A DNA stretch of 38,859 bases. Origin: a virus (lineage: Duplodnaviria; Heunggongvirae; Uroviricota; Caudoviricetes). The stretch lies in the IMG/VR virus record IMGVR_UViG_2563366883_000017, one strand, 5' to 3'. Positions 1-38,859 of the stretch are shown here, piece by piece; positions within the stretch are counted from its first letter, which is position 1; each line of letters starts with the position of its first letter. The translations under genes and the position numbers were made by a program. Under the pieces are notes generated by a model. That model was given only the letters and a program-made list of their open reading frames with translations, did not search any database and was not told the origin of the DNA.

Positions 1-1236
1 CTACGATAACCGCGCATTCAACATGGCTACCTGTTCGTCGTTCATGTCATCAATCCACATACCGTAAATTTCATACACCATCTGCGCAGTTTCATGCCCC
101 ATCTGGCTGGCTATAAACGCCGGGTTCGCTCCTGCCGTCAACAGCCAGCAGGCAAAAGTATGCCGCGTATGGTACGGATTACGGCGGCGAATACCAGCAC
201 GTTTTACTGCTGCATTCCATCTCGCACCCAAACTGCTTACCGAGTAATAAGGTTTCTGTTTTCCGTTACACACTCTGGGCATGAAAACAAAATGCAGTTT
301 TTGCTTTTCGGTTCTGCCGTACTCCCGATGATAAAAAGTGATTTCGCTTTTGCGATGATGCCCGGTCAGTTTGTATTGCTCCTTCAGTGCTTCAAGAGCA
401 GGCTGCAGTAGTGTTACCGTCCGGATCCCCGCATTTGTTTTTGGGGGACCGAACATATCCAGTATCGTCAGGTTTCTTCTGACATTCACAACTCCCTTCT
501 CGAAATCCACATCCTCCCACGCCAGAGCAGCCAGTTCCCCGTGACGAAGCCCGGAGTATACGGCAAATTTCCACAAGTTCTGGCTCTGTCCTTTTTCACT
601 TTCCATTAATGCATTGAATTCTGTTTTAGATAACGGGTCAGGCTTTATTCTGTTTCTCTGTAATTTCTTTACTCCTTCAAATGGTTTGGTTGATATAAAT
701 CCCGACTGATACGCAAAACGTAACAACGAACAGAGCAGGGCGATATAGTTATCAACTGTGCGCACGGTTCTTCCTTTTTTGTTGGATCTTGGATTATCCA
801 GGTAAAGCGTTTCTCCATGCAGCAGTTCATTCCGGTAGTTTAAGATATCGCTATAACGAATATGCGATATCGGAGTACTCTCACAAATTATTATCCTGAG
901 TGTTTTTAATTGTGATTTCGTTTTCTTCATTGTGTTTGTTGTTAACTCTGTTTCTTTAATTTTTGTCCAGATATCACAAAGCTCCCCGAACGTTTTTATG
1001 ACCCTCGTTGTCACCATTTTTGCCCCAGTGCTGGACTGGGGAAAACGTCTTAAATACTCAAACTCACCGGAATTGATTTCATGAACTATCAACGCTCTTA
1101 AATTCCCGGCTTTTTTAATGTTACTGTTAGTAACCTCCCAGCCTTTCAATGTTTCCCGATATCGTTTTCCTCGAAACATGAACCAGATGCGAATGTATTT
1201 ACCTCGAATCTCGACACCTGTTGGTAATTTAGACAT
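1..1236 (-). CDS. intR: Prophage integrase (tyrosine recombinase), 411 aa
   Basis: Full-length minus-strand ORF ending at window position 1-3 (TAG). C-terminal tyrosine-recombinase signature visible (HTRHTFACW ... YEIYG). Start overlaps the stop of the upstream xis-like gene. Matches my recollection of Rac IntR. Confidence 0.9.
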   Translation of the reverse strand: MSKLPTGVEIRGKYIRIWFMFRGKRYRETLKGWEVTNSNIKKAGNLRALIVHEINSGEFEYLRRFPQSSTGAKMVTTRVIKTFGELCDIWTKIKETELTTNTMKKTKSQLKTLRIIICESTPISHIRYSDILNYRNELLHGETLYLDNPRSNKKGRTVRTVDNYIALLCSLLRFAYQSGFISTKPFEGVKKLQRNRIKPDPLSKTEFNALMESEKGQSQNLWKFAVYSGLRHGELAALAWEDVDFEKGVVNVRRNLTILDMFGPPKTNAGIRTVTLLQPALEALKEQYKLTGHHRKSEITFYHREYGRTEKQKLHFVFMPRVCNGKQKPYYSVSSLGARWNAAVKRAGIRRRNPYHTRHTFACWLLTAGANPAFIASQMGHETAQMVYEIYGMWIDDMNDEQVAMLNARLS

Positions 1237-1237
1237 A

Positions 1238-1453
1238 TCATGAGTCTTTGATAAACTGATTTATCTTTGGATAGTTATACCAGATAATCCCTCGCTTACT
1301 GTCTGGCTTCCCTAAAGGAGATACTCGTTTGAAGTGGAAGCCTTCCACCCAACAGTTCTGGCGGTATGCTTCAATTTGTCTGGCCCCCAGACCAGTGCGA
1401 AGCATCAGGCCGTATTCAACCATCCACTCTTCATTAAAGATTACTTGTGCCAT
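1238..1453 (-). CDS. ydaQ: Excisionase-like protein, about 71 aa (start taken at MAQVIF)
   Basis: Small ORF immediately upstream of and overlapping integrase start; position and size typical of xis; recalled similarity to Rac YdaQ/XisR. Confidence 0.75.
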
Positions 1454-1552
1454 CGCATCACCTCTGGCAGGCGCCAATGTTAGACTTAAATTGACGCCCG
1501 ATGTTGATTATTAATAATCAGTTATGAAGTTTTAATTTGAATACAATGCAAT

Positions 1553-1753
1553 TCACGAGGACTGAAGTTTCTCGCAATTAAAATTTATCAGTTTTACTTT
1601 CTGCTCTCTGGAAACGCCTGCTTCTTTTTTACCTGAGAGCATTTTTTCGCATTCTGATTTCGTTAGTTTAGATTTTGAATATCTTGTCCAGTTAGTAGGA
1701 GTGCCACCTTCCTTTTCAATAGTGGCGGTAATTTTATACATGAACACCTCCAT
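1553..1753 (-). CDS. ydaC: Small Rac prophage protein YdaC-like (DUF1187)
   Basis: ORF MEVFMYKITATIEKEGG...; start chosen at ATG 1751-1753 rather than the upstream extension, which is the alternate frame of the ralR 3' end. Confidence 0.7.
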   Translation of the reverse strand: MEVFMYKITATIEKEGGTPTNWTRYSKSKLTKSECEKMLSGKKEAGVSREQKVKLINFNCEKLQSS

Positions 1754-1928
1754 TATTATTTCCAGTGGTTCGTTTATTTCATCGTTCGAGTGCTTCTTTT
1801 TCACTTCCACCATAACCGGTTCGGGATTCGCATCCGTTACACTTCGCTCGGTAATATCCTGAAATGGCTTTCACCGTTACTGATGGACAACCACAAAATG
1901 GACATGGTTTAACATTGTCATATCTCAT
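1734..1928 (-). pseudogene. ralR: RalR-like restriction-alleviation protein / type I toxin, frame interrupted by in-frame TGA at 1779-1781 (49 codons, then 14 further in-frame codons to TAA at 1734-1736)
   Basis: Hand translation of minus strand from ATG 1926-1928: MRYDNVKPCPFCGCPSVTVKAISGYYRAKCNGCESRTGYGGSEKEALER-TGA-NKRTTGNNNGGVHV-TAA. The N-terminal Cys-rich sequence matches recalled RalR; the frame stays open after the TGA to a length matching the recalled 64-aa protein. Confidence 0.6.
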
Positions 1929-1983
1929 AATTTTTCTCATAAAAATATTTCAAGTTGGCGGTGCATTACACCGCCAGGCTGAA

Positions 1984-2793
1984 TTATTCCTCTGAATTAT
2001 CGATTACACTGTATTCCCCGGTTAATACAGAGGAATCTGCAGGATCGATTGTCAGTGGTTCCTTTTCATCCATTGATACTGCACGCTGGATCTCAATTGA
2101 TACGGGCAGATATTTGAACAGGCGACGAATAGCCGTTTTCTTTGCCATTTCTTCCCAGTGAGTTACCCACGGCCCGTTATTACCAGCTTTACTCTGGCTG
2201 CGCACCAGCTCAATCTGTTTGCGCGTCATAACTTCAAACTGAGTACCTCCGTCTTTCAGTCTTGCGACAGCATAGACGTGGGTAACAGGGGCATCTTCGT
2301 TTTCTCCTGGGCGGTGTATTAACTTTTCATCAAGGCCAAATTCGAAATTAAACTCGTCACCTTCACGGACAACACGGGCTGACAGGCTGGCGATTTGACC
2401 TGAACGGCGAGCCAGATCAATCATGCCGCGATAGCCAATGATTAGCTGAACGTTTTTTTTACCGCTCTTTTCGTTTTTATTACCAAAAGGCAGTAAATAT
2501 GCATGACCGAGGGCGCTACCGGGCTCAAGTCCGAGCTGTGAACACTGTACGATTGCACTGACAAAACTCATAGTGTCACAGTTTCCTAACGCCGGAACTT
2601 TACGAATTTCTGTGGTGGCGATACGGATCATACGTTCAGCCGTCATATGGCGTGGAAGAGCTGCTGCCAGTTGCTCTTTCATTGATGGCTGGTTAATAAA
2701 ACTAATCACGTCGTTATTTTTAATTGCTGCTGGTGCACGGTTTCCCTGAGTTTTTTGCAGATCGGCTTTTGCGATTGGTGGTTGCTTAGTCAT
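1984..2793 (-). CDS. recT: Recombinase RecT (single-strand annealing protein), 269 aa
   Basis: ORF beginning [16 protein letters not shown]...; immediately downstream of recE with a 2-nt gap; classical recET pair of Rac. Confidence 0.9.
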
Positions 2794-5386
2794 TTGCATA
2801 TTCCTTAGCCCAGCGGGGCAGTGATAACGTCTTAATAGCTGGCCATTCATCGGTATTGAGGCAGTCAGCCAGGGTTCGCAGATTGCGGTGATATTCCAGC
2901 TGACCTGCCAGTTTTGCTTCTTCGCCCATCATGAAAATTTCAACCGGATAACGTCCGCATTCAATAGTTGTGCTGGCAACCAGAAAAACGAAAGTTGGCT
3001 GCACTCCAAACTGTGCTTCATAACCGTCACTGTAGAATGCATCCTGAACGTGATAGCGGTAGTCGTAATAAGCGGTTTTGAATCGTTGAATATCCGCCGT
3101 AGTTTTCACGTCCATGATCCAGTGAAATTCAGGGATAATTTTGTCCGGACGGCACCGACACAAAATTGCTGTTTCAGGATCTTCCCAGTAAATTGATGAT
3201 TCAGCGTGTCCGGCGCTTTCAACAAGCCATTGCCCCAGCGGCAAAGCCATAACGCTCTGATACATGAGTTCAATTTTCCGGCCTTCTTCGGCAGTGATAA
3301 CCGTTTTTCCTGTGCTTGCGCATTCCCTCAGAAACGCTTTCTCTTCTTCTTTTCCGGAGTTTGTCCGGCGGTTAAATTCAGGTGCTACGATAAAGCGGTT
3401 ACTGAATTCTTCCGGCTCAAGTACCCGGCAGTGGAAAGCGGTTCCTAAATCGAGCGTTTTTGTCTTTGTGGTGTCCACGGGGGCATTTTTACGCCACAAA
3501 TACAGTGCCGGAGTATCAGCAATGTCATCGAGCTGAGACTTACTGACACCGGGACCCGCGTGGTAATTCTCATTCGAAATTCCGTAATAAATACCTGGCT
3601 CTATGTCTTCTACGATTACGGGATCTGCGACTTCGCCAGTTTCATCACTGCAATCGCGATGCGGATCGCTGCCAGCATTCTCATTGTGCGGATGTTCAGC
3701 GCCTTCCATTTCCTCCGGATCATTTTCCTTAGCTTCAACCTGACTCTCTTCATCGAATGTTTCCTGGTATGTTGCGTCGCCCATCACCGCACCACAGTCA
3801 GGGCAGTTATCCCCGCCAGTCTGGCCGCAGGCATTGCAGGCTATTTCCGGTTCCTGTTGCACTACTGGCTCAGGTTGATTCATATCCGGGCTGGTTTTTT
3901 CCGTTTCTGGCTGGTTCTGGTACACACAATCGCGAGTCTGGATCCCCTTTACCCATTTCGGATCGTTCGGGTCGCTAATTCCGTCAACAAATTCACCACG
4001 TGATGCAGCAAGCAATTTATCGGCATCGACAGGATTTTTTGATGGAATGTTTTTCCGGGCTTCATGGAGTTCTGCCCGCAGTTCCTGATATTTCGCATCA
4101 ACAGAATTTACCTGTGACTGAGCATCCAGCGGCTGCGTGTCCTGATGATGTTCAGTTGCGTCCGGTTCCATTGTTTCAGCCTCTCCCTGTTCAACTGCCG
4201 TTGTTCCAGATGGTTGCGGTTTTTCTTCATCATCCTGTTTTCCTTCTTCTGTTACTCGCTGCGGCATCGGGGCAGAGGAGCGACCGCAGGCAATATCCAC
4301 GATTTCCGGATCAGGGTTGGCATGATCGGTTTCAGTCAGTACTTTGTTCAGATATTCAGTGACGTGCGCGGGGATGACCTCGATCCCAATTGGTGCTTCT
4401 TTTACGGACGCAACCACGATGGCGCGGGAATAATCCAGCCCGCCAGGCATGGTGATGAATTTGTCGCGGAAAACAGAAAAGGGCGGTTTATTTTCAGCGA
4501 TAATTTCCTCAATGCGTTTAGCGTGTGCCGGATGAAGGTTATAGATGTCCAGATCCATTGAACGGGCCAGTACGCCAGTGGCTACGTCCCGCGCCAGTGA
4601 CGTCAGATCGTGTACGAAACCTTCGCCGCGATCGGTGAGGTTTCCGCCGCCAGCATTAGCACCGGAAGCCGTGCGAGTGATGTGTGAAACACGATTACCC
4701 TTCATCCACTCTTTTGTCAGCAGTCCTCGATCGGTGTAGTCAGCGTTCAGGTATGCTTCGAAAAAAGCAGTTATCAGTCCCAGGTTTGAATTACCAGGAT
4801 TAGGGAAAACTTTGTCAGTGTCACGAACCAGTTTGTGGAGTTCGCGAATTTCCAGCGGGTCGAGCAGGCTGGTTTTGTGGGAAACAGCCAGGGCAGTAAC
4901 AGCCGGTAGTTCTTCAGCCCGAGCAATGTGTAATGCCTGGAGTCCGTCGCGTGAAACGTGCGTTACCGGTTTTTCGCTGCCGTGTTGAGCAAGCCAACGA
5001 ATGGGCAGTTCCTGGCCAGAAATTGGGAGTAGCATATTCTCCTCAATCTCAGTCATGTCTTCGCCGTTGACGTTGGTATTGCCTTGATAGTGAGCGTTGT
5101 CTGGTGCTGCTCCCGGTTTTAGTTCCCATGTCATGGAGTCTTTGCTGAGTTGATAGCGTTCACTCCAGGTAAAATCGATCTCACCTTCAGCGGGCAGGTC
5201 ATTAACGACAGGAAAATTCGTGGCAACAGCTTTAAAATAGCTGCTCAGTTTTTTACCTGACTTAACGATCAGGTAGTCCAGAGTGGCACAGGTCGATTCA
5301 AAATCGTTGCTTGCCCACAGGACGACGTCAGGTTCACCGGATGATTTTTTCGCTTTCCGTAACAGGAAGAGTGGTTTTGTGCTCAT
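2786..5386 (-). CDS. recE: Exonuclease VIII RecE, 866 aa
   Basis: 866-aa ORF directly upstream of recT on the same strand; length and context match Rac RecE. Confidence 0.9.
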
Positions 5387-5487
5387 TGTTTTTTAACCTC
5401 AACTCAGATTAAAATTCGTTTTGTTCAGTGAATGATCTTGCCGGATACACACTGTTCATAGCCTGCGCCATACGCAGGCTATTTCTT

Positions 5488-5763
5488 TCAGATTTCACCT
5501 TTTAATTTCATTGCAATTAGAGTTGCCAGAAATTCGGCTTTTTTTTCTGCGGGCAGATTCTTTCCGATATGCACCAGGCACATTTTTTTGACACCTTCAT
5601 CAAGTGTTTTTACGTTGCCTGATGGACCATCGATATCAACCACAGTGAATGGGGTTTCTTTATTTTCTGTTTTAATTACGTAGCCAATGCGCTTTCCTTC
5701 CAGATTCACCTCGTGAACAATGTCATCGGTAGTTACAACAGTGGCTTCATAATTGGTAATCAT
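5488..5763 (-). CDS. racC: RacC-like small protein, 91 aa
   Basis: ORF MITNYEATVVTTDDIVHEVNLEGKR...; position upstream of recE as in Rac. Confidence 0.75.
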   Translation of the reverse strand: MITNYEATVVTTDDIVHEVNLEGKRIGYVIKTENKETPFTVVDIDGPSGNVKTLDEGVKKMCLVHIGKNLPAEKKAEFLATLIAMKLKGEI

Positions 5764-5837
5764 GTTTTTCTCCTTAATTAAGGTTGAGCGAATACCTGCC
5801 ATTTCTGGCATAAATTCAGTTTCGAATAGTCAATTAA

Positions 5838-6008
5838 TTAAAGTTCATGTGCCATCTGGTCTTTTTCGGCACAAGCTTCACTGCAATATTTTCTCGGTTC
5901 GTCTTTTGATAAAATCCCGTGCATGAAGTGAAGCATTCTTTCAATAGCTTTGCTTTCTTCAACGTCTTTTTTGCAAAGGTGGTAAGCACATTTTATTTTC
6001 TTAGTCAT
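5838..6008 (-). CDS. ydaE: YdaE-like Cys-rich small protein, 56 aa
   Basis: Hand-translated from ATG at 6006-6008 on the minus strand: [56 protein letters not shown]; start overlaps the kilR stop. Confidence 0.7.
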   Translation of the reverse strand: MTKKIKCAYHLCKKDVEESKAIERMLHFMHGILSKDEPRKYCSEACAEKDQMAHEL

Positions 6009-6229
6009 CACCATGACTCCGCCTTTACAGGTAAACCATCACGACCGAGGAAGACTTTAATCATGCGGTCAGTAATGCATGTTTTTGTGGTCAGGTTACG
6101 AATATATAGTTTTCGCTTTTTAATATTGTTTGCCGAGGCAATATATGTCCGGCCTTCATGAAGAACATAATCGCCAGGAGTCACACACTGACGTGGTATT
6201 TCATCAGTTCCGAAGTGATGTGCAATCAT
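6008..6229 (-). CDS. kilR: KilR-like cell-division inhibitor, 73 aa
   Basis: [30 protein letters not shown]...; matches recalled Rac KilR; lies in the leftward early operon. Confidence 0.8.
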
Positions 6230-6670
6230 AATTATCTCCATTTTTACAAATGAACTTTGTTGATGCGGTGCCTGGTGCCTCCAGGTGACTGCAACCAGTT
6301 AACAATTACAGTCGGCTTTCCCACCCAAACCAATAAGGACTAACATGACTTTTAACTGTGCCACGTGCGCTTAGCCGCATTCACCGCATCACAAAATTCA
6401 CTTTAAAAAGGGCGGACATCAGCCGAACTTCAAGAAAAAAACTGATGCCGCCAGGACTACACACAGCAATGTCGTTATTTACAACCGGAGGCGCACTCCC
6501 ACCATTTAAATTTAACAGACAAGACCGACTCTTTATGGATATCGGAAATGCGCCTTCGTGTTGTGCCCGGTTTTATTTCACCACCTCCGGGCTTCGGTGG
6601 TCTCGGCTATACCCCTACAGCGAGAGCTTGTGTTAACATTTCAATACCCTTACAGTTGAGAGTTATTGAT

Positions 6671-7159
6671 ATGTTGGATGTATTTACTCCATTGTTGAAA
6701 CTTTTTGCTAACGAGCCACTCGAAATACTTATGTATACGATTATCATTTTTGGTCTCACTCTCTGGCTGATACCGAAAGAGTTTACTGTCGCATTCAATG
6801 CTTATACTGAAATACCTTGGCTCTTTCAGATTATCGTTTTTGCCTTTTCTTTCGTGGTCGCCATTTCCTTCTCAAGATTGCGAGCACATATTCAAAAGCA
6901 TTATTCATTACTACCAGAGCAACGAGTATTGCTTCGTTTATCTGAGAAAGAAATCGCTGTATTTAAAGATTTCCTTAAAACAGGAAATCTTATTATCACT
7001 TCTCCTTGCCGTAACCCGGTTATGAAAAAATTAGAACGGAAGGGCATCATTCAACATCAGAGTGATAGCGCAAACTGTTCTTATTATCTCGTCACCGAAA
7101 AATACTCCCATTTTATGAAGTTATTCTGGAACAGCAGGAGTAGACGTTTTAATCGTTAG
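6671..7159 (+). CDS. sieB: Superinfection exclusion protein SieB-like, 162 aa, membrane protein
   Basis: ATG at 6671 (MLDVFTPLLKLFANEPLEILMYTIIIFGLTLWLIP...); hydrophobic N-terminal segments; orientation opposite to the surrounding early-left genes, as in Rac. Confidence 0.8.
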   Translation: MLDVFTPLLKLFANEPLEILMYTIIIFGLTLWLIPKEFTVAFNAYTEIPWLFQIIVFAFSFVVAISFSRLRAHIQKHYSLLPEQRVLLRLSEKEIAVFKDFLKTGNLIITSPCRNPVMKKLERKGIIQHQSDSANCSYYLVTEKYSHFMKLFWNSRSRRFNR

Positions 7160-7311
7160 CTTACTGTGTGCTTCTCCAACCATCGGCGCGCACCAGTTTC
7201 GGTTTTAAATGTTTTGCTTTTGGTATACGTCATGGCAGTGAACGTTCCATCCTGGTTGGGGAACACGCCGCACACCAGGGATTCGTTGTTGCCGAGGTCG
7301 ATTTTTTGCAT
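7156..7311 (-). CDS. ydaF: Small Rac protein YdaF-like, 51 aa
   Basis: Hand-translated: MQKIDLGNNESLVCGVFPNQDGTFTAMTYTKSKTFKTETGARRWLEKHTVS; its 3' end overlaps the sieB 3' end by 4 nt (convergent). Confidence 0.6.
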   Translation of the reverse strand: MQKIDLGNNESLVCGVFPNQDGTFTAMTYTKSKTFKTETGARRWLEKHTVS

Positions 7312-7321
7312 TTTGCGAATC

Positions 7322-7456
7322 TCACATCTTGTTGCTGTGTATAGCGACTTCTGCCTGCCAGAGATCCCAGTCGTTGCTGCGTAAAGCCTGCACAGCCTGG
7401 TTGTAAGTGATACCGCAACAATCCATCAAATACTGAACTACTTCGTAATGCACCAT
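7322..7456 (-). CDS. ydaG: Small Rac protein YdaG-like, 44 aa
   Basis: ORF MVHYEVVQYLMDCCGITYNQAVQALRSNDWDLWQAEVAIHSNKM; first gene of the leftward early transcript next to the repressor region. Confidence 0.6.
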   Translation of the reverse strand: MVHYEVVQYLMDCCGITYNQAVQALRSNDWDLWQAEVAIHSNKM

Positions 7457-7624
7457 CTTATCTCTCCCCTTAACGCCGGGTGGCGGAACTGAAACCTGCT
7501 GCACTGCAAAATCTGAACCCTGCCGTCATGTTCATACGCCTCGGGCTGGCTACTTAACCCCTGACCACTGCCTGGTAACTCGAAGTATTGCCCTGCGTTC
7601 TGTGGGGCGGGGTGGGTTGGTAGG

Positions 7625-7675
7625 TATATAATGTACTTTGTGTTCATTGATGTAAAGTACTTTAAGTACATTTTG
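7625..7675. promoter_or_regulatory. Left operator/promoter-like region: three copies of ATGTACT / AAGTACT / AGTACAT and a TATAAT hexamer
   Basis: Direct reading: taggTATATAATGTACTttgtg...taAAGTACTTtAAGTACATttt; the same ATGTACT core recurs on the other side of racR (8191, 8215). Confidence 0.4.
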
Positions 7676-7746
7676 TGTGTAAAAAAATGAGATGGGATAA
7701 AGTGAAGCACAAACCCGGAGGGGGACGCTACCGGATTTATGCTGGT

Positions 7747-8166
7747 TTAAGAGGCTTTTTGTTTTTTCTTTCGTGCTAGCTCTTCGTAAATTGCATTGTA
7801 CTTCTGTTTTTTCTCCTCAAGAGTTTTTAAAAGTTCATCTGTCTCACTGTCAGGGAGCTCGTCCAGAAGGTCAATGATGATTTTTTGTCTTGGATTTAAC
7901 TCCTGATAGAAACGTACCTGTCCACTTTCTTCTGTATCCTCTCCCAAAAGATAGGTTGGTGTTGTTCCAATGAGTGTTGCTAATTCCCTTAATTTCTCTC
8001 GGCGAGGAATTGTTTCGCCATTAAACCATTTGCTAACCGCTTTTGGTGTTAATTTCATTCGACGGGCAATTTCTGCCTGCCTTCCATGTTGTTCATAACC
8101 AGCGTTTTCACAGGCTAGCGCAAGCCTACTGGCGAACTCTTTACGCGCTTTATCTTCATGAACCAT
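7747..8166 (-). CDS. racR: Prophage repressor, XRE-family helix-turn-helix, 139 aa
   Basis: ORF MVHEDKARKEFASRLALACENAGYEQHGRQAEIARRMKLTPKAVSKWFNGE... (HTH); divergent from the cro-like ydaS; flanked by repeated operator-like motifs. Confidence 0.8.
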   Translation of the reverse strand: MVHEDKARKEFASRLALACENAGYEQHGRQAEIARRMKLTPKAVSKWFNGETIPRREKLRELATLIGTTPTYLLGEDTEESGQVRFYQELNPRQKIIIDLLDELPDSETDELLKTLEEKKQKYNAIYEELARKKKQKAS

Positions 8167-8187
8167 AAGTTCAATGATATTCGCTCT

Positions 8188-8224
8188 TGAATGTACTGTC
8201 AGTTCTGTTATAGCATGTACTCAA
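8188..8224. promoter_or_regulatory. Right operator-like direct repeats ATGTACT (8191-8197, 8215-8221) in the racR-ydaS divergent intergenic region
   Basis: Direct reading: gaATGTACTgtcagttctgttatagcATGTACTcaaagttcacat; 24-bp spacing; between divergent repressor and cro-like genes. Confidence 0.45.
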
Positions 8225-8245
8225 AGTTCACATTGTGAGGGTGAT

Positions 8246-8500
8246 ATGAACCAGAAAACACTTGAAGATGTAATCAAAACTGTTCGCGTTTCTGTTGTGG
8301 CCGACGTTTGTGGTGTCAGCCAAAGAGCAATCTACAAATGGATGGATAACGGAAAATTGCCTCGCACAGAATATACCGGCGAAACAAATTACGCTGAAAA
8401 AATCGCTCATGCATCAAACGGATTATTTTCTGCTGATGTAATTTTAACTATTGGCAGAAATAAAACTACTACGAAAAAGCTGATGGGAGTTGATTCATGA
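8246..8500 (+). CDS. ydaS: Cro-like / YdaS-like small DNA-binding protein
   Basis: ATG at 8246 (MNQKTLEDVIKTVRVSVVADVCGVSQRAIYKWMDNGKLP..., HTH-like); divergent from racR; stop overlaps ydaT start (ATGA). Confidence 0.7.
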   Translation: MNQKTLEDVIKTVRVSVVADVCGVSQRAIYKWMDNGKLPRTEYTGETNYAEKIAHASNGLFSADVILTIGRNKTTTKKLMGVDS

Positions 8501-8919
8501 AAATCAAGCATGAGCACATCGAGTCAGTGTTGTTAGCCCTGGCAGCCGAAAAAGGGCAGGCATGGGTAGCCAATGCCATTACTGAAGAATATCTGCGCCA
8601 GGGGGGCGGCGAATTGCCCCTGGTACCAGGCAAGGACTGGAATAATCAGCAGAATATCTATCACCGTTGGTTGAAAGGTGAAACGAAAACGCAAAGAGAA
8701 AAAATTCAGAAGCTGATCCCAGCAATTCTGGCAATCCTTCCGCGCGAGCTGCGTCACCGACTCTGCATCTTCGATACCCTGGAACGCCGTGCATTACTGG
8801 CGGCGCAGGAAGCGTTAAGTACGGCAATTGATGCGCATGATGATGCAGTCCAAGCCGTTTACCGGAAAGCGCATTTCAGCGGCGGCGGGTCTTCCGACGA
8901 TTCTGTCATTGTTCATTAA
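8497..8919 (+). CDS. ydaT: YdaT-like protein, 140 aa
   Basis: ORF MKIKHEHIESVLLALAAEKGQAWVANAITEEYL...; translationally coupled to ydaS. Confidence 0.7.
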   Translation: MKIKHEHIESVLLALAAEKGQAWVANAITEEYLRQGGGELPLVPGKDWNNQQNIYHRWLKGETKTQREKIQKLIPAILAILPRELRHRLCIFDTLERRALLAAQEALSTAIDAHDDAVQAVYRKAHFSGGGSSDDSVIVH

Positions 8920-8931
8920 GCAAAAGTTTCC

Positions 8932-9789
8932 ATGCTGTTTGTGCTTATTCTAAGCCACCGGGCAGCATCATACGGGGCAATTATGGCCGCATTACCATAC
9001 ATGCAACTGTACATAGCTGATTACCTGGCTGACACCATGCATTTGTCAGCAGAGGAGCATGGTGCGTATTTGTTGCTGATGTTCAATTACTGGCAAACAG
9101 GAAAGCCAATACCTAAAAACAGGCTGGCAAAAATTGCCCGTCTGACTAACGAGCGATGGGCTGATGTTGAACCATCCTTGCAGGAGTTTTTTTGCGATAA
9201 CGGCGAGGAATGGGTGCATCTTCGGATTGAGGAAGATCTGGCATCAGTCAGGGAAAAATTAACCAAAAAATCAGCCGCAGGAAAAGCATCTGTTCAGGCC
9301 AGAAGAAGCAGAAAGGAAGCAGATGTTCAAACAAAACAAGAGAGAAATTTAACAGGTGTTCAAACAGATGTTGAAGTGGTGTTTGAACATGATGTCAACA
9401 CAAAGGCAACTAATAAAGATACAGATAAAGATCTAAAAACAGGTCCCCCCCTAAATCCCCCCCGGGGGAATCGAGGTGTCAAAAAGTTTGACCCTCTGGA
9501 TATTGCTTTGCCGAACTGGATTTCTGTCTCGCTTTGGCGTGAGTGGGTTGAATTTCGCCAGGCATTGCGAAAACCGATTCGAACGGAGCAGGGCGCTAAC
9601 GGGGCGATACGGGAGCTGGAAAAATTCCGCCAGCAGGGTTTTTCACCTGAGCAGGTGATTCGACACAGCATCGCCAATGAATACCAGGGCTTGTTCGCGC
9701 CGAAAGGTGTTCGACCTGAGACGTTACTCCGACAGGTTAACACCGTCTCGTTACCGGATAGTGCGATCCCGCCAGGCTTCAGGGGGTAA
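8932..9789 (+). CDS. ydaU: Replication initiation protein YdaU-like (DUF1376), 285 aa
   Basis: 285-aa ORF directly upstream of the DnaC-like gene; position equivalent to lambda O. Confidence 0.7.
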   Translation: MLFVLILSHRAASYGAIMAALPYMQLYIADYLADTMHLSAEEHGAYLLLMFNYWQTGKPIPKNRLAKIARLTNERWADVEPSLQEFFCDNGEEWVHLRIEEDLASVREKLTKKSAAGKASVQARRSRKEADVQTKQERNLTGVQTDVEVVFEHDVNTKATNKDTDKDLKTGPPLNPPRGNRGVKKFDPLDIALPNWISVSLWREWVEFRQALRKPIRTEQGANGAIRELEKFRQQGFSPEQVIRHSIANEYQGLFAPKGVRPETLLRQVNTVSLPDSAIPPGFRG

Positions 9790-9795
9790 CTGACC

Positions 9796-18430: not shown

Positions 18431-18962
18431 GGGCTGGTTTATTGTATGCCAAATGATTATTAAAAAGGTTGTGTTAATAACAAAATCCGAAATAATATGC
18501 CTGCATATTTTTATCTTGCTTATATTCTGCATATTGTGCATAGCAGGCTCATCCCTGCAATCAAAACTGTATGATGAGTATTTTTTGTTTTCCTTTTTTC
18601 CAGTCATCTGATGATGACCTGCTTCTTTTTAATCCGGATCGACATCAGTTTTTTAAGATAATTCCTGCGAGTTATATGCATAAATGCCACAAACTCCGCA
18701 TTTTATGTGGTTGGGAGTTGCCGGGCGCGCAGTGAGTTTGCTAAGAAAACTCCTGCATGGTGAATCCCCCTGTGCGGTGGGGTGATACCATTAACCTTTT
18801 CTGTCGCCGACAGGTATCACGAACATTTTGTTCACCGGGAGGCACCCGGCACCATGCACTTCAATAGATTCTCTCCACATTATGGATATTCTTTCAGAAT
18901 ATCCCACGCAGACTTTGTGTAAATGTTAACAAATGTGCGTTTTATTTGATCTGATTCGCTGT

Positions 18963-18992
18963 TTGAGCGTCCAAAACAACGGTATATATAAT
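18963..18992 (+). promoter_or_regulatory. Sigma70-like promoter upstream of the first TolA-like lipoprotein gene
   Basis: TTGAGC (18963-18968), 18-bp spacer, TATAAT (18987-18992); GAGGA SD before ATG 19022. Confidence 0.45.
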
Positions 18993-19021
18993 CCTTTACT
19001 ATATGACATATGTGAGGAAAA

Positions 19022-19450
19022 ATGGGTTTTCGTAGCGCATCAATTCTTACGTTGATTATTAGTGGGATTATTATCGGGTGCACTGATGCTGTATCGACAA
19101 ATTATCATGACCGTACATCATATTACTCCGATAAAGCAATAGAGACACAGTATGTGAGTTCATCTGAACGTACTTCTGATGTTAGTGAGGATATCCGTCT
19201 GTATGCCCATCAAATCAAGAGCGCCATCGAAAAACAGTTCGGGGATGCGAGTAAGTATTCAGGAAAAGAGTGTACACTGAGAATGCATATGGCCCCGAAT
19301 GGCCTTCTACTGGAGGTTAAAAGAGAAAGTGGAGACCTCGATTTATGTCGTGAAGCGATGAATGCGATAAAGAATGCTGATATACCTGCCCCCCCTTCGC
19401 CGGAAGTATATAAAGTATTTCAAAATGGGGTGCTGGATTTTAAACCCTGA
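19022..19450 (+). CDS. Lipoprotein with TolA C-terminal (domain III)-like domain, 142 aa
   Basis: N-terminal signal peptide with lipobox IIGC; C-terminal region YAHQIKSAIEKQFGDASKYSGKECTLRMHMAPNGLLLEVKRESGDLDLCREAMNAIKNADIPAPPSPEVYKVFQNGVLDFKP closely parallels the recalled E. coli TolA C-terminus (…CTLRIKLAPDGMLLDIKPEGGDPALCQAALAAAKLAKIPKPPSQAVYEVFKNAPLDFKP). Confidence 0.7.
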   Translation: MGFRSASILTLIISGIIIGCTDAVSTNYHDRTSYYSDKAIETQYVSSSERTSDVSEDIRLYAHQIKSAIEKQFGDASKYSGKECTLRMHMAPNGLLLEVKRESGDLDLCREAMNAIKNADIPAPPSPEVYKVFQNGVLDFKP

Positions 19451-19600
19451 TATTTATTGTTTTGTAATAAACGGTTTCGGCTTAGGTTTGTTCTGACACA
19501 GCTACGGCACTGAGCTAAATTTAGCGGATAGTCAGCTCTGAGCCAGTGGCGGACGTAACAACTACTATTGCTGAGATTTTAATGGATTGAGGAGCAAGAA

Positions 19601-19996
19601 GTGGGATTAAAGAAAATCGTTATGTTGACTTTTTGGGTCGGTTTTGTTGCGGGATGCACACCTTTACACCCTTCAGATTGCCACAAAACTACTGCTACAG
19701 GTAGTTGCAGTTCAGGACGCTGGGATGATCAGGATGAATGGGGGGCGCAAGCGCGGGGAATCAGAGCTGCAATTAATGCCAAACTTGATGAGCCGCATAA
19801 CTGGAAAGGGAAAAAATGCAGGTTGCATATGGAATTCTCTCAGGATGGCACGGCGTTAAAAATATCTACCAGTAACGGTGATAAAGCCTATTGCGAAGCG
19901 ATAAAGTCCGCAGCTCATAAAGCCAAATTTCCGGCCTTCAACAATCCGGAAGTCTACAGAGATTTTCAGAAATCTGGCTTTGACATGCGAGGTTAG
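19601..19996 (+). CDS. Second, more divergent TolA domain-III-like lipoprotein, 131 aa
   Basis: GTG start with GAGGAG upstream; signal peptide plus lipobox VAGC; C-terminal half keeps the two-Cys pattern and the PEVY-x-x-FQ motif of the first paralog (KKCRLHMEFSQDGTALKISTSNGDKAYCEAIKSAAHKAKFPAFNNPEVYRDFQKSGFD). Confidence 0.6.
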   Translation: MGLKKIVMLTFWVGFVAGCTPLHPSDCHKTTATGSCSSGRWDDQDEWGAQARGIRAAINAKLDEPHNWKGKKCRLHMEFSQDGTALKISTSNGDKAYCEAIKSAAHKAKFPAFNNPEVYRDFQKSGFDMRG

Positions 19997-20122
19997 CTCT
20001 TCAATTACTATATCTCATTCATAGCAAACTGACAGATTTGATGATGTTCTATATACGAAACCTGTGATGTCAAGTCTGAGCTAATACAAATAAACATAAT
20101 ATCAGAGAAATACATTTTATTA

Positions 20123-20146
20123 GCTCGCTACGGCGAGCTTTTTATA
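20123..20146 (+). terminator. Intrinsic terminator after the lipoprotein pair
   Basis: AGCTCGC-tacg-GCGAGCT followed by TTTTAT. Confidence 0.6.
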
Positions 20147-20247
20147 TTGCATCGTCTCCAGCATATATATCAATTAAGGCTCTGATTGATGTGTCTGAAA
20201 GCCTACACATAATAACTATGCCATCCGTTCCGTGCGGAGGTGAGGCT

Positions 20248-20463
20248 ATGAAATCCATGGACAAAATTTCAACAGGCATTGCCTACGGCACCTCCGCAGG
20301 CAGTGCTGGCTACTGGTTTTTACAGTTGCTCGATAGAGTAACTCCGTCACAGTGGGCTGCAATCGGTGTGCTGGGTAGTCTGGTATTTGGCCTGCTGACG
20401 TACCTGACAAACCTTTATTTCAAGATTAAAGAAGATAAGCGCAAGGCTGCGAGAGGTGAATAA
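20248..20463 (+). CDS. Class II holin (phage 21 S-like pinholin), 71 aa with dual start (MKSMDK)
   Basis: [71 protein letters not shown]; two TM segments and a charged C-terminus; stop overlaps the endolysin start (TAATG). Confidence 0.85.
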
Positions 20464-20960
20464 TGCCTCCATCATTACGAAAAGTCGTTGCTGCTGCTAT
20501 TGGTGGCGGAGCAATTGCTATAGCATCAGTGTTAATCACTGGCCCAAGTGGTAACGATGGTCTGGAAGGTGTCAGCTACATACCATACAAAGATATTGTT
20601 GGTGTATGGACTGTATGTCACGGGCATACAGGAAAAGACATCATGCTCGGTAAAACGTATACCAAAGCAGAATGCAAAACACTCTTGAATAAAGACCTTG
20701 CCACTGTCGCCAGACAAATTAACCCGTACATCAAAGTCGATATACCGGAAACAACGCGCGGCGCTCTTTACTCATTCGTTTACAACGTGGGTGCTGGCAA
20801 TTTCAGAACATCGACGCTTCTTCGCAAAATAAACCAGGGCGATATCAAAGGCGCATGTGATCAGCTACGTCGCTGGACATATGCTGGCGGTAAGCAATGG
20901 AAAGGTCTCATGACTCGTCGTGAGATTGAGCGTGAAATCTGTTTGTGGGGTCAGCAATGA
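20463..20960 (+). CDS. SAR endolysin (phage 21 R-like lysozyme), 165 aa
   Basis: N-terminal signal-anchor-release-like hydrophobic segment ([20 protein letters not shown]) followed by a lysozyme domain; second gene of the lysis cassette. Confidence 0.85.
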
Positions 20961-21421
20961 ACAGAGTAACCGCGATTATCTCCGCTCTGGTTATCTGCAT
21001 CATCGTCTGCCTGTCATGGGCTGTTAATCATTACCGTGATAACGCCATTACCTACAAAGCCCAGCGCGACAAAAATGCCAGAGAACTGAAGCTGGCGAAC
21101 GCGGCAATTACTGACATGCAGATGCGTCAGCGTGATGTTGCTGCGCTCGATGCAAAATACACGAAGGAGTTAGCTGATGCTAAAGCTGAAAATGATGCTC
21201 TGCGTGATGATGTTGCCGCTGGTCGTCGTCGGTTGCACATCAAAGCAGTCTGTCAGTCAGTGCGTGAAGCCACCACCGCCTCCGGCGTGGATAATGCAGC
21301 CTCCCCCCGACTGGCAGACACCGCTGAACGGGATTATTTCACCCTCCGGGAACGACTGGTAATGATGCAGGCCCAACTTGAAGGTGCTCAGCAATACATA
21401 ACCGAGCAGTGTTTAAAGTAA
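20957..21421 (+). CDS. Rz-like spanin (i-spanin), about 154 aa
   Basis: ATG 20957 overlapping the endolysin stop; N-terminal TM then coiled-coil-like sequence; contains an embedded +1-frame lipoprotein gene. Confidence 0.8.
21177..21362 (+). CDS. Rz1-like o-spanin lipoprotein embedded in Rz (+1 frame), 61 aa
   Basis: AAGGAG SD before ATG 21177; signal peptide with lipobox VVGC; proline-rich mature region (PPPPPAW...PPPDW). Confidence 0.8.
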
Positions 21422-21558
21422 AATCTTAACTACAATATGATTCATTTTGATGATTGTTTCATAAGGAACAGTGAAGTAAGATCTAAGAGGAGTTAAATTT
21501 TATACAGTATAATCATAATATTGCAGCAAGGTGGTTATAATTGAAAGAATATTTAGAT

Positions 21559-23016
21559 ATGAATACATCTCATGTAAGAGTTGTTACTCATATGTGTGGG
21601 TTCCTGGTTTGGCTCTATAGTCTTTCAATGTTGCCACCAATGGTTGTAGCATTGTTTTATAAAGAAAAAAGCCTGTTCGTTTTCTTTATAACTTTCGTTA
21701 TATTTTTTTGCATTGGTGGCGGAGCGTGGTATACAACTAAGAAATCTGGCATTCAATTACGTACCCGTGATGGGTTTATTATAATTGTAATGTTTTGGAT
21801 TTTGTTTTCTGTTATTAGTGCATTCCCTTTATGGATTGACTCAGAACTTAATTTAACGTTCATTGATGCTCTGTTTGAAGGGGTTTCTGGAATAACAACA
21901 ACAGGAGCAACTGTAATTGATGATGTTAGTTCATTACCTCGGGCATATTTGTACTATCGGTCACAGTTAAATTTTATAGGTGGTTTAGGAGTTATTGTTC
22001 TGGCGGTTGCAGTATTGCCATTATTGGGTATTGGTGGTGCAAAGCTTTATCAGTCAGAAATGCCGGGGCCATTTAAGGATGACAAACTCACTCCCCGCCT
22101 GGCCGATACGTCACGGACACTGTGGATAACTTATTCTTTATTAGGTATTGCTTGTATTGTCTGTTATAGACTTGCAGGAATGCCTTTGTTTGATGCTATT
22201 TGTCACGGGATTTCCACAGTTTCGCTTGGTGGTTTCTCAACTCATAGCGAGAGTATCGGATATTTTAATAACTATTTGGTTGAGCTGGTGGCTGGTTCTT
22301 TTTCCCTGCTATCGGCTTTCAACTTCACTCTTTGGTATATTGTTATTAGCAGAAAAACGATAAAACCTTTAATCAGAGATATTGAACTTCGTTTCTTTCT
22401 GTTAATAGCCTTAGGGGTGATCATTGTTACCTCTTTCCAGGTCTGGCATATAGGTATGTATGACTTGCATGGAAGTTTTATTCATTCGTTTTTTCTTGCC
22501 AGCTCCATGCTCACTGATAATGGTTTAGCTACGCAGGATTATGCAAACTGGCCCACGCACACGATAGTGTTTTTGCTGTTGTCAAGTTTCTTTGGGGGAT
22601 GTATAGGTTCAACCTGTGGTGGAATTAAGTCACTTCGATTTCTTATACTTTTCAAACAAAGCAAACACGAGATAAATCAGCTTTCTCATCCCAGAGCGTT
22701 GTTGAGTGTAAATGTAGGAGGGAAGATAGTTACAGATCGTGTAATGAGGTCTGTATGGAGTTTCTTTTTTCTTTATACTCTCTTCACGGTGTTTTTTATA
22801 CTGGTGTTAAATGGTATGGGATATGATTTTCTTACATCATTTGCAACAGTGGCTGCATGTATTAATAATATGGGATTAGGTTTTGGGGCTACTGCATCGT
22901 CATTCGGAGTGCTTAATGACATTGCAAAATATTTAATGTGCATAGCTATGATTCTTGGTCGCCTTGAAATTTATCCTGTTATTATATTGTTTTCAGGTTT
23001 TTTTTGGCGCTCCTAA
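21559..23016 (+). CDS. trkG: Trk-system potassium uptake protein TrkG, 485 aa, AT-rich moron
   Basis: ATG 21559 (MNTSHVRVVTHMCGFLVWLYSL...); multi-TM protein; strongly AT-rich compared with flanks; a known Rac cargo gene. Confidence 0.9.
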   Translation: MNTSHVRVVTHMCGFLVWLYSLSMLPPMVVALFYKEKSLFVFFITFVIFFCIGGGAWYTTKKSGIQLRTRDGFIIIVMFWILFSVISAFPLWIDSELNLTFIDALFEGVSGITTTGATVIDDVSSLPRAYLYYRSQLNFIGGLGVIVLAVAVLPLLGIGGAKLYQSEMPGPFKDDKLTPRLADTSRTLWITYSLLGIACIVCYRLAGMPLFDAICHGISTVSLGGFSTHSESIGYFNNYLVELVAGSFSLLSAFNFTLWYIVISRKTIKPLIRDIELRFFLLIALGVIIVTSFQVWHIGMYDLHGSFIHSFFLASSMLTDNGLATQDYANWPTHTIVFLLLSSFFGGCIGSTCGGIKSLRFLILFKQSKHEINQLSHPRALLSVNVGGKIVTDRVMRSVWSFFFLYTLFTVFFILVLNGMGYDFLTSFATVAACINNMGLGFGATASSFGVLNDIAKYLMCIAMILGRLEIYPVIILFSGFFWRS

Positions 23017-23153
23017 TATATGGCTGATTTATAATTGTGAGTTTAATATTATGTTGACTCGCTCATTGATCCAATACCTAACTTTACCAGCAACACCTCC
23101 GCCCCCAGTAGCACTGGCTGCTGGGGTGCGTTTTATTCATAAAGCAAGGCTGT

Positions 23154-23942
23154 ATGAGCGAGAAATTAAAGATAGTCTATCGCCCATTACAAGAATTGTC
23201 ACCGTATGCGCACAACGCCAGGACGCACAGTACTGAGCAGGTGGCACAACTGGTAGAAAGTATTAAGCAATTCGGCTGGACTAATCCGGTGCTGATTGAC
23301 GAAAAGGGCGAAATTATTGCGGGTCACGGTCGTGTTATGGCGGCTGAAATGCTCAAAATGGATTCTGTTCCGGTCATTGTTCTGTCTGGCCTGACGGATG
23401 AGCAGAAAAAGGCGTACCGCCTGGCAGATAATCGCCTGCCGATGAATGCTGGCTGGGATGAAGATCTGTTGCGGATGGAGCTGTCGGACCTAATCAATGC
23501 TGATTTTGATGTCTCCCTGACAGGCTTCATCCCGGCAGAAATTGATGAACTGTTGACGGATGTTTTGCCCGGTACAGGAAATGAGGAGGAGCCGTATACG
23601 ACGAAAATTGATACGCCTGTTTATGAGCCGTCAGGCGGTAAACCGGATATCAGTGAACTGTACGACGATACGAAAACTCAGGAGCTGATCAGCCGGATAC
23701 GTTCGGCGTCCCTTGATCCTGATATTGAGAAATTCCTCCTGTGTGCAGCAGAACGTCACACGGTGTTTAATTTCAGCAGAATTGCGGACTATTACGCTCA
23801 TGCCCCCGCTGAAATTCAGTGCCTTTTCGAGGAGTCGGCGCTGGTGATCATTGATTATCAGCAGGCTATTGAAAATGGATTTGTCCGAATGACGCAGCGC
23901 ATGGTGGAGATCATGCATGGCGGGGAGGAGGAATATGCGTGA
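23154..23942 (+). CDS. ParB-like nuclease domain protein, 262 aa
   Basis: N-terminal ParB/Srx-like region (…PVLIDEKGEIIAGHGRVMAAEM…YRLADNRL…); possibly the full-length version of a gene that is truncated in K-12 Rac (ynaK, recalled with low certainty). Confidence 0.6.
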   Translation: MSEKLKIVYRPLQELSPYAHNARTHSTEQVAQLVESIKQFGWTNPVLIDEKGEIIAGHGRVMAAEMLKMDSVPVIVLSGLTDEQKKAYRLADNRLPMNAGWDEDLLRMELSDLINADFDVSLTGFIPAEIDELLTDVLPGTGNEEEPYTTKIDTPVYEPSGGKPDISELYDDTKTQELISRIRSASLDPDIEKFLLCAAERHTVFNFSRIADYYAHAPAEIQCLFEESALVIIDYQQAIENGFVRMTQRMVEIMHGGEEEYA

Positions 23943-24867
23943 TGATTTTTGCGCCTTTATTCTGACTCACGGGCGACCGGACAAAGTTCTGACTTACCGG
24001 ACGTTGCGTCGTGCTGGCTATACCGGGAAAATTTTTATCGTTGTTGATGATGAAGATAAGACACGGCATCAGTACATGGCTGAATTTGGTGAACAGGTGC
24101 TGGTATTTTCCAAAGCCGATATTGCTAGTCGTTTTGACGAAGCCGATAATTTTAGTGACCGCCGCTCAATTTTTTACGCCCGTAATGCCTGTTTCGACCA
24201 GGCAAAACTGGTCGGGTGTAAATACTTCATTCAGCTCGATGATGATTATCACGAGTTCCAGTTTCGGGTGGATCGCAACTATGACCAGGCCTATTTCCCG
24301 ATAAGGAAACTGGATGAGATCCTTTCTGAAATGCTTGCGTACTACGAATCAATACCTGCTCTTTCCATCGCTATGTCGCAGGGCGGGGATTTTCTTGGTG
24401 ACAATGGCGGCCATGCTTCGTGGGTGAAACGCAAGGCAATGAACAGCTTTATCTGTTCGGTTGATCGACCGTTCTCATTCATGGGGCGCATTAACGAGGA
24501 TGTGAATACGTACACGAATCTCGGTCGCTGTGGTGAATTGTTTATGACGATCGGTGCTGTCCAGTTAGGGCAGAAACAGACGCAGAAAAACAGCGGCGGA
24601 ATGACCGAGCTGTATCTGGATTCCGGAACCTACGTTAAAAGTTTTTACTCCGTCATGTATGCGCCGTCGTGCGTAAAAATCTCACTTATGGGTGCCAGTC
24701 ATAAACGCATTCACCATCAGGTCACCTGGAACAACGCTGCAGTAAAAATCCTTCACGAAAAATACAGGAAGAAGACACCCTGCATATCAATGGGGGTGAC
24801 AAATGATTCCGTATTCGAAAGTCGAGTCTCTGGCAGCGTGCCGGATGACTGCACAACAAATCGCTGA
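23935..24867 (+). CDS. Hypothetical protein, possible GT-A-like glycosyltransferase fold, about 310 aa
   Basis: GGAGGAGG SD before ATG 23935, overlapping ParB-like stop; by-eye motifs ILTHGRPDK and QLDDDYHEF resemble the N-terminal and DxD motifs of family-2 glycosyltransferases (weak evidence). Confidence 0.4.
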   Translation: MRDDFCAFILTHGRPDKVLTYRTLRRAGYTGKIFIVVDDEDKTRHQYMAEFGEQVLVFSKADIASRFDEADNFSDRRSIFYARNACFDQAKLVGCKYFIQLDDDYHEFQFRVDRNYDQAYFPIRKLDEILSEMLAYYESIPALSIAMSQGGDFLGDNGGHASWVKRKAMNSFICSVDRPFSFMGRINEDVNTYTNLGRCGELFMTIGAVQLGQKQTQKNSGGMTELYLDSGTYVKSFYSVMYAPSCVKISLMGASHKRIHHQVTWNNAAVKILHEKYRKKTPCISMGVTNDSVFESRVSGSVPDDCTTNR

Positions 24868-25054
24868 CGTTCTGGATGTTGATCTGAACCGACTGAAAGA
24901 AAATCGGGAAGCAATGACAGATTTTTATGCGGCCATCCGTAAGGGCAGAGCGAAAGGTGAAGCCGAGTTACGAGCGGCATTGTTTAAGCTTGCCAGAAAA
25001 GGGGATGCCTTTGCTCTGCGCGAACTACTCAGGGTGGATAAAAATCAGGACTAA
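24803..25054 (+). CDS. Small hypothetical protein, 83 aa, possibly HTH-containing
   Basis: ORF with SD GGGGGTGA before ATG 24803; immediately upstream of small terminase. Confidence 0.4.
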   Translation: MIPYSKVESLAACRMTAQQIADVLDVDLNRLKENREAMTDFYAAIRKGRAKGEAELRAALFKLARKGDAFALRELLRVDKNQD

Positions 25055-25057
25055 CTG

Positions 25058-26152
25058 ATGAGCAGACCGGACTGGGGGGCGTTGCAGCAGGAGTATATTG
25101 CTGAATACACCCGCTCCGGTATATCTCCGGTGGCATGGTGTGAAGCAAGGGGACTGAATTACGCAACAGCCCGTCGTTACATCAAAAAAACTCCGAAAAA
25201 TGCGCAGACAGAAATGTGCAAAACTGCGCAAAAAAGTGCGCAGAAAAAATCTGCGCAGACTGCACAAAAGCGGAACGAAAAATCTCAGGAAAAAAAGCCA
25301 GTATTCGATGCGGGCCTGAATGAGGGCGACGCGGAGGAATTTTCGTTCTGTCCCGATGAATTCGGCATTTCTGACCAGCAGGCTAAGTTTGCGATGCTTG
25401 TTGCTCAGGGTAAAAAGCCGACAGAGGCGTACCGACTAGCCGGTTATGAGGGGCAAGGTGCGACAGCTAACAGCAACGCCAGTCGTATGCTTAGAAATGC
25501 CAGGGTTTTTCGCGCTATCAGCTACTTCCGCAATCAGTACCAGAAACGCTATACCGCAGACCTGGATTTACTAGTGAGTCAGTTGATGGCTATTGTCCTG
25601 GCCGACCCCAATCAGCTTGCACAATTTCGCCGTGTTAACTGCCGTTATTGCTGGGGCGAGAATCATCTCTACCAGTGGCGCGATATAGCAGAATTCGACA
25701 AGGCAGCGGCGCAGGCTTCCAGAGATGGCAAACCCGAACCGGAATATGGAGGCCTCGGCTTTGTTGATAACGCCATACCCAATCCGGACTGCCCGAAGTG
25801 CTGCGGTGAGGGAACGGGACAGCTTTATATGGCTGATACCACTCTGCTTGATGGGGATGCGCGGCAATTATATGCAGGGGCAAAATTCGGAAAATTCGGC
25901 GTTGAGATCCTGCTGGAGGATAAGGCTGCCGCCCGGCGTGAATTGTTGCGTTTGTTTTCTGCTGGCGGGGCTTTATGTGCAGATAAGCGGCTACAGGAAC
26001 TGGAAATTGAACGGCGCAGAATGGAAAACCAGAAGCTGCGCAAAGAGATCGAAACGGTGGAAGATAATGAACATCCCCAGCCTGTGGCGATCAATATTAA
26101 TGTGGTTGATGCCAGAGTAAGGAGTGATGAAGATGATCTCTCCGACGCTTAA
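25058..26152 (+). CDS. Terminase small subunit (HTH N-terminus plus Terminase_2-like region), 364 aa
   Basis: N-terminal HTH (…GISPVAWCEARGLNYATARRYIKK…) and a central region typical of small terminases (…QQAKFAMLVAQGKKPTEAYRLAGYEGQGATANSNASRMLRNARV…); directly upstream of the large terminase. Confidence 0.6.
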   Translation: MSRPDWGALQQEYIAEYTRSGISPVAWCEARGLNYATARRYIKKTPKNAQTEMCKTAQKSAQKKSAQTAQKRNEKSQEKKPVFDAGLNEGDAEEFSFCPDEFGISDQQAKFAMLVAQGKKPTEAYRLAGYEGQGATANSNASRMLRNARVFRAISYFRNQYQKRYTADLDLLVSQLMAIVLADPNQLAQFRRVNCRYCWGENHLYQWRDIAEFDKAAAQASRDGKPEPEYGGLGFVDNAIPNPDCPKCCGEGTGQLYMADTTLLDGDARQLYAGAKFGKFGVEILLEDKAAARRELLRLFSAGGALCADKRLQELEIERRRMENQKLRKEIETVEDNEHPQPVAININVVDARVRSDEDDLSDA

Positions 26153-27434
26153 TGTGCCTCAGGCGCGATTTCTTTCAATGCCCCATAAATTTAAAGCCTA
26201 TATTGCTGGTTTTGGCTCGGGCAAAACATGGGTTGGGTGTGGCGGCATATGCAAGGGGATTTGGGAGCATCCAGGTATAAATCAGGGATATTTTGCGCCA
26301 ACGTATCCCCAAATTCGCGATATTTTTTACCCTACAGTGGAAGAAGTTGCTGCTGACTGGGGATTGAACGTAAAAATTAATGAGGGAAATAAAGAGGTTC
26401 ACTTTTATTACGGACGCCAGTATCGGGGAACCACTATCTGCAGATCGATGGAGAAGCCACAAACGATCGTCGGTTTCAAAATTGGTAATGCGTTGGTGGA
26501 TGAACTGGACATTTTGCCGAAGGAAAAAGCCAGAACGGCGTGGCGCAAGATAATTGCACGTATGCGTTATAAGATTGATGGACTTCGCAACGGTATTGAC
26601 GTTACAACCACGCCGGAAGGATTCAAATTTGTCTACGAGCAGTTTGTTAAAGCCGTGCGTGAAAAAACAGAGCTGGCCTCACTGTATGGTCTGGTGCAGG
26701 CATCTACTTTCGATAATGAAAAGAACCTGCCAGCAGATTACATTCCTTCGCTTCTTGAATCATACCCTCCAGAGCTGATTAAAGCCTATCTTCGAGGACA
26801 GTTTACTAACCTGACAAGTGGTACTGTTTACCATCAGTTTGACCGGAAACTGAATAATTGCGAAGAAGTGGAGCAGCCAGGGGAGCCGATTTATATTGGG
26901 ATGGATTTTAACGTTGGAAAGATGGCGGGAATCGTCCATGTGCTGCGTTTGGGGCTTCCATGTGCGGTAACTGAAATCATCAATGCCTACGATACGCCGG
27001 ATATGATCCGCATCATTAAAGAACGCTTCTGGCTGTATGATGGGAATGATTACCGGAAAGTGAGGGAAATTTATATTTATCCAGATGCTTCCGGGGATTC
27101 CAGAAAATCAAGTAACGCAAGTACGACGGATATAGCCCAGCTTAAGTAGGCTGGTTTTAACGTTGTGGTGAACAGCTCGAACCCGCCAGTAAAAGATCGC
27201 GTTAACTCAATGAATGCAATGTTCTGCAATGCCAATGGTGAGCGTCGCTATAAAGTTAATGTGAAGCGTTGCCCGTTATATGCCGAATCTCTGGAGCAAC
27301 AGGTCTGGGATGAGAAGGGGGAGCCTGATAAAAAATCTGGCAATGATCACCCGAATGATGCCGGAGGTTATTTCATCGTTAAGCAATTCCCTATTGTCAA
27401 ACCGACCGGAAGAGTCACATCACTTCGGATTTAA
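26127..27434 (+). pseudogene. Terminase large subunit interrupted by an in-frame amber codon (TAG 27147-27149); N-part 26127..27149, C-part continues in the same frame to 27434
   Basis: Walker A GFGSGKTW near the N-terminus; the 341-aa ORF and the following 89-aa ORF are in the same frame, separated only by TAG plus 5 codons; combined length about 435 aa is typical of a large terminase. Confidence 0.7.
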
Positions 27435-27436
27435 TT

Positions 27437-38859: not shown

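Follow-up and report, generated by a model that had tools for sequence, protein, structure and literature searches.

The question raised by this locus is whether a toxin gene interrupted by an in-frame stop codon still specifies a toxin. The window, by which we mean the whole stretch of 38,859 nucleotides that was analysed, is a Rac-like prophage of 38.9 kb that begins at intR (1-1236) and ends at a tail-fibre assembly gene (38275-38859), and it is collinear with the annotated Rac loci of LD39-1, E2865, NCTC9066, O55:H7, O157:H7 and K-12. It carries a version of ralR, the toxin gene of the type I RalR/RalA toxin-antitoxin system, in which the first-pass annotation, made from the DNA alone, had pointed out a TGA and proposed a truncated and possibly inactivated toxin.

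Translation of the minus strand from 1940 to 1734 gives MRKIMRYDNVKPCPFCGCPSVTVKAISGYYRAKCNGCESRTGYGGSEKEALER, a stop, NKRTTGNNNGGVHV and a second stop. Read from the K-12 start, ralR comprises ATG at 1928-1926, 49 codons, TGA at 1781-1779, 14 in-frame codons and TAA at 1736-1734, which agrees with the first-pass description in both its coordinates and its residue string. The codon positions total 64, equal to K-12 RalR (NP_415864, 64 aa, W at 50); both this length and a Trp (TGG) at the place of the TGA were given correctly in that description. Indeed, the translation of MG1655 ralR (b1348) is the frame of the window with W at position 50. When 501 bases around the gene were compared with K-12, ralR was found to differ at two bases only (2/195), namely a synonymous AGA>CGA at codon 49 and TGG>TGA at codon 50, which places the stop where the first-pass annotation had put it. 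The features of the interrupted gene are:

1779-1928, minus strand: truncated ralR coding sequence of 49 codons plus TGA, its product MRYDNVKPCPFCGCPSVTVKAISGYYRAKCNGCESRTGYGGSEKEALER bearing a CxxC...CxxC zinc ribbon (from translation; equal to RefSeq WP_001443846.1).
1779-1781, minus strand: premature TGA at codon 50, which is TGG (Trp) in intact alleles (from alignment to K-12 and other alleles and from the allele census).
1782-1784, minus strand: codon 49, CGA (Arg), a synonymous haplotype marker relative to K-12 AGA, common to the intact CGA TGG alleles.
1734-1778, minus strand: 3' remnant of ralR, codons 51-64 (NKRTTGNNNGGVHV) and the original TAA, identical in DNA to K-12.
1929-1940, minus strand: four upstream in-frame codons (MRKI) that yield the 53-aa ORF of some annotators (e.g., URC10275.1, phage record vB_EcoS-673R7).

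The 3' remnant is untranslated save by rare readthrough; it includes the Shine-Dalgarno element GGAGG, and overlaps the start, of the next gene, rcbA.

The most mundane explanation of such a stop, an artefact of sequencing or assembly at 1779, is a general possibility for any single-base difference and has nothing more in its favour here. We searched 5,426 complete E. coli genomes, in 1,922 of which the ralR region was found, with allele-specific 33-mers for which each 28-base seed had to span the variable base. The CGA TGA 33-mer was recovered from 310 complete genomes, the CGA TGG allele from 126 and the AGA TGG combination of the K-12 type from 1,509. The stop allele is thereby present in about 16% of the ralR carriers and in 5.7% of the complete E. 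coli genomes, where the 16% is a count and not a population frequency, the genome set being enriched in laboratory K-12/B derivatives and STEC outbreak isolates. Its carriers include O26, O111:H8, O103, O157:H7 (e.g., ATCC 43894 and 86-24) and O55:H7 as well as commensal and environmental strains. The same base occurs in three phage or prophage records, and at least 1,000 contigs are on record as encoding precisely the 49-aa product. An identical TGA-bearing 33-mer in 310 independently assembled genomes means that the stop is no read error; the census thus rules out a sequencing error at the TGA, and an artefact has practically no probability.

W50-to-stop is a common, database-catalogued population allele and no private mutation. 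PGAP annotates it as a 150-nt CDS for the 49-aa protein WP_001443846.1, under the name RalR and with no pseudogene flag, in LD39-1, E2865, NCTC9066, O55:H7 and O157:H7. The RalR/RalA system is already known and the allele is already in the databases; a literature search of main texts found no specific description of a truncated ralR allele.

The polarity of the change has to be settled as well, for the TGA might be the ancestral gene end and the 64-aa K-12 form a stop-loss extension of it. K-12 is not always ancestral at this locus, as its rcbA has undergone precisely such a stop-loss (TGA>AGA). Against an ancestral TGA in ralR, W50 is found on two codon-49 backgrounds, in all divergent E. coli alleles retrieved (down to 92% DNA identity, every one 64 aa with W50), in homologues from Salmonella (64 aa, ...LVRWNKRA...) and Citrobacter (61 aa, ...LIRWNRRT...), which share the motif WN[KR]R, and across the Lar family as a whole, and the TGA is confined to one nearly invariant haplotype. 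The outgroups and the family alignment rule out K-12 ralR as the derived state, and we give an ancestral TGA essentially no credence. Intact CGA TGG alleles are seen in O157:H7 7.1_Anguil, O145, phage Rac-SA53, L73 and A17, so that one G>A transition accounts for the TGA of the window. On this allele comparison the TGA is the derived state and a CGA TGG allele its parent; the first-pass proposal of a TGG to TGA change that truncates the C-terminus holds, given the intact AGA TGG and CGA TGG alleles and the Trp of the divergent homologues.

Of the 310 TGA carriers, 308 are identical across 81 nt (an exact 81-mer), and a comparison over about 3.8 kb puts the window at 99.66-99.94% identity to the carriers LD39-1, NCTC9066, O55:H7 and O157:H7 and at 97.8% to K-12. 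Judged by these identities, one shared haplotype is the carrier of the TGA, and a single mutational origin with subsequent spread, both vertical and horizontal, would be the simplest reading. The first-pass annotation had held that reference RalR proteins naturally ending at this position would speak against a truncation. Formally such a protein is on record in WP_001443846.1; however, the 49-aa RefSeq entries are the same allele on the same haplotype and hence supply no independent evidence of a natural short form.

Other lesions were seen around this part of the module. One homologue cluster of 26 sequences shows W50S (LERSNKRT), and the homologue of strain F2_81 has a frameshift right after WNKRT; both could represent additional, independent damage to the C-terminus of RalR. 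In E. coli A17, the recE gene beside ralR is flagged by PGAP as a pseudogene with an internal stop, an instance of nonsense decay in the same module.

To see what the stop removes, it is necessary to consider the family to which RalR belongs. A word-indexed protein search recovered only 19 close relatives, the wider family being reached by an exhaustive HMMER search, run with a RalR profile built from five sequences, which found 3,968 relatives among 50%-identity cluster representatives. In 201 domain matches from the best-ranked relatives, W50 is conserved in 96% (the remainder being gaps), N51 in 93%, R53 in 84% and the zinc ligands in 95-97%, figures that are somewhat circular in that the best 150 of the 3,968 relatives were ranked by a profile that itself contains the W-N-x-R motif. 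Nevertheless, the score drops in the independent Pfam and TIGRFAM models agree with these conservation figures. Upon truncation the score against PF14354 (Lar_restr_allev) falls from 53.5 to 39.0 bits, which still passes the threshold of 28.6, with the match ending at profile position 52/58; that against TIGR03655 (anti_R_Lar) falls from 55.3 to 40.3 bits, marginally above its cut-off of 39.6, with the match ending at profile position 49/55. The NCBIfam RalR equivalog NF007260 scores the 49-aa product at 126.9 bits (cut-off 113) and the 64-aa K-12 form at 166, the former aligning to the first 49 of the 64 profile positions.

When 80 single-domain Lar proteins with 30-77% identity to the reference are aligned by MAFFT, C9, P10, F11, C12, G13, C30, C33, W50, N51 and R53 are invariant, and none of the 80 ends before W-N-x-R. 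The 49-aa product retains C9, C12, C30 and C33 (CPFCG ... CxxC), that is, the four-cysteine zinc ribbon, together with the β-hairpin, and lacks the W-N-x-R motif that all 80 family members have. In the AlphaFold2 model of a homologue with 64 aa and 92% identity (mean pLDDT 77), strands occupy 17-22 and 25-30 and one helix spans 43-52, followed by a low-confidence tail at 55-64. As predicted from this model, the stop removes the final turn of the helix, the W-N-x-R motif and an 11-residue tail that is variable and probably disordered. A PDB sequence search with RalR returned spurious weak CbpD matches only, and a Foldseek search with the model returned generic zinc ribbons only, at E>0.1; with no structural match beyond zinc ribbons, known structures offer no guide to what the C-terminal motif does.

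What is known of the toxin's activity bears directly on these missing residues. Cells that overproduce RalR lose about 1000-fold in CFU, and in purified form RalR acts as a non-specific DNase that depends on Mg/Ca (Guo et al. 2014, PMC4041452). According to the main text of that study, an error-prone PCR screen recovered changes at residues 14, 37, 39, 49, 51 and 52 that lower toxicity, and a purified residue-52 mutant showed no DNA cleavage (Guo et al. 2014, PMC4041452). Replacement of residues 43-46, EKEA to AIAE, abolished toxicity (Guo et al. 2014, PMC4041452). Among the toxicity-linked positions of the screen, 14, 37, 39 and 49 are present in the 49-aa product, and 51 and 52 lie beyond its stop. 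Since residues 51 and 52 are needed for toxicity or DNase activity and the W-N-x-R motif is invariant, truncation at 50 is a likely loss of function. Taken together, the point mutants and the conservation suggest that the W50-to-stop product is very probably a loss-of-function form, and the 49-aa protein would most likely be both non-toxic and catalytically dead. The first-pass suspicion of an inactivated toxin is thus strongly implied by the removal of the invariant motif and of residues 51 and 52, though by way of inference only.

The retained part of the protein invites a different interpretation, in which the 49-aa zinc ribbon would be a functional short isoform that keeps some activity, such as type I restriction alleviation or partner binding, free of DNase toxicity, and is selectively retained. 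The four Cys ligands and the β-hairpin are kept, the Pfam, TIGRFAM and NCBIfam thresholds are still passed and the allele is frequent in successful STEC lineages. However, no aligned Lar protein lacks the C-terminal motif, which is as invariant as the cysteines themselves, the stop takes away part of the only helix, and the frequency of the allele can be explained by STEC clonal expansion and sampling bias. We regard such an isoform as quite improbable.

A second possibility concerns the dosage of the toxin, with the stop acting as a leaky one: low-level decoding of the UGA by tRNA-Trp would yield wild-type 64-aa RalR, leaving a hypomorphic toxin attenuated in dosage and not dead. Trp, the residue ancestral at this position, is also the amino acid near-cognate to UGA when E. 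coli reads through nonsense codons, and neither the 14 codons after the UGA nor the TAA is damaged. Against this, the RNA downstream of the UGA has a predicted folding energy of -8.3 kcal/mol as compared to a shuffle mean of -8.46 (z-score 0.07) and thus offers no recoding signal. Furthermore, RF2 is fully active in natural isolates, unlike in K-12, so that readthrough well below 1% is to be expected. Nor does the integrity of the 14 downstream codons carry evidential weight, because the TGA haplotypes diverge by at most 0.4% over about 3.8 kb and the same bases serve as the Shine-Dalgarno element and start of rcbA. It has been argued more generally that many in-frame stops in bacteria experience purifying selection and work by reducing expression, and may accordingly persist as expression-lowering variants (Belinky et al. 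2021, PMC7918605). On balance, we consider a leaky stop improbable. Programmed recoding of the UGA, including selenocysteine insertion, is rejected: there is no stem-loop directly downstream of the UGA (z-score 0.07), and no Cys, Sec or UGA was found at this position in independent lineages, the column being Trp throughout the homologues and the UGA being restricted to one haplotype.

The leaky stop and the short isoform jointly take up only a small part of the probability. It is accordingly unlikely that W50-to-stop represents a selected attenuation of the toxin, be it through trace amounts of RalR arising from Trp insertion or through a non-toxic activity of the 49-aa zinc ribbon, e.g., in restriction alleviation. 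If it did, STEC and other lineages would retain the benefit of the Rac module at no risk of DNase self-killing, and the allele would count as a naturally occurring variant of a type I toxin, altered in dosage or separated in function, that is kept together with its sRNA antitoxin.

The surroundings of the interrupted toxin gene are preserved in the following elements:

1557-1735, plus strand: ralA, the RalA antitoxin sRNA gene, full length (Rfam RF02694, 225.1 bits against a gathering threshold of 170, model positions 1-179 of 179).
1619-1634, plus strand: the 16-nt repeat of RalA, TGCTTCTTTTTTACCT, complementary to the ralR target (from a direct-repeat search and the wild-type sequences of Guo et al. 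2014).
1791-1806, minus strand: the 16-nt RalA target in ralR, AAGTGAAAAAGAAGCA in the mRNA, codons 41-46 (GSEKEA), intact and matching the repeat in Guo et al. 2014 (PMC4041452).
1553-1741, minus strand: rcbA/ydaC homologue (DUF1187, 62 aa), directly downstream of ralR (PF06688, 132 bits, positions 1-61 of 61; PGAP WP_001302840.1).
1984-2793, minus strand: recT, the upstream neighbour in the Rac recE-recT-ralR-rcbA module (from PGAP on identical DNA in LD39-1 and E2865).

The ralA interval is identical to that of K-12 and lies antisense to rcbA, and the RalA target ends 10 nt upstream of the TGA. A full-length RalA gene, the 16-nt complementarity and the Rac context at ttcA, between recT and rcbA, are therefore all in place, and the element of a RalR/RalA system that is wanting is an intact toxin ORF, given the TGA at codon 50 of 64. 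In other words, the RalA antitoxin is intact beside a toxin that is very probably disabled. Some E. coli records feature RalR-DUF1187 fusion proteins with the junction ...GSEKEA|GVSREQ..., as would result if the DNA between the two 16-nt direct repeats of RalA and ralR were deleted; besides serving in antitoxin pairing, the two repeats (1619-1634 and 1791-1806) may thus also be a deletion hotspot, as these junctions suggest.

The gene downstream of ralR has some individuality of its own. In the window and in the 15 other loci examined, rcbA ends in a TGA (1553-1555, minus strand) after 62 aa, and K-12 rcbA alone has AGA at this place, giving a 7-residue stop-loss extension to 69 aa; this distribution marks the K-12 rcbA as the derived allele. 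The Shine-Dalgarno GGAGG of rcbA is the same as in K-12. The stop of ralR and the start of rcbA overlap in K-12; in the window ralR ends 37 nt upstream of the rcbA start, from which we infer that any translational coupling would be lost.

This spacing leads to the notion that the G>A change was selected by way of rcbA expression, either through the uncoupling of rcbA from ralR translation or through an improved -35-like hexamer (ATGGAA>ATGAAA). A promoter-like ATGAAA-16 nt-AATAAT is present at 1782-1755 on the minus strand, its hexamer matching the -35 consensus at 4/6 positions. The overall match, however, is 9/12 only, in an AT-rich region where 4 such matches were found as against 1.6 in shuffles, and transcription from such a promoter would have to begin within the Shine-Dalgarno element of rcbA. 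Given the weak consensus match and the implausible geometry, the new promoter is rejected as probably due to chance, and selection through rcbA is very improbable.

The state of the element as a whole provides the backdrop for the fate of its toxin. Segments 7483-10867 and 25425-38144 of the window have no counterpart in the Rac element of LD39-1, to which the window is otherwise 99.9% identical; this marks the window as a more complete version of the same prophage; the IS2 that LD39-1 carries in rrrD is missing from the window. The late region of the window includes genes for a terminase, a portal-like protein, a Mu-F-like protein and a tape measure. A transposase of the Mutator family (IS256-like; 36585-37793, minus strand; PF00872, 397 bits) separates the tape-measure region from the tail-fibre assembly gene, and the tail module appears to be disrupted by its insertion. 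The terminase large-subunit ORF (26124-27149) encodes 341 aa that match the N-terminal domain family Terminase_6N only, and is separated by a gap of about 290 nt from the portal-like DUF4055 ORF (27437-28843); the terminase may be truncated. The prophage looks defective, which fits gene decay.

Further Rfam matches above gathering in the window are STnc100 at 18725-18911 (plus strand, 86.6 bits) and IS009 at 38618-38816 (plus strand, 220.9 bits), the latter inside the region of the tail-fibre assembly gene. Elsewhere, the record PP818812.1 ('Actinobacillus phage vB_Apl-pPE4') includes a stretch that shares about 90% identity with the rcbA-ralR-recT module of Rac type in E. coli, with an intact but unannotated 64-aa ralR; its attribution to Actinobacillus pleuropneumoniae looks odd.

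Thus, returning to the question posed at the outset, we hold with considerable confidence that the locus carries a natural nonsense allele of ralR, W50-to-stop, in which a disabled toxin would sit beside a RalA sRNA and an rcbA gene that are both intact, a stage typical of the decay or domestication of a defective prophage. Speaking against decay are the missing PGAP pseudogene flag and a score above the RalR equivalog cut-off; furthermore, on the CGA background the TGA allele (310) is commoner than the intact one (126) and spans several phylogroups, so that it could be tolerated or even favoured. As to its mechanism, W50-to-stop is ordinary prophage gene decay. The main value of the finding lies in a caveat for annotation and for the transfer of K-12 results to other strains. 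RefSeq names the 49-aa product 'type I toxin-antitoxin system endodeoxyribonuclease toxin RalR', unflagged, in hundreds of genomes that include STEC of O157:H7, O26, O111 and O103. Phenotypes established for the K-12 RalR/RalA system, namely toxicity, the fosfomycin response and restriction alleviation, would, when carried over to such strains, probably be transferred from a functional gene to a disabled one. At the same time, the allele offers a ready-made natural mutant for probing the W-N-x-R motif of the Lar family.

When set against known systems, the window presents likenesses and departures at three levels. RalR is reportedly the protein formerly known as Lar, encoded by lar, a name said to go back to King & Murray 1995. 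With the Lar family (PF14354/TIGR03655) the window product shares the N-terminal K-P-C-P-F-C-G and the second C-x-x-C of the zinc ribbon, but it is without the C-terminal W-N-x-R found in every aligned member.

The closest counterpart is the RalR/RalA system of the K-12 Rac prophage, which has the same gene order, intR-xisR-rcbA/ralA-ralR-recT-recE by ttcA (Guo et al. 2014, PMC4041452). Compared with it, ralA and the 16-nt complementarity are unchanged and the two ralR genes are 2/195 bases apart; yet the window product has 49 aa and not 64, and is devoid of W50, N51, K52 and R53, whereas its rcbA product has 62 aa in place of the 69 in K-12.

More broadly, the locus resembles the pseudogenisation of toxins in toxin-antitoxin systems and the in-frame stop polymorphisms described in bacteria (Belinky et al. 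2021, PMC7918605), with which it has in common a single nonsense change, an undamaged antitoxin and a defective prophage as its setting. Unlike in the usual toxin pseudogenisation, the antitoxin of this locus, an sRNA, lies antisense to a third gene, rcbA, and the overlap with rcbA alone may keep the ralA region conserved. It also differs from the usual case in that the disrupted allele is unusually widespread, being found in 310 complete genomes.

Follow-up and report, generated by a model that had tools for sequence, protein, structure and literature searches.

Does one repressor act on both sides of its own gene in this Rac prophage, in the manner of the OL/OR arrangement of lambda? The question was raised by a sequence-only reading of the locus, which found ATGTACT-type motifs at both ends of a repressor gene that it named racR and proposed that the repressor controls a cro-like rightward operon as well as a leftward kilR/recET operon. 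The window analyzed here, i.e. the whole stretch of 38,859 nt, is a Rac prophage integrated beside ttcA in E. coli strain 1428, to which NZ_CP023366.1 is 100% identical. We consider it probable, at roughly 85%, that the motifs serve as operators in an immunity cassette of the lambdoid type, which resides in this prophage in place of K-12 racR/ydaS. The evidence in favour of the OL/OR reading comes from homology and conservation and is not experimental. Its core idea of dual control is supported by comparison, while three details proposed with it had to be revised: what the repressor is called, what the repeat unit is and on which strand the promoter lies. The cassette and its two genes are the following.

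7623-8490, no strand assigned: heteroimmune immunity cassette comprising PL/OL, the repressor gene, OR/PR and the cro-like gene
7747-8166, minus strand: repressor gene, 139 aa, with an HK022/933W-type helix-turn-helix (HTH) domain and a DicA-like C-terminal part
8246-8500, plus strand: cro-like gene, 84 aa, HTH, divergent from the repressor gene; first gene of the rightward operon, followed by ydaT (8497-8919)

The repeats are half-sites of 17-bp pseudo-palindromes

All motifs of the ATGTACT type were recovered where they had been described, namely ATGTACT at 7631-7637, 8191-8197 and 8215-8221 on the plus strand with an inverted copy at 7665-7671, and AAGTACT at 7655-7661; the right-hand ATGTACT copies lie 24 bp apart. 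Over the 38,859 nt the 7-mer is not enriched (5 matches versus 3.5 expected), but four of the five matches fall inside 600 bp, a clustering that none of 2000 first-order Markov sequences reached. A repeat search extended the repeat unit to about 15-22 nt, and inspection of both strands resolved it as a 17-bp pseudo-palindrome, ATGTAC-N5-GTWCAT. The 7-mer direct repeat of the earlier description thus gives way to an inverted repeat with a variable 5-bp centre, and the three left-hand copies, although correctly placed, are not separate repeats: they are half-sites belonging to two such pseudo-palindromes. Matches to the extended pattern WWGTACTNNNNGTWC number 5 versus 0.07 expected, and the palindromic core GWAC-N5-GTWC occurs 6 times in 38.9 kb versus 1.27 expected, with five of these six matches at the two ends of the repressor gene; within 600 bp, random sequences held a maximum of 2 cores. 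The same motif flanks the repressor gene with two sites on the left and three on the right, all of them GWAC-N5-GTWC, and the two clusters are 560 bp apart.

7631-7647, no strand assigned: OL1, ATGTACTTTGTGTTCAT, in the spacer of the leftward promoter and overlapping its -10; aligns with the HK022 site ATGAACTTTAAGTACAT
7655-7671, no strand assigned: OL2, AAGTACTTTAAGTACAT, 24 bp from OL1, overlapping the first 2 bp of the leftward -35; aligns with the HK022 site ATGTACTATTGGTACTT
8158-8174, no strand assigned: OR3 candidate, minus strand reading TTGAACTTATGGTTCAT, with the repressor start codon at its centre
8191-8207, no strand assigned: OR2, ATGTACTGTCAGTTCTG, filling the spacer of the rightward promoter, 33 bp from OR3; aligns with the HK022 site CGGAACTGATAGTACAG
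8215-8231, no strand assigned: OR1, ATGTACTCAAAGTTCAC, 24 bp from OR2 and covering the predicted PR start; aligns with the HK022 site GTGAACTTATGGTTCAT

Both the OL1-OL2 and the OR1-OR2 pair are thus spaced by 24 bp. The site at 8158-8174 was missing from the earlier description. It is a weaker site with two mismatches to the consensus and a perfect core, and it ranks 6th of about 38,800 positions when scored with a matrix made from the other four sites only; HK022 has a site at this position and a 933W-type record annotates OR3 there. Scanning the window with the core and with the matrix gave no third left-hand operator above background, and an HK022-like extra site downstream of cro was not found in the GWAC-N5-GTWC core scan.

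Predicted divergent promoters are overlapped by the sites

The promoters and the hairpin listed below are all predictions.

7628-7656, minus strand: predicted PL-like leftward early promoter, -35 TTTACA (7656-7651), 17-bp spacer, -10 CATTAT (7633-7628); promoter scan, 9/12 match
8187-8214, plus strand: predicted PR-like rightward early promoter, -35 TTGAAT (8187-8192), 16-bp spacer, extended -10 TGtTATAGC (8206-8214); read from the sequence
8174-8202, minus strand: predicted PRM-like repressor promoter, -35 CTGACA (8202-8197), 17-bp spacer, -10 TATCAT (8179-8174); scan 10/12
7706-7743, minus strand: hairpin, probable terminator, just past the repressor stop codon, between the repressor gene and OL/PL

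On both sides of the repressor gene, operators overlap the predicted divergent early promoters. The start of PL is predicted near 7621, at the cassette boundary, and both of its hexamers recur at the same positions, as TTTACA and CAT(T/C)AT, in HK022 and in Citrobacter phage Omnitron. The TATAAT hexamer that had been pointed out next to the left-hand repeats is indeed present at 7627-7632, but on the plus strand, i.e. the wrong one for a leftward operon, whose -10 is the CATTAT of the other strand paired with TTTACA. As a plus-strand promoter TATAAT was rejected, as it has no matching -35 and was not called by the scan; it is the mirror of the leftward -10. The -10 of PR, TATAGC, is weak, and because its final T is absent the strict promoter scan did not report it; the predicted promoter aligns gap-free to TTGACT-16-CATAAT of HK022. 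The -10 of PRM aligns with TATAGT of HK022, the hexamer to which the loopometer supplement gives the label 'PM -10'. From the predicted PRM, transcription would start at or beside the repressor ATG and yield a leaderless or near-leaderless mRNA. The predicted -35 of PRM lies inside OR2, which does not fit lambda-style activation.

The hairpin at 7706-7743 has a folding energy of -19.4 kcal/mol (z = -5.6; 0 of 200 shuffles as stable), and among natural variants its stem is kept while the loop bases vary. It was not called by the simple terminator scan, and is probably a terminator which separates the repressor gene from OL/PL.

Left-hand half-sites are conserved and their centres are free to vary

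Natural variation was assessed in 80 IMG/VR loci with a 99-100% identical repressor, together with phage Tritos and an 88%-identical prophage, which yielded 41 distinct versions of the left region; the counts that follow are of variants and not of independent events. Among these 41 variants, 5 of the 24 half-site columns vary, with 11 minor-allele cells in total, as compared with 9 of the 10 N5 spacer columns and 63 minor-allele cells, and the leftward -35 and -10 hexamers are almost invariant. For the right region only 17 variants were obtained, with too little variation for conservation to inform. Phage Tritos and the 88%-identical prophage carry the same five sites with other spacers at the same positions, and homologous sites are found in Citrobacter phage Omnitron, Klebsiella phage Kp4864-1 and HK022. 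Fixed half-sites with free centres is the pattern expected of a site for a dimeric protein over a promoter.

These data bear on a reading in which the motifs are chance matches in AT-rich intergenic DNA or form part of a hairpin-forming inverted repeat that acts free of protein. The lack of window-wide enrichment of the bare 7-mer and the 9-bp inverted repeat that the left sites make up would both be in line with it. Such a reading is scarcely credible in view of the clustering described above, of a conservation pattern that is that of a dimeric protein site and not of a hairpin, and of the homologous sites which are annotated as operators in a 933W-type phage.

The cassette replaces racR/ydaS of K-12

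The flanks at 6000-7622 and 8491-10500 are 99% identical to K-12 Rac, and blastn against the K-12 prophage gave no match between them, which places the cassette boundaries at 7622/7623 and 8490/8491. The 868-bp cassette stands where K-12 Rac has a 1059-bp racR/ydaS cassette; on the left it ends at the start predicted for PL, and on the right just short of ydaT. A megablast comparison with K-12 covered only the shared leader.

The repressor gene sits at the racR position of a Rac prophage at ttcA, and its sites might accordingly be taken for those of the RacR protein known from K-12. However, the repressor shares only 12 of 33 aligned residues with K-12 RacR (158 aa), and the cro-like protein shares 6 of 18 aligned residues with K-12 YdaS (98 aa). 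The operator of K-12 RacR was determined by footprinting as TTAGGC-n3-GCCTAA (PMC9638921); this motif is absent from the cassette, with one chance-level match in the window (20273), and conversely K-12 Rac contains no GWAC-N5-GTWC. Orthology with K-12 RacR and YdaS was rejected on these shared residues and the reciprocally absent motifs, the gene name racR was dropped for the same reasons, and we regard binding of the sites by a RacR of the K-12 kind as next to impossible. Since the K-12 RacR motif is absent here, an EMSA with purified K-12 RacR, as opposed to the repressor encoded in this cassette, would fail. A gene annotated 'racR' at the Rac position can hence be an unrelated repressor with other operators, and results obtained with K-12 RacR do not transfer to it.

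Apart from its chromosomal position and the near-identical flanks, the K-12 cassette also shares its logic with the present one: its repressor is a short HTH protein that is not cleavable and is expressed from a leaderless promoter, an operator lies across the repressor start codon, and a cro-like gene diverges from the repressor gene (PMC9638921); the differences are that the proteins are unrelated outside the HTH and that the operator is of the type given above. In K-12 Rac, sites of the form TAGGC-N3-GCCTA are located on both sides of racR. Two of these RacR-type sites (4181 and 4206 of the K-12 Rac sequence, L001) lie around a near-consensus leftward promoter, TTGACA-17-TATAGT, past the 3' end of racR and thus at the place equivalent to that of OL/PL. 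The operator type changes with the repressor on both sides in both cassettes, and among the internal arguments for the OL/OR reading this one carries the most weight. The K-12 and the present cassette appear to be heteroimmune alternatives.

An HK022-type DNA-binding domain with a DicA-like end

The repressor (WP_000233320.1) has a 100% identical counterpart in the 'CI repressor' of phage Tritos, a phage for which a literature search gave no match. Over its HTH domain it is 47% identical to HK022 CI (residues 4-102) and 51% to the 933W-type cI, and in the repressor alignment the recognition helix PKA(V/I)SKWFNGE is conserved with SKWFN invariant. Among solved structures the sole match was a weak one to the N-terminal domain of P22 C2. 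The Pfam search returned HTH_3 only and no match to Peptidase_S24, thus no autocleavage domain. The C-terminal 50-60 residues match NCBIfam DicA (NF007257) and phrog_5736, and in the alignment the protein ends after this 60-residue DicA-like segment, whereas the repressors of HK022, 933W, Kp4864-1 and Omnitron possess an S24-type C-terminal domain. The cro-like protein is 62% identical to HK022 Cro (E = 2e-34).

The correspondence with HK022 extends to the sites. Its half-sites are the same, (A/T/G)TG(T/A)AC-N5-GT(A/T)CA(T/C), and so is the geometry, with 24 bp between OR1 and OR2, 33 bp between OR2 and OR3, OR3 on the repressor ATG and an OL pair spaced by 24 bp; the HK022 operator positions are those of a motif scan performed in this analysis combined with statements in PMC8053113. 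The PL hexamers are likewise the same or nearly so (TTTACA, then CATTAT or CATCAT). HK022 differs in its CI, which has 235 aa and a LexA/CI-type autocleavage/oligomerisation domain as compared with 139 aa and a DicA-like end here, and in its neighbouring genes (cII/O/P and nun, as compared with ydaT/ydaU and ydaG/ydaF/kilR/recET). It also has an extra site downstream of cro (2163-2179 of the HK022 sequence, L088), which agrees with the 'operator 300 bp downstream of OR' described in PMC8053113; the present cassette has neither a counterpart of this site nor a third left site. Judged by its sequence, this is a lambdoid immunity region of an ordinary kind, with operators of the HK022 type. We conclude that the repressor would work like CI(HK022), yet not as a full member of that protein family because it is without a LexA/CI-type C-terminal domain.

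In the 933W type (GQ499361), OR1-3 and OL1-2 are annotated as repressor binding sites. This type shares the core G(T/A)AC-N5-GT(A/T)C, the 24-bp spacing of OR1 and OR2, an OR3 that overlaps the cI ATG and the presence of only two OL sites; it differs in the outer half-site bases (CGTAC versus ATGTAC here), in the recognition helix (SSKGVSKWFNAE versus TPKAVSKWFNGE here), in a cI with an S24-type C-terminal domain and in a kinase gene between cI and OL. A further relative in arrangement is paaR2/ydaS/ydaT of CP-933P (E. coli O157:H7), where OR and PL/OL analogues flank the repressor locus and, in reporter assays, both answered to the repressor as well as to the Cro-like YdaS (PMC8630535). CP-933P is a cryptic Rac-like prophage and differs in its PaaR2 repressor, its repeat consensus GTTTAGTAA and a toxin-antitoxin pair that is co-transcribed with the repressor. 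DicA of the Qin prophage is also short (about 135 aa) and without a cleavage domain, and its C-terminal 50 residues are homologous to those of our repressor (NF007257 positions 83-132). Scored over its whole length, our repressor reaches 56.8 bits, below the DicA family cut-off of 101, with a good match in the C-terminal part only, and its DNA-binding domain is HK022-type.

What is mildly unusual is that HK022-type operators and an HK022-type DNA-binding domain go together with a C-terminal part that is DicA-type and not cleavable. This combination may reflect a natural chimera in which a DNA-binding domain of HK022 specificity, together with HK022-type operators and Cro, was joined to a DicA-type C-terminal part devoid of an autocleavage site, a possibility that we put forward tentatively and hold to be rather doubtful. 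If its specificity does equal that of HK022, such a chimera would show that the induction signal was swapped without a change in operator specificity.

A CI-type C-terminal domain mediates cooperativity and looping in lambda and HK022. As the present repressor does not have this domain, cooperative use of the 24-bp pairs is an assumption. The same consideration enters into a reading in which the left sites have no promoter of their own and act solely as auxiliaries that reinforce repression at OR by looping to it. Cooperative binding of HK022 CI to neighbouring operators and looping between OL and OR have been reported (PMC8053113), and the distance of 560 bp between the clusters has been counted in favour of this proposal. 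We nevertheless hold it to be improbable: the 9/12 promoter match lies exactly between and over the left sites, the PL hexamers are conserved like the half-sites and are common to HK022, whose OL controls the leftward lytic operon (PMC8053113), K-12 Rac has its leftward promoter at the equivalent place, and the oligomerisation domain on which looping by CI relies is missing from the repressor.

The leftward operon and the proposed mechanism

The left operators are presumed to control the following operon, whose genes are given as RefSeq annotates them in the identical record (L002; subtracting 1551 from its coordinates gives those of the window).

1984-7456, minus strand: leftward operon, presumed under PL, with ydaG 7322-7456, ydaF 7156-7311, kilR 6008-6229, ydaE, racC, recE 2786-5386 and recT 1984-2793

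The compared part of the left arm, 6000-7622, includes ydaG to kilR and shows 99% identity to K-12, where silencing of racR raises ydaS/T as well as ydaG, kilR, ydaE, racC, recE, recT, xisR and intR (bioRxiv 10.64898/2026.09.06.749655). Read-through from PL to recET, which we infer from these K-12 data only, would make the whole arm subject to the repressor. In the mechanism that we infer for the cassette, and to which binding as such, cooperativity, the exact transcription starts, the reach of the leftward transcript and the induction signal all belong, dimers of the 139-aa repressor would recognise ATGTAC-N5-GTWCAT through the HK022/933W-type helix-turn-helix. Occupancy of OR1 and OR2, 24 bp apart centre to centre, would block the rightward promoter of the cro-like/ydaT/replication operon, and occupancy of OL1 and OL2 at the same spacing would block the leftward promoter reading into ydaG, ydaF, kilR, recE and recT. 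The weaker OR3, which covers the start codon of the repressor gene, probably keeps synthesis of the repressor from the leaderless promoter in check, and the Cro homologue presumably binds the repressor's sites. No LexA box that could drive an antirepressor is present in the window.

How far the leftward transcript extends is the point on which another reading differs. Here, both operators and PL exist, but transcripts from derepressed PL might stop before kilR/recET, or those genes might have a control of their own, such that the repressor governs only ydaG and ydaF on the left. Transcription of the left arms of HK022 and lambda depends on antitermination. The search of the PL leader for an N/nut- or put-like element was negative, with no Rfam match and a fold no better than shuffles (z = +1.36), and sieB (6671-7159) lies within the left arm on the strand opposite to the operon, hence antisense to it; both points have been counted for early termination. 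On the other hand, a simple scan gave no strong minus-strand terminator between 7620 and recE, and the left-arm genes rise together upon racR silencing in K-12, from which this arm hardly differs over the part compared. We thus regard a short leftward transcript as unlikely and favour control of the complete arm through OL and PL.

Distribution of the cassette

The operators swap with the repressor, the boundaries of the exchanged segment are defined and the cassette occurs in varied flanks, which are the characteristics of a module exchange. Complete E. coli genomes that carry at least 80% of the stretch 7450-8520 number 1047 of 5426 (~19%), and the analysis thus provides a precise, predicted operator and promoter map for a cassette present in about a fifth of them, which would govern the toxic genes kilR and ydaT and the recombination genes recET. 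If its specificity is that of HK022, these genomes would carry an SOS-insensitive immunity to phages of HK022 immunity. Conceptually, the arrangement adds nothing new to the lambda/HK022 paradigm. The cassette was found in all 61 IMG/VR loci with full flanks, while Rac flanks surround it in only 27-29 of the 61; it also sits in other phage backbones, and in phage Tritos and one further locus (L006) it is located upstream of dicF/dicB.

An apparent OL/PL region in K-12 Rac and the PL leader

The Rac prophage of E. coli K-12 MG1655 carries the racR/ydaS cassette at the same Rac position, and a pair of sites resembling the RacR operator (TTAGGC-n3-GCCTAA; PMC9638921) is found there:

K-12 MG1655 Rac (L001) 4177-4218, between ydaG and racR: RacR-type sites TAGGTAATGCCTA and TAGGCTATGCCTA, 25 bp apart

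The two sites flank a near-consensus leftward promoter, TTGACA-17-TATAGT, and both the pair and the promoter are located past the racR 3′ end. Judged from its sequence, this region looks like an OL/PL, and the RacR literature that we found treats only the racR-ydaS intergenic region.

The leader downstream of PL, the predicted leftward early promoter of the window, spans window 7457-7621 and shows 95-99% identity across Rac prophages with differing immunity cassettes (K-12 and the window), and phage Tritos likewise carries a closely resembling sequence downstream of PL. The leader had no match in Rfam and did not fold better than shuffled sequence (z = +1.36).

The same cassette with other cargo

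The immunity cassette of the window also occurs in phage Tritos and at the E. coli OkiPb01694 locus, where it lies upstream of a division-inhibitor arm, dicF/dicB, whereas the window carries the kilR/recET arm. Since the cassette is found next to either arm, the same repressor-operator set would govern differing toxic cargo in different phages.

Small RNAs and operator-like sites outside the immunity region

Rfam matches in the window include the following, the first of which adjoins ralR:

1557-1735 (+): RalA, the antitoxin sRNA to the toxin RalR; 225 bits, intact
18725-18911 (+): sRNA STnc100
38618-38816 (+): IS009

Beyond the immunity region, the top operator-like site, ATGTAGTGTTTGTTCAT (window 16434-16450), has one core mismatch, is located within a DUF1133 gene and is probably a chance match. 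Apart from the predicted operators, the window contains a single perfect GWAC-N5-GTWC core, at 18821-18833, and it falls within the STnc100 match. HK022 possesses a perfect-core site immediately past the cro 3′ end (L088 2163-2179), in agreement with a report of an operator some 300 bp downstream of OR in this phage. The window cassette lacks a counterpart of this site.

Hairpin and gene starts of the cassette

Past the repressor stop codon, a hairpin (window 7706-7743, −) keeps its stem among natural variants while its loop is variable; it was not called by a strict terminator scan. Half-site-like hexamers open both divergent genes:

8246-8251: start of the cro-like gene, beginning ATGAAC
8158-8166: start of the repressor gene, beginning ATGGTTCAT, the centre and right half of predicted operator OR3

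The N-terminal MV(H/Q) is conserved in all related repressors.

Follow-up and report, generated by a model that had tools for sequence, protein, structure and literature searches.

Paired prophage genes for predicted lipoproteins with a TolA domain III: possible decoys for Tol-dependent invaders of Escherichia coli

Results

Two adjacent prelipoprotein genes are flanked by a Q-like antiterminator and a P21-type lysis cassette

The window, meaning the whole stretch of 38,859 nucleotides analysed here (IMG/VR record IMGVR_UViG_2563366883_000017), carries two adjacent genes, A and B, on a prophage that is Rac-like and belongs to E. coli. Gene A (19022..19450, plus strand) is an intact open reading frame for a prelipoprotein of 142 residues, with a GAGG Shine-Dalgarno sequence 4 nt 5' of it, and gene B (19601..19996, plus strand) encodes a prelipoprotein of 131 residues from a GTG start, behind an AGGAG Shine-Dalgarno sequence at 19590-19594. 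RefSeq starts gene B 21 nt later, at the ATG at 19622; homologues retain the KKIV n-region, and we therefore favour the GTG at 19601. Upstream of the pair lies the Q-like antiterminator (17435-17977), and downstream a P21-type holin ends at 20463, followed by an endolysin, Rz/Rz1 and trkG.

This arrangement bears out the Q-to-holin placement given in the first-pass annotation, which had also described a promoter-like element and a terminator on either side of the pair; both were located, on the plus strand. The sigma-70 promoter-like site, TTGAGC-18 nt-TATAAT (18963..18992), sits 30 nt 5' of gene A with 10 of 12 matches, in a region where 11 promoter-like matches compare with 6.5 +/- 2.3 in shuffled sequence, no clear enrichment. 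It is kept in two relatives of 91% identity (L019 and L020), where the -10 reads TGTAAT, and is not kept in the 66% variants. In the gap between gene B and the holin, an intrinsic-terminator-like hairpin (20122..20147) has a 7 bp stem with five GC pairs and a 4-nt loop, followed by UUUUUAUAUU; at -13 kcal/mol (z=-3.3 against shuffles), hairpin and U-run together make a good candidate for an intrinsic terminator. Directly 5' of gene A lies an STnc100-type RNA element (Rfam RF02076; 18725..18911, plus strand; 86.6 bits against a gathering score of 47, E=4e-18), which moves with gene A within the cassette, and further STnc100 copies flank gene A on both sides in L019 and L020. The window contains no tRNA genes, unlike its relatives, in which the slot between Q and S holds tRNAs, an AraC-type regulator, nanS-p or PmrD.

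Both products carry a TolA domain III behind a lipobox

The product of gene A begins with a signal peptide and the lipobox IIG-C20 (19022-19081, plus strand; N-terminus MGFRSASILTLIISGIIIG, then C20-TD), continues with a disordered tether (residues 21-53, 19082-19180, plus strand) and ends in a TolA domain III, hereafter TolA-III (residues 54-142, 19181-19447, plus strand). Gene B is built alike, with the lipobox VAG-C19 (Cys codon 19655-19657, plus strand; N-terminus MGLKKIVMLTFWVGFVAG, then C19-TP), a conserved C-x8-C loop (residues 27-36, 19679-19708, plus strand) and a TolA-III domain (residues 45-131, 19733-19993, plus strand). Both tethers are flexible, at 25-33 residues. Signal peptides and the lipoboxes IIGC and VAGC had been noticed before in these two genes, and the open reading frames confirm them.

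Lipoboxes were scored purely as matches to the pattern [LVI][ASTVI][GAS]C, and were found in all 120 full-length matches of the gene B family, in 31 of 37 gene A-family matches of 105-175 aa (the remainder being truncated or mis-started calls) and in 53 of 68 distant short full-length representatives. The predicted lipoprotein architecture with TolA-III is therefore widespread. The +2 residue of the lipobox is Thr in A and B and Ala or Ser in homologues; Asp occurs in none of at least 150 homologues, and under the established +2 rule Lol-dependent sorting to the outer membrane is therefore predicted.

The first-pass annotation had likened the C-terminus of the first protein to TolA-III, including both cysteines and the terminal motif, and had named alignment and structure prediction as the means of checking this; profile search, alignment and Foldseek all hit TolA-III. 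Gene A scores 82.6 bits (E=2.4e-23) and gene B 54.6 bits (E=1.3e-14) against Pfam PF06519 (TolA C-terminal; cut-off 25), each covering almost the entire 96-position model. Against sequences of solved structures, residues 55-142 of A give a gapless alignment with E. coli TolA 334-421 (E=5e-28) at 59% identity over 88 columns, keeping the TolA cysteines C363 and C388 and the terminal VY..F...LDFKP, and residues 50-129 of B align to TolA-III (E=5e-9), with 31% identity to TolA 334-421 over 88 columns and the same two cysteines. AlphaFold2 models reach a pLDDT above 90 in both domains, with residues 1-50 of A and 1-39 of B disordered, and their top Foldseek matches are E. coli TolA-III 2x9a_B for A (rmsd 0.6 A, 88 residues) and 3qdp for B (rmsd 1.1 A). 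Defining the fold by three helices, a three-stranded sheet and the conserved Cys pair, we find all of these in the modelled products of both genes.

The two proteins are homologues of each other (29% identity, E=2e-18). They are not, as read from their sequences, TolA proper: with 107.8 (A) and 53.7 bits (B) both stay under the cut-off of 213 for the TolA equivalog model NF007065, matching only its positions 293-386 of 387, and domains I and II of the full-length architecture are absent. Both are full-length members of PHROG 5772 (A, E=1.6e-62; B, E=6.7e-65), which is labelled 'unknown function'. Apart from a weak Pfam match of A to the TonB_2 model, family searches with A and B returned no family other than the TolA C-terminal one and this unannotated PHROG, and a PADLOC-DB 2.0 scan of A, B and the related form from Klebsiella plasmids gave zero matches at E<=1.

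Gene A is an intact gene rather than a tolA remnant

Public annotation calls these products 'cell envelope integrity TolA C-terminal domain-containing protein'; the domain is thus already recognised by databases, under names that carry no function. RefSeq/PGAP goes further and flags gene A as an incomplete tolA pseudogene ('incomplete; missing N-terminus'), and gene A does exceed the TIGR02794 tolA cut-off, but across the C-terminal quarter of that model only. That the genes might be decaying tolA fragments without a function of their own is nevertheless scarcely conceivable: unlike any tolA fragment, gene A combines a complete 142-codon reading frame with a Shine-Dalgarno sequence, a signal peptide and a lipobox, its architecture is conserved in variants of identity as low as 66% (dN/dS 0.26-0.39 against variants), and hundreds of genomes carry it at 100% identity. 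A word-index search for a full-length TolA nearer to gene A than E. coli's own gave the lipoprotein family only. Intact frame, lipobox and selection signal effectively refute the pseudogene call. Across both genes, dN/dS values of 0.08-0.39 indicate purifying selection, and on this measure both are functional.

The pair was assembled from separate cassettes and belongs to widespread families

Homology to prophages that carry only A spans 18645-19451 and breaks off precisely where the gene A reading frame stops (19451), and homology to plasmids covers exactly 19571-19999, around gene B. Because these breakpoints coincide with cassette ends, we conclude that A and B arrived independently, each as a cassette of its own. 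The second gene had been taken for a divergent tandem paralog with the same Cys pattern; its divergence and its cysteines hold, whereas duplication in place is rejected on the breakpoints at 19451 and 19571-19999. The A+B module also occurs in mEp460, behind a different Q gene, and in other prophages gene A-type genes stand singly behind three different Q types. Among related phages the genes thus come and go as discrete units, which is a trait of morons.

The pair is no rarity. Of 5426 complete E. coli genomes, 774 contain it at 100% identity and 888 (~16%) contain gene A-type DNA, in prophages only; 950 of 952 gene A-type sites are chromosomal. An IMG/VR scan returned near-identical E. coli prophage copies at all of the 80 loci listed. 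The pair is also found in phage mEp460_ev081, the sole match of a tblastn search with A and B against 50,697 deposited phage genomes.

Gene B-type genes are present on ~600 plasmids, pO157 included, and lie directly 3' of nikA-nikB, right behind the relaxase gene, in IncK2/Z, IncI-gamma/K1 and plasmids typed IncI1/B/O. They also occur as orphan chromosomal genes in various Enterobacterales, and stand alone both on plasmids and in chromosomal surroundings that are unrelated, always without a constant partner gene; the chromosomal loci showed no conserved synteny. Between genera whose own TolA proteins differ, gene B retains 65-89% identity. A third family is carried by ~310 plasmids, mostly of Klebsiella, the one inspected being a conjugative IncFIB/IncFII plasmid. 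By sequence divergence, TolA-III lipoproteins form at least three families.

Genes A and B differ in the surfaces that TolA uses to bind its ligands

On the strand that contacts colicin A, gene A is identical to TolA at L375, L376, K379 and K396 and differs conservatively at D377E, I378V and L392M, and the strand on the opposite edge, LDFKP, is kept as well. We accordingly read gene A as mimicking E. coli TolA-III closely, and expect it to share the ligands of that domain. Gene B has lost most of the colicin A contact residues, with all three of the cation-pi lysines replaced; its dN/dS is 0.08-0.13. Its C-x8-C loop recurs in 118 of 120 family members, and the family conserves a tether motif, CxPLHPSxCHKTTATGSCSSGRWDDQDEWG, that has no counterpart in TolA. 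We regard B as a divergent and widely mobile form, with a disulfide loop of its own, whose ligand range is probably different from that of A.

These differences bear on the idea that the TolA-III/TonB-C fold serves here as a generic strand-capturing module for some other ligand, for instance a stretch of an outer-membrane receptor or transporter that faces the periplasm (blocking the receptor of another phage, as Cor or Llp do) or a component of the conjugation apparatus. Gene B, at only 31% identity to TolA-III, with both sheet edges diverged and a tether motif of its own, would suit such a role, as would its seat in the relaxase operon of I-complex plasmids. The weak TonB_2 match of gene A points the same way, and the fold relatives TonB and TolA both use strand augmentation. 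However, gene A has 59% identity to TolA-III and retains the contact strands, which makes the known ligands the most economical assumption for it, and no candidate for an alternative ligand is encoded beside any inspected member. We consider another ligand unlikely as an explanation for these proteins.

A possible decoy function

We tentatively propose that A and B are outer-membrane-tethered, motor-uncoupled TolA-III decoys directed against Tol-dependent invaders, a reading that is the best supported of those considered and that we hold to be a real possibility though short of probable. Sorted to the outer membrane, as the Thr and never Asp at +2 of the lipobox predicts, the TolA-III domain would hang directly beneath that membrane, and since neither protein has a transmembrane helix, it would not be coupled to the TolQR motor. 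Ligands that need to capture TolA-III would then meet a dead-end copy first and be held there unproductively. Candidates are group A colicins and related bacteriocins, through their translocation domains, and filamentous phages, through the N1 domain of pIII; the outcome would be tolerance or exclusion. Differing ligand ranges of A and B would explain why the two are retained side by side.

Competition of this kind has precedents. Conjugative pili are the receptors for TolA-dependent filamentous phages, and the association of TolA-III lipoprotein genes with conjugative, pilus-encoding plasmids supports the decoy reading. Levengood-Freyermuth et al. (1993) reportedly found that soluble periplasmic TolA-III renders E. 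coli colicin-tolerant and leaky. Periplasmic pIII-N1, conversely, sequesters TolA and leads to colicin A resistance and 4-log lower phage uptake (PMC10424213). The affinity of TolA-III is 1.3 uM for colicin A (PMC3365938) and 40-250 uM for TolB (PMC7066135); given parasite affinities in the micromolar range, decoy present in moderate quantity could keep invaders out and yet do Tol-Pal little harm. That A-type and B-type genes each occur alone, the latter with no constant partner, fits a self-sufficient protective factor.

Other observations weigh against a decoy. PADLOC has no model for these proteins. Gene B, having lost most colicin A contacts and being kept across genera with differing TolA, may have a ligand that is neither a colicin nor a phage protein. 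A faithful mimic would bind TolB too and could thereby damage the envelope. The promoter that would allow expression in the lysogen is a match to consensus only, and since A is confined to the late operon, it may be made mainly during lytic growth, when protection of the host would be of little value.

The main rival proposal is that A and B sabotage or tune Tol-Pal: by vying with TolA for the N-terminus of TolB, and perhaps for Pal as well, they would leave TolB-Pal undissociated, so that the outer membrane loosens or vesiculates. Made from a late Q-dependent transcript, they would aid the release of phage or cargo, and low expression of plasmid and chromosomal copies would tune vesiculation or envelope properties. 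The leakiness reportedly caused by soluble periplasmic TolA-III agrees with this, as does the position of A within the late operon, directly 5' of holin, endolysin and spanins, in the Q-to-holin slot where A-type genes always lie. Gene A is also near-faithful to TolA-III, including the C-terminal strand on the face assigned to TolB, ColN and g3p (Li et al.), and a gene of prophage CP-933O, TolA-type by the paper's own description and possibly of the present family, rises 32-fold after ciprofloxacin (PMC11125564). However, the contents of this slot in relatives, from tRNAs to PmrD, mark it as a general cargo site, so that position implies no role in lysis, and the outer membrane is already handled by the spanins. 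Moreover, binding of TolB to TolA-III is weak, and strong purifying selection acts on B-type genes, which have become fixtures of plasmid backbones and of chromosomes, where chronic envelope damage would be costly. On balance, interference with Tol-Pal seems unlikely as the role of these proteins.

Returning to the decoy reading, its widest form would make lipid-anchored TolA-III a widespread and unrecognised envelope immunity of mobile elements, supplying co-receptor decoys that would keep filamentous phages and group A bacteriocins from Tol-dependent import. Conjugative plasmids, namely those of the IncI complex, F-like plasmids and pO157, would thereby offset the phage vulnerability brought by their own pili, and prophages would stack two variants of differing ligand range. 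We put this generalisation forward as speculative and rather doubtful.

Discussion

The first-pass annotation knew of no described decoy of this kind encoded by a prophage. As regards function this holds, as full-text searches of the literature gave no functional study of TolA-III lipoproteins, only passing mentions; the domain itself, however, was already annotated, and the proteins were already grouped in PHROG 5772.

Group A colicins and related bacteriocins share TolA-III as their gateway with filamentous phages, among them the helper and display phages of the laboratory. If A and B are decoys, a tolerance factor would lie hidden in about one in six E. coli genomes, on pO157 and in a whole group of resistance plasmids, with a bearing on bacteriocin- and phage-based therapeutics and on the ecology of colicin warfare. 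Co-receptor mimicry would join the known modes by which mobile elements protect their hosts, and the families would offer natural, selected dominant-negative probes of Tol-Pal in two or three specificities. If instead Tol-Pal is perturbed, they would represent a new kind of phage accessory for lysis or vesiculation. Under either reading, the RefSeq pseudogene call on gene A needs correcting.

With E. coli TolA domain III (PF06519; PDB 1S62, 1TOL, 2X9A, 3QDP/3QDR), A and B share the domain, the order of secondary-structure elements and the disulfide cysteines. Where TolA has the transmembrane domain I and the long helical domain II, they have a short, disordered tether behind a lipoprotein signal peptide, and their genes lie on mobile elements, outside the tol-pal operon. 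Dominant-negative laboratory constructs, periplasmic soluble TolA-III or pIII-N1, likewise present free TolA-III or ligand that competes with the TolA-ligand interaction, whereas A and B are natural, under selection and, by prediction, lipid-anchored in the outer membrane rather than soluble.

The small phage lipoproteins Cor (phi80, N15 and mEp phages) and Llp (T5), which sit in the outer membrane, shut out competitors and colicins at the envelope; they inactivate the receptor FhuA. For A and B such a block is only proposed; family searches revealed no sequence relationship to Cor or Llp, and rather than inactivate a receptor they would imitate a periplasmic co-receptor. Lambdoid morons between Q and S, such as stxAB and nanS-p, occupy the same slot as A and B, with Q and the tRNA/STnc100 region ahead of it and the holin behind, and like them A and B are exchanged as cassettes among phages of different Q; A and B also have a candidate promoter and a candidate terminator. 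Their product, however, is neither a toxin nor an esterase, but an envelope protein that imitates a protein of the host.

Two predicted prophage lipoproteins carry a TolA domain III

This window represents a lambdoid E. coli prophage of the Rac type; a relative at 100% identity has intR, xisR, recET, kilR, sieB, a lysis cassette and trkG. ORF reading places genes A (19022-19450, 142 aa) and B (19601-19996, 131 aa) on the + strand between a Q-like antiterminator (17435-17977; DUF1133, PHROG 753) and the lysis cassette, whose P21-type holin ends at 20463, with lysozyme, Rz/Rz1 and trkG beyond it. Elsewhere, between replication genes on one side and the nin region on the other, three successive ORFs of 363, 415 and 227 aa (11779-14781, +) have no Pfam match and match all three models of PDLC03004/5/6 'Hp1/Hp2/Hp3', listed by PADLOC as a candidate defence system (E=5e-41, 1e-10 and 4e-11); a BCCT transporter/LysR/MFS block replaces them at the same position in a close relative.

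The first-pass annotation had described A and B as lipobox proteins with a TolA domain III (TolA-III)-like C-terminal domain and its cysteine pair, proposing alignment and structure prediction as checks. Both match Pfam PF06519 (A 82.6 bits, B 54.6 bits; threshold 25). Residues 55-142 of A align without gaps to E. coli TolA 334-421 (E=5e-28), while B aligns to E. coli TolA-III with E=5e-9; across 88 residues A shares 59% identity and B 31%, and both TolA cysteines are kept in each. A lipobox ends each signal peptide (IIG-C20 in A, VAG-C19 in B). In the AlphaFold2 models of both proteins the domain is predicted with confidence and the N-terminal third is disordered. Superposed on experimental structures of E. 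coli TolA-III, the predicted domains differ by 0.6 Å (A; 2X9A chain B) and 1.1 Å (B; 3QDP). The observation holds, and the structural reading, a lipoprotein plus TolA-III, is supported. A and B are nevertheless not TolA proteins: of the full-length TolA models they match the last quarter alone, they fall far short of the NF007065 cut-off, and they lack transmembrane domain I and helical domain II, which leaves them no means of coupling to TolQR.

The domain is already recognised in RefSeq product names and in PHROG 5772 ('unknown function'). The earlier remark that no described prophage TolA-III lipoprotein decoy was known holds for functional studies, of which none was found, but not for the domain itself. 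Full-text literature, with subscription journals thinly covered, so that a published study is possible, yielded incidental mentions and no experiment on any member. A UPEC comparison lists a variable 1,355-bp phage region with 'TolA protein, hypothetical protein' (PMC6854850).

Genes A and B are genuine genes

In identical genomes RefSeq records gene A as a tolA pseudogene, incomplete and limited to its last 260 nt (homologous locus L002, 20291-20551), and begins gene B at an internal ATG (window 19601-19622; L002 20723-21097), losing the charged n-region of the signal peptide. We rejected the pseudogene reading of A: the ORF is complete, with a ribosome-binding site and a lipoprotein signal of its own; variants down to 66% identity share the architecture; and dN/dS of 0.26-0.39 (domain 0.25, tether 0.49) contradicts it. 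For gene B dN/dS is 0.08-0.13. Its GTG start has a perfect AGGAG upstream at a spacing of 6 nt, and this start also encodes the KKIV n-region common to all homologues, so the RefSeq start (ATG 19622) is probably wrong. Both are genuine genes, not debris.

Just past the lipid-anchor cysteine, the tether of B contains a C-x8-C motif, CHKTTATGSC (aa 27-36; window 19679-19708), kept in 118/120 B-family proteins and in none of the A family. Distant relatives at 37-50% identity have the motif too. It probably forms a disulfide loop with a function of its own.

A and B are separate cassettes

Although the first-pass annotation presented a tandem pair with B as a paralogue of A, homology breakpoints point to separate cassettes. 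Between the window and A-only prophages, homology begins at 18645 and breaks off exactly at 19451, where gene A stops; with plasmids it spans exactly 19571-19999, the ribosome-binding site and coding sequence of gene B. Single A-type genes, at 91% and 66% identity, are found downstream of Q genes of three unrelated types, at the site where Stx phages carry stx (3' of tRNA genes, 5' of nanS-p, DUF826 and the holin), and phage mEp460_ev081 has the A+B module downstream of a different Q gene. The label 'tandem pair of paralogues' thus misleads: by sequence comparison, A and B are a stack of two homologues acquired independently.

Immediately 5' of gene A lies an STnc100-type RNA element (18725-18911, +; Rfam RF02076, 86.6 bits). 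A-only relatives have three or four copies around gene A in the Q-to-holin region (4704-4877, 5599-5803 and 5854-6061 in the 91%-identical relatives L019 and L020; also 2589-2802 in L019), and the element may mark or favour cassette exchange in this cargo slot.

As to the promoter-like element and terminator earlier ascribed to the unit, the terminator candidate (hairpin 20122-20139 plus U-run) is sound. The promoter-like site (18963-18992) does no more than match the consensus, as many other sites in this region do, and is kept, with one change, in close relatives only. In lambdoid late transcription, Q-modified polymerase reads through terminators, and would be expected to read through this hairpin. 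About 370 nt 3' of the Q-like gene, a promoter-like AAGACA-18-TATAAT is followed ~30 nt on by a hairpin and U-run (18405-18424); this site (18348-18432, +) may be the late promoter and its first terminator.

Distribution on prophages, plasmids and chromosomes

The exact A+B pair occurs in 774/5426 complete E. coli genomes and A-type DNA in 888; as 950 of its 952 places are chromosomal, A-type genes belong almost exclusively to prophages. Some 600 plasmids carry B-type genes at 87-88% nucleotide identity, and pO157 itself has one 3' of ssb-psiB-psiA-hok. Four conjugative plasmids of the I-complex, of types IncK2/Z, IncI-gamma/K1 and IncI1/B/O, were inspected. In each, the B-type gene starts 68 nt 3' of the relaxase gene, nikB, and shares its orientation (L004 3444-3875; L023, L024 and L025 3965-4396), apparently as a third gene in the nikAB operon at oriT. 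A third TolA-III lipoprotein family (144 aa, lipobox ITAC-SN, 43% identical to E. coli TolA-III) is carried by ~310 plasmids, mostly of Klebsiella; the one inspected, Klebsiella pneumoniae pMR0617ctx, is a conjugative IncFIB/IncFII plasmid with the gene directly 3' of a thioredoxin-fold gene (L013 4217-5246).

Orphan chromosomal B-type genes occur in 32 species representatives of Enterobacterales, their neighbours being heterogeneous with no conserved synteny found. Some adjoin defence-like genes, namely GmrSD and a HEPN protein (Serratia marcescens, L009 6957-8736) or DUF1493 and an AbiEii-like AAA ATPase (Leclercia adecarboxylata, L127 3476-6326); the other neighbourhoods hold ordinary metabolic genes for the most part. 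An exhaustive HMMER search gave 130 representative clusters, and with a lipobox in 53 of the 68 short full-length ones, the 'lipoprotein plus TolA-III' architecture is widespread. The A/B family is common, selected and uncharacterised.

A possible decoy for Tol-dependent invaders

As a rival to the likeliest mechanism, a decoy, A and B might interfere with Tol-Pal, for release or vesiculation. Gene A sits strictly in a late-operon position, and a CP-933O gene annotated as TolA, perhaps of the same family, is reported to go up 32-fold with ciprofloxacin (PMC11125564); B, however, occurs in constitutive contexts under strong purifying selection. In the likeliest reading, a TolA-III copy predicted to be tethered to the outer membrane would act as a decoy, intercepting group A colicins and filamentous phages. 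The tether of 25-33 residues would hold the domain near the outer membrane, where colicin translocation domains emerge and pIII-N1 arrives, and since the domain could not be energised, ligand binding to it would be a dead end.

The strand of TolA contacted by colicin A (residues 375-380; PMC3365938) is nearly intact in A, and the C-terminal LDFKP strand is kept too. On TolA-III the strands contributed by two ligands lie at opposite sides, with g3p, ColN and TolB assigned to one face (PMC3365938), from which we infer that LDFKP is the other sheet edge, on the g3p/ColN/TolB face. In B all three cation-pi lysines are replaced and most of both edges changed; together with the family-specific C-x8-C loop, this suggests that its ligand range should differ from that of A. 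A further rival, in which the same strand-augmentation fold captures a different ligand, is at its most plausible for B.

A decoy function is plausible, at somewhat less than an even chance. Periplasmic soluble TolA-III reportedly caused colicin tolerance and leakiness (Levengood-Freyermuth, 1993). A decoy would be tolerable for the cell given affinities of ~1.3 µM for ColA-TolAIII (PMC3365938) and 40-250 µM for TolB-TolA (PMC7066135). If1 and Ff phages use pili first and then TolA-III (PDB 2X9A, 1TOL), and the decoy idea agrees with the presence of TolA-III lipoprotein genes in plasmid backbones that encode pili of this kind. In the mirror experiment, periplasmic pIII-N1 sequesters TolA, giving colicin A resistance and 4-log less phage uptake (PMC10424213).

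Follow-up and report, generated by a model that had tools for sequence, protein, structure and literature searches.

Phage DNA glycosylation is a major counter-defence. To our knowledge, all known routes begin at a hydroxylated pyrimidine, and we know of no GT-A enzyme that glycosylates a canonical base. Recent surveys leave aside glycosyltransferases (GTs) without a hydroxymethylase or dioxygenase neighbour. Characterised enzymes of the TET-associated glycosyltransferase (TAGT) family act on DNA, as seen in T2/T6 (PMC13216743, PMC13390438) and in the TET-associated GTs (PMC8256090). JGT, the base-J enzyme of the family, likewise glycosylates DNA. The active sites of JGT and of the phage GT-A enzymes that act on DNA carry the pattern R...DDD...ED(Y/F) (bioRxiv 10.1101/2023.12.21.572611). 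Phage ParB-like proteins of the layout described below, which have no helix-turn-helix (HTH), activate their cognate DNA-modifying enzyme specifically on double-stranded DNA (PMC13229309), and DNA modification at packaging has been predicted for the ParB-terminase loci of phages (PMC4738411, PMC8256090).

The DNA analysed here (the window, 38,859 nucleotides) belongs to a defective Rac-like E. coli prophage and runs from the integrase to the tail-fibre assembly genes. It is the home of a ParB-GT pair, and all features below are on the plus strand. The prophage is decaying: terL is inactivated by a CAG-to-TAG change at 27147-27149 (in comparison with strain EC2), 3.3 kb of capsid/tail sequence is deleted, and an IS is inserted. 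A terminator-like hairpin followed by a T-run at 23103..23126 (10 bp stem with 7 GC pairs, from a pattern scan only) closes the trkG moron and is the upstream limit of the ParB-GT-terminase block. An earlier note on this DNA described, at 23154-24867, a ParB-like ORF overlapping an ORF of about 310 aa by 8 nt, directly before the packaging genes. Both ORFs exist as described: the ParB/Srx-fold partner (23154..23942, 262 aa, ATG start) and the GT (23935..24867, 310 aa). A small ORF, terS, and terL come next. The small ORF (24803/24845..25054, 69-83 aa), for which PGAP gives the start 24845 and the name "hypothetical protein", resembles part of a small-terminase family (phrog_309, 8e-23). The terminase small subunit is at 25058..26152 (Pfam Terminase_2, phrog_51) and the large subunit at 26133..27434 (Pfam Terminase_6N). 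This order of ParB, GT, small ORF, terS, and terL fits the ParB-terminase (ParB-Tls) locus.

The two genes meet at a translational-coupling junction (23924..23942). The Shine-Dalgarno sequence GGAGGAGG (23924-23931) precedes the GT start codon (ATG, 23935-23937), which lies inside the end of the ParB gene (stop TGA, 23940-23942). The GT frame is open from 23917 (316 aa) or 23935 (310 aa), and PGAP picks 23935 in identical E. coli records. Both ORFs are intact in the decaying prophage. In comparison with 92-97% identical prophage copies, both show dN/dS of 0.06-0.14 (ParB ~0.12), which indicates purifying selection. Since the ORFs are as described, have family matches, and are under purifying selection, they are real genes and not chance ORFs. 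The ParB partner is the full-length form of K-12 YnaK, and the annotation "ynaK partial pseudogene", applied to an intact gene of 262 codons, needs to be corrected.

The GT matches the Pfam family PF20691 (TAGT) at 118.8 bits (cut-off 27.5; E 4.1e-34), over profile positions 4-205 of 205, and phrog_842 at E 8e-104. It had been described as having weak GT-A-like motifs, HGRPDK (23968-23985) and DDDYHEF (24238-24258). With these matches the GT-A identity stands, whereas "weak" does not. The key residues R14 (23974-23976), D102-D103-D104 (24238-24246), and N187-E188-D189 (24493-24501) are invariant in alignments of homologues. R14, DDD102-104, and E188-D189 correspond to the R...DDD...ED(Y/F) motif, with Val, not Tyr/Phe, after ED. 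Structure prediction, which the earlier note had proposed as a check, gives a GT-A fold. The AF2 model is confident in the core 1-215 (pLDDT mostly >80), and its Foldseek matches are GT-A enzymes only (glycogenin, ColGalT1, SpsA, RmlT), at a generic identity of ~10%. The sequence-profile search for a homologue of solved structure gave none at E <= 1, and the PADLOC and NCBIfam searches with the GT gave no match. The E. coli GT protein is named "GREB1-related protein" at NCBI. The sole fusion of the GT that was seen is to a class-I SAM methyltransferase, at one metagenomic locus.

Residues 216-281 of the GT (24580..24777) form a C-terminal extension that is basic and rich in aromatic residues and His (pI 9.8). 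It is conserved, with the invariant columns GGMTxLY...GTYxKSFY...RIHHxVxW. Most of it lies beyond the Pfam TAGT model, the match to which stops at residue 228 of the 316-aa form. The AF2 pLDDT is low in the extension although it is conserved.

The name of the GT in RefSeq and phrog_842, "beta-glucosyl-HMC-alpha-glucosyltransferase", is, on the sequence comparison, a propagated label, since the tblastn search with the GT against 50,697 phage records recovered 36 records and no T-even phage. The T2/T6 enzyme works on alpha-glucosyl-5hmC, for which a dCMP hydroxymethylase and an alpha-GT are encoded in the same genome; in the window, neither a hydroxymethylase nor an alpha-GT or a beta-GT was found. 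Homology of the 310-aa protein to an unrelated family, which the earlier note took as what would speak against a modification module, was not observed, since the GT falls in TAGT, whose characterised members glycosylate DNA, and the order ParB-GT-terminase matches the "ParB-terminase locus".

The ParB partner matches Pfam ParB_N (PF02195) at 29.3 bits (cut-off 26.3) and, over its full length, phrog_620 (E 1.7e-90). Its AF2 model consists of a nucleotide-binding domain (NBD, 1-95), helices (103-134), a disordered region (136-166), and a helical C-terminal domain (CTD, 166-255). The best Foldseek matches are Noc, ParB (ParB-CDP), PadC, and KorB (E 4e-6 to 1e-4). The motif N21-A-R23 is at 23214-23222, and the box II P-motif G57-H-G-R60 is at 23322-23333. 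In the HMM alignment to Noc/ParB, this GHGR falls on the GERR P-motif. The features of a partition ParB are absent. The TIGR00180 match (38.1 bits, cut-off 58.45) is confined to the NBD, and an LG(R/K)GL motif for interaction with ParA is missing from the N-terminus (MSEKLKIVYRPL). In the AF2 model there is no HTH for parS binding, since three short helices are all that separates the NBD from the linker, and no parA is annotated in the prophage. The word "nuclease" in the names of ParB-like proteins is historical. It is probably wrong for this protein, to which the earlier note had applied it; the protein is probably an NTP-binding domain of the ParB-CTPase fold joined to an acidic, GT-specific CTD.

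The NBD and the helix-helix region (HH) together form a module (aa 1-141, 23154..23576) that matches phrog_498 "DNA methyltransferase" (6e-51) and PADLOC MTase_II (1.5e-38). Of the 50,697 phage records, 429 contain it, in many cases as a fusion with a DNA methyltransferase. Among 45 sampled matches, 18 are annotated as DNA methyltransferase, including the closest ones outside the E. coli ParB group. The CTD (aa 167-255, 23652..23918) has a different distribution: tblastn with aa 140-262 hit 28 of the 50,697 phage records, all 28 of which are TAGT-positive. In a search of 1.84 billion proteins, 1195 clusters at 50% identity matched the CTD. Among ten unusually long or short representatives that were scanned, the CTD was joined to ParB_N only or stood alone, and there was no CTD-GT fusion of the Rosetta-stone kind. 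With a pI of 4.5, the CTD is acidic, and the whole ParB partner is strongly so (pI 4.5, net charge -24).

Between the module and the CTD is the linker motif Y148-T-T-K-I-D-T-P-V-Y-E-P-S-G161 (23595..23636). Its residues Y148, P155, Y157, E158, and G161 are invariant in proteins from E. coli, Lactobacillus, Nocardia, and haloarchaeal viruses. In the AF2 model, it contains a short strand (149-151) and is flanked on both sides by pLDDT <50. Vibrio proteins without the NBD still keep the YTxKxxxPxYEPxG linker motif and the CTD. The box II arginine is missing in the Nocardia and Porphyromonas versions.

ParB and the GT constitute a conserved two-gene cassette, usually at the packaging locus. Among the IMG/VR loci found with the GT, 79/80 have a ParB gene overlapping it; among those found with ParB, the GT is present in 76/78, and the overlapping junction is conserved. 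The one ParB locus without a GT that was examined for domains is a deletion chimera. In K-12-like derivatives, the GT is deleted. The same cassette is observed in Lactobacillus, Nocardia, Porphyromonas, and haloarchaeal viruses. GT sequences are 40-47% identical across Gram-negative, Gram-positive, actinobacterial, and haloarchaeal hosts, and the pairing persists at 27% identity in a Porphyromonas phage. The cassette precedes at least four unrelated TerL families. The order ParB-GT-terminase is also seen in phi jlb1, c5, NTR1, the Porphyromonas phage, and most of 38 diverse IMG/VR loci; in Vibrio jumbo phages the cassette is inside a cluster of replication genes instead. The mirror-tree correlation between ParB and GT is 0.67 overall but 0.08 among pairs below 60% GT identity, so it carries no weight here.

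The two genes could have unrelated functions, ParB being a packaging or partition nuclease and the GT an envelope-glycan enzyme of lysogenic conversion, similar to TarP or Gtr. The ParB_N family has been annotated historically as "nuclease" or "partition", and TarP is an example of a prophage GT-A enzyme that acts on teichoic acid (bioRxiv 10.1101/2023.12.21.572611). However, two functions would not explain the near-absolute two-way co-occurrence and the translational coupling, and GTs sharing 40-47% identity serve hosts whose envelopes share no acceptor. The pair lies in a late operon behind a terminator, which does not correspond to the expression of a lysogen moron, and the score below the TIGR00180 cut-off and the lack of parA and HTH stand against partition. 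The conservation across domains, the coupling, and the missing HTH and parA led us to reject the cell-envelope and partition/nuclease readings, which we regard as scarcely credible.

Neither TET/JBP, nor a thymidylate-synthase-like hydroxymethylase, nor another base-activating enzyme was found in the window, from the integrase to tail-fibre assembly, with Pfam on sizeable ORFs beyond those annotated by PGAP in the matching E. coli records. No TET/JBP or hydroxymethylase is recurrent among the families listed for 173 clusters of neighbour proteins from the 38 diverse loci (the best 25 families; the remaining ones are singleton families with weaker E-values). In the complete small phage genomes of c5 and phi jlb1, no acceptor-making enzyme is annotated, and three hypothetical ORFs of c5 that were scanned have no Pfam match. 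The pair without a dioxygenase is the rule, in the 38 diverse loci as well as in complete genomes of virulent and temperate phages. No TET/JBP (5mYOX) enzyme or other source of 5-hydroxymethylpyrimidine was thus seen near this TAGT. Such an enzyme being absent or not recurrent, the known acceptor for a DNA GT is not available; because a source of 5hmC or 5hmU is absent, the acceptor of the GT is probably not a hydroxymethylpyrimidine.

The GT might need 5hmC or 5hmU from a dioxygenase or hydroxymethylase lost in the lineage, so that the Rac-type pair would be functionless cargo. All characterised DNA-acting TAGTs use a hydroxymethylpyrimidine or its glucoside (PMC13216743, PMC8256090), the prophage is decaying, and K-12-like derivatives have lost the GT. 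This explanation is nevertheless very improbable. It is in conflict with the two intact ORFs and their dN/dS of 0.06-0.14, and with the pair lacking a dioxygenase as a rule and still retaining 27-47% identity between phyla and between domains.

The missing-acceptor problem disappears if the GT O-glycosylates protein rather than DNA. This is the main rival, and we consider it unlikely. GREB1, of the TAGT superfamily, is reported to O-GlcNAcylate ER-alpha (PMC7968844), and the highest-ranking Foldseek matches include glycogenins, collagen galactosyltransferase, and peptide S-glycosyltransferases, although these fold matches are generic to GT-A at ~10% identity. The most economical target would be the ParB partner itself, at the invariant Tyr/Thr of its linker, in a priming similar to that of glycogenin, with YTTKIDTPVYEPSGGK as the candidate peptide; packaging or host proteins would be other targets. 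No protein other than the partner invariably accompanies the GT, its invariant Tyr/Thr motif is in a disordered linker, and this motif and the CTD survive where the NBD is lost. On the other hand, the NBD-HH module of the partner is common to DNA methyltransferase fusions, and the genomic slot, at the packaging locus or in the replication cluster, points to DNA. A function for a glycosylated ParB is not evident.

The GT might also act on another nucleic acid or on nucleotides, such as RNA/tRNA hydroxyls, NTP pools, or second messengers of defence, with the ParB NBD as a nucleotide-binding subunit. ParB-CTPase folds bind various NTPs and some are kinases, for example SerK and Srx (PMC12704722; Foldseek matches), AvpGT with Ara-A, a GT-A enzyme that glycosylates a nucleoside, is among the Foldseek matches, and a universal small-molecule acceptor would account for the conservation in bacteria and archaea. 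We consider this improbable, as the NBD is dispensable in Vibrio phages and the P-motif arginine is lost in some lineages. Neither the 38 loci nor the 10 CTD matches revealed a fusion or neighbourhood tie to RNA or nucleotide metabolism, and PADLOC has no match for the GT.

For the pair as a whole, we give about an even chance to an enzyme of the "ParB-terminase locus" type: a two-subunit DNA glycosyltransferase, expressed late and acting after replication, whose acceptor is not a hydroxymethylpyrimidine. Family membership, intact catalytic motifs, coupling, two-way co-occurrence, the terminase neighbourhood, and purifying selection argue for this reading. The GT would be the catalytic subunit, a metal- and NDP-sugar-dependent GT-A enzyme, and the ParB-fold protein its obligate, co-translated partner. 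The NTP-binding ParB-CTPase module may deliver the GT to double-stranded DNA or activate it there, while the acidic CTD and the YTxKxxxPxYEPxG linker would dock the GT non-covalently, probably on its basic C-terminal extension. Transcribed as the first genes of the late operon and followed closely by terS/terL, the pair would glycosylate replicated phage DNA shortly before or during packaging, and the sugar on the injected DNA may guard it against host nucleases. DNA as the acceptor, the ParB-GT binding, the timing, and the protective role, including one against restriction, are inferences. Several observations fit less well. A strongly acidic ParB without HTH would be an unusual DNA loader, the Nocardia and Porphyromonas versions have lost the box II arginine, and no acceptor-making enzyme was found. 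The proposal of the earlier note that the pair is a DNA-modification module is partly supported, by the TAGT identity, the coupling, and the ParB-terminase-locus arrangement, and is weakened by the absence of the acceptor-making enzyme and by GREB1, which is reported to act on protein. Literature searches on HHTV-2, Rac, and YnaK gave nothing relevant on DNA modification, and no experimental data of this kind were found for any phage that carries the pair.

A bolder form of the DNA glycosyltransferase reading, which we offer tentatively and hold to be rather unlikely, is that the ParB-TAGT pair puts the sugar on DNA made of canonical, at most host-methylated, bases, with ParB opening or presenting the double strand. 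The sugar could be attached to a base, at a ring or exocyclic nitrogen, or else to an oxygen in the backbone or at a terminus. If this is true, there would be a class of DNA glycosylation independent of 5-hydroxymethylpyrimidines, with carriers that number thousands among the temperate phages of bacteria and archaea and include about 1 in 6 complete E. coli genomes. More generally, a large branch of orphan GTs is not solitary: in bacterial phyla and in archaea alike, it comes with a ParB-fold partner of its own. Modification of DNA by the pair would point to an acceptor chemistry not recognised before, and ParB cofactors of DNA-modifying enzymes would then be known from two cases; modification of protein would give prokaryotic viruses their counterpart of GREB1. 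At 1.7 kb the system is compact, it is native to E. coli, and it can be tested directly there.

Among known systems, 5mYOX176/ParB176 (O'Toole et al. 2026, PMC13229309) is similar in the architecture of the partner: a small phage ParB with an NBD, a helix-helix region, a disordered linker of ~30-50 aa, and a CTD, without HTH. In both, the ParB gene adjoins the gene for a post-replicative DNA-modifying enzyme (a putative one here), often near terminase and GTs (PMC13229309). According to the published description, the spacing of N-x-R, Ser, and GxxR is also similar, with N14/R16/S29/R56 in ParB176 (PMC13229309) and N21/R23/S36/R60 here. The difference is in the enzyme, which is here a GT-A glycosyltransferase with no dioxygenase present: the neighbour of ParB is TAGT (79/80 and 76/78 loci), and no 5mYOX is among the families listed for the 38 loci.

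The TET/JBP-associated GTs, trypanosome JGT, and the T2/T6 beta-glucosyl-HMC-alpha-glucosyltransferase share PF20691, the GT-A fold, and the R...DDD...ED signature with the GT. They act on 5hmC, 5hmU, or glucosyl-5hmC supplied by a TET/JBP dioxygenase or a dCMP hydroxymethylase, a supplier that is missing here. Two features set the GT of the pair apart from them: a conserved C-terminal extension, basic and ~60 aa long, and a partner of its own that bears the ParB CTD. GREB1 is of the same glycosyltransferase superfamily, TAGT, but is a large multidomain cytoplasmic protein of animals that is reported to O-GlcNAcylate ER-alpha (PMC7968844); it lacks a ParB partner and is not connected with the packaging of viruses.

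The ParB-DNA methyltransferase fusions and ParB-Tls loci (Iyer et al.; PMC4738411; phrog_498) have a homologous NBD-HH module, with up to ~55% identity over 135 aa. In PMC4738411, such ParB-methyltransferases are placed at the ParB-terminase locus, and DNA modification during packaging is predicted. Unlike these fusions, the modifying enzyme here is a separate polypeptide, probably held through the GT-specific CTD, and the predicted transfer is glycosyl, not methyl. The T4 alpha-glucosyltransferase with the gp45 sliding clamp (PMC13216743) is similar in concept only, as a DNA GT tethered to an accessory protein that encircles DNA. The folds are unrelated (GT-B and a PCNA-like clamp in T4), and the T4 system is coupled to replication, with its acceptor 5hmC made before replication (PMC13216743).

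The ParB-like ORF (23154-23942, + strand, 262 aa) and the glycosyltransferase ORF (GT; 23935-24867, + strand, 310 aa) lie where the earlier note had placed them. They overlap by 8 nt, as it had described, with the GT ATG at 23935 and the ParB TGA at 23940-23942, and the motifs HGRPDK (from 23968-23985) and DDDYHEF (from 24238-24258) are translated as reported. The GT ORF has another in-frame ATG upstream at 23917. The true start is almost certainly 23935, not 23917, because GGAGGAGG (23924-23931) precedes the ATG at 23935, which is in overlap with the ParB TGA. The PGAP start is also 23935. In records identical to the window, the GT is labelled "hypothetical" or "GREB1-related". In the same kind of records, PGAP calls ynaK, the K-12 name of the ParB gene, "incomplete, missing C-terminus", with the first 86 codons only (20155-20943 in the loci L001 and L002). 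The ynaK ORF at 23154-23942 is an intact frame of 262 codons, which matches a full-length phage family. As a guess, the 87-aa K-12 fragment may be behind the partial annotation.

The whole window is an E. coli prophage of the lambdoid Rac type, complete but defective, with the integrase (1-1236, minus strand) at one end. Next come recT/recE, kilR and sieB, then the genes for immunity and replication, a Q-like antiterminator, the lysis cassette (essD/rrrD/rzpD) and the trkG moron, and last the genes for packaging, head and tail. Between trkG and the ParB-GT pair lies a strong terminator-like hairpin (23103-23126); thus, the pair heads a block running into a small ORF, terS (25058-26152) and terL (26133-27434). 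The region 23000-25100 was matched in 1610 of 5426 complete E. coli genomes, 867 of which cover at least 80% of it. terL carries a nonsense codon (CAG to TAG at 27147-27149, with strain EC2 as the reference), ~3.3 kb of capsid, head-tail and tail-tube genes are deleted at about 31389, and a Mutator-family IS transposase (36585-37793) interrupts the tail region. Despite these defects, the ParB and GT genes are intact. Both show dN/dS of 0.06-0.14 against copies 92-97% identical, and both are under purifying selection. It is very unlikely that the pair is a functionless remnant that has lost its dioxygenase, since it is under selection and the form without a dioxygenase is universal.

Two other regions of the prophage were observed. 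A low-GC (33-36%) island at 11779-14781 contains three ORFs (11779-12870, 12881-14128 and 14098-14781), which match PADLOC Hp1, Hp2 and Hp3 (PDLC03004-03006) with E-values of 5e-41, 1e-10 and 4e-11, and have no matches in Pfam and NCBIfam. The island is not at this position in strain EC2, and strain 30COLEC keeps it in a form broken by an ISApl1 insertion. It appears to be a candidate anti-phage system of three genes, riding as a prophage moron. Upstream of the lysis cassette, two tandem ORFs (19022-19450 and 19601-19996) have TolA C-terminal domains; in the corresponding places, PGAP has a partial tolA and a protein with a TolA-C domain. Possible roles are superinfection exclusion or a decoy function in colicin or phage entry.

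The label "weak GT-A-like" in the earlier note understated the GT, which scores 118.8 bits on PF20691 (TAGT, "TET-associated glycosyltransferase") against a cut-off of 27.5 (E 4e-34). It also matches phrog_842 (8e-104), and its NCBI name is "GREB1-related protein". The structure prediction proposed in that note was obtained with AlphaFold2, and gives a confident Rossmann-like GT-A core at residues 1-215. In the PDB, the model, built like that of ParB on a shallow alignment (at least 55% identity), is matched by Foldseek exclusively to GT-A enzymes at ~10% identity, including glycogenin, ColGalT1, SpsA and RmlT. No solved homologue was found by sequence profile. From E. coli to haloarchaeal viruses, R14, D102-D103-D104 and E188-D189 do not vary. 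These residues correspond to R...DDD...ED(Y/F), the catalytic signature described for trypanosome JGT and for phage DNA GT-A enzymes (10.1101/2023.12.21.572611). The GT is thus assigned to PF20691 by sequence, predicted fold and motifs, without the eponymous context of that family, the association with TET/JBP. A 60-residue segment at residues 216-281, largely past the Pfam model, is highly conserved, aromatic/histidine-rich and basic (pI 9.8, net charge +7), and is modelled with low confidence. The name of the T2/T6 enzyme has been spread onto the GT by RefSeq and PHROG; a test of this membership was negative.

The N-terminus of ParB is a ParB/Srx domain. In the profile alignment to Noc/ParB, G57-H-G-R60 coincides with GERR, the phosphate-binding motif of box II, and N21-x-R23 with the QPR element. 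The box II arginine is lost in the Nocardia and Porphyromonas ParB proteins. In the model, a nucleotide-binding domain (NBD, 1-95) leads through three short helices (103-134) and a disordered linker (136-166) to a helical C-terminal domain (CTD, 166-255), with no HTH domain; its best Foldseek matches are Noc, CDP-bound ParB, PadC and KorB. The TIGR00180 score is under the cut-off, and no parA is annotated anywhere in the prophage. The protein belongs to the ParB-CTPase fold and not to the partition ParBs. It is very acidic (pI 4.5, net charge -24), with -10 in the CTD and -9 in the helix-helix segment. This charge, opposite to that of the basic GT segment (24580-24777), could serve for docking or for masking of a DNA-binding surface. 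The linker carries the motif Y148-T-x-K-x-x-x-P-x-Y-E-P-x-G161, in which Y148, P155, Y157, E158 and G161 are invariant. The GT could glycosylate protein, most simply its own partner ParB at the invariant Tyr/Thr of this motif; such an acceptor, which we consider rather unlikely, is favored by GREB1 (PMC7968844) and by the matches to glycogenin-like folds.

A tblastn search with the GT against 50,697 phage records found 36, from phages of Escherichia, Salmonella, Lactobacillus gasseri and L. delbrueckii, Nocardia phage NTR1, Vibrio jumbo phages, Porphyromonas phages and the haloarchaeal virus HHTV-2, with 27-47% identity outside Escherichia and Salmonella phages. In four of five relatives examined (phi jlb1, c5, NTR1 and a Porphyromonas phage), a ParB-like gene overlaps the GT start, and terminase genes follow directly or past one or two small ORFs. 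The c5 pair, ORF1 and ORF2 of this cos phage, comes straight after cos. In HHTV-2, ~3 kb with eight small ORFs separates the overlapping pair from terL downstream. The family profile matches the Porphyromonas ParB across both domains (99.2% probability), even though its partner GT is only 27% identical.

In IMG/VR loci, sampled with a bias to enterobacterial prophages, the coupling is seen from both sides. With the GT as the seed, 79 of 80 loci have a ParB ORF of two domains that runs into the start of the GT; in the exception, L082, ParB is 3 kb upstream of the GT. With ParB as the seed, the GT is immediately downstream in 76 of 78 new loci. One exception (L112) is a deletion chimera with ParB fused to tail protein J, and the other (L125) has no GT, probably lost by a similar deletion. 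Unrelated functions, a ParB nuclease beside an envelope GT, are highly improbable. Among 38 diverse loci, the downstream terminases belong to at least four unrelated TerL Pfam families (Terminase_6N, Terminase_3, TerL_ATPase and GpA_ATPase) and are accompanied by several portal families, indicating that the cassette follows the packaging position, not a single phage lineage. In L082 (6001-7719, IMGVR_UViG_3300047160_004028), the TAGT domain is naturally fused to a SAM-dependent methyltransferase domain of class I (Methyltransf_12/23/25/11), which may methylate the installed sugar or the acceptor.

The two halves of ParB have different distributions. The linker motif and CTD (aa 140-262) were found in only 28 of the 50,697 phage records, all 28 GT-positive. 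The CTD family comprises 1195 clusters in 1.84 billion representative proteins, and in ten unusually long or short matches scanned, ParB_N is the sole domain attached to the CTD, or the CTD is alone. The NBD-helix module (aa 1-141) is far commoner, with 429 phage records at E <= 1e-10. Its nearest relatives outside the E. coli ParB group are N-termini of proteins annotated as DNA methyltransferases (~55% identity); 18 of 45 evenly sampled matches carry this annotation, and the module matches phrog_498 "DNA methyltransferase" (6e-51) and the PADLOC MTase_II profile (1.5e-38). Thus, one NBD module is either covalently fused to a predicted DNA methyltransferase or, as in the window, bears a CTD found only with the GT. 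Of the internal arguments for the CTD as a GT adaptor and for DNA as the GT substrate, this swap is the strongest. In the Vibrio jumbo phages phiKT1024 and pv27 (L089 8950-10379; L169 19459-20888), an NBD-less variant was observed, a 139-aa ORF of the linker motif and CTD only. It is followed by a ~8-nt gap and a 333-aa GT, and the cassette sits in a replication-gene cluster (clamp, SSB, primase and helicases), not beside the terminase.

The earlier note had suggested a DNA-modification or anti-defence module. We give about an even chance that the pair forms a DNA glycosyltransferase of two subunits, which acts after replication and belongs to the ParB-terminase locus type. The CTD and motif would bind the GT, perhaps ordering its basic extension, and the NBD would give access to duplex DNA. 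Being expressed first in the late operon, the pair would modify DNA in time with packaging, and the product would protect incoming DNA. Every characterized DNA-acting TAGT uses 5hmC, 5hmU or glucosyl-5hmC as the acceptor (PMC13216743, PMC13390438, PMC8256090). No TET/JBP dioxygenase or thymidylate-synthase-like hydroxymethylase was found in the prophage, and neither was found among the recurrent families of the 38 loci (the top 25 families of each set, from ORFs of 140 aa or more within 4 kb), whose singletons include one C5 and one N6/N4 methyltransferase. No acceptor-making enzyme is annotated in the complete genomes of c5 (31.8 kb) and phi jlb1 (38.3 kb), and three hypothetical ORFs of c5 scanned with Pfam had no matches. 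Thus, the known acceptor appears not to be available. Glycosylation of DNA of canonical bases only is doubtful, and a nucleotide or RNA acceptor is still less probable.

The ParB-terminase locus type is known from computational work, and Aravind and co-workers predicted a role for such loci in modifying phage DNA as it is packaged (cited in PMC4738411 and PMC8256090). "Solitary" TAGTs have been noted in recent surveys without explanation (PMC13216743; 10.1101/2023.12.21.572611). The near-absolute two-way coupling of the GT to a dedicated ParB CTD, the module-swap relation to ParB-methyltransferase fusions, the spread of the cassette over bacterial phyla and archaea, and the documented absence of a recurrent or detectable acceptor-generating enzyme are new here, and part of them may have been drawn already in Iyer et al. 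2013. A study in 2026 reported that phage ParB-like proteins activate a cognate DNA dioxygenase specifically on dsDNA, and that mutations in their NTP motifs are surprisingly tolerated (PMC13229309). Such tolerance is consistent with the Nocardia and Porphyromonas ParB proteins, which have lost the box II arginine. The ParB176-type proteins of that study and the ParB of the window share the same layout: an NBD, a helix-helix segment, a disordered linker and a CTD, without an HTH domain.

Follow-up and report, generated by a model that had tools for sequence, protein, structure and literature searches.

The window analysed here, a stretch of 38,859 nucleotides recorded as the tailed-phage entry IMGVR_UViG_2563366883_000017, carries a large terminase subunit gene (terL) whose reading frame is broken once by an amber codon, and this raises the question of what such a stop is doing in the middle of a packaging gene. 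An earlier note on this DNA had offered three answers: an inactivating nonsense mutation in a decaying prophage, a sequencing error, or a site read through in an amber-suppressing background. As described below, the first of these was supported, the second was rejected and the third found no support. We consider it highly probable (around 0.9) that the stop arose by a single C-to-T change and that it belongs to a set of several lesions inactivating a grounded Rac-type prophage remnant that is inherited vertically, with terL as a pseudogene.

The window opens with an integrase gene (1-1236, minus strand) and closes with a gene for tail-fibre assembly (38275-38859); it contains early genes of the recE, kil and sieB types, trkG, genes for lysis and a late operon. 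Translation of 26127-27434 gave 340 sense codons, one stop and 94 further sense codons up to the TAA at 27432-27434, so the frame reported in the earlier note was recovered as such. In the mechanical list of ORFs, it appears as two separate entries, 26124-27149 (341 aa, from a GTG start) and 27165-27434 (89 aa). With the start placed at the ATG at 26133, equivalent to that used in RefSeq relatives, the TAG at 27147-27149 corresponds to codon 339 of 433. The packaging region is organized as follows:

25058-26152, plus strand: small terminase subunit gene, 364 aa, intact, overlapping the start of terL (Pfam Terminase_2, E 3.7e-8; annotated as "terminase small subunit" in relatives)
26133-27146, plus strand: 5' fragment of terL, 338 codons, with the ATPase domain (Pfam Terminase_6N; Walker A motif GFGSGKT) followed by the nuclease domain up to about its midpoint
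27147-27149, plus strand: amber codon TAG, which replaced CAG (Gln339) through a C-to-T transition at 27147, according to the comparison with E. coli 7/2, complete genomes and homologues
27150-27434, plus strand: 3' remnant of terL, 94 codons plus TAA, which supply the conserved second half of the nuclease domain with its invariant D405-H406-x-N408-D409 (Pfam Terminase_6C; invariant columns of the alignment)
27437-28843, plus strand: portal-like gene, intact (Pfam DUF4055, E 5.6e-45)

The position of terL between the small terminase and portal genes is the same in annotated relatives. The small terminase itself is unusually long (364 aa); Terminase_2 covers only residues 122-321 and leaves an N-terminal extension of about 120 aa without an assigned family.

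The identification of the Walker A-containing ORF as a large terminase was confirmed by Pfam searches. When the frame was read through the stop (435 aa from the ATG at 26127), the product matched Terminase_6N at residues 26-240 (E 3.7e-33) and Terminase_6C at residues 257-419 (E 3.4e-10), the latter match spanning the stop. The 338-aa fragment alone retained the Terminase_6N match (E 1.9e-33) but gave no Pfam match to Terminase_6C, whereas the 89-aa remnant alone matched positions 87-154 of the 155 in the Terminase_6C profile (E 2.8e-6), which shows that the downstream frame is the rest of terL and not a chance ORF. Therefore, the packaging ATPase domain with its Walker A motif is present, whereas a complete RNase-H-like nuclease domain in a single polypeptide is obtained only on read-through. 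Judging from these profile matches, the stop is located in the middle of the nuclease domain and not at a domain boundary.

A search of the PDB by sequence found no match for the restored protein or for a profile of 21 aligned homologues, and matches were obtained only at the fold level. The best PDB matches of an AlphaFold model were large terminases, among them TerL of phage D6E (E about 6e-7), and its superposition on the nuclease domain of P22 TerL (4dkw_A) gave a TM score of 0.64 on the target over 200 alignment columns. The nuclease core is modelled with pLDDT values of 74-92 over residues 241-350 approximately, except for one low block at 321-330, whereas the modelled ATPase domain cannot be relied on (mean pLDDT of 52). 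According to this model, the stop falls at the end of a helix (331-339), and the truncated product would lack a short strand (343-344) and a C-terminal helix (405-418) that includes the invariant DHxND motif. Invariant positions beyond residue 339 in the 21-sequence alignment include, among others, N350-K354, N361-N366, R371-Y373, L387-Q390, G396-K400, D405, H406, N408, D409, G412 and Y413. In enzymes of the Terminase_6 type, the RNase-H fold carries three acidic metal ligands at dispersed positions, the last one near the C-terminus. The truncation should abolish DNA cleavage and hence the packaging function, as half of the nuclease fold is missing, including the invariant D405, H406, N408 and D409.

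The ancestral state of codon 339 was established by comparison with intact alleles. Along 1601 bases (26000-27600), the sole difference with respect to E. coli 7/2 is a T in place of C at 27147, which changes CAG (Gln) to TAG; CAG is also present in NCTC10444 and in the GenBank phage record ON470614. The region was found in 791 of 5,426 complete E. coli genomes, with a best identity of 99.9%, and is annotated there as an uninterrupted terminase; ten "phage" records of GenBank contain it as well. A query of 81 bases with the TAG at its centre matched 750 of the same 5,426 genomes, none of them at 100% identity, and the exact 40-mer with the TAG gave no match among IMG/VR viral contigs. The lesion is, then, missing from near-identical relatives. 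The restored protein of 433 aa belongs, as an exact match, to a cluster of 1,912 sequences, and its exact sequence was found on at least 1000 contigs, compared to 107 contigs with the exact 338-aa product, which makes the TAG allele a minority variant.

More distant homologues showed the same picture. Those from Klebsiella, Serratia, Providencia, Dickeya, Kosakonia, Sodalis and other genera have 433-436 aa without interruption. Comparison with orthologues, proposed in the earlier note as a way to identify the expected residue, returned a sense codon: position 339 is Q, E or D in the alignment of 21 homologues, and the stop is not conserved among orthologues. These data also bear on a programmed read-through or recoding of the stop as a native property of this terminase family. 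Such recoding would account for the open downstream frame, and for nothing more; the absence of the TAG-containing 81-mer from all the complete genomes and the sense codons of the homologues speak against it, and the flanks are identical to those of the CAG alleles and therefore hold no dedicated recoding signal, so we regard its probability as practically negligible. Regarding the origin of the transition, the mutated C lies outside any CCWGG Dcm site (flanks AAGCAGGCT), and a methylation hotspot does not explain it.

A sequencing or assembly error would also leave one base different from hundreds of genomes that are the same in all other respects, in which case the true base would be C and the gene would be intact. 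However, the exact truncated product was found on the 107 contigs mentioned above, which come from NCBI isolates, ENA metagenomes and Logan assemblies; the carriers include GCA_013051205.1, GCA_045885195.1, GCA_008041775.1, GCA_000351025.1 and GCA_900499585.1, as well as several human-gut metagenome assemblies. Moreover, a base-by-base comparison of 14 TAG loci, which come from independent samples of isolates and gut metagenomes, showed in all of them a terL identical to that of the window, the T included, and ten of these loci belong to several distinguishable haplotypes, with 0-14 sites different from the window over the surrounding 20.4 kb. One of the loci (L009, scaffold KB732454.1 of GCA_000351025.1) is 100% identical to the window along 16133-37149, including an insertion sequence described below, and probably represents the origin of the window or a clone-mate of that origin. 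Because so many contigs share the allele and independent loci carry it on backgrounds that differ elsewhere, an error was dismissed as exceedingly unlikely. The amber allele is real and inherited.

In addition to the amber codon, other inactivating lesions were found in essential genes of the same element, among the features mapped from the capsid gene to the end of the window:

30907-31446, plus strand: truncated major capsid gene of the P22 type, with the deletion mapped against the NCTC10444 locus (L013) and its annotation
36026-36574, plus strand: minor tail protein L gene, broken by an insertion sequence (Pfam Phage_tail_L, profile positions 1-148 of 206)
36551-37865, minus strand: insertion sequence of 1,315 bp with a transposase of the Mutator/IS256 type (36585-37793, minus strand; Pfam Transposase_mut, E 1.2e-118)
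37866-38274, plus strand: remainder of the L fragment in fusion with the 3' end of a tail-fibre gene, from the homology between loci L004 and L013 and the L013 annotation
38275-38859, plus strand: tail-fibre assembly gene (tfa), at the end of the window (Pfam Caudo_TAP, E 3.8e-44)

The closest intact relative, NCTC10444, shares 99.9% identity with the window, whose segments 14865-31389 and 31388-36550 align to positions 1501-18026 and 21352-26515 of L013, respectively. The sequence missing between them (L013 18027-21351) corresponds to a deletion of 3,325 bp with its junction at 31388-31390, which takes away the distal two-thirds of the capsid gene, four genes for head completion and tail termination, and almost the whole tail-tube gene. 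Just past this junction, a private deletion of 1 bp within a run of A (31422) shortens the truncated capsid ORF from 190 to 179 aa. Among the loci compared base by base, only L009 has this deletion in common with the window; another locus (L023), in which the same 179-aa ORF was called, probably carries it too.

A second deletion, of about 8.5 kb, has its junction near 37943-37947 and removed the end of L, the genes K, I, J and lom, and most of stf. Homology between L004 and L013 ends at 26588 and restarts at 35066, and the right half of the junction matches tail-fibre genes. Neither the capsid-deletion junction nor that between L and the tail-fibre gene was found in any of the 5,426 complete genomes, and the former was also absent from JGI metagenomes, so these collections hold no intermediate that would order the lesions. 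All the TAG loci inspected showed the same truncated capsid gene, and all those that reach far enough showed the same fusion of L to the tail-fibre gene or its form interrupted by the insertion sequence.

The insertion sequence in gene L is flanked by an 8-bp target duplication (GCACCTGG), and in the loci free of it, position 36550 is joined to 37866 with an overlap of 8 bp. In a metagenome locus (L003, at about 20318), the same insertion sequence was found in the same orientation around 100 bp further upstream, which could be the consequence of either a second insertion or a deletion adjacent to the element.

Putting these data together, the following explanation can be proposed for the prophage remnant. 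A spontaneous C-to-T change at 27147 would have converted Gln339 from CAG to amber in one E. coli lineage carrying a Rac-type lambdoid prophage. Translation would stop inside the RNase-H-like nuclease domain, keeping the ATPase domain and losing the C-terminal half of the nuclease fold, and the truncated TerL, from the known domain organization of Terminase_6-type enzymes, is predicted to be unable to cut concatemeric DNA for headful packaging. The same prophage has also lost most of the capsid gene as well as the head-completion, tail-terminator, tail-tube, K, I, J and tail-fibre genes, and the copy in the window additionally has the insertion sequence in gene L and the private 1-bp deletion. 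That a nonsense mutation lies here in a decaying prophage, as one of the alternatives in the earlier note had it, is supported by the single C-to-T change relative to intact relatives and by the presence in the same element of large deletions in structural genes and an insertion sequence.

A different outcome would be expected if the stop were suppressed, either by an amber suppressor of the host or by low-level read-through by a near-cognate tRNA-Gln, since some full-length TerL of wild-type sequence would then be made. A Gln-inserting amber suppressor of the supE/glnV type would reverse a CAG to TAG change exactly and restore the wild-type protein, and the 94 codons downstream of the stop are still the same as in the intact allele. 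Nevertheless, the latter observation is uninformative, because the lineage has only around 16 independent variable sites in 20.4 kb, of which about one would be expected in terL. Furthermore, ARAGORN detected 0 tRNA genes in the window, and thus no suppressor tRNA encoded within the element, and the carriers are wild isolates and gut metagenome contigs rather than laboratory suppressor strains. Six further genes of the element also end, as is normal for them, in TAG, on which account a genome-wide reassignment of this codon was discarded too. Even if produced, a full-length TerL would find no capsid to fill, and read-through is moot for phage production because the capsid, tail-tube, J and tail-fibre genes are deleted. 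With these data and the sense codon of the orthologues, an amber-suppressing background found no support, and suppression of the stop seems very improbable.

Lesions in terL were not restricted to the lineage of the window. Six loci from other E. coli lineages with the same prophage (L014, L015, L016, L018, L019 and L020) showed independent lesions in this gene: a large deletion that fuses the region of the upstream TAGT gene to the 3' end of terL, the loss of 13 bp at 27156-27168, an inserted IS66 near 27028 and 1-bp indels, although some of the single-base indels in long-read NCTC assemblies may be errors. In these lineages, codon 339 is CAG wherever the site is present. Similarly, truncated members of the terL cluster end at varied positions through independent lesions.

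These observations are relevant for the last alternative, namely that the split gene is functional or exapted, with the 338-aa ATPase fragment, with or without a separately translated remnant of 74-89 aa, kept for the benefit of the host, for example by blocking packaging by related superinfecting phages. The allele does persist in a lineage that is diversifying, and no further mutations in terL were found in the 14 loci; however, zero extra mutations fits chance, with a probability of about 0.37 as estimated from the approximately 16 independent sites in 20.4 kb. The break lies within a single RNase-H-like fold and not between domains, and no Shine-Dalgarno-like sequence is visible upstream of the GTG at 27165 or the ATG at 27210 from which the remnant could be translated. 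In addition, nearly every one of the best 120 homologues is a single protein with a length of 433-436 aa, and neither among them nor in the 21-sequence alignment was any orthologue found to be split at the site of codon 339, so a natural end at this point followed by a separate C-terminal protein, which the earlier note had named as a finding that would overturn its reading, did not appear. The truncated product has no match in PADLOC, and terL is broken at quite different places in the other lineages, which resembles random decay. Overall, we consider a functional split or exaptation highly unlikely. The same very low probability is given to the more specific speculation that the truncated TerL is kept as a dominant-negative or decoy protein against incoming Rac-type phages, or that rare near-cognate Gln read-through yields traces of wild-type terminase usable by other elements.

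With terL regarded as a pseudogene of a decaying remnant, its relation to known systems can be described at three levels. By descent, it is a member of the Terminase_6-type large terminases (PF03237 and PF17289), the headful-packaging class of T4 gp17, P22 gp2 and Sf6 gp2, with which it shares a Walker A-bearing ATPase domain at the N-terminus, an RNase-H-like nuclease domain at the C-terminus and a locus between the small terminase and portal genes; unlike them, it has a frame interrupted at codon 339, within the nuclease part. At the level of the whole element, the intact Rac-type prophages of E. coli (7/2, NCTC10444 and ON470614) show 99.5-99.9% DNA identity to the window over the late region and the same gene order (trkG, ParB-like, TAGT, small terminase, terL, portal), but they have CAG at this codon and full capsid, tail-tube, K, I, J and stf genes, whereas the window has the amber codon, two deletions, the insertion sequence and the 1-bp deletion. 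The record ON470614 ("vB_EcoS-666R9") corresponds to a prophage predicted from the genome of a clinical isolate (bioRxiv 10.1101/2022.06.29.498070). Finally, the window resembles Rac of E. coli K-12, a prophage of the cryptic type, in being a vertically inherited remnant with nonsense, deletion and insertion sequence lesions in virion genes, although it presumably retains more late genes than the K-12 element. Lesions of these classes in virion genes are a well-known pattern of cryptic prophages, and the finding is real but ordinary, of a kind already known.

In practical terms, terL should be flagged here as a pseudogene and the prophage scored as defective. Judging from its gene content, the element is unable to produce either capsids or tails, and the cutting of DNA for packaging is probably lost as well. 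The amber codon together with the two private deletion junctions makes a clean, datable marker for one E. coli lineage, and the locus adds one more example of the recurrent, independent decay of the same prophage gene across lineages.

Some genes elsewhere in the window deserve mention in their own right. Between the replication and Q regions, three consecutive ORFs of 363, 415 and 227 aa (11779-14781, plus strand), without Pfam matches, correspond to the consecutive PADLOC models PDLC03004-03006, "Hp1/Hp2/Hp3" (E 5e-41, 1e-10 and 4e-11, respectively), and may constitute a candidate cassette for defence against phages that travels as cargo of the prophage. Adjoining the small terminase gene on its upstream side (23154-24867, plus strand), a gene for a protein with a ParB N-terminal domain overlaps that of a TET-associated glycosyltransferase (PF20691 TAGT, E 4e-34). 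A PADLOC model for type II methyltransferases also matches the ParB-domain protein, through the N-terminal portion of the model (E 1.5e-38). The intact relatives retain the pair, which may be a module for DNA modification. In addition, the intervals 19022-19996 and 21541-23016 (both plus strand) hold further prophage cargo, consisting of two ORFs that encode TolA C-terminal domains and precede the lysis cassette, and of trkG, encoding a potassium transporter, between the lysis and packaging genes.
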